Shown here: positions 1 to 64,000 of the stretch, one piece after another
Position numbering within the stretch: position 1 is the first letter of the stretch
How the letters are laid out: the number at the start of each line of letters is the position of its first letter
The notes under the pieces: generated by a model
Database searches by the model: none
Told to the model about the DNA's origin: nothing
What the model saw: only the letters and a program-made list of their open reading frames with translations
Source: a virus
Reading direction: 5' to 3' (one strand)
IMG/VR virus record: IMGVR_UViG_3300033067_002067
Coordinates: 9,301 to 73,300 of that record
Length of the DNA stretch: 64,000 bases
Translations under genes and position numbers: made by a program

Positions 1-52
1 CACCTGGCTTTCAATCAGGGTAATGCGAGTTCGAATCTCGTCCGATGCACCA
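1..52 (+). tRNA. tRNA-Glu (anticodon UUC), 5'-truncated by window edge
   Basis: anticodon stem cctgg/tcagg with loop ctttcaa; T-arm gcgag-ttcgaat-ctcgt; 3' acceptor ccgatgc then A73 and CCA. Confidence 0.65.
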
Positions 53-70
53 AATTTATGTGAGAGTAGT

Positions 71-148
71 GCTCTGGTGTAGCACAATTGGTAGTTGCGT
101 GTGGCTGTTAACCACAATGTTGTAGGTTCGAGTCCTACCTCCAGAGCT
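71..148 (+). tRNA. tRNA-Asn (anticodon GUU)
   Basis: anticodon stem tgtgg/ccaca with loop ctgttaa; T-arm gtagg-ttcgagt-cctac; acceptor pairing gctctgg/ccagagc or tctggtg/ctccaga, so the ends are ambiguous. Confidence 0.65.
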
Positions 149-162
149 CTACTCTCACGAAT

Positions 163-237
163 ACCCTGTTGGTATATGGGTTAAAACAACGGTCTGTCTA
201 ACCGTTAAAACGGGTTCGAGTCCCGTACAGGGTGCCA
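163..237 (+). tRNA. tRNA-Asp (anticodon GUC)
   Basis: acceptor accctgt/acagggt, G73, CCA encoded; anticodon stem acggt/accgt loop ctgtcta; T-arm acggg-ttcgagt-cccgt. Confidence 0.85.
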
Positions 238-254
238 ATTTATAGGATGAACAA

Positions 255-473
255 ATGAGACTTAATGTTGAATTTGTAGAGCTAGATGAAGTACCTCAAG
301 AGGGAAAAGAGTTAGCTCAGCTTTTGGTAGATGCTAATCTAGCAGAATCCAAAACAAAAGCACGCCAATCTATTAAAGATGGCGCTGTGAAAATTAACGA
401 CCGTAAGGTCACAGACGCTTTTGCGAGACTTGTTTCGCATGAGAGTCGATACTTCTTGATGCAAAAGAAGTAG
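255..473 (+). CDS. hypothetical small protein (72 aa)
   Basis: ORF in spacer between tRNA genes; no recognisable motif. Confidence 0.4.
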   Translation: MRLNVEFVELDEVPQEGKELAQLLVDANLAESKTKARQSIKDGAVKINDRKVTDAFARLVSHESRYFLMQKK

Positions 474-501
474 TGCTCTTTTGATAATTGAAACGAATAA
501 T

Positions 502-577
502 GGACCGGTAGTTCAGCGGTAGTAACAAGAGACTCTTAATCTCTGTGTCGTGGGTTCGATCCCCACCCGGTCCTCCA
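502..577 (+). tRNA. tRNA-Lys (anticodon CUU)
   Basis: acceptor ggaccgg/ccggtcc, CCA encoded; anticodon stem agaga/tctct loop ctcttaa; T-arm gtggg-ttcgatc-cccac. Confidence 0.8.
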
Positions 578-729
578 ATATTCTATTGCAGCAACACACC
601 TCTTTACTGCTATAAGAGGAACTATAAAACGACTGGGCTAGTCGTCATTGGCGTGACAGTCAATGATCTAGGATAGCAGCTAGATAGGGTTCAAATCCCA
701 ATAGTTACGTGTTGCTTCAATAGAATATT
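578..729 (+). ncRNA. structured spacer RNA between tRNA-Lys and tRNA-Gly (possible stable processed RNA or degenerate tRNA-like)
   Basis: about 20-bp long-range helix aatattctattgcagcaacac (577-597) pairing with gtgttgcttcaatagaatatt (709-729); internal hairpin gactgggctagtc; T-loop-like gggttcaaatccc; exactly fills the inter-tRNA gap. Confidence 0.4.
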
Positions 730-803
730 GCGGTATTGGCACATGGGTTGTGCTCCAGCCTTCCAAGCTGGCTAAAAGGGTTCGAGTCCCTTATACCGCT
801 CCA
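730..803 (+). tRNA. tRNA-Gly (anticodon UCC)
   Basis: acceptor gcggtat/ataccgc, CCA; D-stem gcac/gtgc; anticodon stem ccagc/gctgg loop cttccaa; T-arm aaggg-ttcgagt-ccctt. Confidence 0.85.
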
Positions 804-820
804 ATAATGCTGGTGTAAAT

Positions 821-1216
821 ATGCAAACAATTTGTCTTAATTGCAATGTTGAATTTACTTTTAACAAGTCAAGTTCAAAAGGAAAATTTTGTTCATCGAA
901 ATGCAATGGTGAATATACACAAAATCAAAATATAAAATTCTGGTTATCAGAAAAATTTATACCCAGTTCTTATATTGATAGATCTACTTTAAGAAAGTAT
1001 CTCTCAAGTACAAGAGGATATAAATGTGAAATATGTGCCTTGTCTGAATGGCAAGGCAAAAAAATTACATTAGAGGTTGATCACATTAACGGCTTGTCAA
1101 ACGACAATAGTCCTAAAAATGTTCGACTACTTTGCCCTAATTGTCACTCTCAAACACCTTTTAGAGGACAAGCAAACAAAGGAAGAGGTAGAAAATCTCT
1201 AGGTGTAAAATATTAA
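821..1216 (+). CDS. HNH homing endonuclease (paralogue 1 of 3 in tRNA island)
   Basis: N-terminal CxxC...CxxC zinc ribbon; HNH core LEVDHINGLSNDNSPKNVRLLCPNCHSQT; same architecture as the ORFs at 5419-5862(-) and 7503-7847. Confidence 0.8.
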   Translation: MQTICLNCNVEFTFNKSSSKGKFCSSKCNGEYTQNQNIKFWLSEKFIPSSYIDRSTLRKYLSSTRGYKCEICALSEWQGKKITLEVDHINGLSNDNSPKNVRLLCPNCHSQTPFRGQANKGRGRKSLGVKY

Positions 1217-1217
1217 C

Positions 1218-1291
1218 GCGGCTGTAGTATAAAGGTATTACGTGACGTTGCCAACGTTGAGAAGTCGGATCGTTACCGATCAGCCGCTCCA
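1218..1291 (+). tRNA. tRNA-Gly (anticodon GCC)
   Basis: acceptor gcggctg/cagccgc, CCA; anticodon stem tgacg/cgttg loop ttgccaa; unusual T-loop atcgtta. Confidence 0.7.
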
Positions 1292-1296
1292 AATAT

Positions 1297-1371
1297 GGGC
1301 TCATAGTGATAATGGGAGCACACCGGTTTTGCACTCCGGAAGTAAGAGTTCGATTCTCTTTGGGTCCACCA
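1297..1371 (+). tRNA. tRNA-Ala (anticodon UGC)
   Basis: acceptor gggctca/tgggtcc with two G-U pairs, A73, CCA; anticodon loop tttgcac; T-arm aagag-ttcgatt-ctctt. Confidence 0.7.
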
Positions 1372-1378
1372 TATTAAT

Positions 1379-1460
1379 GCACACGTAACCGTTCCCGGCT
1401 ACGAACCGGACAGACGTAAAAGGAGTTGTAAATGCAGGTTCGATCCCTGTCGTGTGCTCC
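1379..1460 (+). ncRNA. tRNA-like element with atypical acceptor/D region (possible pseudo-tRNA; candidate anticodon loop ctacgaa = ACG)
   Basis: good T-arm gcagg-ttcgatc-cctgt and 3' cgtgtgc-t-cca, but the 5' acceptor only pairs with a bulge; ccgg/ccgg hairpin with loop ctacgaa; no canonical D-arm. Confidence 0.35.
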
Positions 1461-1461
1461 A

Positions 1462-1538
1462 TGCTCCTGTAGCCCAATTGGCAGAGGCAACAGATTCAAA
1501 ACCTGTTTAGTGTCAGTTCGAGTCTGACTAGGAGTACC
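1462..1538 (+). tRNA. type-I tRNA with Leu-type anticodon CAA (or an expanded 9-nt anticodon loop attcaaaac)
   Basis: acceptor gctcctg/taggagt, A73, CCA; D gcc/ggc; T-arm gtcag-ttcgagt-ctgac; anticodon arm acaga-ttcaaaa-cctgt or aacag-attcaaaac-ctgtt; short variable loop. Confidence 0.55.
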
Positions 1539-1540
1539 AA

Positions 1541-1936
1541 TTAACCTTTCTCGTGATGATATCCATCAAAGCGAGAAGCAAAAGAATGAGTCTTTAATTC
1601 GTCAGGCGAATGAAAAGATTTAACTGTGGGTACAGAGCTCTTAGGAGTTCTAGAAACTGTAACGGCCATATGCTTTCCTGGTAAACCTTCGTCATGAAGT
1701 TTATCTTGAATATCAGCATGTAGTCCGTGGTCTGCATTCCAAAAGTAAGCATGCTGTTCGCCATTATCATGATGCGTTAGAATGCCACGAATGCTTTTGT
1801 GATCAGATTGATGAATCATACGCAGCATATCATTGCGCGATGGATTCTTGATAACAGTTGTCTCTGGCACTCTTGGGTAGAGTGATTTATAAGTAGCATG
1901 AAATGCTTCTTTGATGAACTGATAGAATGATATCAT
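1541..1936 (-). CDS. hypothetical His-rich protein (131 aa) inside tRNA island
   Basis: minus-strand ORF with GGAG Shine-Dalgarno 6 nt upstream of ATG (rc of 1937-1950); His-rich sequence HHDNGEQHAYFWNADHGLHAD. Confidence 0.55.
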   Translation of the reverse strand: MISFYQFIKEAFHATYKSLYPRVPETTVIKNPSRNDMLRMIHQSDHKSIRGILTHHDNGEQHAYFWNADHGLHADIQDKLHDEGLPGKHMAVTVSRTPKSSVPTVKSFHSPDELKTHSFASRFDGYHHEKG

Positions 1937-1960
1937 TGGAGCTCCTTTTAAAAGTATTTA

Positions 1961-2036
1961 GCCTACGTAGTCCAGCGGCAGAGACAGGCGACTTAAAATC
2001 GCTCCAGGGTGGGTTCGAATCCCTCGGTAGGCACCA
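1961..2036 (+). tRNA. type-I tRNA with Leu-type anticodon UAA
   Basis: acceptor gcctacg/ggtaggc (one mismatch), A73, CCA; D gtc/gac; anticodon stem ggcga/tcgct loop cttaaaa; short variable loop; T-loop ttcgaat. Confidence 0.6.
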
Positions 2037-2039
2037 ATT

Positions 2040-2151
2040 ATGCGCTTTGCAGTAGTGGTAATCTGCGGATCTCTTCGAAATCGGTCGGCGTTGTGCACGA
2101 CAAAGATATGGAACGATTGATCGGATGGTTCGAAACCATCATTGCGCTCCA
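2040..2151 (+). ncRNA. about 110-nt tRNA-like stable RNA candidate (has D-arm-like and T-arm hairpins and a ..t-cca 3' end but no canonical acceptor)
   Basis: hairpins gcag-tagtggtaat-ctgc, gtcg-gcgttgtgca-cgac, T-arm gatgg-ttcgaaa-ccatc, 3' attgcgc-t-cca; the 5' end gcgcttt pairs only 5 of 7. Confidence 0.4.
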
Positions 2152-2159
2152 AAGAATAT

Positions 2160-2236
2160 GCGACGGTCTTCTAACGGCCTAGGAAAACAGACTTTCAATC
2201 TGTGCAATGCGGGTTCGACTCCCGTCCGTCGCACCA
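2160..2236 (+). tRNA. tRNA-Glu (anticodon UUC), second copy
   Basis: acceptor gcgacgg/ccgtcgc, A73, CCA; anticodon stem acaga/tctgt loop ctttcaa; T-arm tgcggg-ttcgact-cccgt. Confidence 0.85.
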
Positions 2237-2316
2237 AATTCTCAATTGGGTTTTCCACAGCACTTGGGGCTGAGTAATATGGAGTAACAGGTAAATTTGG
2301 TTGAGAAACTTTTAAT

Positions 2317-2399
2317 GGACCGGGAACGTAAAGTCAGGCTGGGCCGACAACGGGCTTTTAATCCGTGCGTAAGGGGATCGTAACCTCCCCGGTTCTCCA
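2317..2399 (+). tRNA. tRNA-Lys-like (anticodon UUU) with extended D region; possibly a pseudogene
   Basis: acceptor ggaccgg/ccggttc, CCA; anticodon stem acggg/tccgt loop cttttaa; about 7 extra nt before the anticodon stem; T-loop atcgtaa. Confidence 0.45.
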
Positions 2400-2402
2400 A
2401 TT

Positions 2403-2483
2403 TAGTATAAGTTCGTTAGAATTTGGGCGATTAAAGTGACGTAACGGCACTAGCGCTGGTGTAACCGTCTCCGCTTATACTAA
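2403..2483 (+). other. 9-bp inverted repeat tagtataag/cttatacta enclosing a ~63-nt structured insert (unknown RNA element)
   Basis: perfect 9-bp stem flanking a GC-richer insert with internal hairpins; no TTC loop, not a tRNA. Confidence 0.3.
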
Positions 2484-2490
2484 ACAAATT

Positions 2491-2583
2491 GCTTCTATAG
2501 TGTAACGGTCAGCACACGGTCCTTATAAGGCCGCATCGCCAGATTAGCGAGTAGTCTTGGTTCGAATCCAAGTAGAAGCACCA
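2491..2583 (+). tRNA. type-II (long variable arm) tRNA with anticodon UAU; identity ambiguous
   Basis: perfect acceptor gcttcta/tagaagc, A73, CCA; D gtg/cac; anticodon stem cggtc/ggccg loop cttataa; extra arm tcgc-cagatta-gcga; T-arm cttgg-ttcgaat-ccaag. Confidence 0.6.
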
Positions 2584-2596
2584 ATATGAGGAATGA

Positions 2597-3400
2597 ATGG
2601 CTGCCATTATTCAAACCATGGTCAATTATCTTGACCCATCTGTCAAAGAACCTTTTAGGTATTGGACAAATGAAGATGGGAAGATGGTTAAGCATACAAA
2701 TATTGTTTACAAACCTCAGAGAGTAATTGTTCACAATATTAGAGAATGTTTGCTCAAGCCAGATTTGCAGAATAATGGCTTTACATATCTGAAACAAAAG
2801 ACTGCAGTAACAGATTTTTATAATGATGAACACGTTCGAGACGTATACTACAAAGAAGTAATGCAACTAGTCAAAGATATGACAGGTGCAGAAATTGTAA
2901 GCCCGTTTAAAGCAGGCTGTGGAAATATAGTAGATACTCATTGTATTAGATCTCGCAAGCAAGGATATCCAATCTTTGAAGTGCACGTTGATCAAACAAA
3001 GGAGTCAGGTGAACAGCGATTGGAACAGCTGTTTCCTGGAAAATATAAAGACAGACGCGTTCAAGTTATTAATGTGTGGAGACCAGTAAAAGGTCCACTT
3101 AATGATGTACCGCTAGCAGTTGTGGATGCTGCTACTGTAAATGATCAAACAGATTTAGCATATTCTAGCTTGAAGTATGCTGATCTCGATGGATCTACTT
3201 ACAAAGTGTATTATAATGAAGGACATGCATGGTACTACATGCCGGCTATGGAAGTAGACGATGTAATGTTGTTTAAGTGCTATGACTCGGATGAAACAAG
3301 TAAGACTAGATTTGCTCCTCATTCAGCGATTCTAGACCCAACTGTCTCAAAGTTCATCATGAGAGAAAGCATTGAAATGAGAATTTTGGCAATAATTTAA
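2597..3400 (+). CDS. hypothetical protein (267 aa); possible Fe(II)/2-oxoglutarate oxygenase-like fold
   Basis: long ORF; HVD...H...R pattern (FEVHVDQT ... NEGHAWYY ... RFAPHS) reminiscent of PhyH-like dioxygenases; weak. Confidence 0.45.
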   Translation: MAAIIQTMVNYLDPSVKEPFRYWTNEDGKMVKHTNIVYKPQRVIVHNIRECLLKPDLQNNGFTYLKQKTAVTDFYNDEHVRDVYYKEVMQLVKDMTGAEIVSPFKAGCGNIVDTHCIRSRKQGYPIFEVHVDQTKESGEQRLEQLFPGKYKDRRVQVINVWRPVKGPLNDVPLAVVDAATVNDQTDLAYSSLKYADLDGSTYKVYYNEGHAWYYMPAMEVDDVMLFKCYDSDETSKTRFAPHSAILDPTVSKFIMRESIEMRILAII

Positions 3401-3404
3401 TTGA

Positions 3405-3478
3405 TGCCCCATCGTATAATGGAAGTATACTTGGCTCTGAACCAAGTGGCGTAGGATCGATACCTGCTGGGGCTTCCA
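3405..3478 (+). tRNA. tRNA-Gln (anticodon CUG)
   Basis: acceptor tgcccca/tggggct with unpaired 1-72 (U-U); D gtat/atac; anticodon stem cttgg/ccaag loop ctctgaa; T-loop atcgata; CCA. Confidence 0.7.
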
Positions 3479-3495
3479 ATTTTAAAGAGAAGAAA

Positions 3496-3876
3496 ATGTT
3501 TGAGATTGGTGAAAAAGTTATTTGTGTAAATAACAAGCCCTGGAAACCAAATTGGGACCCGCCTTCAGGAATTGAAGAAGGTGTTGTTTATACGATTAAA
3601 GGTTTTGGATCCTGGGATATTGAAGGAGCACCAGTAACAATTGTATATCTTTATGAGGTACAAAATCCTGGTGAAGAGTACATTTTTGAAGCTGAAAGCC
3701 TAGGTTATACTTTAGAAGATTTGGAAGATATTGGATACGTTGCTGGACGCTTTAGAAAGCTGATCAAAAAGAAGCAGAGTATCGAAATCTTTCAACAGAT
3801 CAGAAAGAATGTAGAGGATAACGCCCACATCTATAGCGTAATTCCTCAAGATGAATTAGAGAAATATATGCAATAA
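3496..3876 (+). CDS. hypothetical protein (126 aa)
   Basis: ORF with upstream AG-rich SD; no motif. Confidence 0.55.
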   Translation: MFEIGEKVICVNNKPWKPNWDPPSGIEEGVVYTIKGFGSWDIEGAPVTIVYLYEVQNPGEEYIFEAESLGYTLEDLEDIGYVAGRFRKLIKKKQSIEIFQQIRKNVEDNAHIYSVIPQDELEKYMQ

Positions 3877-3877
3877 T

Positions 3878-3959
3878 GCACTTGTGGTGAAACGGTAGAC
3901 ACGTTAGTCTTAGAAACTAATGCTTCGGCGTGGGGGTTCGAGTCCCTCCAGGTGCACCA
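3878..3959 (+). tRNA. tRNA-Leu (anticodon UAG)
   Basis: acceptor gcacttg/caggtgc, A73, CCA; anticodon stem ttagt/actaa loop cttagaa; 11-nt extra arm; T-arm ggggg-ttcgagt-ccctc. Confidence 0.75.
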
Positions 3960-3966
3960 AATAAAT

Positions 3967-4042
3967 GGCCACGTAGCTCAATGGAAAGAGCAAAGAGCTT
4001 CTACCTCTTAGGTTGTGGGTTCGAGTCCTACCGTGGTCGCCA
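3967..4042 (+). tRNA. tRNA-Arg (anticodon UCU)
   Basis: acceptor ggccacg/cgtggtc, G73, CCA; D gctc/gagc; anticodon stem aagag/ctctt loop cttctac; T-arm gtggg-ttcgagt-cctac. Confidence 0.85.
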
Positions 4043-4048
4043 TTTTAT

Positions 4049-4122
4049 GCTGCTGTAGTTCAAAGGTAGAACGTCTGTTTGTGGCACAGAAGACCTAGGA
4101 TCGTTACCTAGCTGCAGTACCA
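4049..4122 (+). tRNA. tRNA-His (anticodon GUG)
   Basis: acceptor gctgctg/ctgcagt; D gttc/gaac; anticodon stem tctgt/acaga loop ttgtggc; T-loop atcgtta; no encoded G-1. Confidence 0.75.
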
Positions 4123-4128
4123 GAATAT

Positions 4129-4202
4129 GCTGAATTAGTTCAATGGTAGAACGCTAGTTTTGTAATCTAGATACAAGGGTTCGATTCCTTTATTCAGCAC
4201 CA
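4129..4202 (+). tRNA. tRNA-Thr (anticodon UGU)
   Basis: acceptor gctgaat/attcagc, A73, CCA; D gttc/gaac; anticodon loop tttgtaa; T-arm aaggg-ttcgatt-ccttt. Confidence 0.85.
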
Positions 4203-4221
4203 TTTTAATATAGGTGTAGTC

Positions 4222-4707
4222 ATGAGAAAAAAGTTAGACATCCAGAAAGTGAAAGAGTTCCTTTCTCAGCAGAGCAAGGAGTCTAAGGTATATATTGGTT
4301 GTGACTCTGTGCGTTATCGCCGTAAGGGCGAGTGGTTCGCAGACTACGCTCTAGTAATTGTTGTCCATATGGACGGCAAGCACGGTTGTAAGATCTTTGG
4401 TGAGGTTACAACTGAGAAAGATTATTCAGTTACTAAGGGTAAGAAGCCTAAGCCTTCATTCCGATTGATGAATGAGTGCTACAAGGTATCAGAGGCATAT
4501 CTTGAGTTGTACGACGTCCTTGCTGATCGCGAAGTAGAAATCCATTTGGACATCAACCCAAATCCTAAGTTCGCATCTAGCGAAGTTGTACAGCAGGCTG
4601 TTGGTTATATTCGTGGTACTTGCGATATTGATCCTAAGGTTAAGCCAGAAGCTTTCGCAGCTTCTTATGCTGCTGATAGGTTCAACGCAACGCAGCACGC
4701 AATATAA
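4222..4707 (+). CDS. DUF458/YkuK-like predicted RNase H-fold protein (161 aa)
   Basis: VYIGCDSVRYRRKGEWFADYALVIVVH pattern typical of the YkuK family; assignment from memory of the family, moderate. Confidence 0.5.
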   Translation: MRKKLDIQKVKEFLSQQSKESKVYIGCDSVRYRRKGEWFADYALVIVVHMDGKHGCKIFGEVTTEKDYSVTKGKKPKPSFRLMNECYKVSEAYLELYDVLADREVEIHLDINPNPKFASSEVVQQAVGYIRGTCDIDPKVKPEAFAASYAADRFNATQHAI

Positions 4708-4770
4708 ATAGAATACTACCTTGAACGCGTTAGTTGATAAGGTAGTTCCATCCCGCTTAGCCGTCGGGGT

Positions 4771-4778
4771 TTATAAAT
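4771..4778 (+). promoter_or_regulatory. T4-type late promoter motif TATAAATA
   Basis: exact TATAAATA about 45 nt upstream of ORF 4820; preceded by hairpin cccg-cttagccgt-cggg. Confidence 0.4.
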
Positions 4779-4819
4779 AGCGCGAAACGGAGCGGAGAGA
4801 GTCGACTGATTCGTTCTCA

Positions 4820-5101
4820 GTGCGCGTTGGTGAAGATCAAGCTAACGGCGTCAAATTCAAAGAGGGTTTAATGCAGTTCACTGTTCACAAAGGTGTTAAG
4901 TATGCTGCGGAGATCAAGCTCTCCGGTTTTGAAACTATCGCTTCCGATGACTATATTGCACAGCAATTTGAGGAAGCTGGTTTTGTTAATGTAGTAGTTC
5001 ATTCGATCAGAGATGATCTACGAATTGCGTACGGTGTCTGGAACGGAGCGGACACTTCTGCCAATCTTCCAGAACAGGTTGTATACGTTGAGGAAGCTTA
5101 A
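4820..5101 (+). CDS. hypothetical small protein (93 aa), paralogue of 5912-6148
   Basis: shares motif GF.NV.V...YA.AVWNG with ORF 5912-6148. Confidence 0.5.
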   Translation: MRVGEDQANGVKFKEGLMQFTVHKGVKYAAEIKLSGFETIASDDYIAQQFEEAGFVNVVVHSIRDDLRIAYGVWNGADTSANLPEQVVYVEEA

Positions 5102-5138
5102 GTTGATCTTCAACGCAAAGTAGACTATAAGTAATAAT

Positions 5139-5214
5139 GCTTGGTTAGCTGATGTGGTCATAGCGGTCGCCTGAAGAGCGATGGAAGCTGGTTCGATTCC
5201 GGCATCAAGCACCA
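5139..5214 (+). tRNA. tRNA-Phe (anticodon GAA)
   Basis: acceptor gcttggt/atcaagc, A73, CCA; anticodon stem gtcgc/gcgat loop ctgaaga; T-arm gctgg-ttcgatt-ccggc. Confidence 0.85.
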
Positions 5215-5220
5215 TTTTAA

Positions 5221-5298
5221 CAGGGTATAGCTCAGTCTGGTCGGAGCGCCTGGTTTGGGACCAGGAGGCCGGGGGTTCGAATCCCTCTACCTTGACCA
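5221..5298 (+). tRNA. tRNA-Pro (anticodon UGG)
   Basis: acceptor cagggta/taccttg, A73, CCA; D gctc/gagc; anticodon stem cctgg/ccagg loop tttggga; T-loop ttcgaat. Confidence 0.85.
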
Positions 5299-5304
5299 AT
5301 TTAT

Positions 5305-5378
5305 GGACCTTTGGTATATTAGTATTATACTCGCCTGATTAGCGAGGGAGCCAGGAGCGTTACCTGGAAGGTCTACCA
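5305..5378 (+). tRNA. tRNA-Ile (anticodon GAU)
   Basis: acceptor ggacctt/aaggtct, A73, CCA; D gtat/atac; anticodon stem tcgc/gcga loop ctgatta; T-arm ccagg-agcgtta-cctgg (non-canonical T-loop). Confidence 0.7.
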
Positions 5379-5387
5379 TTTTAATAT

Positions 5388-5462
5388 GGGCCGTTAGCTC
5401 AGAGGCAGAGCACTGGTGTTACATACCAGGTGTCGGGGTTTCGATATCCTCACGGCCTACCA
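5388..5462 (+). tRNA. tRNA-Val (anticodon UAC)
   Basis: acceptor gggccgt/acggcct, A73, CCA; D gctc/gagc; anticodon stem ctggt/accag loop gttacat. Confidence 0.8.
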
Positions 5463-5862
5463 ATTTACGTTGTCTGTAGCGCTTACTATAGCTGCTTCGC
5501 TTCGTATTCTTTTTATTGCGACCTGAAAATGTCTCTGTTTGAGAGTGACAATTAGGGCACAATAGACGTAAGTTAGATGGAAAGTTGTTATCAGAATTTC
5601 CATCTATATGATCAAGATGCAGAGATAGGGGCTTACTTTGCCACTCTTCAATTTGACATATAGTACATTTATTACCATACTTTTCTACTAAATATGGTTT
5701 GATAGTTTCAGGGTATCGAACTTTACCCTCTTCTATGCGCTTAAATGATTCTTGACGTTTATGAGTGCCTTGACATTTATTTGAGCAATATTTACCTTTG
5801 GTACCAGAAGTATGATGCTTCTTTTGTGTACCACATACAATGCATGTTGTAATTTTATACAT
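5419..5862 (-). CDS. HNH homing endonuclease (paralogue 2), minus strand
   Basis: CIVCG..C zinc ribbon plus HNH core LHLDHIDGNSDNNFPSNLRLLCPNCHSQT; C-terminal tail overlaps tRNA-Val on the opposite strand. Confidence 0.8.
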   Translation of the reverse strand: MYKITTCIVCGTQKKHHTSGTKGKYCSNKCQGTHKRQESFKRIEEGKVRYPETIKPYLVEKYGNKCTICQIEEWQSKPLSLHLDHIDGNSDNNFPSNLRLLCPNCHSQTETFSGRNKKNTKRSSYSKRYRQRKLVGREDIETPTPGM

Positions 5863-5911
5863 GGAGACCTCCTCTAAACATATATTTAGGTCTCCTCATT
5901 AAGAGGTACAG

Positions 5912-6148
5912 ATGGATTATACACTAACCAATGGTATCGCTTACGCTATGTTAATTACGCTTATTGGCTCCGGCACCTGGCTTACAGATGACGTAGTAGC
6001 ACAAAAGCTAATTGATATGGGATTTATAAATGTGGAAGTAACACAGCAAGATGGCAATACTCGATATGCATCAGCTGTCTGGAATGGCTCTACAGGAGCT
6101 GATCCTAATTTCTTTCCACCAGAAATTTCAGATCTTCATGAGATCTGA
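5912..6148 (+). CDS. hypothetical small protein (78 aa), paralogue of 4820-5101
   Basis: motif GFINVEVTQQDGNTRYASAVWNG parallels ORF 4820; divergent from the HNH gene. Confidence 0.5.
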   Translation: MDYTLTNGIAYAMLITLIGSGTWLTDDVVAQKLIDMGFINVEVTQQDGNTRYASAVWNGSTGADPNFFPPEISDLHEI

Positions 6149-6155
6149 TACGAAT

Positions 6156-6232
6156 TGCGGGTTGTAGCAGAGGTCAGCTAGCTAGTCTCATAAACTAGAG
6201 GTCAGGTGGTTCAATTCCCCTACCCGCTTCCA
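6156..6232 (+). tRNA. tRNA with CAU anticodon (Met, fMet or lysidine-Ile2), unpaired 1-72
   Basis: acceptor tgcgggt/acccgct with U1-U72 mismatch; D tagc/gcta; anticodon stem ctagt/actag loop ctcataa; T-loop ttcaatt; CCA. Confidence 0.7.
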
Positions 6233-6285
6233 ATAACATGTCCAGAGCCTCTGCCTTTAGTAATTTGTAGGTACGCTTTGGATTT

Positions 6286-6335
6286 ATTAGGGCTCCGTTC
6301 GGCGGTATTGAGGTTCGAATCCTTGGCCCTAGCCA
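6286..6335 (+). ncRNA. tRNA minihelix-like element (acceptor plus T-arm only); possible tRNA remnant
   Basis: ttagggc ... tgagg-ttcgaat-ccttg-gccctag-c; only about 47 nt, no D or anticodon arms. Confidence 0.3.
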
Positions 6336-6407
6336 TGCGCGGGTCGTACTAAGTTAATACGCCTTATTAAAGAAGGAGATGCTGGCTCGCATCCAGCCCT
6401 GCGCACC
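6336..6407 (+). ncRNA. short tRNA-like RNA with degenerate D and T loops (anticodon-loop attaaag)
   Basis: good acceptor gcgcggg/cctgcgc, A73, CCA and T-stem gctgg/ccagc, but T-loop ctcgcat, D-loop without GG and a 4-bp anticodon stem. Confidence 0.4.
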
Positions 6408-6413
6408 AAATTA

Positions 6414-6487
6414 TGGCCGTATAACATAGTGGTAGTGTGCGGGTCTCATAAGCCCAGAGCGCGTGTTCGATTCACGCTACGGCTACC
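6414..6487 (+). tRNA. tRNA with CAU anticodon (second copy)
   Basis: acceptor ggccgta/tacggct, A73, CCA; anticodon stem with GGG/CCC run, loop ctcataa; T-arm gcgtg-ttcgatt-cacgc. Confidence 0.75.
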
Positions 6488-6499
6488 AGTTTTACGCAT

Positions 6500-6570
6500 A
6501 CCAGTAAAGTGTTACGGTAGCACGTCGATCTCCAAAATCGAAAGCGTGGGTTCAACTCCTACTTCTGGTG
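6500..6570 (+). tRNA. tRNA-Trp (anticodon CCA)
   Basis: A1-U72 and G73 as in E. coli tRNA-Trp; acceptor accagta/ttctggt; anticodon stem tcgat/atcga loop ctccaaa; T-arm gtggg-ttcaact-cctac; no encoded CCA. Confidence 0.7.
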
Positions 6571-6584
6571 CGTAAAAATTTATG

Positions 6585-6657
6585 CAGGCGAGCGGATGGC
6601 CGTGTCGGAAACTCCAAATCTCCAGTACCGTGGGATCGTGACCCACCGCCTGTGCCA
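6585..6657 (+). ncRNA. compact tRNA-like gene (possible second CCA-anticodon tRNA or pseudogene)
   Basis: acceptor gcaggcg/cgcctgt, G73, CCA; T-arm gtggg-atcgtga-cccac; D-arm too small (4-nt loop); candidate anticodon loop ctccaaa with an A-C mismatch in the stem. Confidence 0.4.
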
Positions 6658-6696
6658 ATTTTTGATTTCTTTTGTAATGAAAGCAAAGGAGATCAA

Positions 6697-14182: not shown

Positions 14183-14682
14183 TGGGAATTAAAGGGCAAA
14201 GAGGCGGCAGTAAACCAGCGTCTATTGAAAAGCGATTTTGGTCAAAAGTCAAAGTTGTAGACAACAGTTGTTGGGAGTGGCAAGGATCAAAAGATAGAGA
14301 TGGATATGGTCAAGCATTTCATGATCAAAAATTTATTGCTGCACACCGATTGTCATGGTTAGTTCATAAAGGCAATCTGCCTAATTTATTTGTATGCCAT
14401 AAATGCGATAATCCTTCTTGTGTCAATCCGGATCATCTTTTTCTAGGTACTAATTCTGACAACATGTTAGATATGGTCAAGAAAGGAAGAGCACCTAACA
14501 GAAAAGGATCCAACCATGGCATGGCAAAATTAAATGAAGACAAAGTAAAAGAAATAAAAAGGTTACTATCTAACGGTAGTACAATGTATGCTGTAGCTAA
14601 AGCGTATAATGTAACATTTGGTACAATTCGAAATATTAAAATGATAAAACTTGGACACATGTGCAGGTTTAAAACAAAGTAA
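14182..14682 (+). CDS. HNH endonuclease (HNH_3/AP2-like)
   Basis: WEWQGSKDRDGYG...HRLSW...CHKCDNPSCVNPDHLFLGTNSDN core; C-terminal helix-turn-helix-like tail. Confidence 0.75.
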   Translation: MGIKGQRGGSKPASIEKRFWSKVKVVDNSCWEWQGSKDRDGYGQAFHDQKFIAAHRLSWLVHKGNLPNLFVCHKCDNPSCVNPDHLFLGTNSDNMLDMVKKGRAPNRKGSNHGMAKLNEDKVKEIKRLLSNGSTMYAVAKAYNVTFGTIRNIKMIKLGHMCRFKTK

Positions 14683-14693
14683 AGGAATAAAGT

Positions 14694-14894
14694 ATGGAAC
14701 TTATCGAGCAGTTCAAGAGTGGAATGAAGAAGTCTTGGCTTAATGGCCGATCTGTTGGAGCATATTCCAATATTAACGGGCTGTGGGCCGCAATTTCAAC
14801 AACTGGCGAAGTAGATGTTTTTGACACCAAGAAGGAAGCTTCTAAGTGGCTCAAGAATCAATATCGCGCCCTTCCTGAAGATACGGTGCACTAA
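14694..14894 (+). CDS. hypothetical protein (66 aa)
   Basis: ORF. Confidence 0.45.
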   Translation: MELIEQFKSGMKKSWLNGRSVGAYSNINGLWAAISTTGEVDVFDTKKEASKWLKNQYRALPEDTVH

Positions 14895-15178
14895 TGCCTA
14901 TCTCATCAAAGTCTGAAAATAGCAGCTCAGAAAATCTCCTTGAACAAATTAGAGAAGATAATCTCTTTCCAGTTATTCTCCGCAATAGAGAAGATGGCGT
15001 AATTGTTCTCGTCAGTACTTACGATTGGGAAGACCGTGAATATAAGGGTGTAATTATTGGTGAATATCCTGATGAAAATAACTTCACAATTGGTGAAAAC
15101 TATTCTATCTGGGACACTGAAAAAAACATTTATGAGATTTACACCTCTCCAATAACGTTGCAGTATGAACATGAGTAA
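14894..15178 (+). CDS. hypothetical acidic protein (94 aa)
   Basis: ATGA-type overlap. Confidence 0.5.
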   Translation: MPISSKSENSSSENLLEQIREDNLFPVILRNREDGVIVLVSTYDWEDREYKGVIIGEYPDENNFTIGENYSIWDTEKNIYEIYTSPITLQYEHE

Positions 15179-15566
15179 TATTATTGAAATTGTTCTTTAC
15201 TTAATCTTCTTGCATTGGGTGGCTGACTTTGTGATTCAAACACATTGGCAGGCATCCAATAAGAGCAAGAATTGGGTAGCACTTTCTTCCCACGTTCTAA
15301 CTTATACGATAGCTATCTGCGTTGGCCTGACACTCTATATGGAAAATAGAGTTGGCTTGGAGTTTCGTGAGTTTTGGCCATTCTTGGCTACATGGACTCT
15401 TGTAAATGGAGCACTACATTTTGTAACAGATGCTATTACTTCACGTATAAATACATATCTATGGAATAAAGGAAGTGTTCACAACTTCTTTGTATCAGTA
15501 GGGTTTGATCAAGTACTTCATTACTTTGCGTTAATTGGTACTTTCTTTTTCCTGCTTGGTGTATAA
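15165..15566 (+). CDS. integral membrane protein (133 aa), DUF3307-like
   Basis: 3-4 hydrophobic helices; HWVADFVIQTHWQA motif. Confidence 0.5.
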   Translation: MNMSNIIEIVLYLIFLHWVADFVIQTHWQASNKSKNWVALSSHVLTYTIAICVGLTLYMENRVGLEFREFWPFLATWTLVNGALHFVTDAITSRINTYLWNKGSVHNFFVSVGFDQVLHYFALIGTFFFLLGV

Positions 15567-15571
15567 TAATT

Positions 15572-15646
15572 GCTGAGTTGGTATATTGGCTGTTGCCTTA
15601 GCCTTCCAAGCTAAAGAAATGGGTTCGATTCCCATACTCAGCTCCA
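15572..15646 (+). tRNA. tRNA-Gly (anticodon UCC), second copy
   Basis: acceptor gctgagt/actcagc, CCA; anticodon stem ttagc/gctaa loop cttccaa; T-arm atggg-ttcgatt-cccat. Confidence 0.85.
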
Positions 15647-15661
15647 AATTATAGGTTTGTT

Positions 15662-15982
15662 ATGAAAAACGTCTTGAATATTAATGAATATCCAGAAGAA
15701 GTATGGAAGCTTCTTGTAGATGACTATGAAGTTATTGAACAAGAGCACCGTAGAGGCTCTAACTTCTATACCAATGCTGTTATTCATATTGATGAAGACT
15801 TGGTGAATGAGTTTCCTATTCTTGCCCCTTATCCTGAATTGATTGGTAGTTTCCTTACAAACACTTTCATCTGGGATTCTGACTATGGTAATGATTGGAA
15901 TGATATTGATACTCTCACACGTGCTGAAGAGCGTAGGATTGAGAGGGTTATAACTGAAACAAAATGGATACCTGTTGAATGA
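15662..15982 (+). CDS. hypothetical acidic protein (106 aa)
   Basis: ORF. Confidence 0.5.
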   Translation: MKNVLNINEYPEEVWKLLVDDYEVIEQEHRRGSNFYTNAVIHIDEDLVNEFPILAPYPELIGSFLTNTFIWDSDYGNDWNDIDTLTRAEERRIERVITETKWIPVE

Positions 15983-16221
15983 AACCACTTGCTAATTATG
16001 TTGTATTAGATGTAGGCCTACCAAATAAAACTGGCCTTTTAATTCCTGATGCAGTAAAGAATATTCGAAATGACCATACTGCTATTGTTAAGGCAATTGG
16101 TCCTGATGTAACTTGCGTAAAGATTGGTGATGAAGTATTGTTTCGTCCTGGCTCTATGCTAGCGCATCGAAATGAGACAAATGTGATCGTAGAAGATAAA
16201 CACATTCTAGCGGTTCTATAA
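15979..16221 (+). CDS. GroES/Cpn10-like co-chaperonin (T4 gp31 analogue)
   Basis: KPL.NYVVLDV...TGLLIPD...IVKAIGPDV..VKIGDEVLF...NVIVEDKHILAVL parallels GroES beta-barrel and mobile-loop spacing. Confidence 0.6.
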   Translation: MKPLANYVVLDVGLPNKTGLLIPDAVKNIRNDHTAIVKAIGPDVTCVKIGDEVLFRPGSMLAHRNETNVIVEDKHILAVL

Positions 16222-16626
16222 ATGTCAAATGGCGTAATGTTAATCCTTAGAGGTATTCAGAATCTACTTCATGAAGCTCCTGCGATTGAATACGCTAAAC
16301 AAATGGGATACACTCCAGAGGTACTAGACGCGTCTGGTGAAACTGGAATGTATTCTGCCCAAACTAACCTTGCACTAAAAAGAATCAGAGATGGAAATGG
16401 CGATATTACTGCTCTGTATGGCTTTAGTGGCGGTGGGTATAACGCTTTACATATTTGGGATCGTCTAGAAGAAGACGAAAAGAAACAAATTAAAAAGATT
16501 GTCGTTATTGGTTCACCTGGAGTAAAATATGCTTCATTTGCTGGTATAGAAGATATTATTATCTATAATAATCCAGATGTTGCCCATATGAATCAAACTG
16601 ATGATTTCCTAAAAAATATGGTGTAA
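16222..16626 (+). CDS. hypothetical protein (134 aa)
   Basis: ORF. Confidence 0.5.
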   Translation: MSNGVMLILRGIQNLLHEAPAIEYAKQMGYTPEVLDASGETGMYSAQTNLALKRIRDGNGDITALYGFSGGGYNALHIWDRLEEDEKKQIKKIVVIGSPGVKYASFAGIEDIIIYNNPDVAHMNQTDDFLKNMV

Positions 16627-16711
16627 CATGCCATTACAAGATGATAATGTTCTAGCGATATTGATTTGTCTTGCGCTTATTCCATTAATTATACTAGCGC
16701 TTAAAAAGAAA

Positions 16712-16789
16712 TAGGCCTATAGCATAAAGGTTAATGCCACCAGCTCATAACTGGTTTTTATCTCAGTTCAATTCTGAGTGGGCCTACCA
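16712..16789 (+). tRNA. tRNA with CAU anticodon (third copy; Met/fMet/Ile2)
   Basis: acceptor aggccta/tgggcct, A73, CCA; D gcat/atgc; anticodon stem accag/ctggt loop ctcataa; T-arm ctcag-ttcaatt-ctgag. Confidence 0.8.
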
Positions 16790-16824
16790 TTCCTAACCTA
16801 TTGATCTACATGCTAAGTCCATGC

Positions 16825-16853
16825 TTGATCTACCTGTGAGAACATGCTATATT
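16825..16853 (+). promoter_or_regulatory. sigma70-like early promoter (TTGATC, 17 nt, TATATT), copy A of a repeated promoter
   Basis: cttgatctacctgtgagaacatgctatattaag; near-identical to 38707-38735. Confidence 0.5.
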
Positions 16854-16860
16854 AAGTAAT

Positions 16861-17256
16861 ATGATGAACATGGAGAGCAAAGCTATGGAATTTCTGCACA
16901 AGGAAGAAGCAGTAATTGGCGTTTATTATATGCAAAAGCATACGCTTGATCCTCGTGGCGGTATTCAGTTTATGGATTGCGAAGGTGACATTCAGGTTTG
17001 GGTTACTGATTGTACTTCTATGAACGAACTTTATAACGGTGTAATTAAATTAATTATGGAAAAGCATAATCAAACTTACGATAATGCTGTTGAAATTTTT
17101 AATGAAATTACTATGGATTGGGCATTTTGTGGTTGCCCTGTAGATGAGTTTGACGATAAGCGTACGCCTGAAGACTATACTGAAAAGCTGACTAAGGCTG
17201 AATATATTGCTCGTTTTTATGACGATCTTGAAATGTATGTTGAGGATTACCTCTAA
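16861..17256 (+). CDS. hypothetical protein (131 aa)
   Basis: ORF downstream of the promoter. Confidence 0.5.
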   Translation: MMNMESKAMEFLHKEEAVIGVYYMQKHTLDPRGGIQFMDCEGDIQVWVTDCTSMNELYNGVIKLIMEKHNQTYDNAVEIFNEITMDWAFCGCPVDEFDDKRTPEDYTEKLTKAEYIARFYDDLEMYVEDYL

Positions 17257-17265
17257 GGATATAAT

Positions 17266-18129
17266 ATGCGCATTGGTTTTATGAGCGATTTGCATTTGGA
17301 GTTTAGAAATAAGCATCCAAAGCTTTATCAAGACAATCCTGAAAACTATGGCGATGTTCTTATTCTAGCTGGCGATACTGTGCTGGCTAGATATCTGCCT
17401 GATTATATGACAGATGCTAACGCTCGTTCTTTCAAGAAGCTTTTGAACCTCCTGGAAGAAAAGCTGTTCAGTAAGTATACGCATGTGTTTATGGTTGCAG
17501 GCAATCACGAACATTATAATGGTATCTTTTCACGTACCGTTCCTGAGATGAAGAAGTATTTCGAAGGCCCTGGTAAGAACGTCAAGGTTTTTGATAACGA
17601 CTTTGTCGATATTGGTGATGTTCGATTTGTAGGTTCTACTCTGTGGGCAGATTTCCATAAGGGTAATCCTGTAAGTATGGATAACTGTCGCCATGGTATG
17701 AACGATTTCCGTCTTATCTATCGTCAGAATCCTCTCGAATTGACTTATGTCGATCGAATGGATCCTTTTGCTGGTGCTATCACTCCTGATTTTATTCTGT
17801 CTGAGCATACTATTGCAAAGCAGTATATTAACGAAGTGATCAAGACTGATAAGGACGTTTTCGTTTTTACGCATCACGCTCCTACTTACCATGGTTCAGG
17901 TCGTGATCGCTATGGTACTGAGTTGGAAGGTGCTTATTGTTCGGATCTTTCTGAGATGATTCTCGATAATCCAAACATTAAGTACTGGATTCACGGCCAT
18001 ACGCATATTAACACAGACTATATGGTTGGTGATTGTCACGTAATCTCTAACCAGTGTGGTTATGCTAGTATGTTTGCTGGTGATCAACCTTGGGAAACGT
18101 TTGTAGGACCGCGACATGTCGAACTTTAA
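17266..18129 (+). CDS. calcineurin-like metallophosphoesterase
   Basis: SDLH ... LAGD ... GNHEH motif series. Confidence 0.75.
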   Translation: MRIGFMSDLHLEFRNKHPKLYQDNPENYGDVLILAGDTVLARYLPDYMTDANARSFKKLLNLLEEKLFSKYTHVFMVAGNHEHYNGIFSRTVPEMKKYFEGPGKNVKVFDNDFVDIGDVRFVGSTLWADFHKGNPVSMDNCRHGMNDFRLIYRQNPLELTYVDRMDPFAGAITPDFILSEHTIAKQYINEVIKTDKDVFVFTHHAPTYHGSGRDRYGTELEGAYCSDLSEMILDNPNIKYWIHGHTHINTDYMVGDCHVISNQCGYASMFAGDQPWETFVGPRHVEL

Positions 18130-18322
18130 TGAAAAAGAAGGGTATATGTGTCTCACTGATTATGAGTGGCATCTCGAGTCCTGGCCGCGGGATGAACTTG
18201 GTGCGATCGTATACCCTTCAGTAAAGGCACTTGAAGCGGCTCGCTCTTGTGTGCGAGACGAATGTGGTATTGTTAAGGTAAAGATTCAACTTGTAGAAGT
18301 TATTAAAGATGAAGATTTCTGA
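18116..18322 (+). CDS. hypothetical protein (68 aa)
   Basis: overlaps the previous stop. Confidence 0.4.
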   Translation: MSNFNEKEGYMCLTDYEWHLESWPRDELGAIVYPSVKALEAARSCVRDECGIVKVKIQLVEVIKDEDF

Positions 18323-18575
18323 ATCAGAGCTGCTCACTATTCTAACTGATAGTGCTCATCAAGTTGAAAGAGCAAAACCAGTTGAACCTAATTGGGTTGG
18401 TCCTGATCCAGAATGGTTTGAAATGTTTATTGAAACTGTACTGCTTCAGTTAGAGGCAAGAGAGGAATAAGATGAAATCTCCATACGGTAAGATCGCTTT
18501 CGTTTTGATTGGTTCGTTTTTGATGGCCATTATTCTTATGGCATCAGTAATTGCAACAGCTCCAGCTGGTACATA

Positions 18576-18977
18576 ATGAAACAAGATCTTAATAAGCTTC
18601 GTGAAAAGTATCCCAAAGTCTTTCCTCATGCTATTTCTCTTGATGAAGAAAAAGGCACCAACTTTAAGTGGTGGGGCTTTGAATGTGGCCCTGGCTGGTA
18701 CGAGATTCTCGATTCAGCTGGTCTAGCTATTACTGCTCTTATCAAGCAAGCTGAGAACGACAAGAAAAAGCTTAAGTTCGAGACTCTGCAGATCAAAGAA
18801 AAGTTTGGCGATCTTCGCTGGTATTATCGTTGCTCTGATAAAAGAGTAGATGGTATTATCTTAATGGCAGAAGTTATGTCAAGTAAGACTTGTGAAAAAT
18901 GTGGCAAGCCTGGTGCTATAGATACTGAAGCTACTTGGTATGCAGTACTTTGCAAACGTTGTAGGAATAAGAAATGA
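18576..18977 (+). CDS. hypothetical protein with C-terminal CxxC...CxxC zinc ribbon (133 aa)
   Basis: CEKCGK...CKRC. Confidence 0.5.
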   Translation: MKQDLNKLREKYPKVFPHAISLDEEKGTNFKWWGFECGPGWYEILDSAGLAITALIKQAENDKKKLKFETLQIKEKFGDLRWYYRCSDKRVDGIILMAEVMSSKTCEKCGKPGAIDTEATWYAVLCKRCRNKK

Positions 18978-19549
18978 CAATCTGGTTTATCAGTGACCCG
19001 CATTTTGGTCACGAAAATATCATCAAGTTCACTGGGCTAGATGGCAATAAGATTCGCCCAGGCTTCAATGATATTGATCACATGAATACTACTATCATCC
19101 AGCATTGGAATAGTATGATCTCACCTTCCGATAAGGTGTACTGCATGGGCGACTTTGGTAACCCAGATATTGCAGCGCAGCTTAATGGTAAGAAGCGTCT
19201 GATTCTAGGTAACCATGACGTTAAGTGGGATAAGCTGCATAAGTACTTTCAGAAGATCAGTCTAATTCGCTGGTTCAATGAAGATGGTGTTAACTTTGTA
19301 GTATCGCATTGTCCGCTTCGTTTTGATGCAGATTCTCTACCGCATCGTCAGGTACATTTTAATGTACATGGCCATATTCATGAGAAGCTTGTTAAGACTG
19401 AGCATGGCACTGATGATCTACGTTATGTGAATCTGTGTGTTGAACATACTGATTGGAAGCCGGTCAATATGGATCAACTAGTTAAGATGATGAAAGATCG
19501 TATGGAAGACCCGGCTTATAAAGCTCCAATCTATGGAAAGGTTTTGTAA
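18974..19549 (+). CDS. metallophosphoesterase (second copy, Ser/Thr-phosphatase-like)
   Basis: SDPHFGH ... MGDFGN ... GNHD ... HGHIHE. Confidence 0.75.
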   Translation: MTIWFISDPHFGHENIIKFTGLDGNKIRPGFNDIDHMNTTIIQHWNSMISPSDKVYCMGDFGNPDIAAQLNGKKRLILGNHDVKWDKLHKYFQKISLIRWFNEDGVNFVVSHCPLRFDADSLPHRQVHFNVHGHIHEKLVKTEHGTDDLRYVNLCVEHTDWKPVNMDQLVKMMKDRMEDPAYKAPIYGKVL

Positions 19550-19893
19550 TGAAAGAGCAATACGCGACTGTCTTTAATAAATTGCTTGAAAATGAATTTG
19601 CTGATGCAACAGGTACTGACCTTGTTGATATTGGTATGAGCTTTACTATCCTTGGTCTAGATAATCATGTTAAGGACGAAGGATATACCAAGGCCATTCA
19701 GGAAGCTAAGGTTGTTGCAGATGCTATGCGCTTGCTGGCGCAGGGGCTTGTACAAATGAAAGTAATGGAGGAGATGCTTGGACGAGAACGATTCCGAGAG
19801 CTTATCGAATCACATAAAGATGAAATCGAAGCGCGCTTTGAGGCGCTGCAGCGCCTTCGCGCTCATTGCGAAAAGCGAAATACCAGCGGGTAA
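19549..19893 (+). CDS. hypothetical protein (114 aa)
   Basis: ORF. Confidence 0.5.
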   Translation: MKEQYATVFNKLLENEFADATGTDLVDIGMSFTILGLDNHVKDEGYTKAIQEAKVVADAMRLLAQGLVQMKVMEEMLGRERFRELIESHKDEIEARFEALQRLRAHCEKRNTSG

Positions 19894-20090
19894 AAAGCCG
19901 CATTAAGAATACATGGGGCAAGTACTGGGCAGCTAACAATGAGTTTATTGAACAAGCTACCCAGCGCCATGTAGATAATGCTGCTAAGTGTTCATGCTGG
20001 ATGTGTGGACATAAGCGTAAAATCGAAGGAGCACCAATTCGTGAAAAACGAAAGCTCCAAGAAAAGATTAAGGACCAGCTAGATGAGTAA
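19866..20090 (+). CDS. hypothetical basic protein (74 aa)
   Basis: ORF. Confidence 0.4.
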   Translation: MRKAKYQRVKSRIKNTWGKYWAANNEFIEQATQRHVDNAAKCSCWMCGHKRKIEGAPIREKRKLQEKIKDQLDE

Positions 20091-20535
20091 AGTAGTAATA
20101 GCTGGTTCTCGTGATTTCTTTGACGAAGAGATTGTGTTCAATGGTATTGAGCGCGCTCTTCGTCTTTTTCGTACGTACCCTACAGAAGTATTTTCTGGTA
20201 AAGCTAAAGGTGTTGATAGGCTAGGAGAGCTTTGGGCTTATAAGAATAACGTTCCTATCAAGCCATTTCCTGCTGCTTGGAAGACACATGGGGCAGCTGC
20301 CGGTCCTATCCGCAATGCGCAAATGGCTTTCTTTTGTGATTATGGTATTGTTTTTGTAAATGAAGATTCACCAAATGGCTCTCCTGGTTCAAGAGGAATG
20401 GCCAAATTGCTAGCACAACACAAGAAGAAAAACATTGTGTTCTATATAAAGGACCAGAAAGTACGTGCAGTCTATCTGAATGGTGCCTATATTGATAGCA
20501 ATGATGTTGTAGTTGACACTATATTTTTCTCATAG
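20083..20535 (+). CDS. DprA/SLOG-like Rossmann-fold protein (DUF2493-type)
   Basis: N-terminal VVIAGSRDF ... GKAKGVDRLGELWA resembles the GSR-motif SLOG/DprA family; tentative. Confidence 0.45.
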   Translation: MSKVVIAGSRDFFDEEIVFNGIERALRLFRTYPTEVFSGKAKGVDRLGELWAYKNNVPIKPFPAAWKTHGAAAGPIRNAQMAFFCDYGIVFVNEDSPNGSPGSRGMAKLLAQHKKKNIVFYIKDQKVRAVYLNGAYIDSNDVVVDTIFFS

Positions 20536-20544
20536 GAGATAATC

Positions 20545-20748
20545 ATGGGTTGGGGTTCAGGCTCTTCCATCGCTGAAGAAATTATTAACAAGGTAACCAA
20601 GAGTAAGAAGTTTACTGACGATCAGTGTGAGTTTATTGCTGCTACTCTGATCAATGCATTTGAAGATGCTGATTGTGATACTCTAGACGAAGTGCGTAAT
20701 AAGATCTTTCAAAAAGTATGGCAGCAAATGAATGGTGCTGAGCAGTGA
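20545..20748 (+). CDS. hypothetical protein (67 aa)
   Basis: ORF. Confidence 0.45.
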   Translation: MGWGSGSSIAEEIINKVTKSKKFTDDQCEFIAATLINAFEDADCDTLDEVRNKIFQKVWQQMNGAEQ

Positions 20749-21011
20749 GTGAAGATAATCATGAAGAGTTAGAATGGGCAAAGAACTGCAAGTATGCAGT
20801 TATTGCTGTTAACTCCAGGGGTAAAATTCTTCATACTATTTTTCAGGATCATAAGCCTACCGAGAAAGATTTTCTTCATTATGAAGAAGAGCTCTCTACA
20901 GATGAAGAGCTAGGTATGGTTCATGAAGACGATTGGCATCTTATTGAAGCTAATGAGCCCACTTTAGCATTGTTAAAACAAAAGCTGTTTGAAGTTGAAA
21001 ATGAAAAGTGA
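20745..21011 (+). CDS. hypothetical acidic protein (88 aa)
   Basis: ORF. Confidence 0.45.
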   Translation: MSEDNHEELEWAKNCKYAVIAVNSRGKILHTIFQDHKPTEKDFLHYEEELSTDEELGMVHEDDWHLIEANEPTLALLKQKLFEVENEK

Positions 21012-21207
21012 TATTGTAGCTAAGTTGAGAAATAGAGCTCATATTCTGGGCCTAGATGGTTTTTATACCGAAGCCTGGATGAATGAAGAAGCGGCTGAAA
21101 CTATCGAATTCCTTCGCCAGGAAAACCAACGTCTTGAAGAATTAGTTGAAAAAGTCTCTAACGTAAGAATGATGAAACATGAGAGAAAATCTGCAGAACG
21201 AGATTAA
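20989..21207 (+). CDS. hypothetical protein (72 aa)
   Basis: ORF. Confidence 0.4.
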   Translation: MKLKMKSDIVAKLRNRAHILGLDGFYTEAWMNEEAAETIEFLRQENQRLEELVEKVSNVRMMKHERKSAERD

Positions 21208-21601
21208 TGAACAGCTTGCTATAGCACGTAAGCGTTTGCCTCATATGAGCATGACTGAAGTGATTGATTATGTAATTGACGAAGCTTATAAGCCTTATGA
21301 GAAAGGCAATATGGGCCGCCGCAATGTCGATGTTCATCGCAAGACATCTGATCGCGATCTCTTGAAAGCATTGAAGCGTTATAATAAAGCGACAGAACCT
21401 AAGCCTATTCCTTTCATTACAAATGGAAAGATTATGCTAACGAAAAATGAGATTGAAGCACTCTCTCAGTTTGTGCTTGAACGTCCTCATGAAGGTCCTT
21501 ATACTCTTACTATCAGCAATAAGAGCGGAATTGGCCAAGCTACAATTGTAGAAAGCTTGGCTGAAGAAACCAAAGATATTACTGACTACGATAAGTGGTA
21601 A
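21179..21601 (+). CDS. hypothetical protein (140 aa)
   Basis: ORF. Confidence 0.5.
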   Translation: MRENLQNEINEQLAIARKRLPHMSMTEVIDYVIDEAYKPYEKGNMGRRNVDVHRKTSDRDLLKALKRYNKATEPKPIPFITNGKIMLTKNEIEALSQFVLERPHEGPYTLTISNKSGIGQATIVESLAEETKDITDYDKW

Positions 21602-21664
21602 GCTAAATAAATTATGTAAGAGCCAGGGGAGTCCTGGTTCTCAAAGTCAATAGGAGTTATTGAC

Positions 21665-22705
21665 ATGTATGACTATCTCGTCTTTATTGGGCGATTCGCG
21701 CCCTACCATTCAGGCCACCATGCTGTGGTTTCTGAAGCTCTCAAAAGAACAAAGCATTTGATTATAGTGCTTGGCTCCGCAGGCCAACCTCGTTCTTTTA
21801 GAAATCCCCTCTTTACACACGAGCGCCGTGAAATTATACTTTCTACTCTTTTGGCAGAAGGTGTTGATACCGAGCGTGTCACGTTTGTAGAGGCTATTGA
21901 TTATCCCTATAATGATGAAAAGTGGATTACCCAGATTCAATCTCTGGTTAATAGCGTTGTCTTTCGTAAGTGGCAAGCCGGCCCTGTAAAGGTTGGTCTT
22001 GTTGGATTTGCAAAGGACCATTCTTCTTACTACCTCAAGATGTTTCCTCAGTGGGATTCAGTTAACGTAGAAACGAAAAATAAGTGCAACGCTACTGACT
22101 ATCGTAATCGCTTCTTCCGTAAGTTTACTCCTGATGAATTGGTTGATCACTTCTATATCAATCCAGTTCATAAGCAGAACGTTCTTTACTACTGCCAAAA
22201 GGCTGGTAAAGAAGGAATCTTCGAAGAAGCAGAGTATATCCACAATTACAAAATGTCATGGCAAGGCTCTCCTTTTCCTCCCACGTTTGTTTGCGTAGAT
22301 GCTCTTGTTACACAATCAGGACATATTCTGGTTGTTGAGCGAGGACATTCTCCCGGCAAAGGCCAGCTAGCTCTTCCTGGCGGTTTCGTTAATCAGAACG
22401 AACGACTGAAAGATGCTGCTGTACGTGAGCTATATGAAGAAACTGGACTTAAGGTTCCCAAGCCTGTTCTATATGGATCAATTTCAGACTCTAAGGTGTT
22501 TGATGATCCACATCGCTCACAGCGCGGAAGAACTATTACACAGTGTTTCCACTTCCAGCTTGCTGATCAAGAAAAGCTACCCAAAGTAAAGGGTGGTGAT
22601 GATGCTGCTCATGCTTTCTGGATGCCTTTTGCTGATTATGTAAAGGGTCGTGAGAAATTCTTTGAAGATCATTTCGCCATGATCGAAACAATGCTGGGAT
22701 TCTAA
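21665..22705 (+). CDS. bifunctional NMN adenylyltransferase / Nudix hydrolase (NadM/NatV-like)
   Basis: N-terminal (H/T)xGH nucleotidyltransferase motif [12 protein letters not shown]; C-terminal Nudix box RELYEETGL. Confidence 0.8.
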
Positions 22706-22716
22706 GGAGAACTACA

Positions 22717-24069
22717 ATGTCTAATATTATTCTAAACACCGACTCTTACAAGATGTCGCACTTCTTGCAGTACCCTCCGCAGACTGCATTTGTGAATAGC
22801 TATATTGCTTCCCGCGGAGTAACTGATGTAACGATTGCAGGTAAGAATCCAGAGATCGTTAATCTGGGTCTGCAGATGTTCATTATGGAGTATCTGCAGA
22901 AACCTATTACAATTGATGATATTGAAGAGGCTCGTTATATTGCTCAGCTTCATGGCGTACCTTTTAATGAAGAAGGATGGATGAAGGTTCTGAAAAAGCA
23001 TTCTGGTTTTCTTCCTATCGAGATTGAAGGTCTGCCTGAAGGTACTCCTGTACCTGTTGGAACTACTCAGTATCAGGTTCGTAATACTGATCCTGAACTT
23101 CCTTGGGTAACGAGCTATATTGAGACTGCATTGCTTCGCGCAATTTGGTATCCTTCTACTGTTGCTACTATCTCACGAGAGATTAAGAAGGACATCAAGT
23201 ACTGGCTCGATAAGACTGCAATGGATACAGCTTCTGTTCTTCCGTTCCGTCTGCATGACTTCGGAGCTCGTGGTGTTAGCTCCAAAGAAGGTGCTGGTAT
23301 TGGTGGTCTAGCTCATATTGTTAACTTTAGCGGTACTGATACTATCGAAGCCCTGCAGTATGCATTCCATTACTACTATGCACATGGCATGCCTGCATTC
23401 TCTATTCCAGCTGCTGAACACAGCACTATTACAAGCTGGGGTAAGGAAAACGAGGCTGAAGCATATCGCAATATGCTAAAGCAGTTTGGTAAACCTGGTG
23501 CTCTAGTAGCTGTTGTATCTGACTCTTATGACATCTATAATGCTTGTGAAAAGATTTGGGGTGAGACTCTACATGATGAAGTACTTCGTACTGGCGCTAC
23601 AGTTGTTGTTCGACCTGACTCTGGTTACCCTGTTACCGTTGTCAATAGGGTACTCGATATCCTGGGTGATAAGTTCGGTTATGTAGAGAATCAGAAGGGC
23701 TATAAGGTACTTAACTCTGCTGTTCGCGTTATTCAGGGTGATGGTGTAGACAAGCAATCTATTACTGGTATCCTAATGACAATGGCAGAGAACGGTTGGT
23801 CTGCTGAGAACGTTGCATTTGGTATGGGTGGTGCTCTTCTGCAGAAGGTAAATCGCGATACATTCAAGTATGCCATGAAGGCTTCTGCTATCAAGAAGCA
23901 GAATGATATTTACTGGTCCGATGTATACAAGCAACCAGTAACTGATTCTATGAAGGTATCAAAGCGCGGTATTCAAACGGACGAAAGGTTCTTGACTTTC
24001 TATGAGAATGGTAATACAATGAATATTATTAGCTTTGATCAAGTTCGAGCGAATGCAGAAGTCAAATAA
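22717..24069 (+). CDS. nadV: nicotinamide phosphoribosyltransferase (NadV/NAMPT)
   Basis: N-terminal ILNTDSYKMSHF and overall 450-aa NAMPT-family pattern; adjacent to the NMNAT gene. Confidence 0.8.
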   Translation: MSNIILNTDSYKMSHFLQYPPQTAFVNSYIASRGVTDVTIAGKNPEIVNLGLQMFIMEYLQKPITIDDIEEARYIAQLHGVPFNEEGWMKVLKKHSGFLPIEIEGLPEGTPVPVGTTQYQVRNTDPELPWVTSYIETALLRAIWYPSTVATISREIKKDIKYWLDKTAMDTASVLPFRLHDFGARGVSSKEGAGIGGLAHIVNFSGTDTIEALQYAFHYYYAHGMPAFSIPAAEHSTITSWGKENEAEAYRNMLKQFGKPGALVAVVSDSYDIYNACEKIWGETLHDEVLRTGATVVVRPDSGYPVTVVNRVLDILGDKFGYVENQKGYKVLNSAVRVIQGDGVDKQSITGILMTMAENGWSAENVAFGMGGALLQKVNRDTFKYAMKASAIKKQNDIYWSDVYKQPVTDSMKVSKRGIQTDERFLTFYENGNTMNIISFDQVRANAEVK

Positions 24070-24228
24070 GGCCCATCAAACACATCCAGCAGCAGTACTG
24101 TGCGGTAAGTGGTATTGTATCAACTGTGGTTTGATGAGACTTAACAACGAAGCAACAAGGAAAGCCTGGGAGAAAAACTGCCCAGGCTCTCCTGCTGATC
24201 AACCAGCAGATGTGAAAGTGATTAGAAA

Positions 24229-24879
24229 ATGAAAGTACATTTTGGTAGATATCGCGAACATTGGATCTCTCCCTATAAGCTTCTTGAGAAGATTGTCTTT
24301 TGGAAGGATTGGGAGAAGTATCACGCTGAACATGAAGATGATGTCTGGTGGGTTGAAAAAGCAACTGATATTCTAGGCCCGCTTTGTCGCGGCTATAATA
24401 GCGTAATGGGTACTCTATTTCCTCGCAAGATCAAGGTTCGTATTGACCCCTGGGATACCTGGGGCATGTATAATGATCTAGCACTAATCATCCTGCCTAT
24501 GCTTATTCAGCTTCAGAAGACTAAGCATGGTGCACCTTATGTTGATGATGCAGACGTGCCAGATGATCTTAAGAGTACAGCTGCTCCACCCAAAGAGAAC
24601 GAATGGGATACAGACGATAATCATTTTAAGCGCTGGGATTGGATTCTCGCTGAAATGATCTGGGCGTTTGATTCTATTGTCAATGAGGATAAGTATGAAG
24701 ATACTTTCTGGATCCAGCGCGGTGAAGGAATGCATAGCGAGAAGCGTGAAGACGGAAATTATGAAATTAAGTGGGGGATTGAACCCAAGCTAGATCGCGA
24801 AAAGCGTGATGCGCATTATGCTCGTCAGGAAAATGGCCTCAAGCTATTTGGTAAGTATTACAGAGGACTATGGGACTAA
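24229..24879 (+). CDS. hypothetical protein (216 aa)
   Basis: ORF. Confidence 0.5.
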   Translation: MKVHFGRYREHWISPYKLLEKIVFWKDWEKYHAEHEDDVWWVEKATDILGPLCRGYNSVMGTLFPRKIKVRIDPWDTWGMYNDLALIILPMLIQLQKTKHGAPYVDDADVPDDLKSTAAPPKENEWDTDDNHFKRWDWILAEMIWAFDSIVNEDKYEDTFWIQRGEGMHSEKREDGNYEIKWGIEPKLDREKRDAHYARQENGLKLFGKYYRGLWD

Positions 24880-25385
24880 TGAATATTGAACTAATTACTC
24901 GTGACAATTGTGAGTTCTGTGCCAAGGCAAAAGAATTCTTGGCCATTGAGCAGATTGCATACTATGAATACAATCTGACAAAAGGCGATATTACTCGCGA
25001 TGAGGTATATGCCAAGCTAGGAAAGTCTACAGATGAAAAAGTTACTCTTCCTGTTGTTTTTATTGATACTGAGTATATTGGCGGCTATGTGGAGTTGGCT
25101 GAGTATTTTGCCGGGCTTGCTATAGAGCGTCAAGCACTAACAGAAGCACTTAAGAATGGAGTTTTACATCTTGAGTTCATTAAAGCTGATGGTTCTCTTC
25201 GTAAGATGAACGCCACCCTAAATAAACATAAGATCTTTAATGACGATACGTTCTCTTCTTTCCGTGAGGAAGATGAGAATAAAGGTTCACCACACAAGCT
25301 GTCTGTTTATGATATCGACAAAAGTGCTTGGCGTTCTTTTCGTTTTGATAGACTTAAGTCATGGAAACAGGTGGAATTGTCATGA
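24870..25385 (+). CDS. glutaredoxin (NrdC/NrdH-like, CEFC active site) fused to an uncharacterised C-terminal domain
   Basis: ELITRDNCEFCAKAKEFL ... VVFID..YIGGY parallels T4 NrdC; extra ~85-aa C-terminal part. Confidence 0.65.
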   Translation: MGLMNIELITRDNCEFCAKAKEFLAIEQIAYYEYNLTKGDITRDEVYAKLGKSTDEKVTLPVVFIDTEYIGGYVELAEYFAGLAIERQALTEALKNGVLHLEFIKADGSLRKMNATLNKHKIFNDDTFSSFREEDENKGSPHKLSVYDIDKSAWRSFRFDRLKSWKQVELS

Positions 25386-25804
25386 GTACAGGTATTACAT
25401 TTGGCGCATGGGATCTTCTTCATGCTGGCCATCATCATTTTCTCCGCTCATGTGCAATGGAATGCGATGAATTCATCGTAGGCCTCCATATCGACCCTTC
25501 AATTGAACGACCTGATATTAAAGAAAAACCCGTGCAAGGTGTAATGGAAAGATACTGGCAGCTGCAGAATCTAGATTTTATTGCTGCAATTATTCCATAT
25601 GAAACAGAGAAAGATCTTGCAAATATTCTTGCAATGACTCAGCCTTTAGACTATTATTTCCTTGGTACAGATTATGCTCAAATTAAACTCCCTGAGCGTA
25701 TTTATAATATACTTGATCACTTTGACATTGAGATCAAGTATATCCATCGTTTGCATGATTTTTCCTCAACCGATCTTAGAAAGAGAATTAGAGCTAAGAA
25801 ATGA
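25382..25804 (+). CDS. cytidylyl/adenylyl-transferase-like nucleotidyltransferase (RfaE domain II / TagD-like; candidate heptose-1-P nucleotidyltransferase)
   Basis: GAWDLLHAGHHHFL ... FIVGLHID matches the (H/T)xGH plus LIVAV..D pattern of HldE-C/TagD; internal Met start chosen for its SD. Confidence 0.65.
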   Translation: MSTGITFGAWDLLHAGHHHFLRSCAMECDEFIVGLHIDPSIERPDIKEKPVQGVMERYWQLQNLDFIAAIIPYETEKDLANILAMTQPLDYYFLGTDYAQIKLPERIYNILDHFDIEIKYIHRLHDFSSTDLRKRIRAKK

Positions 25805-26418
25805 TTAAACCAAAGATTGTAACTGAACATCCGATTGCATATGAAAGTCATGATCATCTCGTTCCTAAGGGAACCGTGAATGACAACACCAAGAACGAAG
25901 CTTATGTAAAGGAGCTCATCTCTCGCTTTGACGAGAATATGAAGTATATGGACCTGGGCTGTGCTGGTGGTGGCTTTGTAGCTCAGTTCCTAGAAAGAGG
26001 CGTATTTGCCGTAGGTGTAGAGGGTTCAGACCTTAACCAGAGAACCAAGAGAGCGGAATGGGCTGTGTGGCCTGATTATCTGTTTACTGCAGATATCACT
26101 AAGCCATTTCACTTCGTAGATGAGGACGATCGTCAGATTTTATTTGAAGCTCTCAGTGCATTTGACGTACTAGAGCATATTCATAAGCACGATCTTCCTA
26201 ACCTAATCACCAATATCAATCGCAACCTGCGAATTGGTGGTGTGTTTGTAGCTTCTATTGCTACATTTGAAGATAAGGACTATCACGTAACACTGGAAGA
26301 AAAGCCCTGGTGGAATGAGCAATTTGAAGCTCTTGGCTTCCGTGAGACCTGGACACTTAAGCAGTTTGGTCGCTGGTCTTCTATTTGCGTTGTATATGAG
26401 AAGGTAAGTGATGTATAA
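25801..26418 (+). CDS. SAM-dependent methyltransferase
   Basis: motif I MDLGCAGGGFV and following acidic residue in a Rossmann pattern. Confidence 0.6.
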   Translation: MIKPKIVTEHPIAYESHDHLVPKGTVNDNTKNEAYVKELISRFDENMKYMDLGCAGGGFVAQFLERGVFAVGVEGSDLNQRTKRAEWAVWPDYLFTADITKPFHFVDEDDRQILFEALSAFDVLEHIHKHDLPNLITNINRNLRIGGVFVASIATFEDKDYHVTLEEKPWWNEQFEALGFRETWTLKQFGRWSSICVVYEKVSDV

Positions 26419-27511
26419 AAGCAATCAGAAGAAAGCAATTGTAACTGGTATTTCTGGTTACATTGCTCCTATTCTCTGCAGAATGTTGAAAGAGCAGGGG
26501 TACTTTGTCATTGGATGTGACGTCACTGCAGTTGGTGGTCGACTGGGCGATGCTCATAAGAAGTATGTTGACATTGTCAAGTACGTAGACTTCTGCAGTG
26601 ATGAGTTTATTAAACTAATTAGCAATTATAAAGATGCAACAGTATTTCATTTAGCAGCCAGTTCACTGCTGGGGCCTTCATTCTATAACCCTGAAGAATA
26701 TTTCTTTAACAATACTGTCAAGACTTTTAAGCTGCTTGAATTCTTGAATCGTAATAGGTTCGGAAGATTCATTTTTGCTTCTACAGCAGCTGTATATTCT
26801 GAAAAGCAGATTAGAAAGTCTGTATGGAAGGGATTGTTTGGTCAAAATGATCTTGAACAGATGCAATACCCTGTCAAAGAGACTGATATCATCAACCCTC
26901 CCAACAACTATGGCCTATCCAAGTTGATGACAGAGCAGATGATTGATTCAATTACCAAAGCTCAAAATATCAACCATGAAGTATATGGCAAAACTAACTT
27001 GATGGAAGCTTTTTCATTCCGCTTCTTCAATGTCATCGGTGGATATGAAAATATGGGGCATCGTTTTGATACTCCTCACATTATGAGCCAGTTGATTGAG
27101 TCGTACCGTCTCTCTAATAGACCTTTCTATATCAATGGTGACAATTATAAAACTAAGGACGGTACTTGCGTAAGAGACTATGTACATGTAATGGATGTTT
27201 GCCGCGCAATGATTCATGTTGATCTGTGGGCAGATGATCAAAATTTTCGCGAGGCTCGACACCTGAAGTTTAATCTTGGAACAGGTAAAGGTCATACCAA
27301 CAAAGAAGTTGTTGATACTTTCTGTAAAATTACAAGCCCGCATATCGATAAGAAACCCTTTGATGTAAAGATGCGTGGTCCTAGACCCGGCGATCCTCCT
27401 TATCTGGTTGCAGACCCTAAACTCTTCATTGACACTACAGGCTTCACCTATAAATATTCAGATAATCTTGAATCAATGATTGAAAGTGCATGGAGAGCAT
27501 ATAATGTTTGA
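26408..27511 (+). CDS. NAD-dependent sugar epimerase/dehydratase (SDR, GalE-like)
   Basis: N-terminal IVTGISGYIAP glycine motif; catalytic YGLSK (YxxxK). Confidence 0.75.
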   Translation: MMYKSNQKKAIVTGISGYIAPILCRMLKEQGYFVIGCDVTAVGGRLGDAHKKYVDIVKYVDFCSDEFIKLISNYKDATVFHLAASSLLGPSFYNPEEYFFNNTVKTFKLLEFLNRNRFGRFIFASTAAVYSEKQIRKSVWKGLFGQNDLEQMQYPVKETDIINPPNNYGLSKLMTEQMIDSITKAQNINHEVYGKTNLMEAFSFRFFNVIGGYENMGHRFDTPHIMSQLIESYRLSNRPFYINGDNYKTKDGTCVRDYVHVMDVCRAMIHVDLWADDQNFREARHLKFNLGTGKGHTNKEVVDTFCKITSPHIDKKPFDVKMRGPRPGDPPYLVADPKLFIDTTGFTYKYSDNLESMIESAWRAYNV

Positions 27512-28502
27512 AGAGAATGAAATCTCAGAAAAGTCAATGGGCGGTACAGAGCAATGCAAGCGCTCTATTGCTGCTAGAATCCCAGCAGAACTAAACGATA
27601 ACTTCCAGGTCATTTGCTCACGTGTTCGTGAATTGCAGAATGATAAGATTCGCGTGTATTGGGTGCACGATCTTGCTACAGACCCAGAAACTAACCATCT
27701 CAAGGATGAAGCTTCAAGAGCTCGATTCCACAAAATTGTATTCTGTGGCAATTGGCAGTACAACCAGTACTTGCAGATTGGCGTCCCCCCAACCAATCAG
27801 GTAGCTGTAATTGATACGCCAATTGTCCCATTTGATATAAAGCCCAAGAAGTTTGATGATGGGAAGATCCGAATCATCTATACATCAACTCCCCAGCGCG
27901 GTCTTTCGATGCTGGTACCTGTGTTTACCAAGCTGACAGAGAAGTACGAGAATATTCATCTTGATGTATTCTCTTCATTTGGCATCTATGGGTGGCCAGA
28001 GGCTGACAAGCAGTTTGAAGAAATCTATGCAATTTGTCGTTCGCATCCCCAGATTACTTACCATGGTTTCCAGCCTAACGAAAAGGTTCGTGAAGCTCTG
28101 GAAAATGCGCATATCTTTGCATACCCATCAATTTGGCCAGAATGTAACTCTCGCTCTCTCATCGAAGCAATGAGCGCTGGTCTTCTTTGCTTGCATCCCA
28201 ACTTTGCTGGTCTATCTGATACGTCTGGCAATCTAACTGCTATGTACCAGTGGGATGAAGACGGCAACAGACATATCAACCTATTCTATCAGCTTCTTGA
28301 TCAGTCAATTAAGATTGTGCAGGAAGAGCAAACTCAGAATTATCTGGCATTCGTTAAGGCGTACGCCGATACTAGATATAGTATTGATAAAATTGCTGGC
28401 CAATGGCAGGACATGATGAGTGTATTGAACGCTCAGTATCCTACAGTTGAATCTCGAGCAATTCCTAAGTTTGAACCTACCTTTATGTATCGAGCAGGAT
28501 AA
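27480..28502 (+). CDS. GT-B (GT4-like) glycosyltransferase
   Basis: C-terminal E..S...IEAMSAGL.C nucleotide-sugar binding motif typical of GT4/GT-B. Confidence 0.65.
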   Translation: MKVHGEHIMFEENEISEKSMGGTEQCKRSIAARIPAELNDNFQVICSRVRELQNDKIRVYWVHDLATDPETNHLKDEASRARFHKIVFCGNWQYNQYLQIGVPPTNQVAVIDTPIVPFDIKPKKFDDGKIRIIYTSTPQRGLSMLVPVFTKLTEKYENIHLDVFSSFGIYGWPEADKQFEEIYAICRSHPQITYHGFQPNEKVREALENAHIFAYPSIWPECNSRSLIEAMSAGLLCLHPNFAGLSDTSGNLTAMYQWDEDGNRHINLFYQLLDQSIKIVQEEQTQNYLAFVKAYADTRYSIDKIAGQWQDMMSVLNAQYPTVESRAIPKFEPTFMYRAG

Positions 28503-29479
28503 TGATCGTCACTAAGACACCTCTGAGAATTAGTTTCTTTGGAGGCGGGTCTGACATTCCACAATTCTATAACAAGAAACCTGGATTAGTCATTTCTACC
28601 TCTATTAACCGTTCTATCAAAATTGCTCTAAACCGATGTGAGACGGATCATGTCCGTCTCTCTTATTCAACGTTTGAGCAAGTGACCACAGCTGATAAGC
28701 TGAAGCACGATAGAGTACGTGAAGCTCTTCTTTCAAATGGCATTCAGTCCAATATTGAGATCACGTCGTTCTCAGACGTTCCTACTAAGGGAACTGGCCT
28801 GGGGTCATCTTCAACATTTACAGTTGGTCTTCTCAAGGCCATTCTTGAGCATAGAGCGTACACCTATAATAAGACCGATCTTGCCGAACTGGCATGCGAA
28901 ATAGAGATTGATAAGCTAAATGAGCCAATTGGAAAACAAGATCAGTATGCTGCTGCTTTTGGCGGCTTTAATATCATTGAGTTTGATAGCTCTGGTGTAG
29001 AGATTCGTCCTCTCAATCTCGGCCGTGATAAGATTAGAGAGCTTGAGAAGAACTTATACTGCTACTCAACTGGCATTACTCGAGCTGCATCAGATGTGCT
29101 GAAGACACAAGTCAAATCGTTAGGCAAGAGCTCATCCACAACGTTTGAGAATACTTCCATCATGGTTGATATTGCCAAGCTAGCACATGTTCACCTGATG
29201 AAGGGGCGACTATCTGATTTTGGTGGCTTGCTTAATGAGACTTGGAATCTGAAGAAGAAGCTTTCGCCTGGCATGAGCAATGCTACGATTGATGAAATGT
29301 ACAAGACAGCTATAATGAATGGTGCGTTGGGAGGCAAGCTGCTGGGGGCAGGAGGAGGCGGCTATATGCTGTTCTATGTTCCTGAGAGCAACGAATTCAA
29401 ATTCCGTGATGCTATGCGTCACTACAAAGAGTTCTATTTCAGGTTCACTGAAGAGGGGTCACAGTCATGGGTAATATGA
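28502..29479 (+). CDS. hddA: GHMP sugar kinase (D-glycero-D-manno-heptose 7-phosphate kinase HddA-like)
   Basis: PLRISFFGGGSD N-terminus and GTGLGSSSTF GHMP ATP-binding loop. Confidence 0.7.
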   Translation: MIVTKTPLRISFFGGGSDIPQFYNKKPGLVISTSINRSIKIALNRCETDHVRLSYSTFEQVTTADKLKHDRVREALLSNGIQSNIEITSFSDVPTKGTGLGSSSTFTVGLLKAILEHRAYTYNKTDLAELACEIEIDKLNEPIGKQDQYAAAFGGFNIIEFDSSGVEIRPLNLGRDKIRELEKNLYCYSTGITRAASDVLKTQVKSLGKSSSTTFENTSIMVDIAKLAHVHLMKGRLSDFGGLLNETWNLKKKLSPGMSNATIDEMYKTAIMNGALGGKLLGAGGGGYMLFYVPESNEFKFRDAMRHYKEFYFRFTEEGSQSWVI

Positions 29480-30060
29480 CCGATTATCTTGACTTTTATA
29501 CAACAAATATTATATCAGCTCTTTCTAGAGTAGATACGCAAAAGGTTGAAGAAGCCTGCGATTTAATTCGTAGTAACTTATATGCGCCTGTATTCGTATT
29601 TGGTAATGGTGGTTCTGCTGCCATTGCTGAACATTTCACAGTTGATTATAATAAAGGCATTTGGCAAGATACTAAAATCAATACTAGAGCGATAAGCTTA
29701 GTTTCAAATGTTTCTCTATTAACTGCATTAGCTAACGATACTAATTACGCATTTGTTTTCTCGAAACAAATCGATTCATATAATCCAAATGGTAATGGAT
29801 TAGCTATTGCCATTTCATCTTCTGGCAATTCTCCTAATATATTAAACGGATTAGAAGCAGCTAAACGCAATAATATTAAGTCAATAGCTTTAGTTGGTTT
29901 TGATGGTGGTAACGTTAAAAGCAACAATTTAGCTGACGTTATTATACATGTAAAGAAGTATAATTATGGTATTGTTGAAGATACTCATATGGTTATACTT
30001 CATTCTATTATACAAAAACTTCGTTTAGAATATTCATTAGTTGGAGAACCTAAACTCTAA
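29467..30060 (+). CDS. gmhA: sedoheptulose-7-phosphate isomerase (GmhA, SIS domain)
   Basis: FGNGGSAAIAEHF, ISSSGNS, GFDGG, E..H..I.H motifs align with E. coli GmhA. Confidence 0.75.
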   Translation: MGNMTDYLDFYTTNIISALSRVDTQKVEEACDLIRSNLYAPVFVFGNGGSAAIAEHFTVDYNKGIWQDTKINTRAISLVSNVSLLTALANDTNYAFVFSKQIDSYNPNGNGLAIAISSSGNSPNILNGLEAAKRNNIKSIALVGFDGGNVKSNNLADVIIHVKKYNYGIVEDTHMVILHSIIQKLRLEYSLVGEPKL

Positions 30061-30142
30061 CTCATTGATGTACAACAATAGTACCCGCTTGATCAGCCTT
30101 GCAGGATAGTCTATATTATAGATAATGAAGAGGAGACTATAG

Positions 30143-31213
30143 ATGGCTAGAACTAAGCGAATTGATAAGTCTGAATTTGTTGTAATGGGTGATGAGCCTA
30201 ATCTCAAAGGCAAGATTACCCGTATGCAGCTTTGTAATGCGCTTAACTGGTATAACCATTTCTATTCTGCTACAGTAACCAAGCCTCGTAATCCCGATTG
30301 TGTAGGCTGGATTATTGAGTATATGAAGTCCAAGAAGTATACGCCTGCACAAATCAAAGCGTTTTCGTCTCTTTCTGATAAAGAGATTCCGACTACTCTT
30401 TGTTCAATGGCACGTATGCTGAATCGTGGTGCTATTTTTGAGAACTCTCTTGATGAACGTATTCATCAGCTTCTCGAAAACCTTAAGTACAAGAAGCCTG
30501 AGGCTAAAGTTGTTAAGGTTGAAGTAAAGCGTCCTAACCCTATCGTTATTCTGTTTGACAGCATTCTCGATAAGTTCTATGATTCGAACTATCGCGTTAT
30601 GCCTGATTTGACGAATGTCGAAATCTTTGGCAATAAGGAAGAGCATGCTTTTGCTAGCCAGCTCTATTCTGATTTGGCCGAAGAAGTAAAGGGTAAGGAT
30701 CCTGAAGGCTATACTCATATTAGTGCTTTGGGTCTGAAGCGTTATCGTGAACTTCTCAATAACCTTAACGCTCTTCTGAATAAGAAGAAGGTTCGTACTA
30801 AGTCTGGCAAACCTCGCAAGGTTCGTACTCCCAAAAAGAAATCTGCACAGCAGCTTACTGCTCTGCTTAAGTATAAGCAGGCTGAGAAGATTGGTAAAGA
30901 TACGTTTGAAAGCGTTGATCCTGCGAAGATTCTCGAATCTACTGTGGTTTGGGTTTACAACAGCAAGAAGCGTTTGTTGACTAAATACGTAAGCAATACT
31001 AGCCCGCTTACTGTTAAGCGCACCACGCTTGGTAACTTTGATCCCAAGCAATCTATGGCCAAGAAGATTCGTAAACCCGAAATTGTTATTGCACAAGTTG
31101 CAACTGAGGGTAAAGCTTCCGTAGCACGTCTGTTCAATAACATTAAAGCCAAGCCCCAGAAGGTTAAGGGCCGGATGAACGATGATTCTCTAATCGTCAG
31201 GACGTTTAAATGA
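30143..31213 (+). CDS. hypothetical K-rich protein (356 aa)
   Basis: long ORF, SD gaggag. Confidence 0.55.
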   Translation: MARTKRIDKSEFVVMGDEPNLKGKITRMQLCNALNWYNHFYSATVTKPRNPDCVGWIIEYMKSKKYTPAQIKAFSSLSDKEIPTTLCSMARMLNRGAIFENSLDERIHQLLENLKYKKPEAKVVKVEVKRPNPIVILFDSILDKFYDSNYRVMPDLTNVEIFGNKEEHAFASQLYSDLAEEVKGKDPEGYTHISALGLKRYRELLNNLNALLNKKKVRTKSGKPRKVRTPKKKSAQQLTALLKYKQAEKIGKDTFESVDPAKILESTVVWVYNSKKRLLTKYVSNTSPLTVKRTTLGNFDPKQSMAKKIRKPEIVIAQVATEGKASVARLFNNIKAKPQKVKGRMNDDSLIVRTFK

Positions 31214-31611
31214 CCGATAACGTAATTAAGTTCCCAAAGACAAATAAAAGAATTCCGGAACTTCCTACAGTAGAAGATCTCAAGACTGATAAAGGTTTTA
31301 GTCCTACTGACGAGGCAGTTGATACGGCAACTGAAATAATTTCATCCGTAATGCTAGAACATATGTTAGCCCTGGGGTACATCCCCAGGGAGAATACTGG
31401 CAAAGAAATATGTTTTGTAATTGAATCAGTCCGTGCTCTAATGAAGAAATATTACGGACAAACACATCCATTCCATCCTCTAGCTGAGCTCTCATTTGAA
31501 CCGCACGAATCAGGTGCGATGGAATTCATTGAGCCAGAATCTATCTCTACTACCACCAAAAGAAAACGACCCAAGAAGAAAACTTCCAATACGGATATTG
31601 TGACGACATGA
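31210..31611 (+). CDS. hypothetical protein (133 aa)
   Basis: ATGA overlap. Confidence 0.5.
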   Translation: MTDNVIKFPKTNKRIPELPTVEDLKTDKGFSPTDEAVDTATEIISSVMLEHMLALGYIPRENTGKEICFVIESVRALMKKYYGQTHPFHPLAELSFEPHESGAMEFIEPESISTTTKRKRPKKKTSNTDIVTT

Positions 31612-31868
31612 GCAATTTTGAACATGTAGATGTGAAACAAGAATTAGTTGGCACTCGCATTTTGAGAACGGTTTATAATTGGCCTGAAAAGATCAAAGTA
31701 AGAAAAGCTGGGCAGACATACTTTACAGGTATCTCTGATCGCGATAACAACATTATTGATTTTGTAGTGGATAACGGGCGCGCTAGGTACTATATTATAC
31801 ATGGCCTGGAGGATGAGCTCTGGGTCTATGCCAAGAAATTTTATCATATAACCTATGAAGTGAAGTGA
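31608..31868 (+). CDS. hypothetical protein (86 aa)
   Basis: overlap. Confidence 0.5.
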   Translation: MSNFEHVDVKQELVGTRILRTVYNWPEKIKVRKAGQTYFTGISDRDNNIIDFVVDNGRARYYIIHGLEDELWVYAKKFYHITYEVK

Positions 31869-31869
31869 C

Positions 31870-32082
31870 ATGACAACAGTATTAGTTTATTCTGGCGTTG
31901 CAGCTTATTTGGCAATTGCTTTTCTAGTTGCAATGATGGCTCTTTTTGGTCTCAGCTTTAAGTATGCAGATGGCCCGCAGCCTAGCCCTCTTTATATTCC
32001 AACCACAGCAATTGCTATTGGCATGACTTGGCCGGTTTCTGTTCCTGTTCTTAAGCTTACCAATGCTGGCAGCAAGCTATGA
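31870..32082 (+). CDS. small membrane protein (70 aa)
   Basis: two hydrophobic helices. Confidence 0.45.
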   Translation: MTTVLVYSGVAAYLAIAFLVAMMALFGLSFKYADGPQPSPLYIPTTAIAIGMTWPVSVPVLKLTNAGSKL

Positions 32083-32912
32083 TCTTAGTTGATTTTAACC
32101 AGATTATGTATTCTAACTTGCTTGGATCTCTGGGCAAGCATACCAATACAGAGATTGAACTTCCGCTTCTGAGACACATGGTATTCAATGTGCTCAGAGC
32201 TAATAATGTGAAGTTCCGCGAACAGTATGGTCAGATGATTATTATCTCTGACTCTCGCAAGTACTGGCGCAAAGAATATTTCCCGTTCTATAAAGCTAAT
32301 CGCAAGAAAGCTCGCGAGAAGTCTGAGATTGATTGGCCTGCACTATATAAGTGTATGGATGCTATCAAGTCTGACTTACAAGAGTGGTCTCCATATAAAT
32401 ACATTTGCGTTGAAGGGGCTGAAGCAGATGATATTATCGCTACTTTAGCTGGGGAATCTACATCACCTACTCTAATCTTATCTGGTGATAAGGATTTCGT
32501 TCAATTGCATAACCATAACGTTAAACAATACGATCCTGTGCATAAGAAATATTTGTCTACCAAAGACCCAAAGCAGACATTGCACGAACACATTCTCAAA
32601 GGAGATATGGGTGATGGAATTCCTAATATCGCTTCTCCAGACAATGTGTTTGTACTTGGGCAACGACAAAAGAAAGTAACTAAGAAGCTACAAGCGCTTC
32701 TTACAAACATTGCTAATGAACCTGCGAACTCTTACTATAGAAATTACGTGCGCAACAAGACACTAATCGACCTATCTATGATTCCTGATGACTTGAAAGA
32801 GAAAATCCGTAAGGAGTATCTCTCGCAGGTGGAGCGCGATCGTTCCAAGCTGATGACATATTTCATGCACAATAGAATGAAACAACATCTGGAAAATATT
32901 TCAGACTTTTAA
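32079..32912 (+). CDS. rnh: RNase H / 5'-3' flap exonuclease (T4 Rnh homologue)
   Basis: direct similarity to T4 RNase H: KANRKKAREKSEIDW vs KKNRGKAREESTWDW, LSGDKDFVQLH vs SSDGDFTQLH, HILKGDMGDGI vs KILKGDKKDNV. Confidence 0.85.
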   Translation: MILVDFNQIMYSNLLGSLGKHTNTEIELPLLRHMVFNVLRANNVKFREQYGQMIIISDSRKYWRKEYFPFYKANRKKAREKSEIDWPALYKCMDAIKSDLQEWSPYKYICVEGAEADDIIATLAGESTSPTLILSGDKDFVQLHNHNVKQYDPVHKKYLSTKDPKQTLHEHILKGDMGDGIPNIASPDNVFVLGQRQKKVTKKLQALLTNIANEPANSYYRNYVRNKTLIDLSMIPDDLKEKIRKEYLSQVERDRSKLMTYFMHNRMKQHLENISDF

Positions 32913-32922
32913 GGAACATAAA

Positions 32923-33471
32923 ATGGGAAGACTCTCAATTGCTGAGATTGTCGAAAAGACATCTGAATTAACAGATCGTCAGGCACAAATTGATTTTCTG
33001 CGTCAGCATGACAATAATACACTCCGTACTCTACTATCCTATATTCTTGACCCAAACGTAAAGTGGGCATTGCCTGCTGGAGCTCCTCCATATACTCCAA
33101 CGCAGACATTTGAATCTCACGGTCAGCTCTATAATCAAGCACGCAAATTGTACTTGTTTATAGAGGGCGGAAATCCTAATATACATAAGATGAAGCGTGA
33201 ATCGCTATTCATCCAGTTGCTGGAATCAATCGATCCAGATGATGCTCGTTTTATGGTTGCAGCAAAGGATAAGCAAATGCTTTATCCAATCGCAACAGAC
33301 GTCATCAATGAAGCATTTGGTTTTAATTTCCCTGTTGCAGCTAATGTGGCTCCATCGCCTGGCGTAACAGTAATTGAAAAGCCAAAGAAAGTTACCAAGG
33401 CCAAAAAGGAAAAGGTAGCTAAAGTAGCAAAGAAGCCTAAGAAGGCTAAATCGGAGGTAGTACAGGTATAA
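32923..33471 (+). CDS. hypothetical protein with Lys-rich C-terminal tail (182 aa)
   Basis: KPKKVTKAKKEKVAKVAKKPKKAK tail, likely nucleic-acid binding. Confidence 0.5.
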   Translation: MGRLSIAEIVEKTSELTDRQAQIDFLRQHDNNTLRTLLSYILDPNVKWALPAGAPPYTPTQTFESHGQLYNQARKLYLFIEGGNPNIHKMKRESLFIQLLESIDPDDARFMVAAKDKQMLYPIATDVINEAFGFNFPVAANVAPSPGVTVIEKPKKVTKAKKEKVAKVAKKPKKAKSEVVQV

Positions 33472-33654
33472 TACCATGAGCAAATCTTTTAAGAAGCAGC
33501 GTCAGTTTAACGAATATGATGATGAAGGCTATTTTGACAAGCGTCGCACCAAGGATTTTAAAAACCGTCGACGTGAGAAGCAAATGAAGAACGATCTACG
33601 CTCATTTAAGAATGTATCGACAAGAGATTTGCACAACTACCATGAAGAAGATTA

Positions 33655-33897
33655 ATGCCAACATATAAATTCAAAGATAAGGTAACTGGTAAAGAGACTG
33701 AAGAGTTTATGTCTATCTCAGCTCTTGATCCTTATCTTGCAGATAATCCAAACCTGGAACAGCTGGTAAACGGCTTTCCAGGTATTGGCTATAACACCGT
33801 AACCACAAAACCCGCAGATGGTTTTCGTGACATTCTGCGATCAATCAAAAAGGCAAACTCAAAAGGGATTACGAAGAGTACAATAAACACATTTTAA
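33655..33897 (+). CDS. hypothetical protein (80 aa)
   Basis: ORF. Confidence 0.45.
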   Translation: MPTYKFKDKVTGKETEEFMSISALDPYLADNPNLEQLVNGFPGIGYNTVTTKPADGFRDILRSIKKANSKGITKSTINTF

Positions 33898-33911
33898 CTA
33901 AAAGAGGACCT

Positions 33912-34700
33912 ATGACCGAGCCCAAATTAACTAAACAAGAAAGAAGAGCTCAACGTCGTCAAATGAAGGCTGAACGCCGTCAATTAAAGGCACAAGGACA
34001 TCAACTACAGCCTGGCCTAGGAATGAATATTAAATCATTCCAACCTCTAACACAAACACAGAAGAGAGTGTTTGATTCATATTATAATGGAAAACATCTC
34101 TTCTTGCATGGTAGTGCCGGTACAGGCAAAACATTTCTATCGATGTTTTTGTCGCTTCAAGAAATTCTTGATTCTGACATCTATCAAAAGTTGATTATTG
34201 TACGATCAGCGCAACCCTCTAAGAACCAAGGTTTCCTTCCTGGTTCACTAAAAGAGAAGACAAAGGTATATGAGTCGCCCTATTACGCTATTTGCAGCGA
34301 ACTATTTGGACGTGGGGATGCATACGATAAGCTCAAGTCTAGCGGTAAGATTGAGTTCTATTCTACATCCTACAACCGCGGAATTACTTTTAGCAACTGC
34401 ATTATTCTTGTTGATGAGATTCAAAATCTAACTGCACCAGAGTGTGATACAATCATTACTCGTTGTGGTGAACATTGCAAGATTATATTTGCAGGTGATA
34501 TTAGACAGACCGATTTGGTTCGCCAACATGAGATGTCTGGTATGAGCGACTTCCTCAAGATTCTAAAGCGCATTAATGACTTTGATGTACATGAATTTGG
34601 CGCTGATGATATTGTGAGATCTAGATTAGTAAAGAAGTATATTATGATGCGTAATGATCTGGAAGATCGCCGCGAGATTAAATCACTAGCAACTCTATAA
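33912..34700 (+). CDS. phoH: PhoH-like ATPase
   Basis: Walker A GSAGTGKTFL and PhoH-family spacing; common in marine and T4-like phages. Confidence 0.8.
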   Translation: MTEPKLTKQERRAQRRQMKAERRQLKAQGHQLQPGLGMNIKSFQPLTQTQKRVFDSYYNGKHLFLHGSAGTGKTFLSMFLSLQEILDSDIYQKLIIVRSAQPSKNQGFLPGSLKEKTKVYESPYYAICSELFGRGDAYDKLKSSGKIEFYSTSYNRGITFSNCIILVDEIQNLTAPECDTIITRCGEHCKIIFAGDIRQTDLVRQHEMSGMSDFLKILKRINDFDVHEFGADDIVRSRLVKKYIMMRNDLEDRREIKSLATL

Positions 34701-34808
34701 GGAGATATATTATGTTGCCTGGAGCATGGACTGCGATTGCGCAGATGGGTGGATTGATTGTCCTTTTTGCCTTTATTGGCGCGCTAGGAGCGATCGCAAT
34801 TTCAAAGA

Positions 34809-35492
34809 GTGACGATGTCGTTCGAACATCAGCTTTTTGAGCCAATTACAGACTTAGAAAGAGTAGATAGGCCAGAAGGTCGTATTTACAAGCGTGGTGA
34901 TAAGGAATATAATTCTGTTACCACGCTTCTTTCTAGGTTTGGACAAGCTAAATTAGAAGCCTGGAAGAATGCTGTTGGAGCTGAAAAAGCTGCAGCAATA
35001 TCTCGCCAGGCTGCTAATCGTGGTACAACAGTACATGGTTTGTGTGAAGATTACTTAATGAATCGAGAAATCGATCTCAAGAAGGTAATGCCTGTTTTTC
35101 TTGATGACTTTAACAAAGCCAAACGCATACTTGACCAGAAGGTTGGTAAAGTGTTTGGTGTAGAAATGAAACTATACTCTGATAAAATTCGCGCTGCCGG
35201 GACAACAGATTTGGCAGGTGAATGGGGCAAAACACCCTCAGTTATTGATTTTAAAAACACTAGAGGACAAATTAAACCAGATGTCCTTAAAAAGTATTTT
35301 ATTCAGCTAACTGCATATCAAATTATGATTCAGGAACGTTATAATGTTTTCTTACCAAAATTGGTAATTGTTAACATTCAACCTGAAATGCCTGTACCGG
35401 TTATTATTGAGGCTAAAGCGGCCGATTATGTGGAGAAAACGATACAGATATTTGATGCAATCAACAAACAGTTGAGTGCCCAGCAGTTATAA
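34809..35492 (+). CDS. PD-(D/E)XK nuclease (RecB/Cas4/lambda-exo-like fold)
   Basis: GTTDL ... IDFK ... QLTAY = D, ExK and QxxxY motifs. Confidence 0.55.
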   Translation: MTMSFEHQLFEPITDLERVDRPEGRIYKRGDKEYNSVTTLLSRFGQAKLEAWKNAVGAEKAAAISRQAANRGTTVHGLCEDYLMNREIDLKKVMPVFLDDFNKAKRILDQKVGKVFGVEMKLYSDKIRAAGTTDLAGEWGKTPSVIDFKNTRGQIKPDVLKKYFIQLTAYQIMIQERYNVFLPKLVIVNIQPEMPVPVIIEAKAADYVEKTIQIFDAINKQLSAQQL

Positions 35493-35527
35493 GCTACAAT
35501 AACAATTATAACTAGCAGAGGGTTTTC

Positions 35528-35995
35528 ATGCAATTAAAAGTAATAGGGGAAAATCCTAATATCACTCACGCAGAAATGAAATATGCAGCAGAGTGGATGT
35601 CCAATCTGATTATGTCCCCTCAACTACGCAAATATCTTAAAGTAACAATTTCATTTAAGAAAGAAAAAGACGCACTAGGTACTACTGAAGTTCGTGATTA
35701 TGACGATGAGAATTTTCGAATGCCTAGAAAGTTTCTAGTTCGAATTAATCCAAAAGAACGAAGAAATAGTGTACTTAAGATCCTGGCACACGAACTAGTA
35801 CATGTAAAGCAATTTGCAAGAGGTGAGCTGAAAGATAATGGCCACCCTATGTACATGAAATGGAATAAAGAAGACGTTAATTCTGAGAAAACAGATTATT
35901 GGGACCTACCTTGGGAAATTGAAGCGTATGGTCGAGAGTATGGAATGTTTAGACGTTATAATGAGCACGTGAAAAATGATAAGATCAAATTTTAA
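35528..35995 (+). CDS. small putative zinc metallopeptidase (HExxH)
   Basis: ILAHELVHV motif. Confidence 0.45.
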   Translation: MQLKVIGENPNITHAEMKYAAEWMSNLIMSPQLRKYLKVTISFKKEKDALGTTEVRDYDDENFRMPRKFLVRINPKERRNSVLKILAHELVHVKQFARGELKDNGHPMYMKWNKEDVNSEKTDYWDLPWEIEAYGREYGMFRRYNEHVKNDKIKF

Positions 35996-36236
35996 TGATG
36001 TGTACAAGAGCTTGTGGCTCGAATATGCTGAAATAGAAGCAAGAGAGAATAAGCGCGATATGATTATCTTCGCGCTTATTGTGATTATAGATTTTGCTTT
36101 CCTACTCTTTACAAAGAATTCTGGTCATGGTGTATTTTGGTTTATTGCTAACATAGCTGTATTTTACTGGCTTATGTGGGTTGCAATTAAAGATTACGTA
36201 AAAGCAAAAGAGGTGATTGAAAGCTATGAGCGCTGA
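35976..36236 (+). CDS. membrane protein (86 aa)
   Basis: two TM helices. Confidence 0.45.
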   Translation: MIRSNFNDVYKSLWLEYAEIEARENKRDMIIFALIVIIDFAFLLFTKNSGHGVFWFIANIAVFYWLMWVAIKDYVKAKEVIESYER

Positions 36237-36837
36237 TTATAGAGACACAATTGGTTATCGCGATTTGATTGTTGCAATGAAAGCAACAATTCGAGCTAAT
36301 CTCTTCAAGATTCTTAAAATGAGTGAGCTTGAACGCAAGAACTATTTTGAAGTTATTGTTGCTGGTACGACTGGTAATGCAGCATGGGCCGATAATTGGA
36401 TTTCAGTTAACGTTTCTGATATTGCACAAGATGCAGCTAGAGCTCAAATTGTTAATGAAGTAAAAGCTCAAATAATTGAGTACTTTGTAACTCAGGTTAA
36501 GGCTCTTCTTGAAACGTATCTTACTATTAAATCCGAACCAGTAAAGTTTGAAGGTACCCTTCCTTCATTTGAAGGGCTAAACGATATTCGTTTAATGTAT
36601 CCAGATGCAGTAAAGAGTGATAAGCGATATATGAGTGAAGCTAATTCTCCTCATGAAGCTTATGGGTTACATTTTCAACCTTATGGTTACAGCCCCAAAG
36701 CTAAAGCCTATGAATATAATAGCAAGCAACCTATAAATAATAGTGATTGGATTTCGCATTGTGCTCCTGCTTATTCAGTAGATACTAGTAGCCCCGATTG
36801 TTCTAGTTCTTCTGACGGTGGTTGTAGCTCTACTTAA
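36217..36837 (+). CDS. hypothetical protein (206 aa)
   Basis: ORF. Confidence 0.5.
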   Translation: MKAMSADYRDTIGYRDLIVAMKATIRANLFKILKMSELERKNYFEVIVAGTTGNAAWADNWISVNVSDIAQDAARAQIVNEVKAQIIEYFVTQVKALLETYLTIKSEPVKFEGTLPSFEGLNDIRLMYPDAVKSDKRYMSEANSPHEAYGLHFQPYGYSPKAKAYEYNSKQPINNSDWISHCAPAYSVDTSSPDCSSSSDGGCSST

Positions 36838-36848
36838 GAAAGAAACAA

Positions 36849-37142
36849 ATGGTCAAGTCTAAAGATTTGAAAAAGCTATCAGCTGATGTAAGAGAGTTTT
36901 TAAATAAAACGAGTGTTGAATCTCGCTTTGGAACAATGGCCACTTTAACATTAGAATTTCCTTCAATACAATCACTTCACGAATTTATGATTGATCTTTC
37001 CGCTGCTTTAACGCCATCAATGAAATATAGTAATGATGGCCCTCCATGGAAAGAATTACAAAACGGTATATATGAATTAACATTTGGTGGTATGAGAATA
37101 ATGTTAATTCACCTAGACGGTTATAGGGCCTCCACGTACTGA
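36849..37142 (+). CDS. hypothetical protein (97 aa)
   Basis: ORF. Confidence 0.5.
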   Translation: MVKSKDLKKLSADVREFLNKTSVESRFGTMATLTLEFPSIQSLHEFMIDLSAALTPSMKYSNDGPPWKELQNGIYELTFGGMRIMLIHLDGYRASTY

Positions 37143-37248
37143 TAACCTGTTGAACTTCATGCTAACTTCCAGCTTGATGTTCGTTGGAAGTTAGCATATT
37201 ATATGGTTGTGAGAGATGCACAACGTTGTTTTGTTATGAAAAGGAAAT

Positions 37249-38298
37249 GTGAATATGGCTGCTACTGCTAAGAAGACTGCTAAGAACGTTAAGTCTGTTA
37301 AGAAGGCTTCTAACGTCGTTTCTATTAAGAAGGGTAAGATTAAGGTCGAAACGGAAAAGGTTAAGGCTGAGCCTGCTCGTCTTATCTCCCCTTGGGGTCG
37401 TAACTCCACCGAATTTAAGACTGATATGTCTGTAAAGGATATGTTGGTTGAATCTGGTCTTGATTGGACTGTTGAACGTTATCCTCTTCAGGTTAATGTC
37501 GATGGTGAAATGATTAATGTTGGCGAAGATGCTCTTCTTCGTTCTGACAATAACCATATTCTTTCGACTGCTTCCACTCAGTGGAACCATTTCGATAACG
37601 AAGTGGCTGTAGAGTTTATGGATAAGTTTGCTCGTTCTATTGGTAATCGAGTTAACTTCCTTGGCCAGGTTCGTGGTGGTCGATTGGTATTCGGCCTTTC
37701 GGAGCTTAAGGGCGAGAAGTTCGCTCTCTTTAAGGGTAAGGACGAAGTTTCGTCTTATCTGCTTCTTTCGAATCCTCATGTGTATGGTCAGAAGTTCGAC
37801 GTTCGCTTTACTGCAATTCGCGATCGTTGTTACAATACTCTTACTCAGGGTCTTTCGCGAAACGGTGATCTCGAAGTTCGTATTTCGCATCGCAAGAAGT
37901 TTGATCCGGCTTTTGCCGAGCAGGCGCTTATTGCTGCTCGCGGTAATATGAAGAAGTATCAGGAGATGTCGGAGCTTCTCGCTTCGAAGCGTTTCTCCGA
38001 AGATACTCTGATTGAGTATTACCATACCGTTTTCCCGACTCTTTCGAATAAGAAGGGTCGCGATCCCAAGAAGCTTTCGCGTCCTGGTCAGATGGCTTTT
38101 GACGTACTGGAAACTCAGCCTGGTGCTGAGCTTGGTGAGGGTACTTGGTGGCAGGTTTATAACTCTGCTACTTATGCTCTTGACCATCTTGTGGGTCGTT
38201 CGCCTGATAATCGTCTTTACGCTTCTTGGTACGGTTTGAACCGTGCGAAGAAGAATCAGGCTCTGCGTATCGCTTGTGAGTTTGCACAAGCTGCGTAA
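37249..38298 (+). CDS. conserved phage/plasmid-type protein with K-rich N-terminus (possibly DUF932-like), 349 aa
   Basis: long ORF with even codon usage; the 351-aa ORF on the opposite strand is its mirror shadow. Confidence 0.55.
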   Translation: MNMAATAKKTAKNVKSVKKASNVVSIKKGKIKVETEKVKAEPARLISPWGRNSTEFKTDMSVKDMLVESGLDWTVERYPLQVNVDGEMINVGEDALLRSDNNHILSTASTQWNHFDNEVAVEFMDKFARSIGNRVNFLGQVRGGRLVFGLSELKGEKFALFKGKDEVSSYLLLSNPHVYGQKFDVRFTAIRDRCYNTLTQGLSRNGDLEVRISHRKKFDPAFAEQALIAARGNMKKYQEMSELLASKRFSEDTLIEYYHTVFPTLSNKKGRDPKKLSRPGQMAFDVLETQPGAELGEGTWWQVYNSATYALDHLVGRSPDNRLYASWYGLNRAKKNQALRIACEFAQAA

Positions 38299-38408
38299 AT
38301 AGAATTGGCAGTTAGAGACCGCTGGGGAAGAGTTACCTCCCGATGAAGAAGATGGGTCTCTTATAATGGTGATACTACCGCTGCCATCTCATTACCTTTG
38401 AGGATAAA

Positions 38409-38612
38409 ATGGCTGATATTGTCTTTACTGATAAAGAACGTGAGCTTCCGGATGATTATCCAATGTATAATGGATACATTTACATGATTGACGGAGAACC
38501 TCTCCGTGTAACGGAAGACATCTCTGTTGGACAGCTGAAAAAGCTTTGTGGTGTTGAATCAGTTCGTAATTGCGATATTAAGAGCCGTAATCTCTGGGAT
38601 TATACGTTCTAA
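38409..38612 (+). CDS. hypothetical protein (67 aa)
   Basis: ORF. Confidence 0.4.
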   Translation: MADIVFTDKERELPDDYPMYNGYIYMIDGEPLRVTEDISVGQLKKLCGVESVRNCDIKSRNLWDYTF

Positions 38613-38706
38613 TGCAGTATACGATCGAGCTTTACAAATCTGATAAGCGTTAGTGCAAGGACTTCAATGACTTAGGGAATCCCTATCTTGTTGGAGTCCT
38701 TCGCTA

Positions 38707-38735
38707 TTTCGAGCTTGAACTACCACCTGGTCCAT
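38707..38735 (+). promoter_or_regulatory. sigma70-like early promoter (TTGAAC, 17 nt, TATATT), copy B of the repeated promoter
   Basis: cttgaactaccacctggtccatgctatattaag; shares the catgctatattaag box with 16825-16853. Confidence 0.5.
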
Positions 38736-38749
38736 GCTATATTAAGACT

Positions 38750-39106
38750 ATGAGAGATGGAGATGGACACATGGACAAGGTTGATATGAAGCTTGAAATG
38801 CATAAGGTTTCGCCGAAAGAGTTTCACGTTAAGGTTGGCGAAAACCTTGTCGGTTTTATCGTTAAGGATTTTAATAACTGGTACGGTTATTTCGATAAGG
38901 ACGAGCCGATTCGTGCGAAGCACGAAGCTATTGTTTTCGTCGAAATGAATCGTATTTTCAACCGCTTTAAGCTGGTTGGTTCTAACGATAAGGCTGCTGC
39001 TGAAAAGGTTTTGGAAAACCTTATGGTGGAAGCTCGCAAGCTTGCTAAGGAGCTTAATGCTCTTGGCGAAACCGAAACGTTTGCCCTTAATAAGGTGCTC
39101 ATCTAA
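38750..39106 (+). CDS. hypothetical protein (118 aa)
   Basis: first ORF after the promoter. Confidence 0.5.
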   Translation: MRDGDGHMDKVDMKLEMHKVSPKEFHVKVGENLVGFIVKDFNNWYGYFDKDEPIRAKHEAIVFVEMNRIFNRFKLVGSNDKAAAEKVLENLMVEARKLAKELNALGETETFALNKVLI

Positions 39107-39298
39107 ATGGGTAAGACTAAGATCAAACCTATCGATATTATGCAAAACACTCTGCATAATATCGCTCGTTGTTTGGTCGATATTCATATTGACGATTTAA
39201 AGGATGCTGAAAAGGCTATTCTATTCCATCTCAAACGAGCTGGGTTCGTCACATATAATACCGACAAAAGCTGCTACGAAATGACAGGATGGCATTAA
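39107..39298 (+). CDS. hypothetical protein (63 aa)
   Basis: TAAATG junction. Confidence 0.4.
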   Translation: MGKTKIKPIDIMQNTLHNIARCLVDIHIDDLKDAEKAILFHLKRAGFVTYNTDKSCYEMTGWH

Positions 39299-39600
39299 TG
39301 TTTTTCTTTCAAGACGAACTTTGCGAACAGTATGGCATTACCGATCGCCATCTTGATTATGGAATGGATAATGCTCTCCATTTCCAGGAGGAACATACGC
39401 ATCTTTTTAATGCAGCTTCTCATCTCTTTTTTGAATGGTGCGATTCGCCTTCGGAAAAGAATTACTATGCTACAAAAGAGATGATCGAAAAGATTCGTGA
39501 GCTTATGATTCAGGGCACTAAGAGTAAGGCTCTTCTTAAGAAGCTCCAAAACGATAAGATTTGGTATTCTGCACTTTTGGCAAGTGAGGATTTGGGTTAA
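39289..39600 (+). CDS. hypothetical protein (103 aa)
   Basis: overlap. Confidence 0.45.
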   Translation: MALMFFFQDELCEQYGITDRHLDYGMDNALHFQEEHTHLFNAASHLFFEWCDSPSEKNYYATKEMIEKIRELMIQGTKSKALLKKLQNDKIWYSALLASEDLG

Positions 39601-39839
39601 TGTTTCTACGTCTAGATGTAGCGCAGCTTTCACGAGATGAAATGCTGCAAATGATTCGAGATTATCAATATCTAGAACAATATGATGACTCTATCGACGA
39701 ATCTAGCCTTCGAACGTTCGCGCGAGAAATCCGTAAACGGAATGGTTACGGATCAATCGGTATCACGGTACTCATGCGAGACATCATTTTCGAAGTTTAC
39801 CGTCGATTGGCAATGGAAAACATTCGAGATGAAATCTGA
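39600..39839 (+). CDS. hypothetical protein (79 aa)
   Basis: overlap. Confidence 0.45.
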   Translation: MFLRLDVAQLSRDEMLQMIRDYQYLEQYDDSIDESSLRTFAREIRKRNGYGSIGITVLMRDIIFEVYRRLAMENIRDEI

Positions 39840-39852
39840 ACAGGAAGCTAAA

Positions 39853-40029
39853 ATGACTATTAATCTCAACTATCTGCATATCCTTACCATCATCTTTGTT
39901 ATCGCGAAGCTGATGGATAAGATCGACTGGGACTGGTTTACTGTTTTCATCCCTTCGATGGTTTCAGTAGGCCTGGGTATTCTGGTGTTTATCTTCGCTT
40001 TTCTAATCATCCTTATCTCGCAGCGCTAA
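39853..40029 (+). CDS. small membrane protein (58 aa)
   Basis: SD aggaag; internal Met of ORF-track entry 39682-40029, whose N-terminal extension overlaps the previous gene. Confidence 0.4.
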   Translation: MTINLNYLHILTIIFVIAKLMDKIDWDWFTVFIPSMVSVGLGILVFIFAFLIILISQR

Positions 40030-40224
40030 GAGGTAACATGCTTAGCAATCGCCACCGTAATATCAGAGAAGAGATCGAAAACGATGCAAAGTGGATTAGG
40101 CGAGCAACAATCGCCTTCTTTATCTTTGCTGCCGTAATTGGCACTGCAGTATTGAGTATCTGGTTTGCAGTTGCCTATTCGATCGTCAAAGTCGCTAATC
40201 ATATCGTCCCGTAAGGAGAACAAA

Positions 40225-40455
40225 ATGAGCTTGTATCGTCCTGGTGAATGGAATAAGTTCGATCGTAGGTGTCATGGTTCTCTTTATGATCGTGGCGCTG
40301 CTGATTCGTATTATGGTCGAGGTATTCGGCCGCATTACTGGCGTAACGGCGACCATTCTGATGAAGTTATGGTTGTTGAGCAGCGTGAGGTTGAAGAGTA
40401 TCTTCAGGGATTTGAGGACAATACCAAAGCTGGCGATTTTAAGGACTGGGGTTAA
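40225..40455 (+). CDS. hypothetical protein (76 aa)
   Basis: SD aaggag 6 nt upstream of an internal ATG. Confidence 0.45.
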   Translation: MSLYRPGEWNKFDRRCHGSLYDRGAADSYYGRGIRPHYWRNGDHSDEVMVVEQREVEEYLQGFEDNTKAGDFKDWG

Positions 40456-40578
40456 TGGACCTTAACTTAAAGGAAATAGAATCGCTTGATAGAGGAGACT
40501 ACAAGTTTCTTGCATTCTTCGCTATAGGGCTTATACTGTACGTTACATTGTTCATCTTTCTAGGACTGGGGATAAAAC

Positions 40579-40815
40579 ATGCTTTCGCTATTTTCGGCTA
40601 TTCCTTCTGAGAATCAATGTCATATTGCTAATCCTGAACTGTGGGAAGTATTCCATAACGTCTATAAGTCTAAGTTCAATGTACGACCCAAAGGTTTTTG
40701 GAGTGAAGCAGAGGTAGTTCAGTTTCTCGATTTGGAGAGTGATAAATACTCTTCTGAATCAGTCTATCTGAATGAGGCTGCTTCTGAATCTGAATATTAC
40801 GCGCAATTCGGTTAA
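40579..40815 (+). CDS. hypothetical protein (78 aa)
   Basis: ORF. Confidence 0.4.
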   Translation: MLSLFSAIPSENQCHIANPELWEVFHNVYKSKFNVRPKGFWSEAEVVQFLDLESDKYSSESVYLNEAASESEYYAQFG

Positions 40816-40825
40816 GGAGATTCTC

Positions 40826-41038
40826 ATGGGTGGTTTGGTTGACTATTATGTTGCATGTTCAAAAGACAATCAAAAGCAATACGAAACGTATCAAACTACT
40901 GTGCAGAATTTAACGAGTGATATTGAACTGATTCAGGGATATGCCGAAGGTAAGGTTATTCTAGAGCTGTTCGTTCATAATGATAATGGACGTCTAACAG
41001 TTTCGAACGACCCTGGAAAGAAATATGTATCACAATAA
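40826..41038 (+). CDS. hypothetical protein (70 aa)
   Basis: SD aaggag before an internal ATG. Confidence 0.4.
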   Translation: MGGLVDYYVACSKDNQKQYETYQTTVQNLTSDIELIQGYAEGKVILELFVHNDNGRLTVSNDPGKKYVSQ

Positions 41039-41235
41039 CTTTAACACTCAAGTAGAAATTCAAGTTCAAACTAGCTCTGGTTTTTGGCAAACGACCCGTA
41101 CTGTGCCTTATGGCAATGCACAATACATTATTAGACAAATGGAACTCGTGAAACATGTTCACCCCAAAAATCGCGTTAGGGCCGTTTCGTCAGACGGCCA
41201 TCTTATCGACATGCTTCCTTAATGAGGTTAATAAT

Positions 41236-41466
41236 ATGTACTCTGTGGTTTACTTCCTTGATCATGATCCTTCTGCTCGCGTAACGCTTTTCCGTTCTAT
41301 GGTTGAGCGTGATTGTTGGGATTTTATCCGTCGTCGTATGGAGAGCACTAACAAGTATACGCGTAAGCACGCTCCCAACCTTTATGTAATTGACTCTGCA
41401 GAGGCTTTTTGTGAGCCTCCTGAGGATGTTCGTGCGTTGAATCGAGCTGTTAAGATCGCGTCATGA
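41236..41466 (+). CDS. hypothetical protein (76 aa)
   Basis: SD gagg before an internal ATG. Confidence 0.4.
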   Translation: MYSVVYFLDHDPSARVTLFRSMVERDCWDFIRRRMESTNKYTRKHAPNLYVIDSAEAFCEPPEDVRALNRAVKIAS

Positions 41467-41945
41467 AACTTAACAGACGAGGTTTTTTTGGCTTTGGGGC
41501 GGGAGCTGTGGCTGCTGCCCCACAAGCCCTTAAGAACAAACCGTTTTGGGCTGAAAACGGGCCAGTTCCTACAAATTCAACTCCGCTTGGAATGTCTGTA
41601 TCAGAGCTCATTCAGATTGAAGCTGAAAGAGAAGCTGTAAGAAAACAAATTGATGCTCAGTATCTCCAGAAGCTACATCGAATTGCTTCCGGTGATATCA
41701 CAGATGAAGAAACTGGCTGGAATACCGCCAAGGGAGACGATGTATATCGTCGATACCTACCTCTCAAGTCTGTTTCAGAAGCTAGTAGAGATTTTATGCA
41801 AGATCGTCGCCGCGTCGCAAATGACAAGCGCGATATGATTAAACAGGCCAAAGAAGCTCTCGAGCGCTATGATCGCACTGGCATGCTTAAGCAAGTACTT
41901 GGCTGGTATAATCAGATTGAACGTGAGGTACATGGATATGACTGA
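41463..41945 (+). CDS. secreted protein with twin-arginine (Tat) signal peptide (160 aa)
   Basis: MKLNRRGFFGFGAGAVAAAPQA = RR motif, hydrophobic core, A-x-A site. Confidence 0.55.
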   Translation: MKLNRRGFFGFGAGAVAAAPQALKNKPFWAENGPVPTNSTPLGMSVSELIQIEAEREAVRKQIDAQYLQKLHRIASGDITDEETGWNTAKGDDVYRRYLPLKSVSEASRDFMQDRRRVANDKRDMIKQAKEALERYDRTGMLKQVLGWYNQIEREVHGYD

Positions 41946-42291
41946 GATATTTGTATTTGGATCAAACTTAGCAGGACGTCATGGCGCTGGAGCTGCTCTT
42001 ACTGCACGTAACTATTATGGCGCCAAGTATGGTTGTGGCTTTGGTCCTATGGGGAATTGTTACGCTATCCCGACCAAAGACCGTGAACTCAATTCACTGC
42101 CGCTTGATGATATCAGGAAGAATGTGGAACTCTTCCTCACATATGCAGAGAATAGTCCTGATCTCACCTTTAAGGTAACAGCTATTGGAACAGGACTAGC
42201 TGGTTATTCTCACGACCAAATTGGACCTATGTTTGCAAAGGCACCTGAAAATTGTAAGCTGCCTGCTCAATGGGAAAAGTATAGAACATGA
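41938..42291 (+). CDS. small Rossmann-like protein (possible LOG/SLOG-like), 117 aa
   Basis: IFVFGSNLAGRHGAGAAL N-terminus and AIGTGLAGY later; family uncertain. Confidence 0.35.
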   Translation: MTEIFVFGSNLAGRHGAGAALTARNYYGAKYGCGFGPMGNCYAIPTKDRELNSLPLDDIRKNVELFLTYAENSPDLTFKVTAIGTGLAGYSHDQIGPMFAKAPENCKLPAQWEKYRT

Positions 42292-42521
42292 AAATTGTGG
42301 CTATTATCTACCTACTAGGCTTTATCACAGCTTGGTTTCCAGTACTAGCTCTTGTGCTGGTTAACATGACTCCCCTCACCAAAATTGCTCTAGAAAAGAA
42401 GATTGATCTATTTGGTTATGCAGCCAGAGCAACCCTAACAGGCTTTTGGGTTATGATTTTCTCTGGCCTTGCACTTGTAAGTATTGCTGTTACAGAAGCT
42501 GTTAAATATTTTATTCAGTAG
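42288..42521 (+). CDS. membrane protein (77 aa)
   Basis: two or three TM helices. Confidence 0.45.
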   Translation: MKIVAIIYLLGFITAWFPVLALVLVNMTPLTKIALEKKIDLFGYAARATLTGFWVMIFSGLALVSIAVTEAVKYFIQ

Positions 42522-43002
42522 ACCCGCCTCTAGCTTTGCTGCCCTGATATACTGGACCATCAACAAGAAGATCTAGTTTATCAGTTGGCCAGCATGCTCT
42601 CTTCAAATTACCTTTTGGTATTCTCGTCACATTAACAGTGTTAGATTGATTTCCACCTAGAACATAGTAATAATTATCGTCTTCTGAGACATAGAATGCA
42701 ATATGATAGCCAAAGTTCATGATGCAACCAAACACTGGCTTACATCTAGTACCATACTTCATATAGCTAGGGCACCATAGTGGATTATCTACAGCTGATA
42801 GATCGCAGTTAGATGGTTCTGCTGTTAGGCAATGAGAAACGAACAATGCGCACCACGGAATATCGTCATTGTTATAGTAGCGCGCTGTACTCCCGCCAAG
42901 AGCTTTTGCCCATTCTATGATCAGGGGATTCGATTGAGGGCCTGGAATCTCATGAGTTCCTAGAAGCGATTCAGCAACGTCTAGCCATGGAAGATTAGTC
43001 AT
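42511..43002 (-). CDS. CHAP-like cysteine/histidine amidase (TIGR02594-type phage peptidoglycan hydrolase)
   Basis: WCALFVSHC (Cys) ... GYHIAFYV (His) spacing typical of CHAP/NlpC-P60; SD aagagga on the minus strand. Confidence 0.55.
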   Translation of the reverse strand: MTNLPWLDVAESLLGTHEIPGPQSNPLIIEWAKALGGSTARYYNNDDIPWCALFVSHCLTAEPSNCDLSAVDNPLWCPSYMKYGTRCKPVFGCIMNFGYHIAFYVSEDDNYYYVLGGNQSNTVNVTRIPKGNLKRACWPTDKLDLLVDGPVYQGSKARGGSTE

Positions 43003-43195
43003 TTGTGTCCTCTTATTAATCTTGACTTGATCTTACAATGAAGATCGTCTATTCTGTATTTAGATAGGAGAGAAGAATGTATCGAGCTATTATCATGCCA
43101 ATGCTTGCGCTAATTAGCCTGCTGGCTCTTGGCACATTTGTAATGTTTTATCATCCAGAGAGTAATGTAGGAGCCGTTAGGGTAGAGAGAATGAA

Positions 43196-43411
43196 ATGAA
43201 AGACATAGCGTGGGAATTAGTACTTGCTATTTTAGCTGCAGCAAGCATTTTAGGCTTCTTGATTTATTCAATGGCCGCGTATAATATGCAGAACAATAGG
43301 TATGAATTTGAGATTCAGAAAGTATGTATTGAGGGCGGGGGTACTTACATTCGTCATAATCAGCAGTGCTTGTTCCCCGCGATGCCAGCTGGGAAGGTTA
43401 CAGCACAATGA
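43196..43411 (+). CDS. small membrane protein (71 aa), holin/spanin-class candidate
   Basis: single TM, next to the amidase. Confidence 0.35.
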   Translation: MKDIAWELVLAILAAASILGFLIYSMAAYNMQNNRYEFEIQKVCIEGGGTYIRHNQQCLFPAMPAGKVTAQ

Positions 43412-43572
43412 TTCTATTAGGACTGATTTTCGCAATATTAGTGTTGGTGTTTCTTGCAGTTATTATCTTCCGGGGCTACCTGAACGATGAAGCTATGCGA
43501 AAGCAAGAAGTTGAGAATGAAGTGAAGAAAGCCTTGAAGGCAATTAAGGAGAATGAAAATGGGAAGTCGTAA
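43408..43572 (+). CDS. small membrane protein (54 aa)
   Basis: N-terminal TM then charged coiled segment. Confidence 0.35.
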   Translation: MILLGLIFAILVLVFLAVIIFRGYLNDEAMRKQEVENEVKKALKAIKENENGKS

Positions 43573-44428
43573 TGGTGTGTTTGCTCCTATCTTTGGTGCA
43601 ATCGCAGTAGTAGCTACTATTATGTTGTTTTTTGGTACCTACTTCACAGTAAGTGAGAATGAGCGAGCAGTTCTGACTCGATTTGGTCAGATTCAGTCAG
43701 TTCGCGACCCTGGTCTGCATTTCAAGTTGCCTTTCGTTAATAGCACTGCATTCTATCGCATTGACATTCAGGCAACTGGTCCTAAGCAGCCAGTGAATAC
43801 GTATACGATTGATAACCAGGAAGTAGACGTTCTGTTTACTATCCACTATCGAATCGATCCTAAGAGCATTGAATTCATCTATCGTAATGCTCAGGATTAT
43901 CAGCCCCGTCTAGAAGCAATGGCTATTGACCGCTTGAAGGCTGAAATGGGTAAGATTAACGTAGCTCATGTTGCTGAAAAGCGCGGATTGCTTCGTGATT
44001 CAATCAAGAATGCAATTGCAGTTGATGCTCTTGAGAAGTATGGTGTAACGGTTGTTGACTTCCAGCTGACGAATCTTGAATATACCAAGTCGTTTAAGGC
44101 CGCCGTTGAAGCTGCAGCTGCTGCCAAAGCAAACGTTGAAACTCGTGAACAGGAACGTGTTCAAGCTCTCTTGACTGCAGAGCGTATGCGAGTTGAAGCA
44201 AAGGGTAAGGCTGACTCTTATCTCTTCGAACGTGAAGCTGAAGCTAAGGGTATTAAGTTGAAGGGTGAAGCTGAAGCTGCTGCTATTAAGGCACGTGCTG
44301 ATGCTCTTGCTTCTAACGCCCAGCTTGTTGAACTTGAAAAGGCTCAGAAGTGGGATGGTCAGTTGCCCAAGCAGATTTTTGCTGGTGCACCTGTGCCCTT
44401 TATGCCAATTGATCAGGTGAAGAAGTAA
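43553..44428 (+). CDS. SPFH/Band-7 (prohibitin/HflK-like) domain protein
   Basis: N-terminal TM plus VLTRFGQI..V..PGLHFKLPF SPFH core plus C-terminal EA-rich coiled coil. Confidence 0.7.
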   Translation: MKMGSRNGVFAPIFGAIAVVATIMLFFGTYFTVSENERAVLTRFGQIQSVRDPGLHFKLPFVNSTAFYRIDIQATGPKQPVNTYTIDNQEVDVLFTIHYRIDPKSIEFIYRNAQDYQPRLEAMAIDRLKAEMGKINVAHVAEKRGLLRDSIKNAIAVDALEKYGVTVVDFQLTNLEYTKSFKAAVEAAAAAKANVETREQERVQALLTAERMRVEAKGKADSYLFEREAEAKGIKLKGEAEAAAIKARADALASNAQLVELEKAQKWDGQLPKQIFAGAPVPFMPIDQVKK

Positions 44429-44566
44429 TGTCACGAAAGCATAAGGGAATGAATTATCGGCTCAAGGCACTTCGCCTTGAGCTTGATATCTCGCGAAAAG
44501 ACCTTGATTGGTATCGCCGTAATAACAAGGATGTCGAGCTTGATCAGATCAAGCAGACTATAGTGG

Positions 44567-45031
44567 ATGATGAATAAGAAAAAGGCTATTCTGGTTGATG
44601 TGGATGGTACTCTACTCAACAACAAGCACCGCGAAGGATTCCTGAGAAGGCATCCTAAGCAGTGGAAGGATTACAACTACAATATGAAGTTTGATACTCC
44701 TTACGATGATATCGTTTGGCTTGTTAAGACCCTTCATAAGGCTGGTTGTACAATTCTAATCTGTACTGCACGTCAAGATCAAGCCGATATTATCGAGACT
44801 ACTCGTTGGCAGCTTGATGAAGTTTGTGGTCTAGAGGGCGTATACGAAAAGATCTACCATCGTGCTGCTGAAGACTATCGCGATGATACGGTTGTTAAGA
44901 TCGATCTACTTGAGCAAATCAAGCTAGATGGATATGAGCCGTACATGGTACTTGATGATCGTAATAAGGTAGTTAAGGCTTGGCGCGATGCTGGCCTTCG
45001 TTGTCTTCAAGTTCAGGATGGAGATTTCTAA
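44567..45031 (+). CDS. HAD-family 3'-phosphatase domain of polynucleotide kinase (T4 Pnk C-terminal domain homologue, encoded as a separate gene)
   Basis: ILVDVDGTL and C-terminal DDRNKVVKAWRDAGLRCLQVQDGDF vs T4 Pnk [25 protein letters not shown]. Confidence 0.75.
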   Translation: MMNKKKAILVDVDGTLLNNKHREGFLRRHPKQWKDYNYNMKFDTPYDDIVWLVKTLHKAGCTILICTARQDQADIIETTRWQLDEVCGLEGVYEKIYHRAAEDYRDDTVVKIDLLEQIKLDGYEPYMVLDDRNKVVKAWRDAGLRCLQVQDGDF

Positions 45032-45411
45032 TGTCTAAAGAATATTGGGCAGGGTTGTTTATTATGGGCGCAGGCGGTGCTTTAATCGGAGTTGCCCTTA
45101 AACCAGACGCTTGGGCGGCCATTTCCGCCATACTTGGTTTGTTTGTAATTGATGTTGGCCATGCCATCTATAAGGATGCAAAGGACAAAGCGAAAAATGA
45201 CCCTGCTTGATTTCTTTGGTAAAGTAATGGCAACAGGTGGCTTTTTTACTGGTGTTTCATTCTTTCTTCTGCTAATCTTTGGCCAAGCTATTGTTGAAGC
45301 AGGTGATAAGAATGAAACAAACAAGAAGATTTCTAGCCAAGTTCTCGGCGGGCTTTGCTTTGCTTTAATTGGCGGTCTTGCATTAATTACTGTAGGTAGT
45401 TTAGGATATAT

Positions 45412-45924
45412 TTGGGCACGATAATGAAAAAGACTCCTGTGTTTATTATGCTGTGTGGCTTGCCTGGTACTGGTAAGTCTACCTGGGTCAATACCGAAGC
45501 AACTCTTCTGGACGATGAATTTGAGAACACCTATATCGTTTCATCAGACAATTTGCTGGAAATGGTTGGTCGTGAATACGACCTGTCGTATAATCAGCTG
45601 TTTGGTGATGTGAGCTATATGGCTATTGAGCGCATGATGTATAAGGTGGCCAATAAGCTGTTTGAGCGACGCAATAACGTTATTTGGGACCAAACTAACC
45701 TTTCGGTCAAGTCTCGTAAGCGCAAGATTGATATGGTTCCAGAAGGATACTATAAAGTGGCTGTAGTGTTCAACGAGCCTGCTGACCATATGGAGCGTCT
45801 CAATAAGCGCGCTCTTGCTGAAGAGAAAGTCATTCCAGAGTTTGTTATTGATAATATGAAGCGTATGTTCGTCAAGCCTACGAAAGAAGAAGGCTTTGAT
45901 GACGTGATTGAAGTGACAATGTGA
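45412..45924 (+). CDS. P-loop polynucleotide 5'-kinase (T4 Pnk N-terminal domain homologue)
   Basis: LCGLPGTGKSTW vs T4 Pnk IGCPGSGKSTWA; DQTNLSVKSRKR vs DTNL. Confidence 0.7.
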   Translation: MGTIMKKTPVFIMLCGLPGTGKSTWVNTEATLLDDEFENTYIVSSDNLLEMVGREYDLSYNQLFGDVSYMAIERMMYKVANKLFERRNNVIWDQTNLSVKSRKRKIDMVPEGYYKVAVVFNEPADHMERLNKRALAEEKVIPEFVIDNMKRMFVKPTKEEGFDDVIEVTM

Positions 45925-46364
45925 TGAAAATCTTTAGCTGGCATTGGTGGCTTGGTCTTCCAGAGCCAGTAAAGGAAGACAAGCAAGCTAAAATCTATGA
46001 ATATTGGCGCAAGAAAGAACATCAGAAAGACGAGCAAGAGAAGACCAAAATGACCAAAAAGAAAGTTGCAACTCATAAGATTGATGATATTTTTAAGTTC
46101 TCTGTCAAAGAGATTGATGGAAAGGTCAGAGTTGAGATTGCATCCAACATTCATGACGATCGATACGGTTATATGGAAGCATCTTCTTGGTACTTCAACA
46201 CTAGCGCCGTGCAAACTGTGATTGATAAGCTAGTCGCATATCGCGATATGGCTATCGAGCTTGAGAAGAGGCTAACACCTCCTGAGCCAGAACCTACCAA
46301 GCCCGATAAGCCTGATTTTAAACTTCTCAATTTTGAACAAAAAGAGCCTGACAATGTTTCTTGA
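45921..46364 (+). CDS. hypothetical protein (147 aa)
   Basis: ORF. Confidence 0.5.
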   Translation: MMKIFSWHWWLGLPEPVKEDKQAKIYEYWRKKEHQKDEQEKTKMTKKKVATHKIDDIFKFSVKEIDGKVRVEIASNIHDDRYGYMEASSWYFNTSAVQTVIDKLVAYRDMAIELEKRLTPPEPEPTKPDKPDFKLLNFEQKEPDNVS

Positions 46365-46692
46365 TTGGTGGATGATTGTAGTTGTTTGGATTGTAGCTTT
46401 CTTTTGGGGCGAATGGCGCTATAAGAAAGGCATGGTTGATGGCTGCGAATTGGGTCTCGATCATGCTGAAAGAGAGCGTATGGAAGATAACGGCCGTCGA
46501 ATGGAAGCTTTCATTGAAGAGCTGAAGTTGCAGCCAGATGAACTGCAAAAGCAATCCATTGCTCTATATCTATACACTGCAAAACTTAAAGTTCTTGGTC
46601 TTCTGAAGTTTCATTCTGACGGAACTATGGAAGGCTATAACGGCAAGCGCGTTAAGCTTGTTGAAACTGTAGAAGGTCAGAAAGATAAATAA
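46333..46692 (+). CDS. membrane-anchored protein (119 aa)
   Basis: N-terminal TM. Confidence 0.45.
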   Translation: MNKKSLTMFLDWWMIVVVWIVAFFWGEWRYKKGMVDGCELGLDHAERERMEDNGRRMEAFIEELKLQPDELQKQSIALYLYTAKLKVLGLLKFHSDGTMEGYNGKRVKLVETVEGQKDK

Positions 46693-47111
46693 AGTTTGTA
46701 TCGTTGAAGTTAACAACGACTGGATGTGACTGCGGGGCAGTACCGCACAGGTCCACCAGAAGTATATTACTTGAGTGATAAGTTGGTGAAAGAGTCCAAC
46801 GTAAAAGCCCCTCTTAATCGAACGAGTATGATAGCCCAGGCTAGATGGCTAAGAAAGTTTGAAGTAATATATTTCTGATGGGCCTGAAATAGGATCGAGC
46901 AACAGAATCCGAGTTGATGGAGATACCCCGAGCAAGCTGGGTCAACGCAAGACAAAAGTAAATGCAAACGATAATGTTGCATCTGAAGAAGGCACTGGCG
47001 GATTCCGCCTAGCGGCCTAAACTTCTGGGTATGGGCACCGCCTCGAAACAGAATGGGCCCACTCACCCCTTTACTGGGGTGTTTTTATTTCAACAACAAT
47101 GATGAGGCATA
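46693..47111 (+). ncRNA. about 420-nt non-coding structured region ending in an intrinsic terminator; candidate ncRNA or leader
   Basis: no ORF in an otherwise gap-free region; hairpins gactgcgg-ggcagta-ccgcacaggtc and ggcgg-att-ccgcc; terminator cacccc-tttact-ggggtg plus TTTTT at 47064-47087. Confidence 0.3.
47064..47087 (+). terminator. rho-independent terminator
   Basis: cacccctttactggggtgttttt. Confidence 0.6.
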
Positions 47112-47555
47112 ATGTCATCAAAGAAGAAGAATCCAGTCGTCTATGAGCGATCACAGACGATAAATAATACTGATTTGCTTATCTATGTTGAACAACTTGG
47201 ACCTGTGAGTGAAGATATTGATCGAAAGGAATTTATCTTTTCGATAGATGGAACCACTAAACGAGAAGACCACGACCTCACAATTAGCGAGATGTACGAA
47301 ATTCTCACTACTGTGATCGAAAGTCTTTACGAGTACATTGATAAGCACATCGAGAATATTCTAGAGACCTCCAAAAAGTGTCTTATAGAATTTGAAGCTG
47401 ACGGAAAGACTCAGGAAGAAAGAGACCTTAAGAATAAGTGTTACTCAGTTTTCTTGAAGCGACTGCAAAAGAAGATCGACGACCAGTTTGATAATATCTC
47501 TGTAGAGTATTCAAGAGAAAAATATCTTCACTGGTTAAAGTTTTCAACGACCTAA
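47112..47555 (+). CDS. hypothetical acidic protein (147 aa)
   Basis: ORF. Confidence 0.5.
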   Translation: MSSKKKNPVVYERSQTINNTDLLIYVEQLGPVSEDIDRKEFIFSIDGTTKREDHDLTISEMYEILTTVIESLYEYIDKHIENILETSKKCLIEFEADGKTQEERDLKNKCYSVFLKRLQKKIDDQFDNISVEYSREKYLHWLKFSTT

Positions 47556-47575
47556 TTGGAGGCATATGAAAGAAA

Positions 47576-48043
47576 TTGCTCAAGCACCAACACGTAATCA
47601 TCCGCGCCGAGGTAAACCAACCACCTGGTGCTAACGATATCGATTCAACTCAACTGTGGTTCAAGAACCTTATTGAAGCGATCGGTATGAAGATTCTTTT
47701 AGGACCATTTGTTGTATATTGCGACATGCCTGGTAATCGTGGGATGACCGGCATTAGTGCTATTGAGACAAGTTCTATTACATTGCATGCCTGGGACGAA
47801 GATTCGCCCGGTGTTGTCCAGCTAGATGTTTATACTTGCGCTGACCTCGATTTGAGTATAGTATTAGATCATCTGAAGGTGTTTGCACCAACAGAAGTAG
47901 AATATCACTTTATTGATCGAGATGCAGACAAGTGGGAGGACTGTTGTGGTTCTGTTACTTGCGGTTGTGCAAACACTCCTTCCAAGATCAAGGTGATTGA
48001 TCAGGGAAAGGTTTCATATATGCAAGCCCAAGCAGCGGAATAA
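47576..48043 (+). CDS. S-adenosylmethionine decarboxylase-like pyruvoyl enzyme (SpeH/class 1b AdoMetDC-like)
   Basis: ETSSITLHAWDE resembles the proenzyme self-cleavage motif E-S-H-I-(S/T)-I-H-T-W-P-E. Confidence 0.5.
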   Translation: MLKHQHVIIRAEVNQPPGANDIDSTQLWFKNLIEAIGMKILLGPFVVYCDMPGNRGMTGISAIETSSITLHAWDEDSPGVVQLDVYTCADLDLSIVLDHLKVFAPTEVEYHFIDRDADKWEDCCGSVTCGCANTPSKIKVIDQGKVSYMQAQAAE

Positions 48044-48282
48044 TGGCTGAACTTATTTACATCGAGAATTTGGTTAACATTTCTCAAAAGATCGAAAAGC
48101 TAGTTGAAAAGCATGGCATTGATTATATCGATGCCTGCTTGCTTTATTGTGAAAAGAATGGTGTTGAAATTGAACAGCTAGCCGATATTATTAAAAAGAA
48201 TCCAAACATCAAAGGTAAGTTGCAAGGCGAAGCTGAAGCTCTTAACTTTATGAAGGAGAAAAGAACAAGGATAGTGCTATGA
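48043..48282 (+). CDS. hypothetical protein (79 aa)
   Basis: overlap. Confidence 0.45.
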   Translation: MAELIYIENLVNISQKIEKLVEKHGIDYIDACLLYCEKNGVEIEQLADIIKKNPNIKGKLQGEAEALNFMKEKRTRIVL

Positions 48283-48494
48283 AAGATGTTATTGTGGAGA
48301 TGCGCTGCCCGGCTGTTCAAATGAACTCGCGCATTACAATTACTCTAGATACTATGGAGCCAGCAGATGTAAAGGTATTGCTTGATCATCTGCAAGGCGA
48401 AATAAACTACCTGCTTAATGTGTATAAGCATGGTCAAAACTGGCCTCAGAAGCTTGAAGCAGGCGAAATTAAACCAGAGGAGATTTACGTATGA
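48279..48494 (+). CDS. hypothetical protein (71 aa)
   Basis: overlap. Confidence 0.45.
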   Translation: MKDVIVEMRCPAVQMNSRITITLDTMEPADVKVLLDHLQGEINYLLNVYKHGQNWPQKLEAGEIKPEEIYV

Positions 48495-48673
48495 ACGAGA
48501 AAGACAATAAGGACATTACTGATAAGTCACTTGATTGGGCTAAGCAGAATCCTACATTGACTGGCGCGGCAGCCGGTGCAGTTGTAGGTTCAGTTGTTCC
48601 TGTTATTGGAACAGCAGCTGGCGCAATTGTAGGCGCTATTATCGGACATTTGTCAGGTAAAGACGGAAAGTAA
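48491..48673 (+). CDS. glycine-zipper membrane peptide (60 aa)
   Basis: GAAAGAVVGSVVPVIGTAAGAIVGAIIG. Confidence 0.4.
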   Translation: MNEKDNKDITDKSLDWAKQNPTLTGAAAGAVVGSVVPVIGTAAGAIVGAIIGHLSGKDGK

Positions 48674-48674
48674 T

Positions 48675-48699
48675 GCAGGGCCCGGCTGCGGGCCCTTTT
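48675..48699 (+). terminator. rho-independent terminator
   Basis: cagggcccg-gctg-cgggccc followed by tttt. Confidence 0.55.
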
Positions 48700-48716
48700 G
48701 TTATTAGGAGATTAAT

Positions 48717-48908
48717 ATGACTGTAAGTGAACTTATTATTGAACTAGCACGTGTTGAAGATCAGAATGCTAAGATTGTATTCTATTACAATGATTTGGAT
48801 GGTACAGAATGTGCCTTTAATGTAGTAGGGCAGGCAAAGCCTGACGCAGAAGAAGTGCAGTGGATTAAAGATGAATTGAAGAACGTAGCAGTCTTTGTAT
48901 TGAGTTAA
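48717..48908 (+). CDS. hypothetical protein (63 aa)
   Basis: ORF. Confidence 0.4.
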   Translation: MTVSELIIELARVEDQNAKIVFYYNDLDGTECAFNVVGQAKPDAEEVQWIKDELKNVAVFVLS

Positions 48909-48910
48909 TC

Positions 48911-49777
48911 ATGACATTTCGACCTATCCTAGCTGAAACTCTGGACGATCCTTCCGTAATTAATTATCCAGTAGTTGCATCTCCCAAGCTCGACGGTATT
49001 CGCTGTCTTATTATTGATGGCGTAGCTGTCTCGCGATCTCTTAAGCCAATTCCCAACAAGTTTATCCAGCGAATTCTATCTGGCATGCCCGCCTTTGACG
49101 GTGAGCTAATGCTTGATGGTGCTAACTTTGACTCTGTTCAAAGTGCTGTAATGAGTGAAGATGGAGAACCAGCTTTTACGTATTGGGTATTTGATATCCA
49201 TAACCTAGGTGCTGGTTTTCTAGAACGTTATAACATGCTTGTCCGTACTGTCAGAGAACTTAACAACCCATATGTCAAAGTTTTAGAGCATGCGATTGCT
49301 GATTCTGTATTTGGATTAGCCAATTACGTTGCTAAGAATGCTGGTGATGGGTTTGAAGGTACTATGGTTCGCGATCCAAATGGTCGCTATAAGCATGGTA
49401 GATCTACTCTCAAGGAAGCACTACTTCTCAAGATTAAAGCTTGGTATGATCTAGAAGGCAAGGTAATTGGCTTCAAAGAACAGCTTAAAAATACAAATGA
49501 GAAAGAGAAGGACAAGAGAGGTCTTTCTAAGCGATCGAGCAAGAAAGAAGGTAAGGTGCCTGCTGATACGCTCGGTTCGTTAGTATGTGTAATGGAAAAT
49601 GGTAATGAGTTCGATGTGGGCTCTGGACTTACAGCTGCACAAAGAAAGCATATTTGGAAGAATCAAGACAAGTTCCTTGGTAAATATGTGACTGTAACGT
49701 ACCAAGAACTTACAAAGGACGGAGTACCTAGATTCCCTGTATATAAGGGATTTAGAGATGAGAAAGATATGTCATGA
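48911..49777 (+). CDS. small ATP-dependent nucleic-acid ligase (KxDG family), 288 aa
   Basis: motif I SPKLDGIRCLI; motif III WVFDIH; motif IV-like FEGTMVR; motif V LLLKIKAW. Confidence 0.65.
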   Translation: MTFRPILAETLDDPSVINYPVVASPKLDGIRCLIIDGVAVSRSLKPIPNKFIQRILSGMPAFDGELMLDGANFDSVQSAVMSEDGEPAFTYWVFDIHNLGAGFLERYNMLVRTVRELNNPYVKVLEHAIADSVFGLANYVAKNAGDGFEGTMVRDPNGRYKHGRSTLKEALLLKIKAWYDLEGKVIGFKEQLKNTNEKEKDKRGLSKRSSKKEGKVPADTLGSLVCVMENGNEFDVGSGLTAAQRKHIWKNQDKFLGKYVTVTYQELTKDGVPRFPVYKGFRDEKDMS

Positions 49778-50109
49778 CAAAAGTATTTGCAAAACATCCT
49801 CCATATGAGAATGGTCATTTAGGCGAGGTGATGGAAGATATGAAGCTAGCTGGCCCTCCTACTGTTCGTGTTATGCGATTTAATGGAGAGCTATTTGCCA
49901 CAGAAGCTTCACATCGTCTTGCTTCTGCTGCTCTGATGGGACTTATTCCCAAAGTTGTAATTGAAGTTGAGCAATCTGACACTCTTCCTAATGAACATTG
50001 GCAAAAGGTAGCCACGACTCTTCCTTCATATGATTATGACCATGTGTTGAAACTAGATCTCGAAGTGTTTAATTCTGATAAGTACAAGCATCTAGATGAG
50101 CCCGTTTGA
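49774..50109 (+). CDS. hypothetical protein (111 aa)
   Basis: ORF immediately before the gp59 homologue. Confidence 0.5.
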   Translation: MTKVFAKHPPYENGHLGEVMEDMKLAGPPTVRVMRFNGELFATEASHRLASAALMGLIPKVVIEVEQSDTLPNEHWQKVATTLPSYDYDHVLKLDLEVFNSDKYKHLDEPV

Positions 50110-50677
50110 AGCCTATAAGCTGTACGTAGCTATTCGCAATCACTTTAGACAGAAGAGCTACGACTACTTTAAGTACAAAGGTAAACTGACATTTACTATT
50201 GCTGCTTATCACAAGCGCAATGATAAATGGCTGTTTGAAAGACTTGCATCGCGATCAGATCCGTTAGGTTGGCTGGTCGCTAATTTTGTCACAAATGACA
50301 GCTTTTGGTTGGGTGATGCTGGTGAGCTTGATCTTACCTATCGCGATCGAAAGAAGGTATGGGATGCACAAACCCATTTCTTTACACAAGATATTAAGAA
50401 GCTCAAAAAGCCAATTAAAGAGCTGATTGAAGTAAAAGATGGCATGCCAGAAATTATTCTGCGCTATCTGAATAAAGACATCTCAATTGAGACTATTACA
50501 ATCTTTGCCGATGTAGTTGGTTGTTACAGCTACTGGAACAAAGAACTCAAGAATGATATCATTTGGGATCATATAGGACTTAAGCTCAAGAAGTACAAAC
50601 CGTTTCTTTCCTACGACAAGAAAAAGTATCTTGACATAGTGAAAAAGCATTGCACTCTGGTCAACGAGTCTGTATAA
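50096..50677 (+). CDS. 59: helicase-loading protein (T4 gp59 homologue)
   Basis: YKLYVAIRNH...AAYHKRNDKWLFERL vs T4 gp59 YKLYLMIKQH...AAYQKRRDKYFFQKL. Confidence 0.75.
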   Translation: MSPFEAYKLYVAIRNHFRQKSYDYFKYKGKLTFTIAAYHKRNDKWLFERLASRSDPLGWLVANFVTNDSFWLGDAGELDLTYRDRKKVWDAQTHFFTQDIKKLKKPIKELIEVKDGMPEIILRYLNKDISIETITIFADVVGCYSYWNKELKNDIIWDHIGLKLKKYKPFLSYDKKKYLDIVKKHCTLVNESV

Positions 50678-50754
50678 TAGCTAAATATTGACGGTGCTGG
50701 TCACCACAATATTAAAAATACGAACAATACACACAATATAAGGAATATACTAAT

Positions 50755-51651
50755 ATGGCTAATACATCATTTGCACAACTTAAGAAGTCCCGCCAGGCAC
50801 AGCTTGATAAGCTAACCGAAGCAATTAACGCTCAGAGTGCCAAAGCAAATCCCAAAGACGATTCTGATATGTACTGGAAGCCAACTGTAGACAAGGCTGG
50901 TAACGGCATGGCTACGATTCGTTTTCTTCCTGCTCCTATGGGTGAAGATCTTCCATTTGTTCGCGTATTCTCTCATGCATTCCAGGGCCCAACTGGCTCA
51001 TGGTACATTAATAACTCCCTAACCACTATCGGTCTTAAGGACCCTGTTGGTGAGTTGAATGCAAAGCTGTGGAATAGCGGCGTTGAGTCTGATAAGGAAA
51101 TTGCTCGTAAGCAGAAGCGTACTCTTAAGTACTATGCAAACGTATACATCGAAAAGGATTCTGGCAATCCTGAAAACGAAGGTAAGGTTAAGATCTTTAC
51201 TTTTGGTAAGAAGATTTTCGATAAGCTTAATGAGGCTATGAACCCTCAGTTTGAGGACGAGCAGCCTATGAATCCATTTGATCTATGGAGCGGTGCATCG
51301 TTTAAGCTCAAGATTCGTGAGGTAGAAGGCTACCGTAACTATGACAAGTCTGAGTTTAACTCTCCTGCTCCGTTGTTTGAAGACGAAGATAAGATGGAAG
51401 CTGTCTGGAAGCAGTGTCATTCACTCCAGCAGTTTGTTGATCCTAAGAACTTTAAGACTTGGGATGAATTGAAGAGTAAGCTTGATAGCGTATTGGGGCT
51501 TGATGCTCCAGTTAAGCGCAAGGCAGTAGAAGAGGACGATGAGTCTCCTTTTATTGATACTCCAAAGGCAAAGTCTAAGCCTTCTAAGGTTGAAGCAGCA
51601 GATGAATCAGATGATCTTGATGCATTGCTGTCTAAGCTAAATGCAGACTAA
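50755..51651 (+). CDS. 32: single-stranded DNA-binding protein (T4 gp32 homologue)
   Basis: KAGNGMATIRFLP..., ENEGKVKIFTFGKKI, acidic DLDALL C-terminus; all parallel T4 gp32. Confidence 0.85.
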   Translation: MANTSFAQLKKSRQAQLDKLTEAINAQSAKANPKDDSDMYWKPTVDKAGNGMATIRFLPAPMGEDLPFVRVFSHAFQGPTGSWYINNSLTTIGLKDPVGELNAKLWNSGVESDKEIARKQKRTLKYYANVYIEKDSGNPENEGKVKIFTFGKKIFDKLNEAMNPQFEDEQPMNPFDLWSGASFKLKIREVEGYRNYDKSEFNSPAPLFEDEDKMEAVWKQCHSLQQFVDPKNFKTWDELKSKLDSVLGLDAPVKRKAVEEDDESPFIDTPKAKSKPSKVEAADESDDLDALLSKLNAD

Positions 51652-51673
51652 ACCCTAACTTTCGTGAGAGCAA

Positions 51674-51705
51674 AAGAGCGGCCATTACAGCCGCTCTTTT
51701 TTTAT
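51674..51705. terminator. bidirectional rho-independent terminator between convergent gene blocks
   Basis: aagagcggc-cattaca-gccgctctt plus T7 run; plus-strand and minus-strand genes converge here. Confidence 0.65.
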
Positions 51706-52547
51706 TTGTTCATAACCTCAAATGGTGCAAAGACCAACCTGATAGGTAATGTGACGATCTCAAGCATGTTGAGATCTTTTTCTTTCTTTAATGGTGATTT
51801 CCAATGAGCTACATTGCCCATCGGAACTGATGGCATAGCATTATGCTTTTTCAACCATCCTTGCACAAATGGATTAGCGCCAGTATAGATTCTACCCAAC
51901 CCTTGACCCTCTCCCAATGACATGTGCATATTATCTACACCCAACCCGCCTTTTCTTTTCCCCTGAATAGCAGTAAAATAAAGGCCACTTGATAGCTGAT
52001 TAGCTACATTGAGTCCATATTTGGTATGCAGATACTTGTATGATCCTTGTGCTAGCACTTCATATGTTCTATACGTATGAGGATTATCGTACGCATTGTC
52101 CATAATATCGCGAGTGCCTCCTACAAACTGGCCAAGAAAGCGATCGAAGATCTGCAGATCAACTGCTCTCCCAACTGAATGTAGCATTGCTGCTGGTCTC
52201 ATTCCTCCTTGAGGCTGTACGACATATCTTGTATTGGGGTCATTTGGATCGCCAAAAGCAATCTTTGCCCCTTCAAATATAGCCTCGACAAGTTGTCTAT
52301 TAACACCCTGTCTAATCAGATTGTCGAATGATAGGTTTGGACCAGGTCCATATAATACCTTAGGCATTTTTGGCTTTTGCTTTAATGCTTCTGGTATTAC
52401 TACTGGATACACCAGATGCGGCAGCTCAATTGCTGGCATGGGTGTATAACTTCCCTCTGTTTTACTTGATGTACTATTATAGATGACCACAGAAAGAACA
52501 ATTACGTTTACGCAAGCCAGAAGCCTGCGCAACCTTAACGGTTTCAT
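51702..52547 (-). CDS. peptidase M15 (VanY-like) peptidoglycan peptidase with N-terminal signal anchor; endolysin candidate
   Basis: MKPLRLRRLLACVNVIVLSVVIY signal anchor; HSVGRAVDL (SxHxxGxAxD) and VDNMHMS (DxxH) zinc motifs. Confidence 0.6.
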   Translation of the reverse strand: MKPLRLRRLLACVNVIVLSVVIYNSTSSKTEGSYTPMPAIELPHLVYPVVIPEALKQKPKMPKVLYGPGPNLSFDNLIRQGVNRQLVEAIFEGAKIAFGDPNDPNTRYVVQPQGGMRPAAMLHSVGRAVDLQIFDRFLGQFVGGTRDIMDNAYDNPHTYRTYEVLAQGSYKYLHTKYGLNVANQLSSGLYFTAIQGKRKGGLGVDNMHMSLGEGQGLGRIYTGANPFVQGWLKKHNAMPSVPMGNVAHWKSPLKKEKDLNMLEIVTLPIRLVFAPFEVMNK

Positions 52548-52567
52548 ATGTGTTTCCTTTTAGTTGT

Positions 52568-53116
52568 TTACGATAGGAATTTTCTGCAATTATTAAAATG
52601 ATACCTACGCATGTTTGCAGAATATTTTTGAGTATGACCACAATGAGGACATGATATAATAGGGGCACTTGCATCTCTAGTTTGAGCTGCTTTTTTAATA
52701 GCCTGTCTACCTGCTGCAGACTTTTTAACCCCTATATTTGCTTTACCTGCTTTTACTTTATTAGCAATTTCTTTATCAGTAAACCCTTCTTTTTGTTTAC
52801 GTTCATTGTATAACGCAAACCCCGGAGATGCGGCTTTTGCAACAGCATACATTCTTGCAGTAAAAATCCTATGCTGTTGTGGTCTTCCACACGCCATGCG
52901 CCAAAATGCATGAGCTATTTTAGGATTATTTGGATGTATTTTCCATAATAAATGATGTGCAACATAGTGTGCTTTAATAGGTAATAATACTAAATTTTCA
53001 GTACTATCATCACCGCCCATGCATTTAGGAAGTATATGATGTTTTTCTGCATATCCTTGTATTATAGAAAAACGATAGTGTTCAATTAGCTGTTTGTACT
53101 TTTTAACATAGTTCAT
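52568..53116 (-). CDS. HNH endonuclease (HNH_3 type)
   Basis: HHILPKCMGGDDSTENLVLLPIKAHYVAHH plus C-terminal CPHCGH zinc ribbon. Confidence 0.75.
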   Translation of the reverse strand: MNYVKKYKQLIEHYRFSIIQGYAEKHHILPKCMGGDDSTENLVLLPIKAHYVAHHLLWKIHPNNPKIAHAFWRMACGRPQQHRIFTARMYAVAKAASPGFALYNERKQKEGFTDKEIANKVKAGKANIGVKKSAAGRQAIKKAAQTRDASAPIISCPHCGHTQKYSANMRRYHFNNCRKFLS

Positions 53117-53157
53117 AATAGGTCTCCTCTTACCTATTATTTATACAAAACAGCCTC

Positions 53158-56100
53158 TTATACAAAGCATCTCCCGTAAGAACCCTGTCCGCCACTACCA
53201 GGTGATTCTGGTGCACTTTCAGGATTATTTCTGAAGTTTGGTGCTTCAGCCGGTCCTTCAGTACCAGGAGATACTGCTGGACCTTGAACTGGCTGTTCTG
53301 CAGGCGCAGTGCCAGGATCATTATTTTCAGGTGCTACGAAACCTTTTTCAGGAGCATAGCCTTTATCTGTATCAGGTGCCATTGGCGCGATTGATTGCGG
53401 TAATTCAGCTGGTGATGGTTCAAAGCCAGGAACTGTTGGTTGAGGCTCTGGTCCTGTTGGTGTAGCTGCATTAGGCTTATCACCGCCATAGAATCTTTCA
53501 ATCCAATTTAATGGGTTGTAAGCACTTCCTTTTAATGGCTGGCCAAATACTTTCTTAGTTGCAGGCGGAACCTGTACTCCATCTGGTGGGGGTGGTACAG
53601 GCCCTTCACCGGTTGATGGCCCGGGGCCTGTTGGTTTTTGAATAGGTTGAGCAACAGGCTTATCAAATGCAGGATCGTTACCGTCGTTAGGTGCATTTGG
53701 ATCATCACCTGGACGAGGCGGGCTTACATCGCCGTTCTTTTTGAAATTAGTAGCAGCTTCTTCAGGTGTAAGAACTTTTACATTACCAGCTCTCTTTTCT
53801 ATTTCTGCTTGTTCTTTTGTAAGAATTCTAAACTCATGAGGTTGACCTTTAGGCGAGGGCAAGAAAGCCAACGTAGCAGTTGGATTTTCTTTTACATATT
53901 GAAGAATATGGGCTCGTGCCCCATTTGGTCCGCCCCATTTATCATATGGAATAGCCAAACAACCTTCTGAATATAACTTATCTAGTTTCGCTGCTGTTAA
54001 TGCTCCACCATGAATCTGAATTTGTGATCTTGCATTATTGCCGCCATATTTTGGGTCATCAAGATCGATCGGTCTTCCTTCTTTTCCTACATTAAATACT
54101 TGTGCTTTGTCTTGCTTAGAAAGAGGAGTGCCTGAAAGATACCCTTCAATACGCGATGCTCCATATTGAGGAGATAGCTTATGATATCCATACGGCATTG
54201 ATCCTTTACCCCACCCGCCTGTTACAGCTGGGTAGGATTGCTGTCCAAACTGACCAACAGGAGGTACAGTTAACTGGCCTCTAATAACCCCTGCGCGGCT
54301 TCTATTTGCTGCATTTAAATCTACCGGGCTACCCAGTATTGATGGTTTAGCAACTGATTGGGGCTGTTGCGGAGCGTCGCCATCAGCTGATACAGCTGGC
54401 TTTGACTCTGATAATTTTTTAATATAATCAGAAATACCAGGAGCAGATTGTTCTAATGGCTTAAGAGAATCTGAAGCCTGTGGTCCACCAGGTACAGCTG
54501 TATTAGGCGAACCTTTAAGCGCATCGGCTTGCTTTAAAATATCATTCCAATTTTCATTAAGAAATTTACTTGCAGCGCCGCCTTCTGGCAATCCTTTGTC
54601 TAGAGTTTGTCTCTGGAAAGGCCCGGGCGCGTCTTTTTGAATTTCTCCATGTCCATAAGTTGGTCTTGCATCTTTACCATAACCACTATAATCACGGGGC
54701 AAAATGCCGCGAGCCACTAAACTTGCAAAATGTTGTTTAAGAGCTGCAGAACTTTTTTCATTTAACTGGCCATCACCAGTTAGAACTACACCATATGCAT
54801 TTTTATTCTCAAGATATTGAGCCCCAGGTCTATGACCTCCTGAAATGCTTTCTATTTGATTAGGTCTAGCATCATATGGTCTTAATTCATGAACCTGGCC
54901 ATCAGGAGTAATAGCAGTATGATATCCATATGCTCTCGGGCTTGAACCTGGTCTTGTCTCGCCTTCTTTTAATTTTTCAAGAGTAAGAGGTGACATATGT
55001 AATACTGAACCAGCAAATGATGATCTATTCTTCATCGCATCGTCGCCTGAACCGCCAGGGTTTGCATTAGGGACGCGATCGTCCTTTAAATCTACTGGCT
55101 TTGGTCCGCCAAGTTTCATCATTCCTGGTGGATTATCACGCAATGATTTATCAATAGCAGCTTTATCAAGAGCTCTTTCTTTTTCTTCTTGCTCTTTTGT
55201 TAAAGGTTGGGGGCCCCCAGGCGTTGCTTTGCCCGTTGGCACCTCAATAACACCGTCCATTTTCTTAGGTTTAGCAGCTTCTTCGCGCGCTCTTTGTTCT
55301 GCAGCTTCAAATTCACGCTGTTGTTTTAAGCGCCACTGTTTTGTACCAGGTAGGCCCCAATCGTTAAAACGCTCGCCATTAATATTAACACCGATACCAC
55401 CTTGATGATAATTTGGATCACCTGCTGAGCCTTGATCAGTATGACCTTTAATAACATTACTTGTGTAGGCCTGCTCAATTAGTGCATGCATTCTAGCCGC
55501 AAATTTAGGATCGTCCATCTTACGGAGATGAGAATTAATTGATCCTCTATTAATAGGACCATAAAAGCTACGACCCGGTTGACCTACAATCATCTGTTCA
55601 ATTGAAAGAGGCGCTTTACCTTGCTTTGCTCTCATTTCATTCATATATGCAGTACGATTAAACAAAGATTCTGCCACTGCAGGACCTGCGCCAGGATTTT
55701 CTGAACTTATAACTGCTCCAAGCAACCTCTTAAGCTGAGGATTGCTTTCAATTTGACGTTTAAAATCAGCGCGTTGTGCTGCAAGATATGCTGCCCCGCC
55801 AACAACTGGTTGCCCAGGCACTTGCGGTGCCTGAGGTTGATTAGGCTGACCGGGCTGTGGTGGCTGTGCCTGCTGCCCAGGTTGAGGAACAACTGGTGCA
55901 GGTTGCTGCGGCTCCGTAGGTGTAGTATATGATGGAGTATAGCTGCTTCCACCATTATAGCTAGGTCTACCAGGATTATATCCACCAGAAAGTGGCTGTG
56001 CACCTCTAGCAGCAACAGCCCCGGGGCTGCCCAAACGACCCATATGGCCCTGAAGGAATTCAAAACCAGGAGGCAGCTGGCCAAACTTCATAAACTGAGC

Positions 56101-57252
56101 GTGCTGATCATCTACCTGCGCACGATGATACATAGCACCAAATGATTGCTGACTAAACTGGCCAGGCAGATTTCTTTGAAGATTTGGCGGTGATATCTTA
56201 GCTTTATCTTTTGCTGCTTTACGAGCAAAAATCTCATCCCAATTAGCGCTAGTCTTTTTATTAATGTAATGAGCTGCTAATCCACCACCTACAATAGCGG
56301 CGCCACCAACTACCCATGGAGATGCGAGAAGTGCACCTGCGCCTCTTGCCAGCATTCCACCTACACCAGATGTTACTTTACCTAATAATGAACCACTATT
56401 AGACGCGCCAGGAGTTGGGGCCATAGGCTCAGGTGTGGCGCCAGGTATTTGAGGCATAGCACCAGGATTAGAGAACGGAACTCTAGGCACAGGTGCAGGA
56501 GCTTTAGGAGACGGGCCTCCTTTTAACCAATTATTAAAACCAGAAGCGCCAGACTTAACAGCAGAGCCTGCATTGCGGGCTCCTCTATAGGTCTGATACA
56601 TAGCGCCGCGGCGATAGTTTTTACCTATTTCGCGCTTTGTTCTGCTCCACCAATCTTGCGGAAGATTCTCTTCTTCTTCTGATGGATGGTTGCTTCCGTT
56701 ACCATGTCCCATAGGCAGACCAACAGGACGGCTTTTAATCTTAGCAATTTCTCTGCTTGCACCTTCAATCTTACCAGAAAGATCATTATAACCTTTCTGC
56801 AAACGGGTGATCTGCTTATTGATTTCACCGACAGCTTTTTGAACAGCTTTGAAATCGTTAACACGGTTTTCACGTAGCTGTACAATAGCCTCGTTTTGCT
56901 TTTTAAGCTGTTTGGTAATGTCTTTAATATCAGTCTTTACAGCATCACGAATGCGCTGGACGTCCTGATTATCAGTAGATATTTTCTTTACTGAATCACC
57001 TAGACGTTCAATATCTGAATTTTGAGGAAGAGGCTTTTGATCTTCACGCTTAGACTTAGCTGCATCAGCTAGTTTTACTTCATTAATTTTTTGCTTTTTA
57101 ACTTTATCAGAAGCATCCACAGGCCCAGGGCTGGACGTTCCTGTTGGTTCGTCCATCTGTTTAAACATAGCACCATAGTCATCAGTATTTTTATCTACTT
57201 CAGCTTTGGGAGGTGTTTTTGGGCCTTTAGGAGTTTTTGGTGTCTTTGCCAA
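53158..57252 (-). CDS. 1364-aa virion protein with two peptidoglycan-hydrolase domains (tape-measure or ejection protein candidate)
   Basis: TTG start coupled to the upstream stop; N-terminal heptad coiled coil; Gly-zipper TM GSLLGKVTSGVGGMLARGAGALLASPWVVGG; amidase_2 block YGYHTAITPDGQVHELRP...H...N.N.YGVVLTG (compare T7 lysozyme VGYHFIIKRDGTV...SIGVCLVG); YkuD-like IHGG...SEGCLAI; long P/Q/G-rich linkers. Confidence 0.7.
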   Translation of the reverse strand: MAKTPKTPKGPKTPPKAEVDKNTDDYGAMFKQMDEPTGTSSPGPVDASDKVKKQKINEVKLADAAKSKREDQKPLPQNSDIERLGDSVKKISTDNQDVQRIRDAVKTDIKDITKQLKKQNEAIVQLRENRVNDFKAVQKAVGEINKQITRLQKGYNDLSGKIEGASREIAKIKSRPVGLPMGHGNGSNHPSEEEENLPQDWWSRTKREIGKNYRRGAMYQTYRGARNAGSAVKSGASGFNNWLKGGPSPKAPAPVPRVPFSNPGAMPQIPGATPEPMAPTPGASNSGSLLGKVTSGVGGMLARGAGALLASPWVVGGAAIVGGGLAAHYINKKTSANWDEIFARKAAKDKAKISPPNLQRNLPGQFSQQSFGAMYHRAQVDDQHAQFMKFGQLPPGFEFLQGHMGRLGSPGAVAARGAQPLSGGYNPGRPSYNGGSSYTPSYTTPTEPQQPAPVVPQPGQQAQPPQPGQPNQPQAPQVPGQPVVGGAAYLAAQRADFKRQIESNPQLKRLLGAVISSENPGAGPAVAESLFNRTAYMNEMRAKQGKAPLSIEQMIVGQPGRSFYGPINRGSINSHLRKMDDPKFAARMHALIEQAYTSNVIKGHTDQGSAGDPNYHQGGIGVNINGERFNDWGLPGTKQWRLKQQREFEAAEQRAREEAAKPKKMDGVIEVPTGKATPGGPQPLTKEQEEKERALDKAAIDKSLRDNPPGMMKLGGPKPVDLKDDRVPNANPGGSGDDAMKNRSSFAGSVLHMSPLTLEKLKEGETRPGSSPRAYGYHTAITPDGQVHELRPYDARPNQIESISGGHRPGAQYLENKNAYGVVLTGDGQLNEKSSAALKQHFASLVARGILPRDYSGYGKDARPTYGHGEIQKDAPGPFQRQTLDKGLPEGGAASKFLNENWNDILKQADALKGSPNTAVPGGPQASDSLKPLEQSAPGISDYIKKLSESKPAVSADGDAPQQPQSVAKPSILGSPVDLNAANRSRAGVIRGQLTVPPVGQFGQQSYPAVTGGWGKGSMPYGYHKLSPQYGASRIEGYLSGTPLSKQDKAQVFNVGKEGRPIDLDDPKYGGNNARSQIQIHGGALTAAKLDKLYSEGCLAIPYDKWGGPNGARAHILQYVKENPTATLAFLPSPKGQPHEFRILTKEQAEIEKRAGNVKVLTPEEAATNFKKNGDVSPPRPGDDPNAPNDGNDPAFDKPVAQPIQKPTGPGPSTGEGPVPPPPDGVQVPPATKKVFGQPLKGSAYNPLNWIERFYGGDKPNAATPTGPEPQPTVPGFEPSPAELPQSIAPMAPDTDKGYAPEKGFVAPENNDPGTAPAEQPVQGPAVSPGTEGPAEAPNFRNNPESAPESPGSGGQGSYGRCFV

Positions 57253-57459
57253 TTAGAATCTTCTTCTTGATAGTGCTTCTTGTTCTTGGCGAGCTCTCTC
57301 AAGCTGCGCTGCATGCTGGGCATGCTGATCTTTTAATAGCGAGATGTAAATATCAAGTTCATAGCTAATAATTCCTTCAAGATCTGATATTGTGTAATTG
57401 TTCTGTGATGTCAGAGCAAATATCGTCTTGTAGTAATTCTCTAGCGTATTATGGTTCAT
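57253..57459 (-). CDS. hypothetical protein (68 aa)
   Basis: its stop abuts the start of the giant gene. Confidence 0.45.
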   Translation of the reverse strand: MNHNTLENYYKTIFALTSQNNYTISDLEGIISYELDIYISLLKDQHAQHAAQLERARQEQEALSRRRF

Positions 57460-58163
57460 CCAAATGTAAAAAAATCTTCTAACGATCTCAGAGGAATTGT
57501 ACGCTCTGTTCCCTTGCTATTGGTGTATTTAATATCATAGAATAGTGTTGGAGTTGCAGCAAAGAACTTCTGCAGATCTTCAAATGCCTTGGCTGGAATA
57601 GAGTCAATAAATTCCTTAAGTTCTTCTTTTGATGAATCTGCACAATTGTGTATTTTGTCACCTTCAAAGATCTTGTCTAGACATGCAATCATTGTAGCTT
57701 CAAACGCTTCATCTTCTTGCAAATTAAGCATATCAGAGTTTGTAAACAATGTTACAGGAGGGTAGCGAAGCGAAATATAAATGCCAGGTGCTATCTCAAA
57801 CTTGTTTGTCTCTGGAAGAGGTGTGATTTCAACCTTATTCAAATCAATTTCAAAATCATAATCTTTCTCATCTTCAAGATCCTTATAGCTAACCTTGACA
57901 ACGTTGCCAATCGAGTTTGCGCGGATCTTGGTGAATAGATATTCAATATCAGCCAATGTAAGCTGGTCAATATTGATGCTGTCTGTAACACAATTATTAA
58001 CAACTTGCTTAATAGCATTAAGATAGTCAGCGCGATCTGCAGCCTGCTTTGCAATAAGAAGAATCTTCTCTTCTTTTACAAGCATTGGGCGAACTTTAAC
58101 TTTCTTCTTGGTAGTTGGGATAGTGCAATCAAACAAAGGCTGTTGAATCTTAGGTAGTGCCAT
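57456..58163 (-). CDS. hypothetical acidic protein (235 aa); tail-assembly chaperone candidate by position
   Basis: positioned between the tube-like gene and the giant protein gene. Confidence 0.5.
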   Translation of the reverse strand: MALPKIQQPLFDCTIPTTKKKVKVRPMLVKEEKILLIAKQAADRADYLNAIKQVVNNCVTDSINIDQLTLADIEYLFTKIRANSIGNVVKVSYKDLEDEKDYDFEIDLNKVEITPLPETNKFEIAPGIYISLRYPPVTLFTNSDMLNLQEDEAFEATMIACLDKIFEGDKIHNCADSSKEELKEFIDSIPAKAFEDLQKFFAATPTLFYDIKYTNSKGTERTIPLRSLEDFFTFG

Positions 58164-58176
58164 AATTTACTCCAAA

Positions 58177-58902
58177 TTAATTGCCAGTAGGCGGAAGAAC
58201 TTCTGCATCTCTCAATTGTTCTGCAGGTGTAGGTGGTTCATTTGATCTTATAGGGGCGGTAGGTTCAGGTGTATCAACACCTGTTGATTGAACAGCAGGT
58301 TGAACTGTTGTAGTTGTCCAATCAAGATATTCAAAGTTAACTTGAAACTTCGCGTTGCCGTTCTGTGAATATGACATAGGTACATCAGCCACAACAGAAG
58401 GAAAAGCTTCTTTGATGTAATATACTTCAACAACATCTCCAGCTGTATTAAGCACAGCTATTGTAATATCAGTAGCATATTCAGACTTGTATTCTAGCTC
58501 ATATTGACGACCGCCAAAGTTAGAAATCTGATTGATGCCACCGTTATACCAATCATGAGGCATAATGTACTGCATCCAGCTATTAAAAAAGTGCATATAA
58601 TCGCCATTAGCATCTGAATTAAACGTGCATTGAATAGGCATAAACACAGGCATATACGGGCGTTTCTCGTCTGGACCATATGTCCAACGCTTTGCAACGT
58701 TGAGAGCTAACTGATAGCCAGGAATGTTAACACTATCAACCCAAAATTCCATATCTTTAGTAATATCAAACGCATCGGTCATGCGCGTTGTACCTGTTAC
58801 CATGCAGCGCGGCGGTACAAGAGTCATAACATATCTATTATCACGCATCATTCCGCCACGCTTGCCAATAGCGGATTTAAATTCTTCGATGCTGAATGCC
58901 AT
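58177..58902 (-). CDS. tail-tube family protein (T4 gp19/gp48/gp54-like)
   Basis: N-terminus MAFSIEEFKSAIGKRGGMMRDNRYVMTLV vs T4 gp19 MFVDDVTRAFESGDFARPNLFQVEIS. Confidence 0.5.
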   Translation of the reverse strand: MAFSIEEFKSAIGKRGGMMRDNRYVMTLVPPRCMVTGTTRMTDAFDITKDMEFWVDSVNIPGYQLALNVAKRWTYGPDEKRPYMPVFMPIQCTFNSDANGDYMHFFNSWMQYIMPHDWYNGGINQISNFGGRQYELEYKSEYATDITIAVLNTAGDVVEVYYIKEAFPSVVADVPMSYSQNGNAKFQVNFEYLDWTTTTVQPAVQSTGVDTPEPTAPIRSNEPPTPAEQLRDAEVLPPTGN

Positions 58903-59547
58903 TTACTTGTATACTTTCTCTAGTGATTCGCGCCATACATTGGCTGCTGTTTGCTTTTCAAAGCGCTCAAGAGGAAGAGGTAATAGCGTTACCCAGTCTT
59001 GAGGATCAACCAAATAGAAACGAGACTTAACATGTGACCAAAGATATTTCTTAACACATGGTTTAAAAAGCTCTGATTGACATAGGCCCTGAAGCTTATT
59101 GTATGTCATATTTAGTTGGCGTTTTGCAAACGCATTGTATTGAGCTTTTTCTGGGTTCTTGAGAAATTGATAATCAGAATCTTGCATAATCATATCAAGA
59201 AGCTGTGCTCTCAATAGAGGATGTAGATAGTGAAAATTAATACCAACAAAACCTTCTGTGCTAATTGATATAGGCATGATAAGAGGAGCTCTATCAAAGT
59301 ACGGAAGAGTGTCAGCATGCTTTGGATCGTAAAAGAATAGCATCAGCTTACCAATATGCACTGGTGCAATGATGTTTCTTAGCTTGTCTTTTTCTTCAGA
59401 CATAAGAGCATTAGCATTGGATGGCTTTCCAGCCAATGATCTACCTATCTGAACATAGGTCTGAACAGCTTTATTAACGAATGTTGACTCGTTAATGCGC
59501 TGTAGCTTATCACCAAATTTTGTTCTTATTTCGTGAATAATACTCAT
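58903..59547 (-). CDS. hypothetical virion-module protein (214 aa)
   Basis: ORF in the minus-strand tail block. Confidence 0.5.
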   Translation of the reverse strand: MSIIHEIRTKFGDKLQRINESTFVNKAVQTYVQIGRSLAGKPSNANALMSEEKDKLRNIIAPVHIGKLMLFFYDPKHADTLPYFDRAPLIMPISISTEGFVGINFHYLHPLLRAQLLDMIMQDSDYQFLKNPEKAQYNAFAKRQLNMTYNKLQGLCQSELFKPCVKKYLWSHVKSRFYLVDPQDWVTLLPLPLERFEKQTAANVWRESLEKVYK

Positions 59548-60058
59548 TATTGATTCCTAGTTCTGCTTCAGTGAGCACTTTAAACTCTAGCCCCACTTTC
59601 TCGCAGTATGCTCGTGCAGCTGCCCATTTAGCTTGATTAATTTCGTACGTCTCAGCTTCTTCCAAGAACTTTTTTGTTATCTTCTTGGGCATTTTGGGCG
59701 GTTGAGTCTGCACATGTGGCTTAATCTCTACCATCCAATTGACAGTCTTACCTGTTTTCTCTCTAAACTGCACTACAAAATCAGGATAATAACGTCTTAC
59801 TAGCCCGTCAGGGGCCCTGTAAGGAATAATCATCTCTTCTGAACCCCACTTTAATACATCTGGGTGGTCATCCAAAAATCTCATATATTTCCATTCATAT
59901 GATGAACGATAAATGATCTTGGTAGGATCGCCTAAATATTTTTGTGGATTGCGTGGCGTAAAAATGCCTTTATATGTTCTAACTGCCATAGTTGCTCGCA
60001 ATAGTTTATAAATATTTAGCCCCAAAATTAACAAAGGTACTATTGTGGTTGATATCAC
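59510..60058 (-). CDS. PD-(D/E)XK-like nuclease-fold protein (182 aa); start possibly at the internal Met (MAVRTYKG)
   Basis: YPDFVVQF ... WMVEIKP = D ... ExK. Confidence 0.4.
   Translation of the reverse strand: MISTTIVPLLILGLNIYKLLRATMAVRTYKGIFTPRNPQKYLGDPTKIIYRSSYEWKYMRFLDDHPDVLKWGSEEMIIPYRAPDGLVRRYYPDFVVQFREKTGKTVNWMVEIKPHVQTQPPKMPKKITKKFLEEAETYEINQAKWAAARAYCEKVGLEFKVLTEAELGINNEYYSRNKNKIW
60006..60013 (+). promoter_or_regulatory. T4-type late promoter TATAAATA
   Basis: exact motif about 32 nt upstream of the GTG start of the structural operon at 60045. Confidence 0.55.
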
Positions 60059-60983
60059 TTCTACTCTTCAAGCATTGTCCCGTCAAGGCACTTTCAACAC
60101 CATTGATCAGCTAAGCCAGATTGTAAGACCATCTGATGCTATAGCTCAAGCTATCGACGGTCAAAATCTTAAATTTTACCAATTTCCAAACGACCCTGCG
60201 CCGCACAGATTTAGTATTTTGCAAGGTACTATTAGACCGTGGACAGCTGTATCAGGAACCGGAAGTGTAAATTTTGATCCAACCGGAGCGAGCTCTGTAA
60301 CACCATATTTCTTTAATAAAGCATATGTTCTTCCTCTTCCTACTCTTATTCAAGATAGCAAGAGCGTACAATATAATAGAAATTTTAACTGGGCCAAAGC
60401 ATTAGGCGGCGCATTGTCAGCCGTAGTCGGTGCTGGTAATCTTAGCTATCTTGAAAAAATTGCAGGCGCAGCAACAGGTCTAGGTGAAGGTTTAGGATAT
60501 GCTGTTAACAATTTTAAAGCATTAACAATTACTCAACCTGAATTTAGAACATTCAATCTAGAATTTAGACTATTTCCCAAGACTCTTGAAGAGTCAAGAG
60601 CTATTCAAAAGATTATTACCACAATTCAAACAGGTATGCATCCCGAACTGGATGGTTTTGGTATTGCTCAAGCGTTCAAGTTTCCTGATATCTTTATGTG
60701 CTTCTTCTCAACAGGTCAAACAGGCGCCGATGGCGCTGCATATTTGTACAAGTTTAAGCCAGCTGTTATTGCTGGCATGAGTGTTAACTATCAGGGCGAC
60801 GCGCCAGTTCCTGCATTTTATCGTGATCCGACTGGCCAAGCTATTCCAGAATCAGTTATTATTCGAATGGGCTTTATTGAACTTGAAGTGTGGACGCGTC
60901 AAAACTATCTCGATTCAGTTGATCAGAACTCTGGTCTTTATGATACTAATCCACTTAGTGCACTAAATCGCTCGGTAAAATAA
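60045..60983 (+). CDS. virion structural protein (312 aa), tail/baseplate class
   Basis: GTG start, SD aaagg; first gene behind the late promoter; Gly/Ala-rich middle. Confidence 0.55.
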   Translation: MVDITSTLQALSRQGTFNTIDQLSQIVRPSDAIAQAIDGQNLKFYQFPNDPAPHRFSILQGTIRPWTAVSGTGSVNFDPTGASSVTPYFFNKAYVLPLPTLIQDSKSVQYNRNFNWAKALGGALSAVVGAGNLSYLEKIAGAATGLGEGLGYAVNNFKALTITQPEFRTFNLEFRLFPKTLEESRAIQKIITTIQTGMHPELDGFGIAQAFKFPDIFMCFFSTGQTGADGAAYLYKFKPAVIAGMSVNYQGDAPVPAFYRDPTGQAIPESVIIRMGFIELEVWTRQNYLDSVDQNSGLYDTNPLSALNRSVK

Positions 60984-61900
60984 TGGACAAGTATTTTCAA
61001 AAATTTCCGTATATCTATTACAGCAATACAATCTGTGTTGATATTGCTCGTCGAGTTCGTTTGGACGATTATCAATCAGCTCAAGGCGATTTGAATCAAT
61101 ATTATCCATATGAGTTGGTGCACCACCTTCGTCCAGATCATGTATCAGAATATTATTATAAAGACGCTGAGCAAGACTGGCTTATCTATCTGACCAACAA
61201 AGTCATCGATCCTTATTATGGCTGGTATTTGAGAGATGATCAACTAGATTCTATGATTGTTGACAAATATGGTTCAATTGAAGTGGCTCAGAGAACTGTA
61301 GCCTACTATGTTAATAATTGGTATAAAGACCCGGGCAATATATCTGTTGATCATTACAACAACGTAATTGATATGGATTGGCGCAAGTACTATGAACCGG
61401 CCTGGGGTGCTGCACAACAGATTGTTGGATATAAGCGTAAGCAATTAGATCTCAACTTTAATACCAATCAGATTCTCAAGTACACAATTGCTACGTCTAA
61501 TGGTACTTTCTCTAACGGAGAACCAGTTAACTTTACTGCATTCTCAGGCGGGCCTCTTTTGGGTACTGGCATGCTTACTTGTGCTAATGCGACGCATCTA
61601 GTAATTCAATCTGTATCTAATGATTTTGTAGCCAACTCTTCTGTTACAAAAACCATCACAGGTTTTACTTCCGGTGCTGTTGCAACAAGCAATCTATATG
61701 CAAACGTGATTATTAATATTGCAGATGATGAAATGGTATTTTATGATCAGATAACAATGTATGATCTTGAAGTAGAAAATAATGAACAAAAGAAAAATAT
61801 TAATCTAATCGGTGCAGGCGTGCAAGGTATTGTCTCACAGACAATTTCCAAAAAGCTTAGAACCAATGTAGATAAATCAACCAACTTGACAATTGAATAA
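60983..61900 (+). CDS. virion structural protein (305 aa)
   Basis: TAATG coupling. Confidence 0.55.
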   Translation: MDKYFQKFPYIYYSNTICVDIARRVRLDDYQSAQGDLNQYYPYELVHHLRPDHVSEYYYKDAEQDWLIYLTNKVIDPYYGWYLRDDQLDSMIVDKYGSIEVAQRTVAYYVNNWYKDPGNISVDHYNNVIDMDWRKYYEPAWGAAQQIVGYKRKQLDLNFNTNQILKYTIATSNGTFSNGEPVNFTAFSGGPLLGTGMLTCANATHLVIQSVSNDFVANSSVTKTITGFTSGAVATSNLYANVIINIADDEMVFYDQITMYDLEVENNEQKKNINLIGAGVQGIVSQTISKKLRTNVDKSTNLTIE

Positions 61901-63174
61901 TGACAGATATCATTCAGCCTGGTAAAGCGCGCTTATTGCAATGTACAATTTCTGGTGTTCCGGATACAGACGGAAGAACAAACTTCTTCCATGTGCAAGA
62001 ACTTCGCATATATGAAGATCATTGCAAAGCGTATTTTACAGGACAGCTTATTGTAGAATTTCATCAGAACGTCTGGGAAAATATTGTTAACCCAGGCGCT
62101 GAAGTTGTTATATCATTTGATTCACCAAGATCAGATGGCGGGCCTACCAAGACTTATACAGAGAATTTTAAGATCTATTCATATGAATCTAAGCCTCGTG
62201 AAGGTGATATTCACAATGCTATAGTAATTACACTATCTCTAATTGGTGAAGAATATTATCGCGATCGTTTTAATACTGTCATGATGCCATTCTCTAATGT
62301 ACCTGGTACAGCTGCTGCAGCTACTGTTCACGGAATGTATATGAGTGTTAATGGTGGTCTTGATATTCTAGATGGTTCTATGGGCCCAATTGGGTCAACT
62401 CAAGTACCTCATGAGGTAAGAAATTTAAAGCCAATTAAAGCTATTCATGATCTATTAGACAAGTCTGTTTTTGCTAGATATCCAAGCTGCGCGCCCATGT
62501 ATTTTAGAAACAAGCCTGGTTATGCTATGGGGCCTCTACAAGGCTTTTTAGAAACAACACCAGTAGTTCAAACATTTGTTCATACACCCGCTCAAACAGC
62601 TTCTGCTCAAGCAGCATTATATGGATATGATAAAATCTTGCATTTGAGACCTATGTCTCCTCCTGGCGAACAAACAGCAGGTGGTGGCCAGTCTGCAAAT
62701 ATGATGGACGGCCTATTTAAATCACTATCGTTCTTTGATATATCTCAGGGCGATATTATGAATAATGATGCTTTCTCTTCATTGGCCGGTGCTGCGGGTA
62801 TTGCTTCTCAGTTTAAATCAGCTGTTAAGAGTAAAGCTGGTGGGCGCCAAATCTTTTCAGTACTTGATTCATTGCACCAGGCGCTGCCTATTCAAAAGAA
62901 TGGACCAGGCGGGTTTGCACAGAATGAAGATGCATTCTTAACTGCATTGTCGTTTACCCCCAAGTTTTGGGTATCTGCTCCTCTGCAGACAGGTGTAAAT
63001 GTAACATGTGGTCAACGTATTAATGTGTTGTATCCTTTCAGTGGTCAACAGCTAATTGCAAAGACTCTTTATGTAGCAAGATTAATTCATGAACTTAAAT
63101 TTACAGAAGGCAATGAAAGAGAACCTGTTAACATTATTGGTACAACTCAGCTTTTTGGAGTACATTGGCAATGA
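61900..63174 (+). CDS. virion structural protein (424 aa), baseplate-hub class candidate
   Basis: TAATG coupling; large beta-rich protein. Confidence 0.5.
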   Translation: MTDIIQPGKARLLQCTISGVPDTDGRTNFFHVQELRIYEDHCKAYFTGQLIVEFHQNVWENIVNPGAEVVISFDSPRSDGGPTKTYTENFKIYSYESKPREGDIHNAIVITLSLIGEEYYRDRFNTVMMPFSNVPGTAAAATVHGMYMSVNGGLDILDGSMGPIGSTQVPHEVRNLKPIKAIHDLLDKSVFARYPSCAPMYFRNKPGYAMGPLQGFLETTPVVQTFVHTPAQTASAQAALYGYDKILHLRPMSPPGEQTAGGGQSANMMDGLFKSLSFFDISQGDIMNNDAFSSLAGAAGIASQFKSAVKSKAGGRQIFSVLDSLHQALPIQKNGPGGFAQNEDAFLTALSFTPKFWVSAPLQTGVNVTCGQRINVLYPFSGQQLIAKTLYVARLIHELKFTEGNEREPVNIIGTTQLFGVHWQ

Positions 63175-64000
63175 GTAATCCTGTAAATCCTAGTGATCGT
63201 AATGGCCCAATACAGACCGGCCAAAAAGGCAAAGGTATTATTCTCAATAGACAAGACCCTCTAAAGCAGAATAGATATCTAGTCGCTATGCAGGGTATGG
63301 ATGGTGAATTAGGACAGCCTCAATGGATGGTTGTAAAATCACAAGGCATGGCTACTAGAATGCTTGGTGGTACAACTCGCTATATGGTTGGTGATTGGGT
63401 ATCATTGGAACAAAATGGTAATTCTGGTCAAATTTATGAAATTACTGGTGCGCATAAAAATGAAAAGACTGATGAGAATACTAAGGACAAGCACCTTGAT
63501 GAAACATCAGATGAACCTTATAAAGTAGCAGATTCAATGGGCCCTGTCCAGCCTCGAGTGTTTGCTGGGTGGGGCACCCCTGGCTTTACATTTGGAGATG
63601 TTAACGCTGCAAAGAGCTATGTTAATGGACTAGTTCCAACTCAGTATACACCTTATAAAGATGATCCAGTTAAAGCAGCTGCAGACGAAGCGCCACCTCC
63701 TGCCAAATATGCTGGCACCAAAGGAGCGAAACTTGGTGAAAAAGCGAGAGGAAAAAGTCTCGGTACCAAAAAATATCCGTTAGCTTCTACCGACAAAGCA
63801 GACAAAGATTTAGACGCGGCAGGTGTTAAAGAGACAGTTGAGAAAGCTAGAGCGATGGTTGATAACCTTCGCAAAACTATTGAAGGTGGACTTAACCCCA
63901 AAATGCCTGATTCAGTTGGTGGAATGGGTAATATCATGAGTGCATTATCATCAATTGCATCTCTATTTTCTAGCGCTAGCAATTCGTCTCAGAATAAGCA
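63171..64000 (+). CDS. virion structural protein, 3'-partial (runs off the window)
   Basis: ATGA overlap with the previous gene; open to the end of the window. Confidence 0.5.
   Translation, partial: MSNPVNPSDRNGPIQTGQKGKGIILNRQDPLKQNRYLVAMQGMDGELGQPQWMVVKSQGMATRMLGGTTRYMVGDWVSLEQNGNSGQIYEITGAHKNEKTDENTKDKHLDETSDEPYKVADSMGPVQPRVFAGWGTPGFTFGDVNAAKSYVNGLVPTQYTPYKDDPVKAAADEAPPPAKYAGTKGAKLGEKARGKSLGTKKYPLASTDKADKDLDAAGVKETVEKARAMVDNLRKTIEGGLNPKMPDSVGGMGNIMSALSSIASLFSSASNSSQNK

Follow-up and report, generated by a model that had tools for sequence, protein, structure and literature searches.

A KVP40-type NAD+ salvage cassette predicted in an uncultivated cyanomyovirus relative, with SLOG and metallophosphoesterase genes upstream

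The closest described counterpart of the locus considered here is the NARP2 pathway of phage KVP40, encoded by NadV (Nampt) and NatV (Nmnat-Nudix) (Lee et al. 2017; Osterman et al.). Both the pathway and its anti-defence effect have been demonstrated for KVP40 and, because it starts from PRPP, the pathway raises NAD+ even in defence-free cells (10.1101/2024.02.11.579819). Cassettes of this type have already been described and experimentally validated and are not new. SLOG domains are carried by 19-31% of medium and jumbo phages; they co-occur in viral genomes with Macro, NADAR and Nudix domains and are found fused to Macro, NADAR and DUF4326 (PMC9503650). On computational grounds, viral YpsA-like SLOG domains were predicted by Iyer et al. 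2022 to act on cADPr-type signals (PMC9503650), and the idea of SLOG proteins in counter-signalling is therefore not new either. Among phage metallophosphoesterases, Gp48 of mycobacteriophage A10ZJ24, which has the homolog A3JS8 gp53, is expressed early and damages the DNA of the host, and the phage needs it to overcome defence (PMC12287305).

The whole stretch of viral DNA analysed here, 64 kb in length, is referred to as the window. The DNA comes from an uncultivated, T4-like myovirus related to the cyanomyoviruses (gp32 57% identical), and positions 17266-24069 fall within its accessory-gene arm. An ORF check found all five genes named in an earlier sequence-only reading in place on the + strand (Table 1), and their Pfam and NCBIfam scores represent strong homology, chance matches being excluded. 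That reading had also called the region an accessory block. The genes are real, but their distinctness as a block is less evident, as the dense + strand gene run, mostly overlapping or abutting with gaps of -29 to +159 nt, extends unchanged on both sides. The gene order is retained only in a close relative, the SLOG protein of which is 66% identical; this is lineage synteny and does not imply a conserved module. The relative L081 keeps equivalents of the 114-aa ORF and of the first two of the four small ORFs after the SLOG gene. The ORF at 19866-20090 matches phrog_4499, of unknown function, and homologs of the Cys-rich ORF are also found near NatV in lineages L100, L108 and L142.

Table 1. 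Features of the region within the window
Feature	Coordinates	Strand	Details
MPE1, calcineurin-like metallophosphoesterase	17266..18129	+	287 aa; Pfam Metallophos E=3.5e-16; PptH-like fold; five metal-binding motifs intact
133-aa Cys-rich ORF	18576..18977	+	4-nt overlap with MPE2; no family match
MPE2, small metallophosphoesterase, aq_1665-like	18974..19549	+	191 aa; Pfam Metallophos_2 E=6.4e-9; phrog_547
Two small ORFs, 114 aa and 74 aa, bridging MPE2 to SLOG	19549..20090	+	stops and starts overlap
Stand-alone YAcAr-family SLOG protein	20083..20535	+	150 aa; YAcAr PF10686
Four small ORFs between SLOG and natV	20545..21601	+	no family matches
natV/nadM, predicted bifunctional NMN adenylyltransferase and ADP-ribose pyrophosphatase (Nudix)	21665..22705	+	346 aa; CTP_transf_like and NUDIX
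nadV, predicted nicotinamide phosphoribosyltransferase (NAMPT)	22717..24069	+	450 aa; NAMPT_N and NAPRTase

The natV product scores above the cut-off for the NCBIfam family NF003786, 'bifunctional NMN adenylyltransferase/Nudix hydrolase' (411.5 bits against 397), and aligns end to end with the NadM-Nudix protein of Synechocystis (slr0787, 2qjo; E=7e-74). The HxGH motif, H15-S-G-H18, can be read directly in the sequence (aa 15-18, nt 21707-21718), and the Nudix box is perfect: G240...E246...R254-E255...E258-E259...G261 (aa 240-262, nt 22382-22450). The nadV product exceeds the cut-off of NF006629 (563 bits against 405). It aligns over its full length with bacterial NAMPT (7yqo, E=1.3e-137) and human NAMPT (2gvj, about 1e-116), conserving the active-site segments HDFGARGVSS and AHxVNFxGTDT. 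These assignments bear out the HxGH nucleotidyltransferase with Nudix box and the NAMPT that the sequence-only reading had proposed. The solved reference proteins are cellular enzymes, whereas the copies in the window are phage-encoded.

The genes natV and nadV are read in this order from one strand, with 11 nt between them. Such an arrangement is frequent: homologs of NatV are present in 485 phage records, and in a set of 51 de-duplicated NatV-centred viral loci, searched for 10 kb on each side, 41 lineages have NadV within 10 kb of NatV, in the order NatV then NadV on one strand. This order also recurs in cultured phages. Three features of NARP2 are present, namely a KVP40-clade Nampt with both domains, a NadM-type Nmnat with a C-terminal Nudix domain, and genomic linkage. 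No Prs/Adps-like family, corresponding to the Adps of NARP1, is among the 25 strongest of 46 Pfam families found in the remaining genes of the window. The pair thus appears from its sequence to be a full-length, motif-intact NARP2 cassette of the KVP40 type, as had been claimed. It shares with KVP40 the enzymes and their domain architectures, as well as the adjacent, single-strand NatV-then-NadV arrangement in an accessory region of a large T4-like phage. However, it is divergent, the best phage matches being 57.7% identical for NadV and 48.8% for NatV, and it comes from an uncultivated cyanomyovirus relative; the activity itself has been shown for the KVP40 enzymes.

From the published work on KVP40 we infer the activities of these enzymes and their counter-defence effect. 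NadV would convert nicotinamide and PRPP to NMN, which the N-terminal domain of NatV would adenylate to NAD+. The Nudix domain would split ADP-ribose into AMP and ribose-5-phosphate, and the host would return the latter to PRPP. In this way the phage may retain NAD+ for its replication, and by analogy with KVP40 the cassette may also weaken defences that deplete NAD+, for example Thoeris, DSR and SIR2-HerA. It is probable that NARP2 is the one identifiable functional unit of the region and that the SLOG protein and both metallophosphoesterases are separate, widespread phage accessory genes, whose place upstream of the cassette, at 1-4 kb, would be a chance feature of this lineage.

The SLOG protein, which begins MSKVVIAGSRDF, matches the Pfam family YAcAr (PF10686, formerly DUF2493) above threshold, with 50.2 bits against a cut-off of 28.2 and E=2.2e-13. 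In Pfam this family is described as 'YspA, cpYpsA-related SLOG family'. The fold is a Rossmannoid three-layer alpha/beta arrangement similar to that of solved SLOG proteins, and all of the top structural matches belong to the SLOG superfamily, the closest being YpsA, ShosA/DprA, LOG and ThsA-SLOG. The SLOG/Rossmann fold suggested from the sequence is therefore upheld by both the Pfam score and the structural matches. The C-terminal tail (about aa 100-150) is lineage-specific and poorly modelled; it shares an extension of roughly 35 aa at the C-terminus, and a short stretch inserted ahead of the SxG motif, with its two closest relatives only. Of 51 genes this is the only one with a TAG stop, and the ORF that follows it shares its frame. 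If a putative phage tRNA of anticodon CUA reads that stop, a 221-aa fusion could result, which is a more speculative suggestion.

Other phage members of the same Pfam family include the D29 gp61-type 'DprA-like' proteins, the phrog_289 'GTP-binding domain' proteins and the C-terminal domain of ICP1 HelB. The motifs GSR, SGxAxGxD, W...AGxxRN and SxG[TS] are shared with these, as is the form of a small stand-alone protein seen in most phages, but the setting of the gene in the window is an accessory arm, not a replication module. The only sequence-level PDB matches are DprA proteins, and these are marginal profile matches (E=0.003-0.015). DprA itself was rejected as an assignment, because there is no PF02481 hit at E<=0.01 and 150 aa leave no room for the SAM and DML1 accessory domains. 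Precomputed PF02481 hits in 7 of 53 homologs place the protein close to DprA, yet not within it. LOG-type phosphoribohydrolases carry a PGGxGTxxE motif with a catalytic Glu. The equivalent segment of the YAcAr family is SxG[TS]xxM, without a conserved Glu, and this assignment was also rejected. Identity to B. subtilis YpsA (2nx2), DprA (3uqz, 4ljk, 3maj) and ShosA (8zva) is only 11-21%, and the protein has neither the SAM and winged-helix domains that DprA carries in addition nor the region through which ShosA dimerises. Compared with YpsA, ShosA, DprA or LOG, the match to the SLOG domain of ThsA (7uxs), which senses gcADPR in type I Thoeris, is weaker, and unlike ThsA the protein has no SIR2 or other effector domain. 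No biochemical data on any stand-alone phage YAcAr protein were found in the literature searched. By analogy with DprA and ShosA, the most likely ligand would be a phosphate-bearing nucleic acid or nucleotide, held by the GSR, GxD, RN and SxG loops.

The two metallophosphoesterases that had been read from the sequence are confirmed by their Pfam matches. The calcineurin-like type is recognised by five metal-binding motifs (DxH, GD, GNH[ED], H and GHxH), which both proteins contain, and both are predicted to be catalytically competent phosphodiesterases. In MPE1 the residues D8, H10, D37, N80, H81, H203, H245 and H247 are invariant across 40 homologs, and in MPE2 the motifs SDPHFGH, GDFG, GNHD and HGHIH are present. 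MPE1 most closely resembles the phosphopantetheinyl hydrolase PptH, not the ADP-ribose enzymes, although its identity to the M. tuberculosis protein (Rv2795c, 6unc) is only 16% and the likeness need not extend to action on carrier proteins. An ADPRibase-Mn type was rejected for MPE1, since nothing specific is shared beyond the fold. MPE2 matches 1xm7, the Aquifex protein aq_1665 of unknown function (E=7.7e-10), and has homologs in 2097 phage records. Gp48 is likewise a phage metallophosphoesterase, but it shares with MPE1 and MPE2 only the superfamily motifs (BLASTP E>=0.1, hhalign probability 23%).

Several other roles can be considered for these genes. It is possible, if on balance doubtful, that NARP2 is mainly a metabolic booster, supplying NAD+ for phage enzymes and raising the metabolism of the host during infection, with counter-defence not its primary role. 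The rise in NAD+ seen with KVP40 NARP2 without any defence system is consistent with this (10.1101/2024.02.11.579819), as are other auxiliary metabolic genes of the same arm, such as PhoH and AdoMet decarboxylase, and its NAD-dependent sugar-nucleotide enzymes, including an epimerase at 26408-27511. Since the DNA ligase of the window is of the ATP-dependent type, the classic argument from an NAD+ ligase has no bearing here. Neither role excludes the other, however, and counter-defence was shown directly with the KVP40 genes (10.1101/2024.02.11.579819). A wider role in defence, with the whole region an integrated island against NAD-centred immunity, appears unlikely. The SLOG protein would then sequester or cleave ADPr-derived signals made by TIR proteins, for example gcADPR or His-ADPR, the metallophosphoesterases would hydrolyse those signals or ADPR, and NARP2 would rebuild NAD+. 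The prediction of Iyer et al. 2022 agrees with this, and the co-occurrence of SLOG, Macro, NADAR and Nudix domains, with the fusion to DUF4326 that is also present in one homolog here, speaks for a role connected with ADPr in some viral SLOG proteins at least (PMC9503650). Metallophos is among the commoner families beside NatV (4 of 150 neighbour proteins). YAcAr also lies within about 2.5 kb of NatV-NadV in the window and, at 1.6-2.4 kb, in Mesorhizobium phage Cp1R7A-A1 and lineages L142 and L152. Against this, a YAcAr profile HMM that detects divergent members at E=1e-22 found YAcAr no more than 10 kb from NatV in just 2 of the 51 lineages, and NatV is within 10 kb of YAcAr in 0-1 of 66 YAcAr-centred lineages, close to a rough chance estimate (19-31% of medium and jumbo phages with SLOG, multiplied by the share of a genome, about 10%, that a 20-kb span covers). 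Most YAcAr-carrying phages have no NatV. Among the 773 phage records with YAcAr, genomes of 44-90 kb predominate (for example N4-like phages, 7-11-like phages and Cluster A mycobacteriophages), and the usual neighbours serve DNA replication, recombination or nucleotide metabolism, including endonuclease VII, ThyX, RNR, helicases, ligase, UvsY, primase and DNA polymerase; the census included only one PARG and one Acb3 as immune-signalling-related genes. The weaker match to ThsA-SLOG and the PptH-like nature of MPE1 also argue against the island, and none of the solved signal sponges (Tad1, Tad2, Acb2 and Acb4 types) is among the top 60 fold matches of the SLOG model. The proposed link between SLOG and NAD+ salvage is thus not systematic, and the suggestion that the free SLOG protein is a signal sponge is unsupported. 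The DNA-metabolism neighbours and helicase fusions, such as that of YAcAr to an SF1B helicase in ICP1 HelB, fit a DprA-like role at least as well.

A two-component module of SLOG and metallophosphoesterase, independent of NARP2, seems distinctly improbable. In such a module YAcAr would bind a nucleic-acid end or nucleotide ligand and its partner would process that ligand; it could act on DNA ends or ssDNA in the course of replication and recombination, or damage host DNA in the manner of Gp48. Metallophos and Metallophos_2 are the most frequent Pfam families immediately upstream of or next to YAcAr (7 of 150 and 4 of 150 proteins), although some of these neighbours may be Mre11/SbcD, as SMC_N and AAA_23 partners are present. 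Homologs of MPE2 occur within 10 kb of YAcAr in 7 of the 66 lineages, three of them directly upstream; being as frequent around NatV (4 of 51), also an accessory region, they are not clearly enriched near YAcAr. A 4-nt overlap joins the YAcAr gene to an MPE1 homolog in Rhizobium phage P10VF, and in the window overlapping ORFs link MPE2 to the SLOG gene. In the Cluster A mycobacteriophages, YAcAr is within one replication module with the metallophosphoesterase that damages host DNA and is required for overcoming defence (PMC12287305). Only about 10% of lineages, however, have the pairing, and the metallophosphoesterases in it come from at least three unrelated subfamilies. Of the 51 NatV lineages, 8 have an MPE1 homolog no more than 10 kb away, compared with 2 of the 66 SLOG lineages (Fisher p=0.02), but four of the eight share one layout and are not independent. 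MPE1 homologs at 45-49% identity are in unrelated contexts with neither NARP2 nor SLOG nearby. The SLOG-metallophosphoesterase and MPE1-NatV pairings are weak but recurrent, and are the one mildly new lead. There is a slim chance that a SLOG 'reader' and a partner phosphodiesterase form a recurrent phage module, in which the first binds a nucleotide-derived immune signal or the end of a DNA or RNA and the second destroys it, and that some lineages, among them this one and Cp1R7A-A1, have it beside NARP2. If so, the two together would be layered counter-measures to NAD-centred immunity.

The reading of NARP2 as the functional unit of the region, with the SLOG and metallophosphoesterase genes as separate accessory genes, keeps the NARP2 pair and the SLOG fold of the sequence-only reading; the SLOG-NARP2 linkage and the sponge are not supported. 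The very common phage YAcAr/SLOG proteins are not linked by neighbourhood to NAD+ salvage and occur mostly in DNA-metabolism contexts, a useful negative. This should temper the published prediction of ADPr-signal antagonism (PMC9503650), which the sequence-only reading had repeated. The NARP2 finding opens no new question. What is new is a divergent environmental example of NARP2 in a cyanomyovirus relative, and it fits the published surveys, in which NAD+ salvage is common in large phages.

All of the ORFs named in the sequence-only reading are present at the positions tabulated here and each has a strong family match. The NAD+ salvage pair proposed there is borne out by curated NCBIfam scores, full-length alignments, intact motifs, and a spacing of 11 nt between natV and nadV. 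The natV gene exceeds the NCBIfam curated cut-off for bifunctional NMN adenylyltransferase/Nudix hydrolase, and its product aligns end to end with Synechocystis NadM-Nudix (2qjo, E=7e-74), with both the HxGH motif (aa 15-18) and the Nudix box (aa 240-262) intact. For nadV the NF006629 score is 563 bits, and the product has both a NAMPT_N and a NAPRTase domain. Its active-site segments are conserved in the alignments with a bacterial NAMPT (E=1e-137) and with human NAMPT (about 1e-116).

A total of 71 viral loci centred on NatV were collapsed to 51 lineages. NadV is within 10 kb of NatV in 41 of these, on the same strand every time, and was downstream of NatV in 52 out of 53 loci in the raw tblastn screen. 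The order NatV then NadV is also found in cultured phages. The KVP40-type pathway is NARP2, for which experiments have demonstrated the enzymology and the overcoming of type I Thoeris and DSR2 defences (10.1101/2024.02.11.579819), and a NARP3 pathway has been described since. According to published surveys, 22% of medium-sized phages and 33% of jumbo phages encode NadV. Judged from its sequence, the pair in the window is a divergent, additional example of the known KVP40-type NARP2; the identification was correct and the system already known. No Macro, NADAR, ART, Sir2, or Prs genes were found elsewhere in the window among its 25 strongest Pfam families.

The + strand carries almost all of the window genes up to about 51.6 kb. 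The T4-type core genes gp32, gp59, RNase H, baseplate proteins, and late-transcription coactivator are present, and the gp32 has 57% identity with that of marine cyanomyoviruses. A megablast search with the region as query matched none of 50,697 phage records, thus there is no annotated close relative and no near-identical sequenced phage among them. On this gene content, the phage is an uncultivated T4-like myovirus.

The genes studied sit in the accessory-gene arm of the phage. They are preceded by the tRNA array, an HNH endonuclease, DUF3307, and a GroES-like gene, and followed by a fusion of glutaredoxin and WYL_2, then by a sugar-nucleotide/glycosyltransferase cluster that could be for DNA or cell-surface modification. 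SIS and GHMP-kinase genes are also encoded in the window. The glutaredoxin fusion is kept in contigs with the identical NadV, and in 5 of the 51 lineages a homolog of its ORF is no more than 10 kb from NatV. A promoter and terminator scan was uninformative, with 30 promoter-like sites where 22 were expected.

Coordinates of the features in the window and in the loci compared with it
Feature	Sequence	Position	Remarks
tRNA array	window	73-16789	small ORFs and HNH endonucleases between; 25 tRNA calls (ARAGORN)
HNH endonucleases within array	window	821-1216, 14182-14682	
tRNA-Ile(UAU) call	window	2491-2583	93 nt, unusually long (ARAGORN)
Putative CUA-anticodon tRNA	window	10165-10240 (+)	ARAGORN label Pyl; amber-suppressor-type
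DUF2828/DUF7788 protein	window	11280-12722	480 aa; phrog_850, 'RNA-binding protein'; inside tRNA region
MPE1 (metallophosphoesterase)	window	17266-18129	
MPE2 (metallophosphoesterase)	window	18974-19549	
SLOG gene (YAcAr family, PF10686)	window	20083-20535	150 aa
SLOG stop and next ORF	window	20533-20748	next ORF 67 aa
natV	window	21665-22705	
nadV	window	22717-24069	
Glutaredoxin-WYL_2 (Sm-like SH3) fusion	window	24870-25385	two genes 3' of NadV
Sugar-nucleotide/glycosylation cluster	window	25361-31213	cytidylyltransferase-like, SAM methyltransferase, NAD-dependent epimerase/dehydratase, glycosyltransferases
SLOG stop and next ORF	L081 (close relative)	3794-4009	
Cp1R7A-A1 locus	L161, MT188704	6594-11727	HD protein directly 5' of NatV-NadV; YAcAr 1.6 kb downstream
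P10VF locus	L160, NC_025429	8621-9738	YAcAr gene P10VF_037 and metallophosphoesterase P10VF_038

Of the accessory block as it was first proposed, the NARP2 pair stands, but the SLOG protein and the metallophosphoesterases as demonstrable parts of NARP2 do not. Among the 51 NatV-centred lineages, 2 (L142 and L152) have SLOG within 10 kb, and around SLOG a NatV is within this distance in 0 to 1 of 66 lineages and a NadV-like gene in 4 of the 66. Mesorhizobium phage Cp1R7A-A1, whose NadV matches that of the window best, adds a third instance, in the order HD, NatV, NadV, four ORFs, YAcAr. The HD-domain protein of this phage is annotated as a (p)ppGpp synthase/hydrolase. Its YAcAr gene raised the suspicion that tblastn was missing divergent YAcAr genes, and the screen, conducted in both directions, was therefore repeated with profile HMMs, which pick up divergent YAcAr proteins at E=1e-22. 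The counts were unchanged. Since a SLOG domain is carried by 19-31% of medium and jumbo phages (PMC9503650), a rough estimate places the SLOG-NatV frequencies close to chance.

The order MPE1, small ORFs, MPE2, 112-aa ORF, SLOG, small ORFs recurs in one relative, in which SLOG is 66% identical, but is not seen in more distant phages. The conserved order of the block is therefore lineage synteny. An MPE1 homolog lies no further than 10 kb away in 8 of the 51 NatV-centred lineages but in 2 of the 66 SLOG-centred ones (p=0.02), with four of the eight sharing one layout; a clearly different one is found only in L154, where NatV, NadV, and MPE1 are in direct succession. Metallophosphoesterases are the commonest immediate neighbours of YAcAr genes and directly abut them in several lineages, although this adjacency involves at least three subfamilies and has a frequency of only about 10%. 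In Rhizobium phage P10VF the pair overlaps by 4 nt, and P10VF_038 has 31.7% identity with the window MPE1. In the related Rhizobium phages AF3, P9VFCI, and RHph_N34, a 'GTP-binding domain' (phrog_289-type) gene is under or beside the MPE1 match. The MPE1-NatV and SLOG-MPE pairings are weak signals, leads rather than findings. SLOG, MPE1, and MPE2 are common phage accessory genes, not demonstrably members of NARP2.

One lineage of IMG/VR contigs (L094, L117, L104, and L090) has a 189-aa ORF, an MPE1-like gene, a small ORF, and NatV, with no NadV within 10 kb downstream. This is unexpected, as published work has NatV and NadV nearly always together. A DUF2828/DUF7788-type protein, as in the tRNA region of the window, is a neighbour of MPE1 in L155 and occurs among the NatV neighbours.

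For the suggested hydrolysis of cyclic or ADP-ribose-type signals by the metallophosphoesterases, nothing points specifically to either. The likeness of MPE1 to PptH came only from a fold search; single-sequence searches of the PDB gave marginal Dbr1 matches only. PADLOC returned weak, partial matches of the two proteins to the candidate system PDC-S10 only. MPE1 homologs of 45-49% identity, from 140-166 kb contigs, are among unrelated accessory genes, with neither NARP2 nor SLOG nearby. The mycobacteriophage metallophosphoesterase Gp48 damages host DNA, resulting in the silencing of defence genes (PMC12287305). Membership of MPE1 or MPE2 in the Gp48 family was considered and rejected, the common features being superfamily motifs only.

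The SLOG stop is the sole TAG among 51 + strand genes (TAA 36, TGA 14). A stop-free spacer of 9 nt leads in frame to the next ORF, so that read-through would generate a product of 221 aa, and the close relative L081 retains the TAG, the in-frame spacer, and the ATG. The putative CUA-anticodon tRNA has a clean cloverleaf, an encoded CCA end, and an MFE of -27.1 kcal/mol, but its T-loop is non-canonical and the Rfam tRNA model does not match it even at E<=10; it is an uncertain tRNA call. The TAG also overlaps the Shine-Dalgarno sequence (TAGGAG) of the next gene, which is enough to account for its conservation and may be the whole explanation. Programmed read-through was therefore rejected.

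The SLOG protein had been seen as a possible signal sponge. Counter-signalling by SLOG domains is a computational prediction from 2022, in which the domains were stated to remain experimentally uncharacterised (PMC9503650), and no experimental test of it turned up in further searches of the literature. PADLOC gave no match to the SLOG protein. YAcAr relatives are encoded in at least 575 stretches of viral contigs and in 773 sequenced phage records, most of these being from phages in the 44-90 kb range, among them N4-like phages, 7-11-like phages, and Cluster A mycobacteriophages, with the gene labelled 'DprA-like' or 'GTP-binding domain'. A Pfam census of three genes to either side of YAcAr (248 proteins) identified Metallophos, ThyX, endonuclease VII, RNR, SbcC-like ATPases, helicases, ligase, UvsY, primase-polymerase, and PolIII alpha, with only one PARG and one Acb3. 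In Cluster A mycobacteriophages, the YAcAr gene is between a DnaB-like helicase and endonuclease VII/primase, and in ICP1 HelB the domain is fused to an SF1B helicase. At sequence level, the PDB matches of the SLOG protein are all to DprA proteins, and the aligned part spans the GSR and SGxAxGxD motifs. DprA and ShosA bind ssDNA through conserved arginines. Coupled with the DNA-metabolism neighbours and the HelB fusion, the DprA matches favour, no less than they do a signal sponge, a predicted role for the SLOG protein in phosphate-binding, DprA-like nucleic-acid or nucleotide binding.

What the first reader, a model, noticed from the sequence alone, without database searches (positions are those of the whole stretch)
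24870..30060. Phage-encoded heptose nucleotide-sugar biosynthesis, tailoring and transfer cassette
Seven co-oriented, translationally coupled genes form one unit. They are a glutaredoxin with an extra C-terminal domain; a small (H/T)xGH nucleotidyltransferase of the RfaE-domain-II/TagD type (GAWDLLHAGHHHFL); a SAM methyltransferase; an SDR epimerase/dehydratase (YGLSK); a GT-B glycosyltransferase; the GHMP kinase HddA (PLRISFFGGGSD); and the SIS-domain isomerase GmhA (GNGGS, SSSGNS, GFDGG). GmhA plus HddA are the committed steps from sedoheptulose-7-P to heptose-1-P in the GDP-D-glycero-alpha-D-manno-heptose pathway, and the nucleotidyltransferase would activate the product. The methyltransferase and epimerase/dehydratase match the capsular heptose-tailoring logic of Campylobacter. 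No GmhB phosphatase is visible in the cassette. The acceptor is unknown: it could be the phage DNA (by analogy to T-even hmC glucosylation and RB69 arabinosylation, which also use phage GT-B enzymes), a virion protein, or a host surface molecule. I am not aware of a heptose pathway described in a T4-like phage.
Basis: partly seen in the sequence, partly recalled or inferred. Interest (0 to 1): 0.85.

Follow-up and report, generated by a model that had tools for sequence, protein, structure and literature searches.

The report
Phage heptose-sugar synthesis and transfer module
A T4-like phage carries six linked genes that very probably turn a host sugar-phosphate into an activated, tailored seven-carbon sugar (heptose) and attach it to a still-unknown target; the module is real and common in related phages, but similar phage gene sets have already been annotated and partly tested by others.

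Summary
Seven co-oriented, overlapping ORFs lie at 24870-30060, and every family call was reproduced. GmhA-like and HddA-like identities are solid. The nucleotidyltransferase is HldE-domain-II-like, the SDR is a GalE-type epimerase (not a dehydratase), and the GT is a retaining GT4.

Corrections:
- The Grx-WYL_2 gene is a backbone (NrdC-like) neighbour, not a pathway gene.
- The GT is a core gene of the Cr30/PhiM12-like T4 clade; the heptose genes are accessory inserts around it.
- The pathway is a hybrid: an alpha-type GHMP kinase with a beta-pathway-type nucleotidyltransferase.

The module is not new as a kind:
- Caulobacter phage Cr30 carries and annotates it.
- Cyanophage SynMITS9220M01 has GT-HddA-GmhA, described in print as heptose-related LPS genes.
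- Tang et al. 2024 reported viral heptose enzymes and the missing viral phosphatase.
- The GT has 2,535 database homologues, and every sampled locus of its close relatives carries the module.
- There is no host carry-over: the best cellular HddA is 37-46% identical.

The acceptor is unresolved. DNA is disfavoured: no ThyA-type hydroxylase in the window, in complete Cr30, or in the 158 kb of DLP6 examined; Cr30 avoids GTAC; and the GT is acidic and unlike known DNA GTs. My working guess is a phage protein. Interest is moderate.

The parts
24870..25385 (+). Glutaredoxin (CEFC active site) fused to a WYL_2/DUF2693 domain. It is a backbone neighbour (NrdC-like) and probably not a pathway gene.
   Evidence: Pfam Glutaredoxin 3.6e-11 and WYL_2 1.4e-13. 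Grx and WYL_2 are separate adjacent genes upstream of the GT in PhiM12, L006-L010 and L022, and fused in RHph_I1_18. They are present whether or not heptose genes are. Only Grx was found upstream of the GT in DLP6 and in the Cr30 cassette.
25382..25804 (+). Small HIGH-motif nucleotidyltransferase, HldC / HldE-domain-II-like. Predicted heptose-1-phosphate nucleotidyltransferase. The longest ORF starts at 25361.
   Evidence: CTP_transf_like 1.3e-9. rfaE_dom_II 57.5 bits, E 1.2e-15, cut-off 181.5. phrog_7878 E 7.9e-25. 39% identical to Cr30 gp178. The alignment with E. coli HldE domain II keeps GxxDxLHxGH and a degenerate C-terminal SST motif; homologues start at the internal Met.
25801..26418 (+). 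Class I SAM-dependent methyltransferase (Methyltransf_23). Variable accessory tailoring gene, presumed sugar O-methyltransferase.
   Evidence: Pfam 1.1e-11. No informative PDB or NCBIfam match. Present in L006 and L022-L024; not detected in L007-L009; absent in Cr30 and in the JGI 164-kb contig. A same-family MT lies in the gene cluster upstream of the DLP6 GT.
26411..27511 (+). Extended SDR, GalE-type NDP-sugar epimerase or oxidoreductase. The longest ORF starts at GTG 26408.
   Evidence: Pfam Epimerase 1.7e-33. NCBIfam GalE 189.9 bits against HldD 75.4 bits. Top PDB hits are all UDP-glucose 4-epimerases, E 5e-33. The sequence has the TGxxGxxA, FASTAAVY and YGLSK motifs and no T-D-E dehydratase motif.
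27504..28502 (+). Compact, acidic, retaining GT4 (GT-B) glycosyltransferase. A core gene of the Cr30/PhiM12-like T4 clade and the predicted heptosyltransferase.
   Evidence: Glycos_transf_1 9.8e-11. phrog_2170 7.7e-40. AlphaFold2 model pLDDT 90.5. Foldseek top hits are SdgB, BshA, GlgM, TarM, SenB, HepE and PimA. E213-x7-E221 and G13-G14-T15-E16 are invariant; pI 5.5. 2,535 homologues. Homologues occur in Cr30, DLP6, PhiM12-group phages, RHph_I1_18 and OC.
28502..29479 (+). GHMP sugar kinase, HddA/WcbL-like. Predicted D-glycero-D-manno-heptose-7-phosphate 1-kinase (alpha-anomer type).
   Evidence: GHMP_kinases_N and _C. NCBIfam HddA 180.6 bits, E 5.6e-53, cut-off 600. PDB 3k85 9e-45, 4n3o 1e-43, WcbL 4usk 1.7e-39. 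The three glycine-rich motifs I recognise as GHMP motifs I-III are readable in the translation.
29467..30060 (+). SIS_2 sedoheptulose-7-phosphate isomerase, GmhA-like.
   Evidence: SIS_2 1.7e-13. NCBIfam phosphoheptose isomerase 99.9 bits, E 1.5e-28, cut-offs 209-276. Top PDB hits are all GmhA, followed by DiaA. Alignment to E. coli GmhA keeps GNGGS, H61, S119, S121, S124 and H180; E65->D and Q172->E in all phage copies.

Best explanation
Six genes (25382-30060) form a phage glycosylation module.

Proposed steps:
1. Host sedoheptulose-7-phosphate is isomerised by the GmhA-like enzyme to D-glycero-D-manno-heptose-7-phosphate.
2. The HddA-like GHMP kinase phosphorylates C1, giving the alpha anomer by analogy with HddA and WcbL.
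3. A host GmhB removes the 7-phosphate. Some relatives carry their own GmhB-like phosphatase.
4. The HldC-like nucleotidyltransferase makes an NDP-heptose. The nucleotide is unknown, and the Arg linked to CTP/UTP use is absent.
5. The GalE-type SDR, and in some phages the methyltransferase, tailor the sugar.
6. The retaining GT4 transfers it as an alpha-heptoside.

The GT is a core gene at a fixed backbone position in the Cr30/PhiM12-like T4 clade. The heptose genes are accessory inserts that appear to have given it a phage-made donor.

Shown here: gene identities at family level, conservation and synteny, absence of a phosphatase in the window and in Cr30, and absence of host copies.
Inferred: every chemical step, the anomer and the nucleotide.

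Acceptor (inferred, weakest part): a soluble macromolecule in the cytoplasm of the infected cell, most likely a phage (virion) protein rather than DNA or host LPS.

My probabilities: NDP-heptose synthesis plus transfer about 0.8. For the acceptor: phage protein about 0.3, host envelope glycan about 0.25, DNA about 0.2, small molecule or other about 0.25.
For: Pathway:
- Best profile and PDB hits are GmhA, HddA/WcbL and HldE domain II.
- Key motif residues are retained.
- GT-HddA-GmhA adjacency with overlapping stops and starts is conserved in Cr30, six IMG/VR loci, ENA and JGI contigs, and cyanophage SynMITS9220M01.
- The distant variant L010 has a HAD-IIIA/GmhB-like phosphatase directly upstream of SIS-GT-HddA.
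- Cellular HddA homologues sit with GmhA in 20 of 28 loci.
- As summarised in PMC11461863, viral isomerase/kinase/NT sets lack the phosphatase, and the enzyme sets that were tested make ADP-heptose.

Alpha anomer:
- The GT has the GT4 E-x7-E signature and its structural neighbours are all retaining GT4 enzymes. From my own knowledge, these use alpha-linked NDP-sugars.

Core GT, accessory heptose genes:
- GT homologues lie at the same Grx-WYL_2...RNase H position in PhiM12 and RHph_I1_18 without heptose genes.

Phage-intrinsic, soluble acceptor:
- The GT is conserved, with invariant N-domain residues, in phages of Sinorhizobium, Rhizobium, Caulobacter and Stenotrophomonas, and in uncultured phages whose hosts are unknown.
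- It is acidic (pI 5.5-6.5) and compact.
- No flippase, polymerase or other lipid-carrier gene lies in or beside the cassette.
- The top structural hit is the protein O-glycosyltransferase SdgB, and there is a weak NCBIfam SdgA hit.
Against: - All enzyme scores are below NCBIfam equivalog cut-offs.
- An alpha-type kinase with a beta-pathway-type nucleotidyltransferase has no characterised precedent. None of 28 cellular HddA loci has a HIGH-type NT, so one of the two may act on something else.
- GmhA has E65->D and Q172->E.
- Nothing identifies the acceptor. The fold hits are generic GT4 and include small-molecule enzymes (BshA, SenB), a teichoic-acid enzyme (TarM) and a lipid-acceptor enzyme (PimA).
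- The module sits among early replication and nucleotide-metabolism genes, not structural genes.
- To my knowledge, no glycosylated T4-like virion has been reported.
- The published interpretation of such genes is host LPS modification.
- N-domain identity is lower than C-domain identity in distant relatives, which would also fit diverging acceptors.
Confidence: 0.4

Rival explanations
1. Host envelope remodelling. The NDP-heptose and the GT add a (methyl-)heptose to LPS core, O-antigen, capsule or S-layer glycan of the infected cell, for example to block superinfection or to stop progeny being trapped on debris. This is the reading given in the literature for 'LPS-related' auxiliary genes of T4-like aquatic phages.
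For: - From my own knowledge, heptose, O-methylation and SDR tailoring are typical of LPS and capsule chemistry, and GT4 is the usual family for such glycans.
- Automated source names for GT homologues include 'UDP-glucose:(glucosyl)LPS alpha-1,2-glucosyltransferase'.
- PMC7029224 and PMC7378029 interpret rfaE, HddA, GmhA and GTs in pelagimyophages and a cyanophage this way.
- SynMITS9220M01 embeds GT-HddA-GmhA in a larger polysaccharide-like cluster.
Against: - The GT is a fixed backbone gene in phages of hosts with very different envelopes.
- There is a single soluble, acidic GT and no membrane, flippase, ligase or initiating-transferase gene nearby.
- To my knowledge, no lytic phage has been shown experimentally to do this with a cytosolic GT4.
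- It does not explain why the phage needs its own GmhA when heptose-containing hosts such as Caulobacter already make heptose-7-phosphate (my own knowledge).
Confidence: 0.25
2. Phage DNA hypermodification. The GT heptosylates a modified base in phage DNA, by analogy with T-even glucosyl-hmC and RB69/DLP3 arabinosyl-5-hydroxycytosine.
For: - The enzyme logic matches the RB69/DLP3 UDP-arabinose route: SIS isomerase, kinase, HAD phosphatase with a GmhB-like fold, nucleotidyltransferase, GT4-like GT (PMC13326640).
- The module lies among RNR, ThyX, dCMP deaminase, Grx, RNase H, gp59 and gp32.
- The GT is phage-core.
- DLP6, whose GT is 46% identical, is listed as having restriction-enzyme-resistant DNA (PMC8228603), although 117 kb of its genome holds 1,213 AciI and 509 HpaII sites.
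- The window shows no palindrome avoidance: median observed/expected for 4-mer palindromes is 1.05.
Against: - No ThyA-family enzyme in the window, and none among the Pfam hits on record for genes within about 10 kb either side.
- The complete Cr30 genome has one ThyA, with canonical D169 and N177 equivalents.
- DLP6 has ThyX only. No ThyA homologue was found by tblastn in 117 kb, and none is annotated in a further 41 kb. Its two oxygenases that were scanned are 2OG-FeII_Oxy_3, not TET/JBP.
- Cr30 strongly avoids GTAC (104 observed, 373 expected) and GGATCC, and DLP6 has 0 GGCC against 319 expected. That implies DNA exposed to restriction.
- The GT is acidic, and no known DNA GT appears among the top 50 PDB or viral structural hits or among the tblastn hits.
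- A sugar methyltransferase has no precedent in DNA glycosylation (my own knowledge).
- Cr30 and PhiM12 are natural generalised transducing phages (Cr30: title cited; PhiM12: my own knowledge).
Confidence: 0.2
3. Small-molecule or host-protein target. The GT makes a soluble heptoside, or heptosylates a host protein, as an early takeover or counter-defence function. NDP-heptose itself could also be the product that matters.
For: - The GT is unusually compact (N-domain about 115 residues). Structural neighbours include the small-molecule GT4 enzymes BshA (malate) and SenB (selenosugar), at TM about 0.55-0.6.
- Its operon context is early-type, directly downstream of an NMNAT-Nudix plus NAMPT NAD-salvage pair.
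- Invariant Arg, His and Asp residues in the acceptor domain would suit an anionic small acceptor.
- The role of viral NDP-heptoses is stated to be unsolved.
Against: - There is no candidate acceptor and no precedent in phages.
- The structural resemblance is generic GT4.
- Epimerase and methyltransferase tailoring suggests a structural or recognition glycan rather than a metabolite (inference).
Confidence: 0.1
4. It is not a heptose pathway. The SIS, GHMP and HIGH-motif enzymes act on another sugar phosphate (as KdsD-like isomerases do in the phage arabinose route), or the nucleotidyltransferase activates an unrelated phosphate ester such as glycerol-3-phosphate.
For: - All scores are below equivalog cut-offs.
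- The NT's PDB sequence hits are ECT (4e-10), then HldC (2e-4) and TagD (3e-4).
- The kinase/NT pairing is unprecedented.
- GmhA catalytic E65 is Asp.
Against: - GmhA and HddA are the best hits by wide margins in three independent libraries.
- SIS_2, not the KdsD-type SIS plus CBS architecture (the KdsD architecture is my own knowledge).
- HddA-GmhA adjacency is shared with cellular heptose-type loci.
- A GmhB-type phosphatase sits in the L010 variant.
- The NT's best profile is rfaE_dom_II (57.5 bits) rather than TagD (29.2 bits).
Confidence: 0.1

Closest known systems
Caulobacter phage Cr30 gp006-gp010 plus gp178 (NC_025422), the closest cultured carrier of the same module
   Same: T4-like phage with the same order Grx - SDR - GT - HddA - GmhA - ~360-aa hypothetical ... 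RNase H. Protein identities to the window are 32-47%. The HldC-like NT (39% identical) lies a few genes past RNase H. No GmhB. [quoted passage not shown]
   Different: No methyltransferase. The NT is not contiguous with the cassette. Grx is not fused to WYL_2. The function has not been studied experimentally, as far as I could find.
GDP-D-glycero-alpha-D-manno-heptose pathway (GmhA-HddA-GmhB-HddC) of Aneurinibacillus, Campylobacter capsule and Burkholderia WcbL
   Same: SIS_2 isomerase plus GHMP heptose-7-phosphate kinase. The best profile and PDB matches are HddA, 3k85, 4n3o and WcbL. Downstream SDR and methyl tailoring follows a similar logic.
   Different: The nucleotidyltransferase is a HIGH-motif HldC type, not an HddC (NTP_transferase) type. 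No GmhB. A crude motif check found a GGxGxRL-type NT in 10 of 28 cellular HddA loci and a HIGH-type NT in none. The SDR is GalE-like, not a 4,6-dehydratase.
ADP-L-glycero-beta-D-manno-heptose pathway (GmhA-HldE-GmhB-HldD) and the viral heptose biosynthetic enzymes of Tang et al., Science 2024
   Same: GmhA, an HldE-domain-II-type nucleotidyltransferase and an SDR epimerase. Viral gene sets lacking the phosphatase are reported, and the enzyme sets that were tested make ADP-heptose. The role in viruses is stated to be unsolved.
   Different: The kinase is GHMP (alpha-type), not PfkB/HldE domain I. The SDR scores higher for GalE (189.9 bits) than for HldD (75.4 bits). The NT's C-terminal motif is degenerate (LHDFSSTD against (F/L)XXGXSTT). 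I could not read the primary paper, so I do not know whether this phage family was among those tested.
RB69 / DLP3 arabinosyl-5-hydroxycytosine DNA hypermodification cluster (PMC13326640)
   Same: A phage-encoded isomerase, kinase, phosphatase, nucleotidyltransferase and GT4-like GT make and use a sugar nucleotide that the host lacks.
   Different: Those clusters include a ThyA homologue (D169N) that makes 5-hydroxy-dCMP. Here and in Cr30 there is none. The sugar differs, the isomerase is KdsD-like there, and no RB69 or DLP3 record appears among the tblastn hits.
'LPS-related' auxiliary gene clusters of T4-like cyanophages and pelagimyophages (for example SynMITS9220M01_203-205; PMC7378029, PMC7029224)
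   Same: T4-like phages of aquatic bacteria carrying HddA, GmhA, rfaE-like genes, SDRs and GTs. SynMITS9220M01 has the same GT-HddA-GmhA order.
   Different: Those clusters are larger and lie in hypervariable regions. Here the module is compact, sits at a fixed position in the replication-gene region, and is built around a clade-core GT. The cyanophage GT is not a detectable homologue.

Membership tests
GmhA (sedoheptulose-7-phosphate isomerase) | SIS_2 fold, with GmhA the best match in independent libraries | tested here: met
   Pfam SIS_2 1.7e-13. NCBIfam top four hits are GmhA models, E 1.5e-28. The top 13 PDB hits are all phosphoheptose isomerases, followed by DiaA.
GmhA (sedoheptulose-7-phosphate isomerase) | Score at or above the curated equivalog cut-off | tested here: not met
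   99.9 and 99.2 bits against cut-offs of 276 and 209. It is a divergent subfamily.
GmhA (sedoheptulose-7-phosphate isomerase) | Catalytic and metal residues (E. coli H61, E65, Q172, H180) and phosphate-binding serines | tested here: inconclusive
   H61, H180, S119, S121, S124 and GNGGS are kept. E65->D and Q172->E in all five phage copies and the window. These changes are conservative but untested.
HddA (GHMP D-glycero-D-manno-heptose-7-phosphate kinase) | GHMP fold and motifs, with HddA/WcbL the best match | tested here: met
   GHMP_kinases_N and _C. HddA model E 5.6e-53, far ahead of fucokinase, mevalonate kinase and galactokinase. PDB 3k85, 4n3o and 4usk at E 1e-39 to 9e-45. Motifs PLRISFFGGGSD, GTGLGSSST and GAGGGGY are present.
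HddA (GHMP D-glycero-D-manno-heptose-7-phosphate kinase) | Score at or above the curated equivalog cut-off; product is the alpha-1,7-bisphosphate | tested here: not met
   180.6 bits against a cut-off of 600. The anomer of the product cannot be tested with these tools.
HddA (GHMP D-glycero-D-manno-heptose-7-phosphate kinase) | Gene adjacency with gmhA | tested here: met
   Overlapping HddA and GmhA genes here and in every close phage relative. Cr30 has a 50-aa ORF between the two. 20 of 28 cellular HddA loci also have GmhA nearby.
HldC / HldE domain II (heptose-1-phosphate nucleotidyltransferase) | Cytidylyltransferase fold with the HxGH motif, rfaE_dom_II the best profile | tested here: met
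   CTP_transf_like 1.3e-9. rfaE_dom_II E 1.2e-15 against TagD 8e-7. GAWDLLHAGH aligns to E. coli GVFDILHAGH.
HldC / HldE domain II (heptose-1-phosphate nucleotidyltransferase) | C-terminal (F/L)XXGXSTT motif and equivalog-level score | tested here: inconclusive
   The motif is degenerate: LHDFSSTD in the window and HDWSSS in relatives, with no Arg at position 5. Score 57.5 bits against a cut-off of 181.5. The PDB HldC hit is only E 2e-4.
Canonical GDP-D-alpha-D-heptose pathway | HddC-type (NTP_transferase, GGxGxRL) guanylyltransferase and GmhB phosphatase in the cluster | tested here: not met
   No NTP_transferase and no HAD gene in the cassette. The only HAD in the window is PNKP-type, at 44567-45031. 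tblastn with E. coli GmhB finds nothing in the window, the flanking loci L015 and L017, or the whole Cr30 genome. A GmhB-like gene does exist in the L010 variant.
Retaining GT4 glycosyltransferase (GT-B) | Glycos_transf_1 domain, E-x7-E motif, two-Rossmann GT-B fold | tested here: met
   Pfam 9.8e-11. E213 and E221 are invariant in 47 and in 8 sequences. Model pLDDT 90.5. The named top Foldseek hits are, to my knowledge, retaining GT-B enzymes, mostly GT4.
GalE-type SDR epimerase (as opposed to a 4,6-dehydratase or HldD) | S/T...YxxxK triad, no T-D-E dehydratase motif, best profile | tested here: met
   FASTAAVY and YGLSK are present. GalE 189.9 bits (cut-off 262, so below equivalog level) against HldD 75.4 and RmlB 57.5. 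The PDB hits at E <= 1e-10 are all GalE-type 4-epimerases. The substrate cannot be tested.
Phage DNA glycosylation system (T-even, RB69, DLP3 type) | ThyA-family hydroxymethylase or hydroxylase (or TET/JBP) supplying a hydroxylated base | tested here: not met
   None in the window, and none among the Pfam hits on record for flanking genes. Cr30 has a single canonical ThyA. DLP6 has ThyX only, and its two scanned oxygenases are 2OG-FeII_Oxy_3. About 56 kb of the window's own 120-kb contig could not be read.
Phage DNA glycosylation system (T-even, RB69, DLP3 type) | GT related to known DNA glycosyltransferases; modified nucleosides in virion DNA | tested here: not met
   No T4, RB69 or DLP3 GT among the tblastn hits, and none named in the top 50 PDB or viral fold hits. 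Nucleoside chemistry cannot be tested here.
T4-like (Cr30/PhiM12/cyanophage-related) myovirus | T4 core replication and baseplate genes | tested here: met
   gp32, gp59, T4 RNase H, DNA ligase, PhoH, T4_baseplate, gp2, gp25 and gp6-like genes, plus synteny with Cr30, PhiM12 and RHph_I1_18.

The most novel reading that the evidence does not exclude
The clade-core GT heptosylates the phage's own nucleic acid (DNA, or one of its many tRNAs) by a chemistry that does not need a ThyA-type hydroxylated base. That would be a new class of nucleic-acid hypermodification carrying a tailored seven-carbon sugar. It would also explain the reported restriction resistance of DLP6 DNA and the lack of palindrome avoidance in this window.
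Probability: 0.12. Interest if true: 0.9.

Novelty: new variant of a known kind. Interest (0 to 1): 0.45.

Why it matters
Phage-encoded NDP-heptose synthesis is known to exist, but nobody knows what it is for; commentaries on Tang et al. 2024 say so explicitly.

This analysis adds four things:
- In one large clade of T4-like phages the heptose genes are bolted onto a core glycosyltransferase at a fixed genome position.
- The route mixes an alpha-type kinase with a beta-pathway-type nucleotidyltransferase.
- The module is widespread in uncultured phages. The GT has 2,535 database homologues, and all sampled loci of its close relatives carry the heptose genes.
- A cultured, genetically tractable carrier exists: Cr30 on Caulobacter crescentus.

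Together these turn 'what do viral heptoses do?' into a directly testable question. If the target is the virion, it would be the first glycosylated T4-like particle. If the target is DNA, it would be a new hypermodification. If the target is host LPS, it would be the first experimental support for a long-assumed auxiliary-gene function.

Tried and rejected
1. Megablast of the cassette against GenBank phages found no match. Protein-level searches were needed.
2. Literature searches for a described function of the Cr30 heptose genes found none. The Cr30 and PhiM12 genome papers are not held. The PhiM9 paper says nothing about the GT.
3. I tried to walk along the source contig (JGI 3300020577 Ga0212215_10000022, 120 kb) to look for ThyA or TET. 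Only about 10 kb beyond each end of the window is reachable, and it holds nothing relevant.
4. A late-promoter reading of TATAAATA at 27449, just upstream of the GT, was rejected. The motif is not conserved in ten relatives, and the window count (9 against 4.9 expected) is not significant. The sigma-70 scan was uninformative: 41 sites against 33 expected.
5. The window's HAD at 44567-45031 was rejected as the missing GmhB. It is PNKP-type, has no GmhB profile hit, and is paired with an AAA_33 kinase.
6. The human-gut 'Bacteriophage sp.' contigs with HddA and GmhA (L002) were set aside. They are high-GC, unverified and unannotated records with long ORFs in every frame.
7. Fold searches of the GT against PDB and viral models gave only generic GT4 neighbours and no acceptor assignment.
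8. The ~360-aa protein downstream (30143-31213) was considered as GT partner or acceptor and rejected. It travels with RNase H in DLP6 and is absent from L022-type phages.
9. Simple host carry-over was rejected. The best cellular HddA is 37-46% identical, in unrelated phyla, with no GT, NT or MT homologues alongside.

Full report
**Observation**

All six internal junctions overlap: ATGA twice, TAATG once, and 8-13 bp elsewhere.

Three starts need adjusting against homologues and public gene calls:
- the nucleotidyltransferase (NT) most likely starts at 25382;
- the SDR at 26411;
- the GT at 27504.

The run of overlapping genes continues upstream into an unannotated 216-aa ORF, so translational coupling does not define the unit's left edge.

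**What each gene is**

| Gene | Evidence |
|---|---|
| SIS ORF | GmhA is the best match: NCBIfam E 1.5e-28; the top PDB hits are all phosphoheptose isomerases, followed by DiaA |
| GHMP ORF | HddA is the best match: E 5.6e-53; PDB 3k85, 4n3o and WcbL at 1e-39 to 9e-45 |
| Small HxGH enzyme | Best NCBIfam match is rfaE_dom_II (E 1.2e-15, against 8e-7 for TagD); PHROG 7878 is annotated as heptose-1-phosphate adenylyltransferase; PDB support for HldC is weak |
| SDR | GalE-type: 189.9 bits against 75.4 for HldD; PDB hits at E <= 1e-10 are all GalE-type 4-epimerases; has the epimerase signature, not the dehydratase one |
| Methyltransferase | Generic class I (Methyltransf_23) |
| GT | Glycos_transf_1 with an invariant E-x7-E motif; confident GT-B model (pLDDT 90.5); nearest structures are retaining GT4 enzymes |

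All enzymes score below NCBIfam equivalog cut-offs, so they are divergent members.

Alignment with E. coli GmhA shows that H61, H180 and the phosphate-binding serines are conserved. E65->D and Q172->E occur in every phage copy.

The NT keeps the HxGH motif. Its C-terminal motif is degenerate and lacks the Arg that Tang et al. link to CTP/UTP use.

**What kind of genome this is**

The window is from a T4-like myovirus. It has gp32, gp59, T4 RNase H, ligase, PhoH, baseplate genes and 25 tRNAs. The source is JGI metagenome contig Ga0212215_10000022; the phage is also seen in two Logan runs. It has no near-identical GenBank relative.

**Relatives**

The same module occurs in the following:
- Caulobacter phage Cr30: Grx-SDR-GT-HddA-GmhA, with the NT a few genes beyond RNase H. 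It is already annotated with heptose names.
- Six IMG/VR contigs.
- ENA and JGI contigs of 140 and 164 kb.
- The distant variant L010, which adds a GmhB-like HAD-IIIA phosphatase next to its SIS gene.
- Cyanophage SynMITS9220M01, which has GT-HddA-GmhA in the same order. Its paper calls these 'heptose-related lipopolysaccharide synthesis' genes.

The GT has 2,535 database homologues. The top 120 are 59-76% identical, and where a source names them they come from uncultured phages.

GT homologues at the same Grx-WYL_2...RNase H position exist in PhiM12-group phages and in RHph_I1_18, which have no heptose genes in the loci examined. DLP6 also has a GT homologue; there it sits with another methyltransferase and two further GT-like genes.

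Two conclusions follow. The GT is a core gene of this clade and the heptose genes are accessory inserts around it. The glutaredoxin(+WYL_2) gene is a backbone neighbour rather than a pathway gene.

**Origin**

The closest cellular HddA homologues are 37-46% identical and are scattered over unrelated phyla.
- 20 of 28 such loci also have GmhA.
- None has a homologue of the phage NT, GT or MT.
- A crude motif check finds a GGxGxRL-type NT in 10 of 28 and a HIGH-type NT in none.

So this is not host carry-over. Pairing an HddA-type kinase with an HldC-type NT looks specific to the phage module.

**Mechanism**

The supported core is sedoheptulose-7-phosphate -> heptose-7-phosphate -> heptose-1,7-bisphosphate -> (host GmhB) -> heptose-1-phosphate -> NDP-heptose -> tailoring -> transfer.

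No GmhB exists in the window, in the flanking loci, or anywhere in Cr30. This matches the reported absence of the phosphatase in viral heptose gene sets.

A retaining GT4 and a GHMP kinase both point to an alpha-linked donor (inference from family knowledge). That would require the HldC-like NT to accept alpha-heptose-1-phosphate, which is the uncharacterised step.

**Acceptor**

Evidence against:
- No ThyA-family, TET/JBP or other base-modifying enzyme is detectable in the window.
- The complete Cr30 genome has a single ThyA with canonical active-site residues.
- DLP6 has only ThyX, and its two scanned oxygenases are prolyl-hydroxylase-like.
- Cr30 strongly avoids GTAC, and DLP6 has no GGCC at all. 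That argues against blanket protection of their DNA.
- The GT is acidic and shows no similarity to known DNA GTs.

Evidence for:
- The RB69/DLP3 arabinose system has the same enzyme logic.
- The module sits among nucleotide-metabolism genes.
- DLP6 DNA is reported as restriction-resistant although it has many AciI and HpaII sites.
- The window shows no palindrome avoidance.

Host LPS modification is the literature default. It fits poorly with a single soluble, acidic GT that is conserved at one backbone position across phages of very different hosts and has no membrane-pathway genes nearby.

From my own knowledge, viruses that encode both a sugar-nucleotide pathway and cytosolic GTs (chloroviruses, mimiviruses, actinobacteriophages, RB69) use them on their own components.

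I therefore rank the acceptors as follows:

| Acceptor | Probability |
|---|---|
| Phage protein | ~0.3 |
| Host envelope glycan | ~0.25 |
| DNA | ~0.2 |
| Small molecule or other | ~0.25 |

None of these is demonstrated.

**Novelty and verdict**

The finding is real and correctly read at the level of gene families. It is not the first heptose pathway seen in a T4-like phage, and viral heptose enzymes have already been shown to work.

What is new here:
- the architecture: a core GT with accessory heptose genes at a fixed locus;
- the hybrid kinase/NT pairing;
- the breadth of the module in uncultured phages;
- the identification of Cr30 as an experimental handle.

Interest is moderate (0.45): new variant of a known kind.

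Noticed in passing
window 46657-47063 (+): Rfam finds a two-piece (permuted) tmRNA of the alphaproteobacterial type: RF04321 at 86.5 bits and RF01849 at 63.2 bits, both above their gathering scores. ARAGORN did not report it. A phage-encoded alpha-type tmRNA suggests an alphaproteobacterial host.
   Followed up: partly
window 10165-10240 (+): A tRNA with anticodon CUA (amber-suppressor-like; ARAGORN labels it 'Pyl'). TAG ends only 6 of 109 called genes. The DLP6 and PhiM12 records also annotate a tRNA-Sup/TERM(CTA) in the loci fetched around their GTs.
   Followed up: partly
window 10933-10993 and 11280-12722 (+): A 480-aa DUF2828 + DUF7788 protein, which I take to be Ro60/TROVE-like; the PhiM12 homologue is annotated 'RNA-binding protein'. 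A partial tRNA-like element lies just upstream (Rfam tRNA, model positions 6-65), possibly a Y-RNA-like partner.
   Followed up: no
window 21665-24069 (+): An NMN adenylyltransferase-Nudix fusion and a nicotinamide phosphoribosyltransferase (an NAD salvage pair) lie directly upstream of the cassette. Homologues are also found in DLP6 (both genes) and PhiM12 (the NMNAT-Nudix gene).
   Followed up: partly
window 24870-25385 (+): Glutaredoxin is fused to a WYL_2/DUF2693 Sm-like domain. The two are separate adjacent genes in PhiM12, L006-L010 and L022, and fused again in RHph_I1_18. This implies a functional link of unknown nature.
   Followed up: partly
L027+L028 (DLP6 1-100 kb); L001+L014+L020+L021 (Cr30): Extreme restriction-site avoidance. 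DLP6 has 0 GGCC (319 expected) and 0 CCGCGG (27 expected), and 44% of its 6-mer palindromes have observed/expected below 0.75. Cr30 has 104 GTAC (373 expected). The window shows none.
   Followed up: yes
L010 7612-8196 (+): In the distant IMG/VR variant (181-kb contig), a HAD-IIIA/GmhB-like phosphatase sits directly upstream of SIS-GT-HddA. No NT or SDR was detected within the 21-kb locus.
   Followed up: partly
window 30143-31213 (+): A 356-aa lysine-rich protein with no Pfam or NCBIfam hit (phrog_11903). It is conserved next to the GT or RNase H in Cr30, PhiM12, RHph_I1_18 and DLP6, and absent from L022-type relatives.
   Followed up: partly
window 37234-38298: A DUF932 gene on the + strand (349 aa) is almost completely mirrored by a 351-aa ORF on the - strand. 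Only the + strand ORF has a family hit.
   Followed up: partly
window 2491-2583 (+): A tRNA-Ile(UAU) gene is 93 nt long, so it may carry an insertion or intron.
   Followed up: no
window 44567-45031 and 45412-45924 (+): A PNKP-type HAD phosphatase and a separate AAA_33 kinase look like a split polynucleotide kinase/phosphatase. An SPFH/Band-7 gene lies just upstream at 43553-44428.
   Followed up: no
L014 40208-41389 (-) (Cr30 gp121): Cr30 encodes a myo-inositol-1-phosphate synthase (Pfam 4.4e-21). To my knowledge, inositol-1-phosphate is the acceptor of the GT4 enzyme MshA, so this is a possible but untested link to the small-molecule reading.
   Followed up: no
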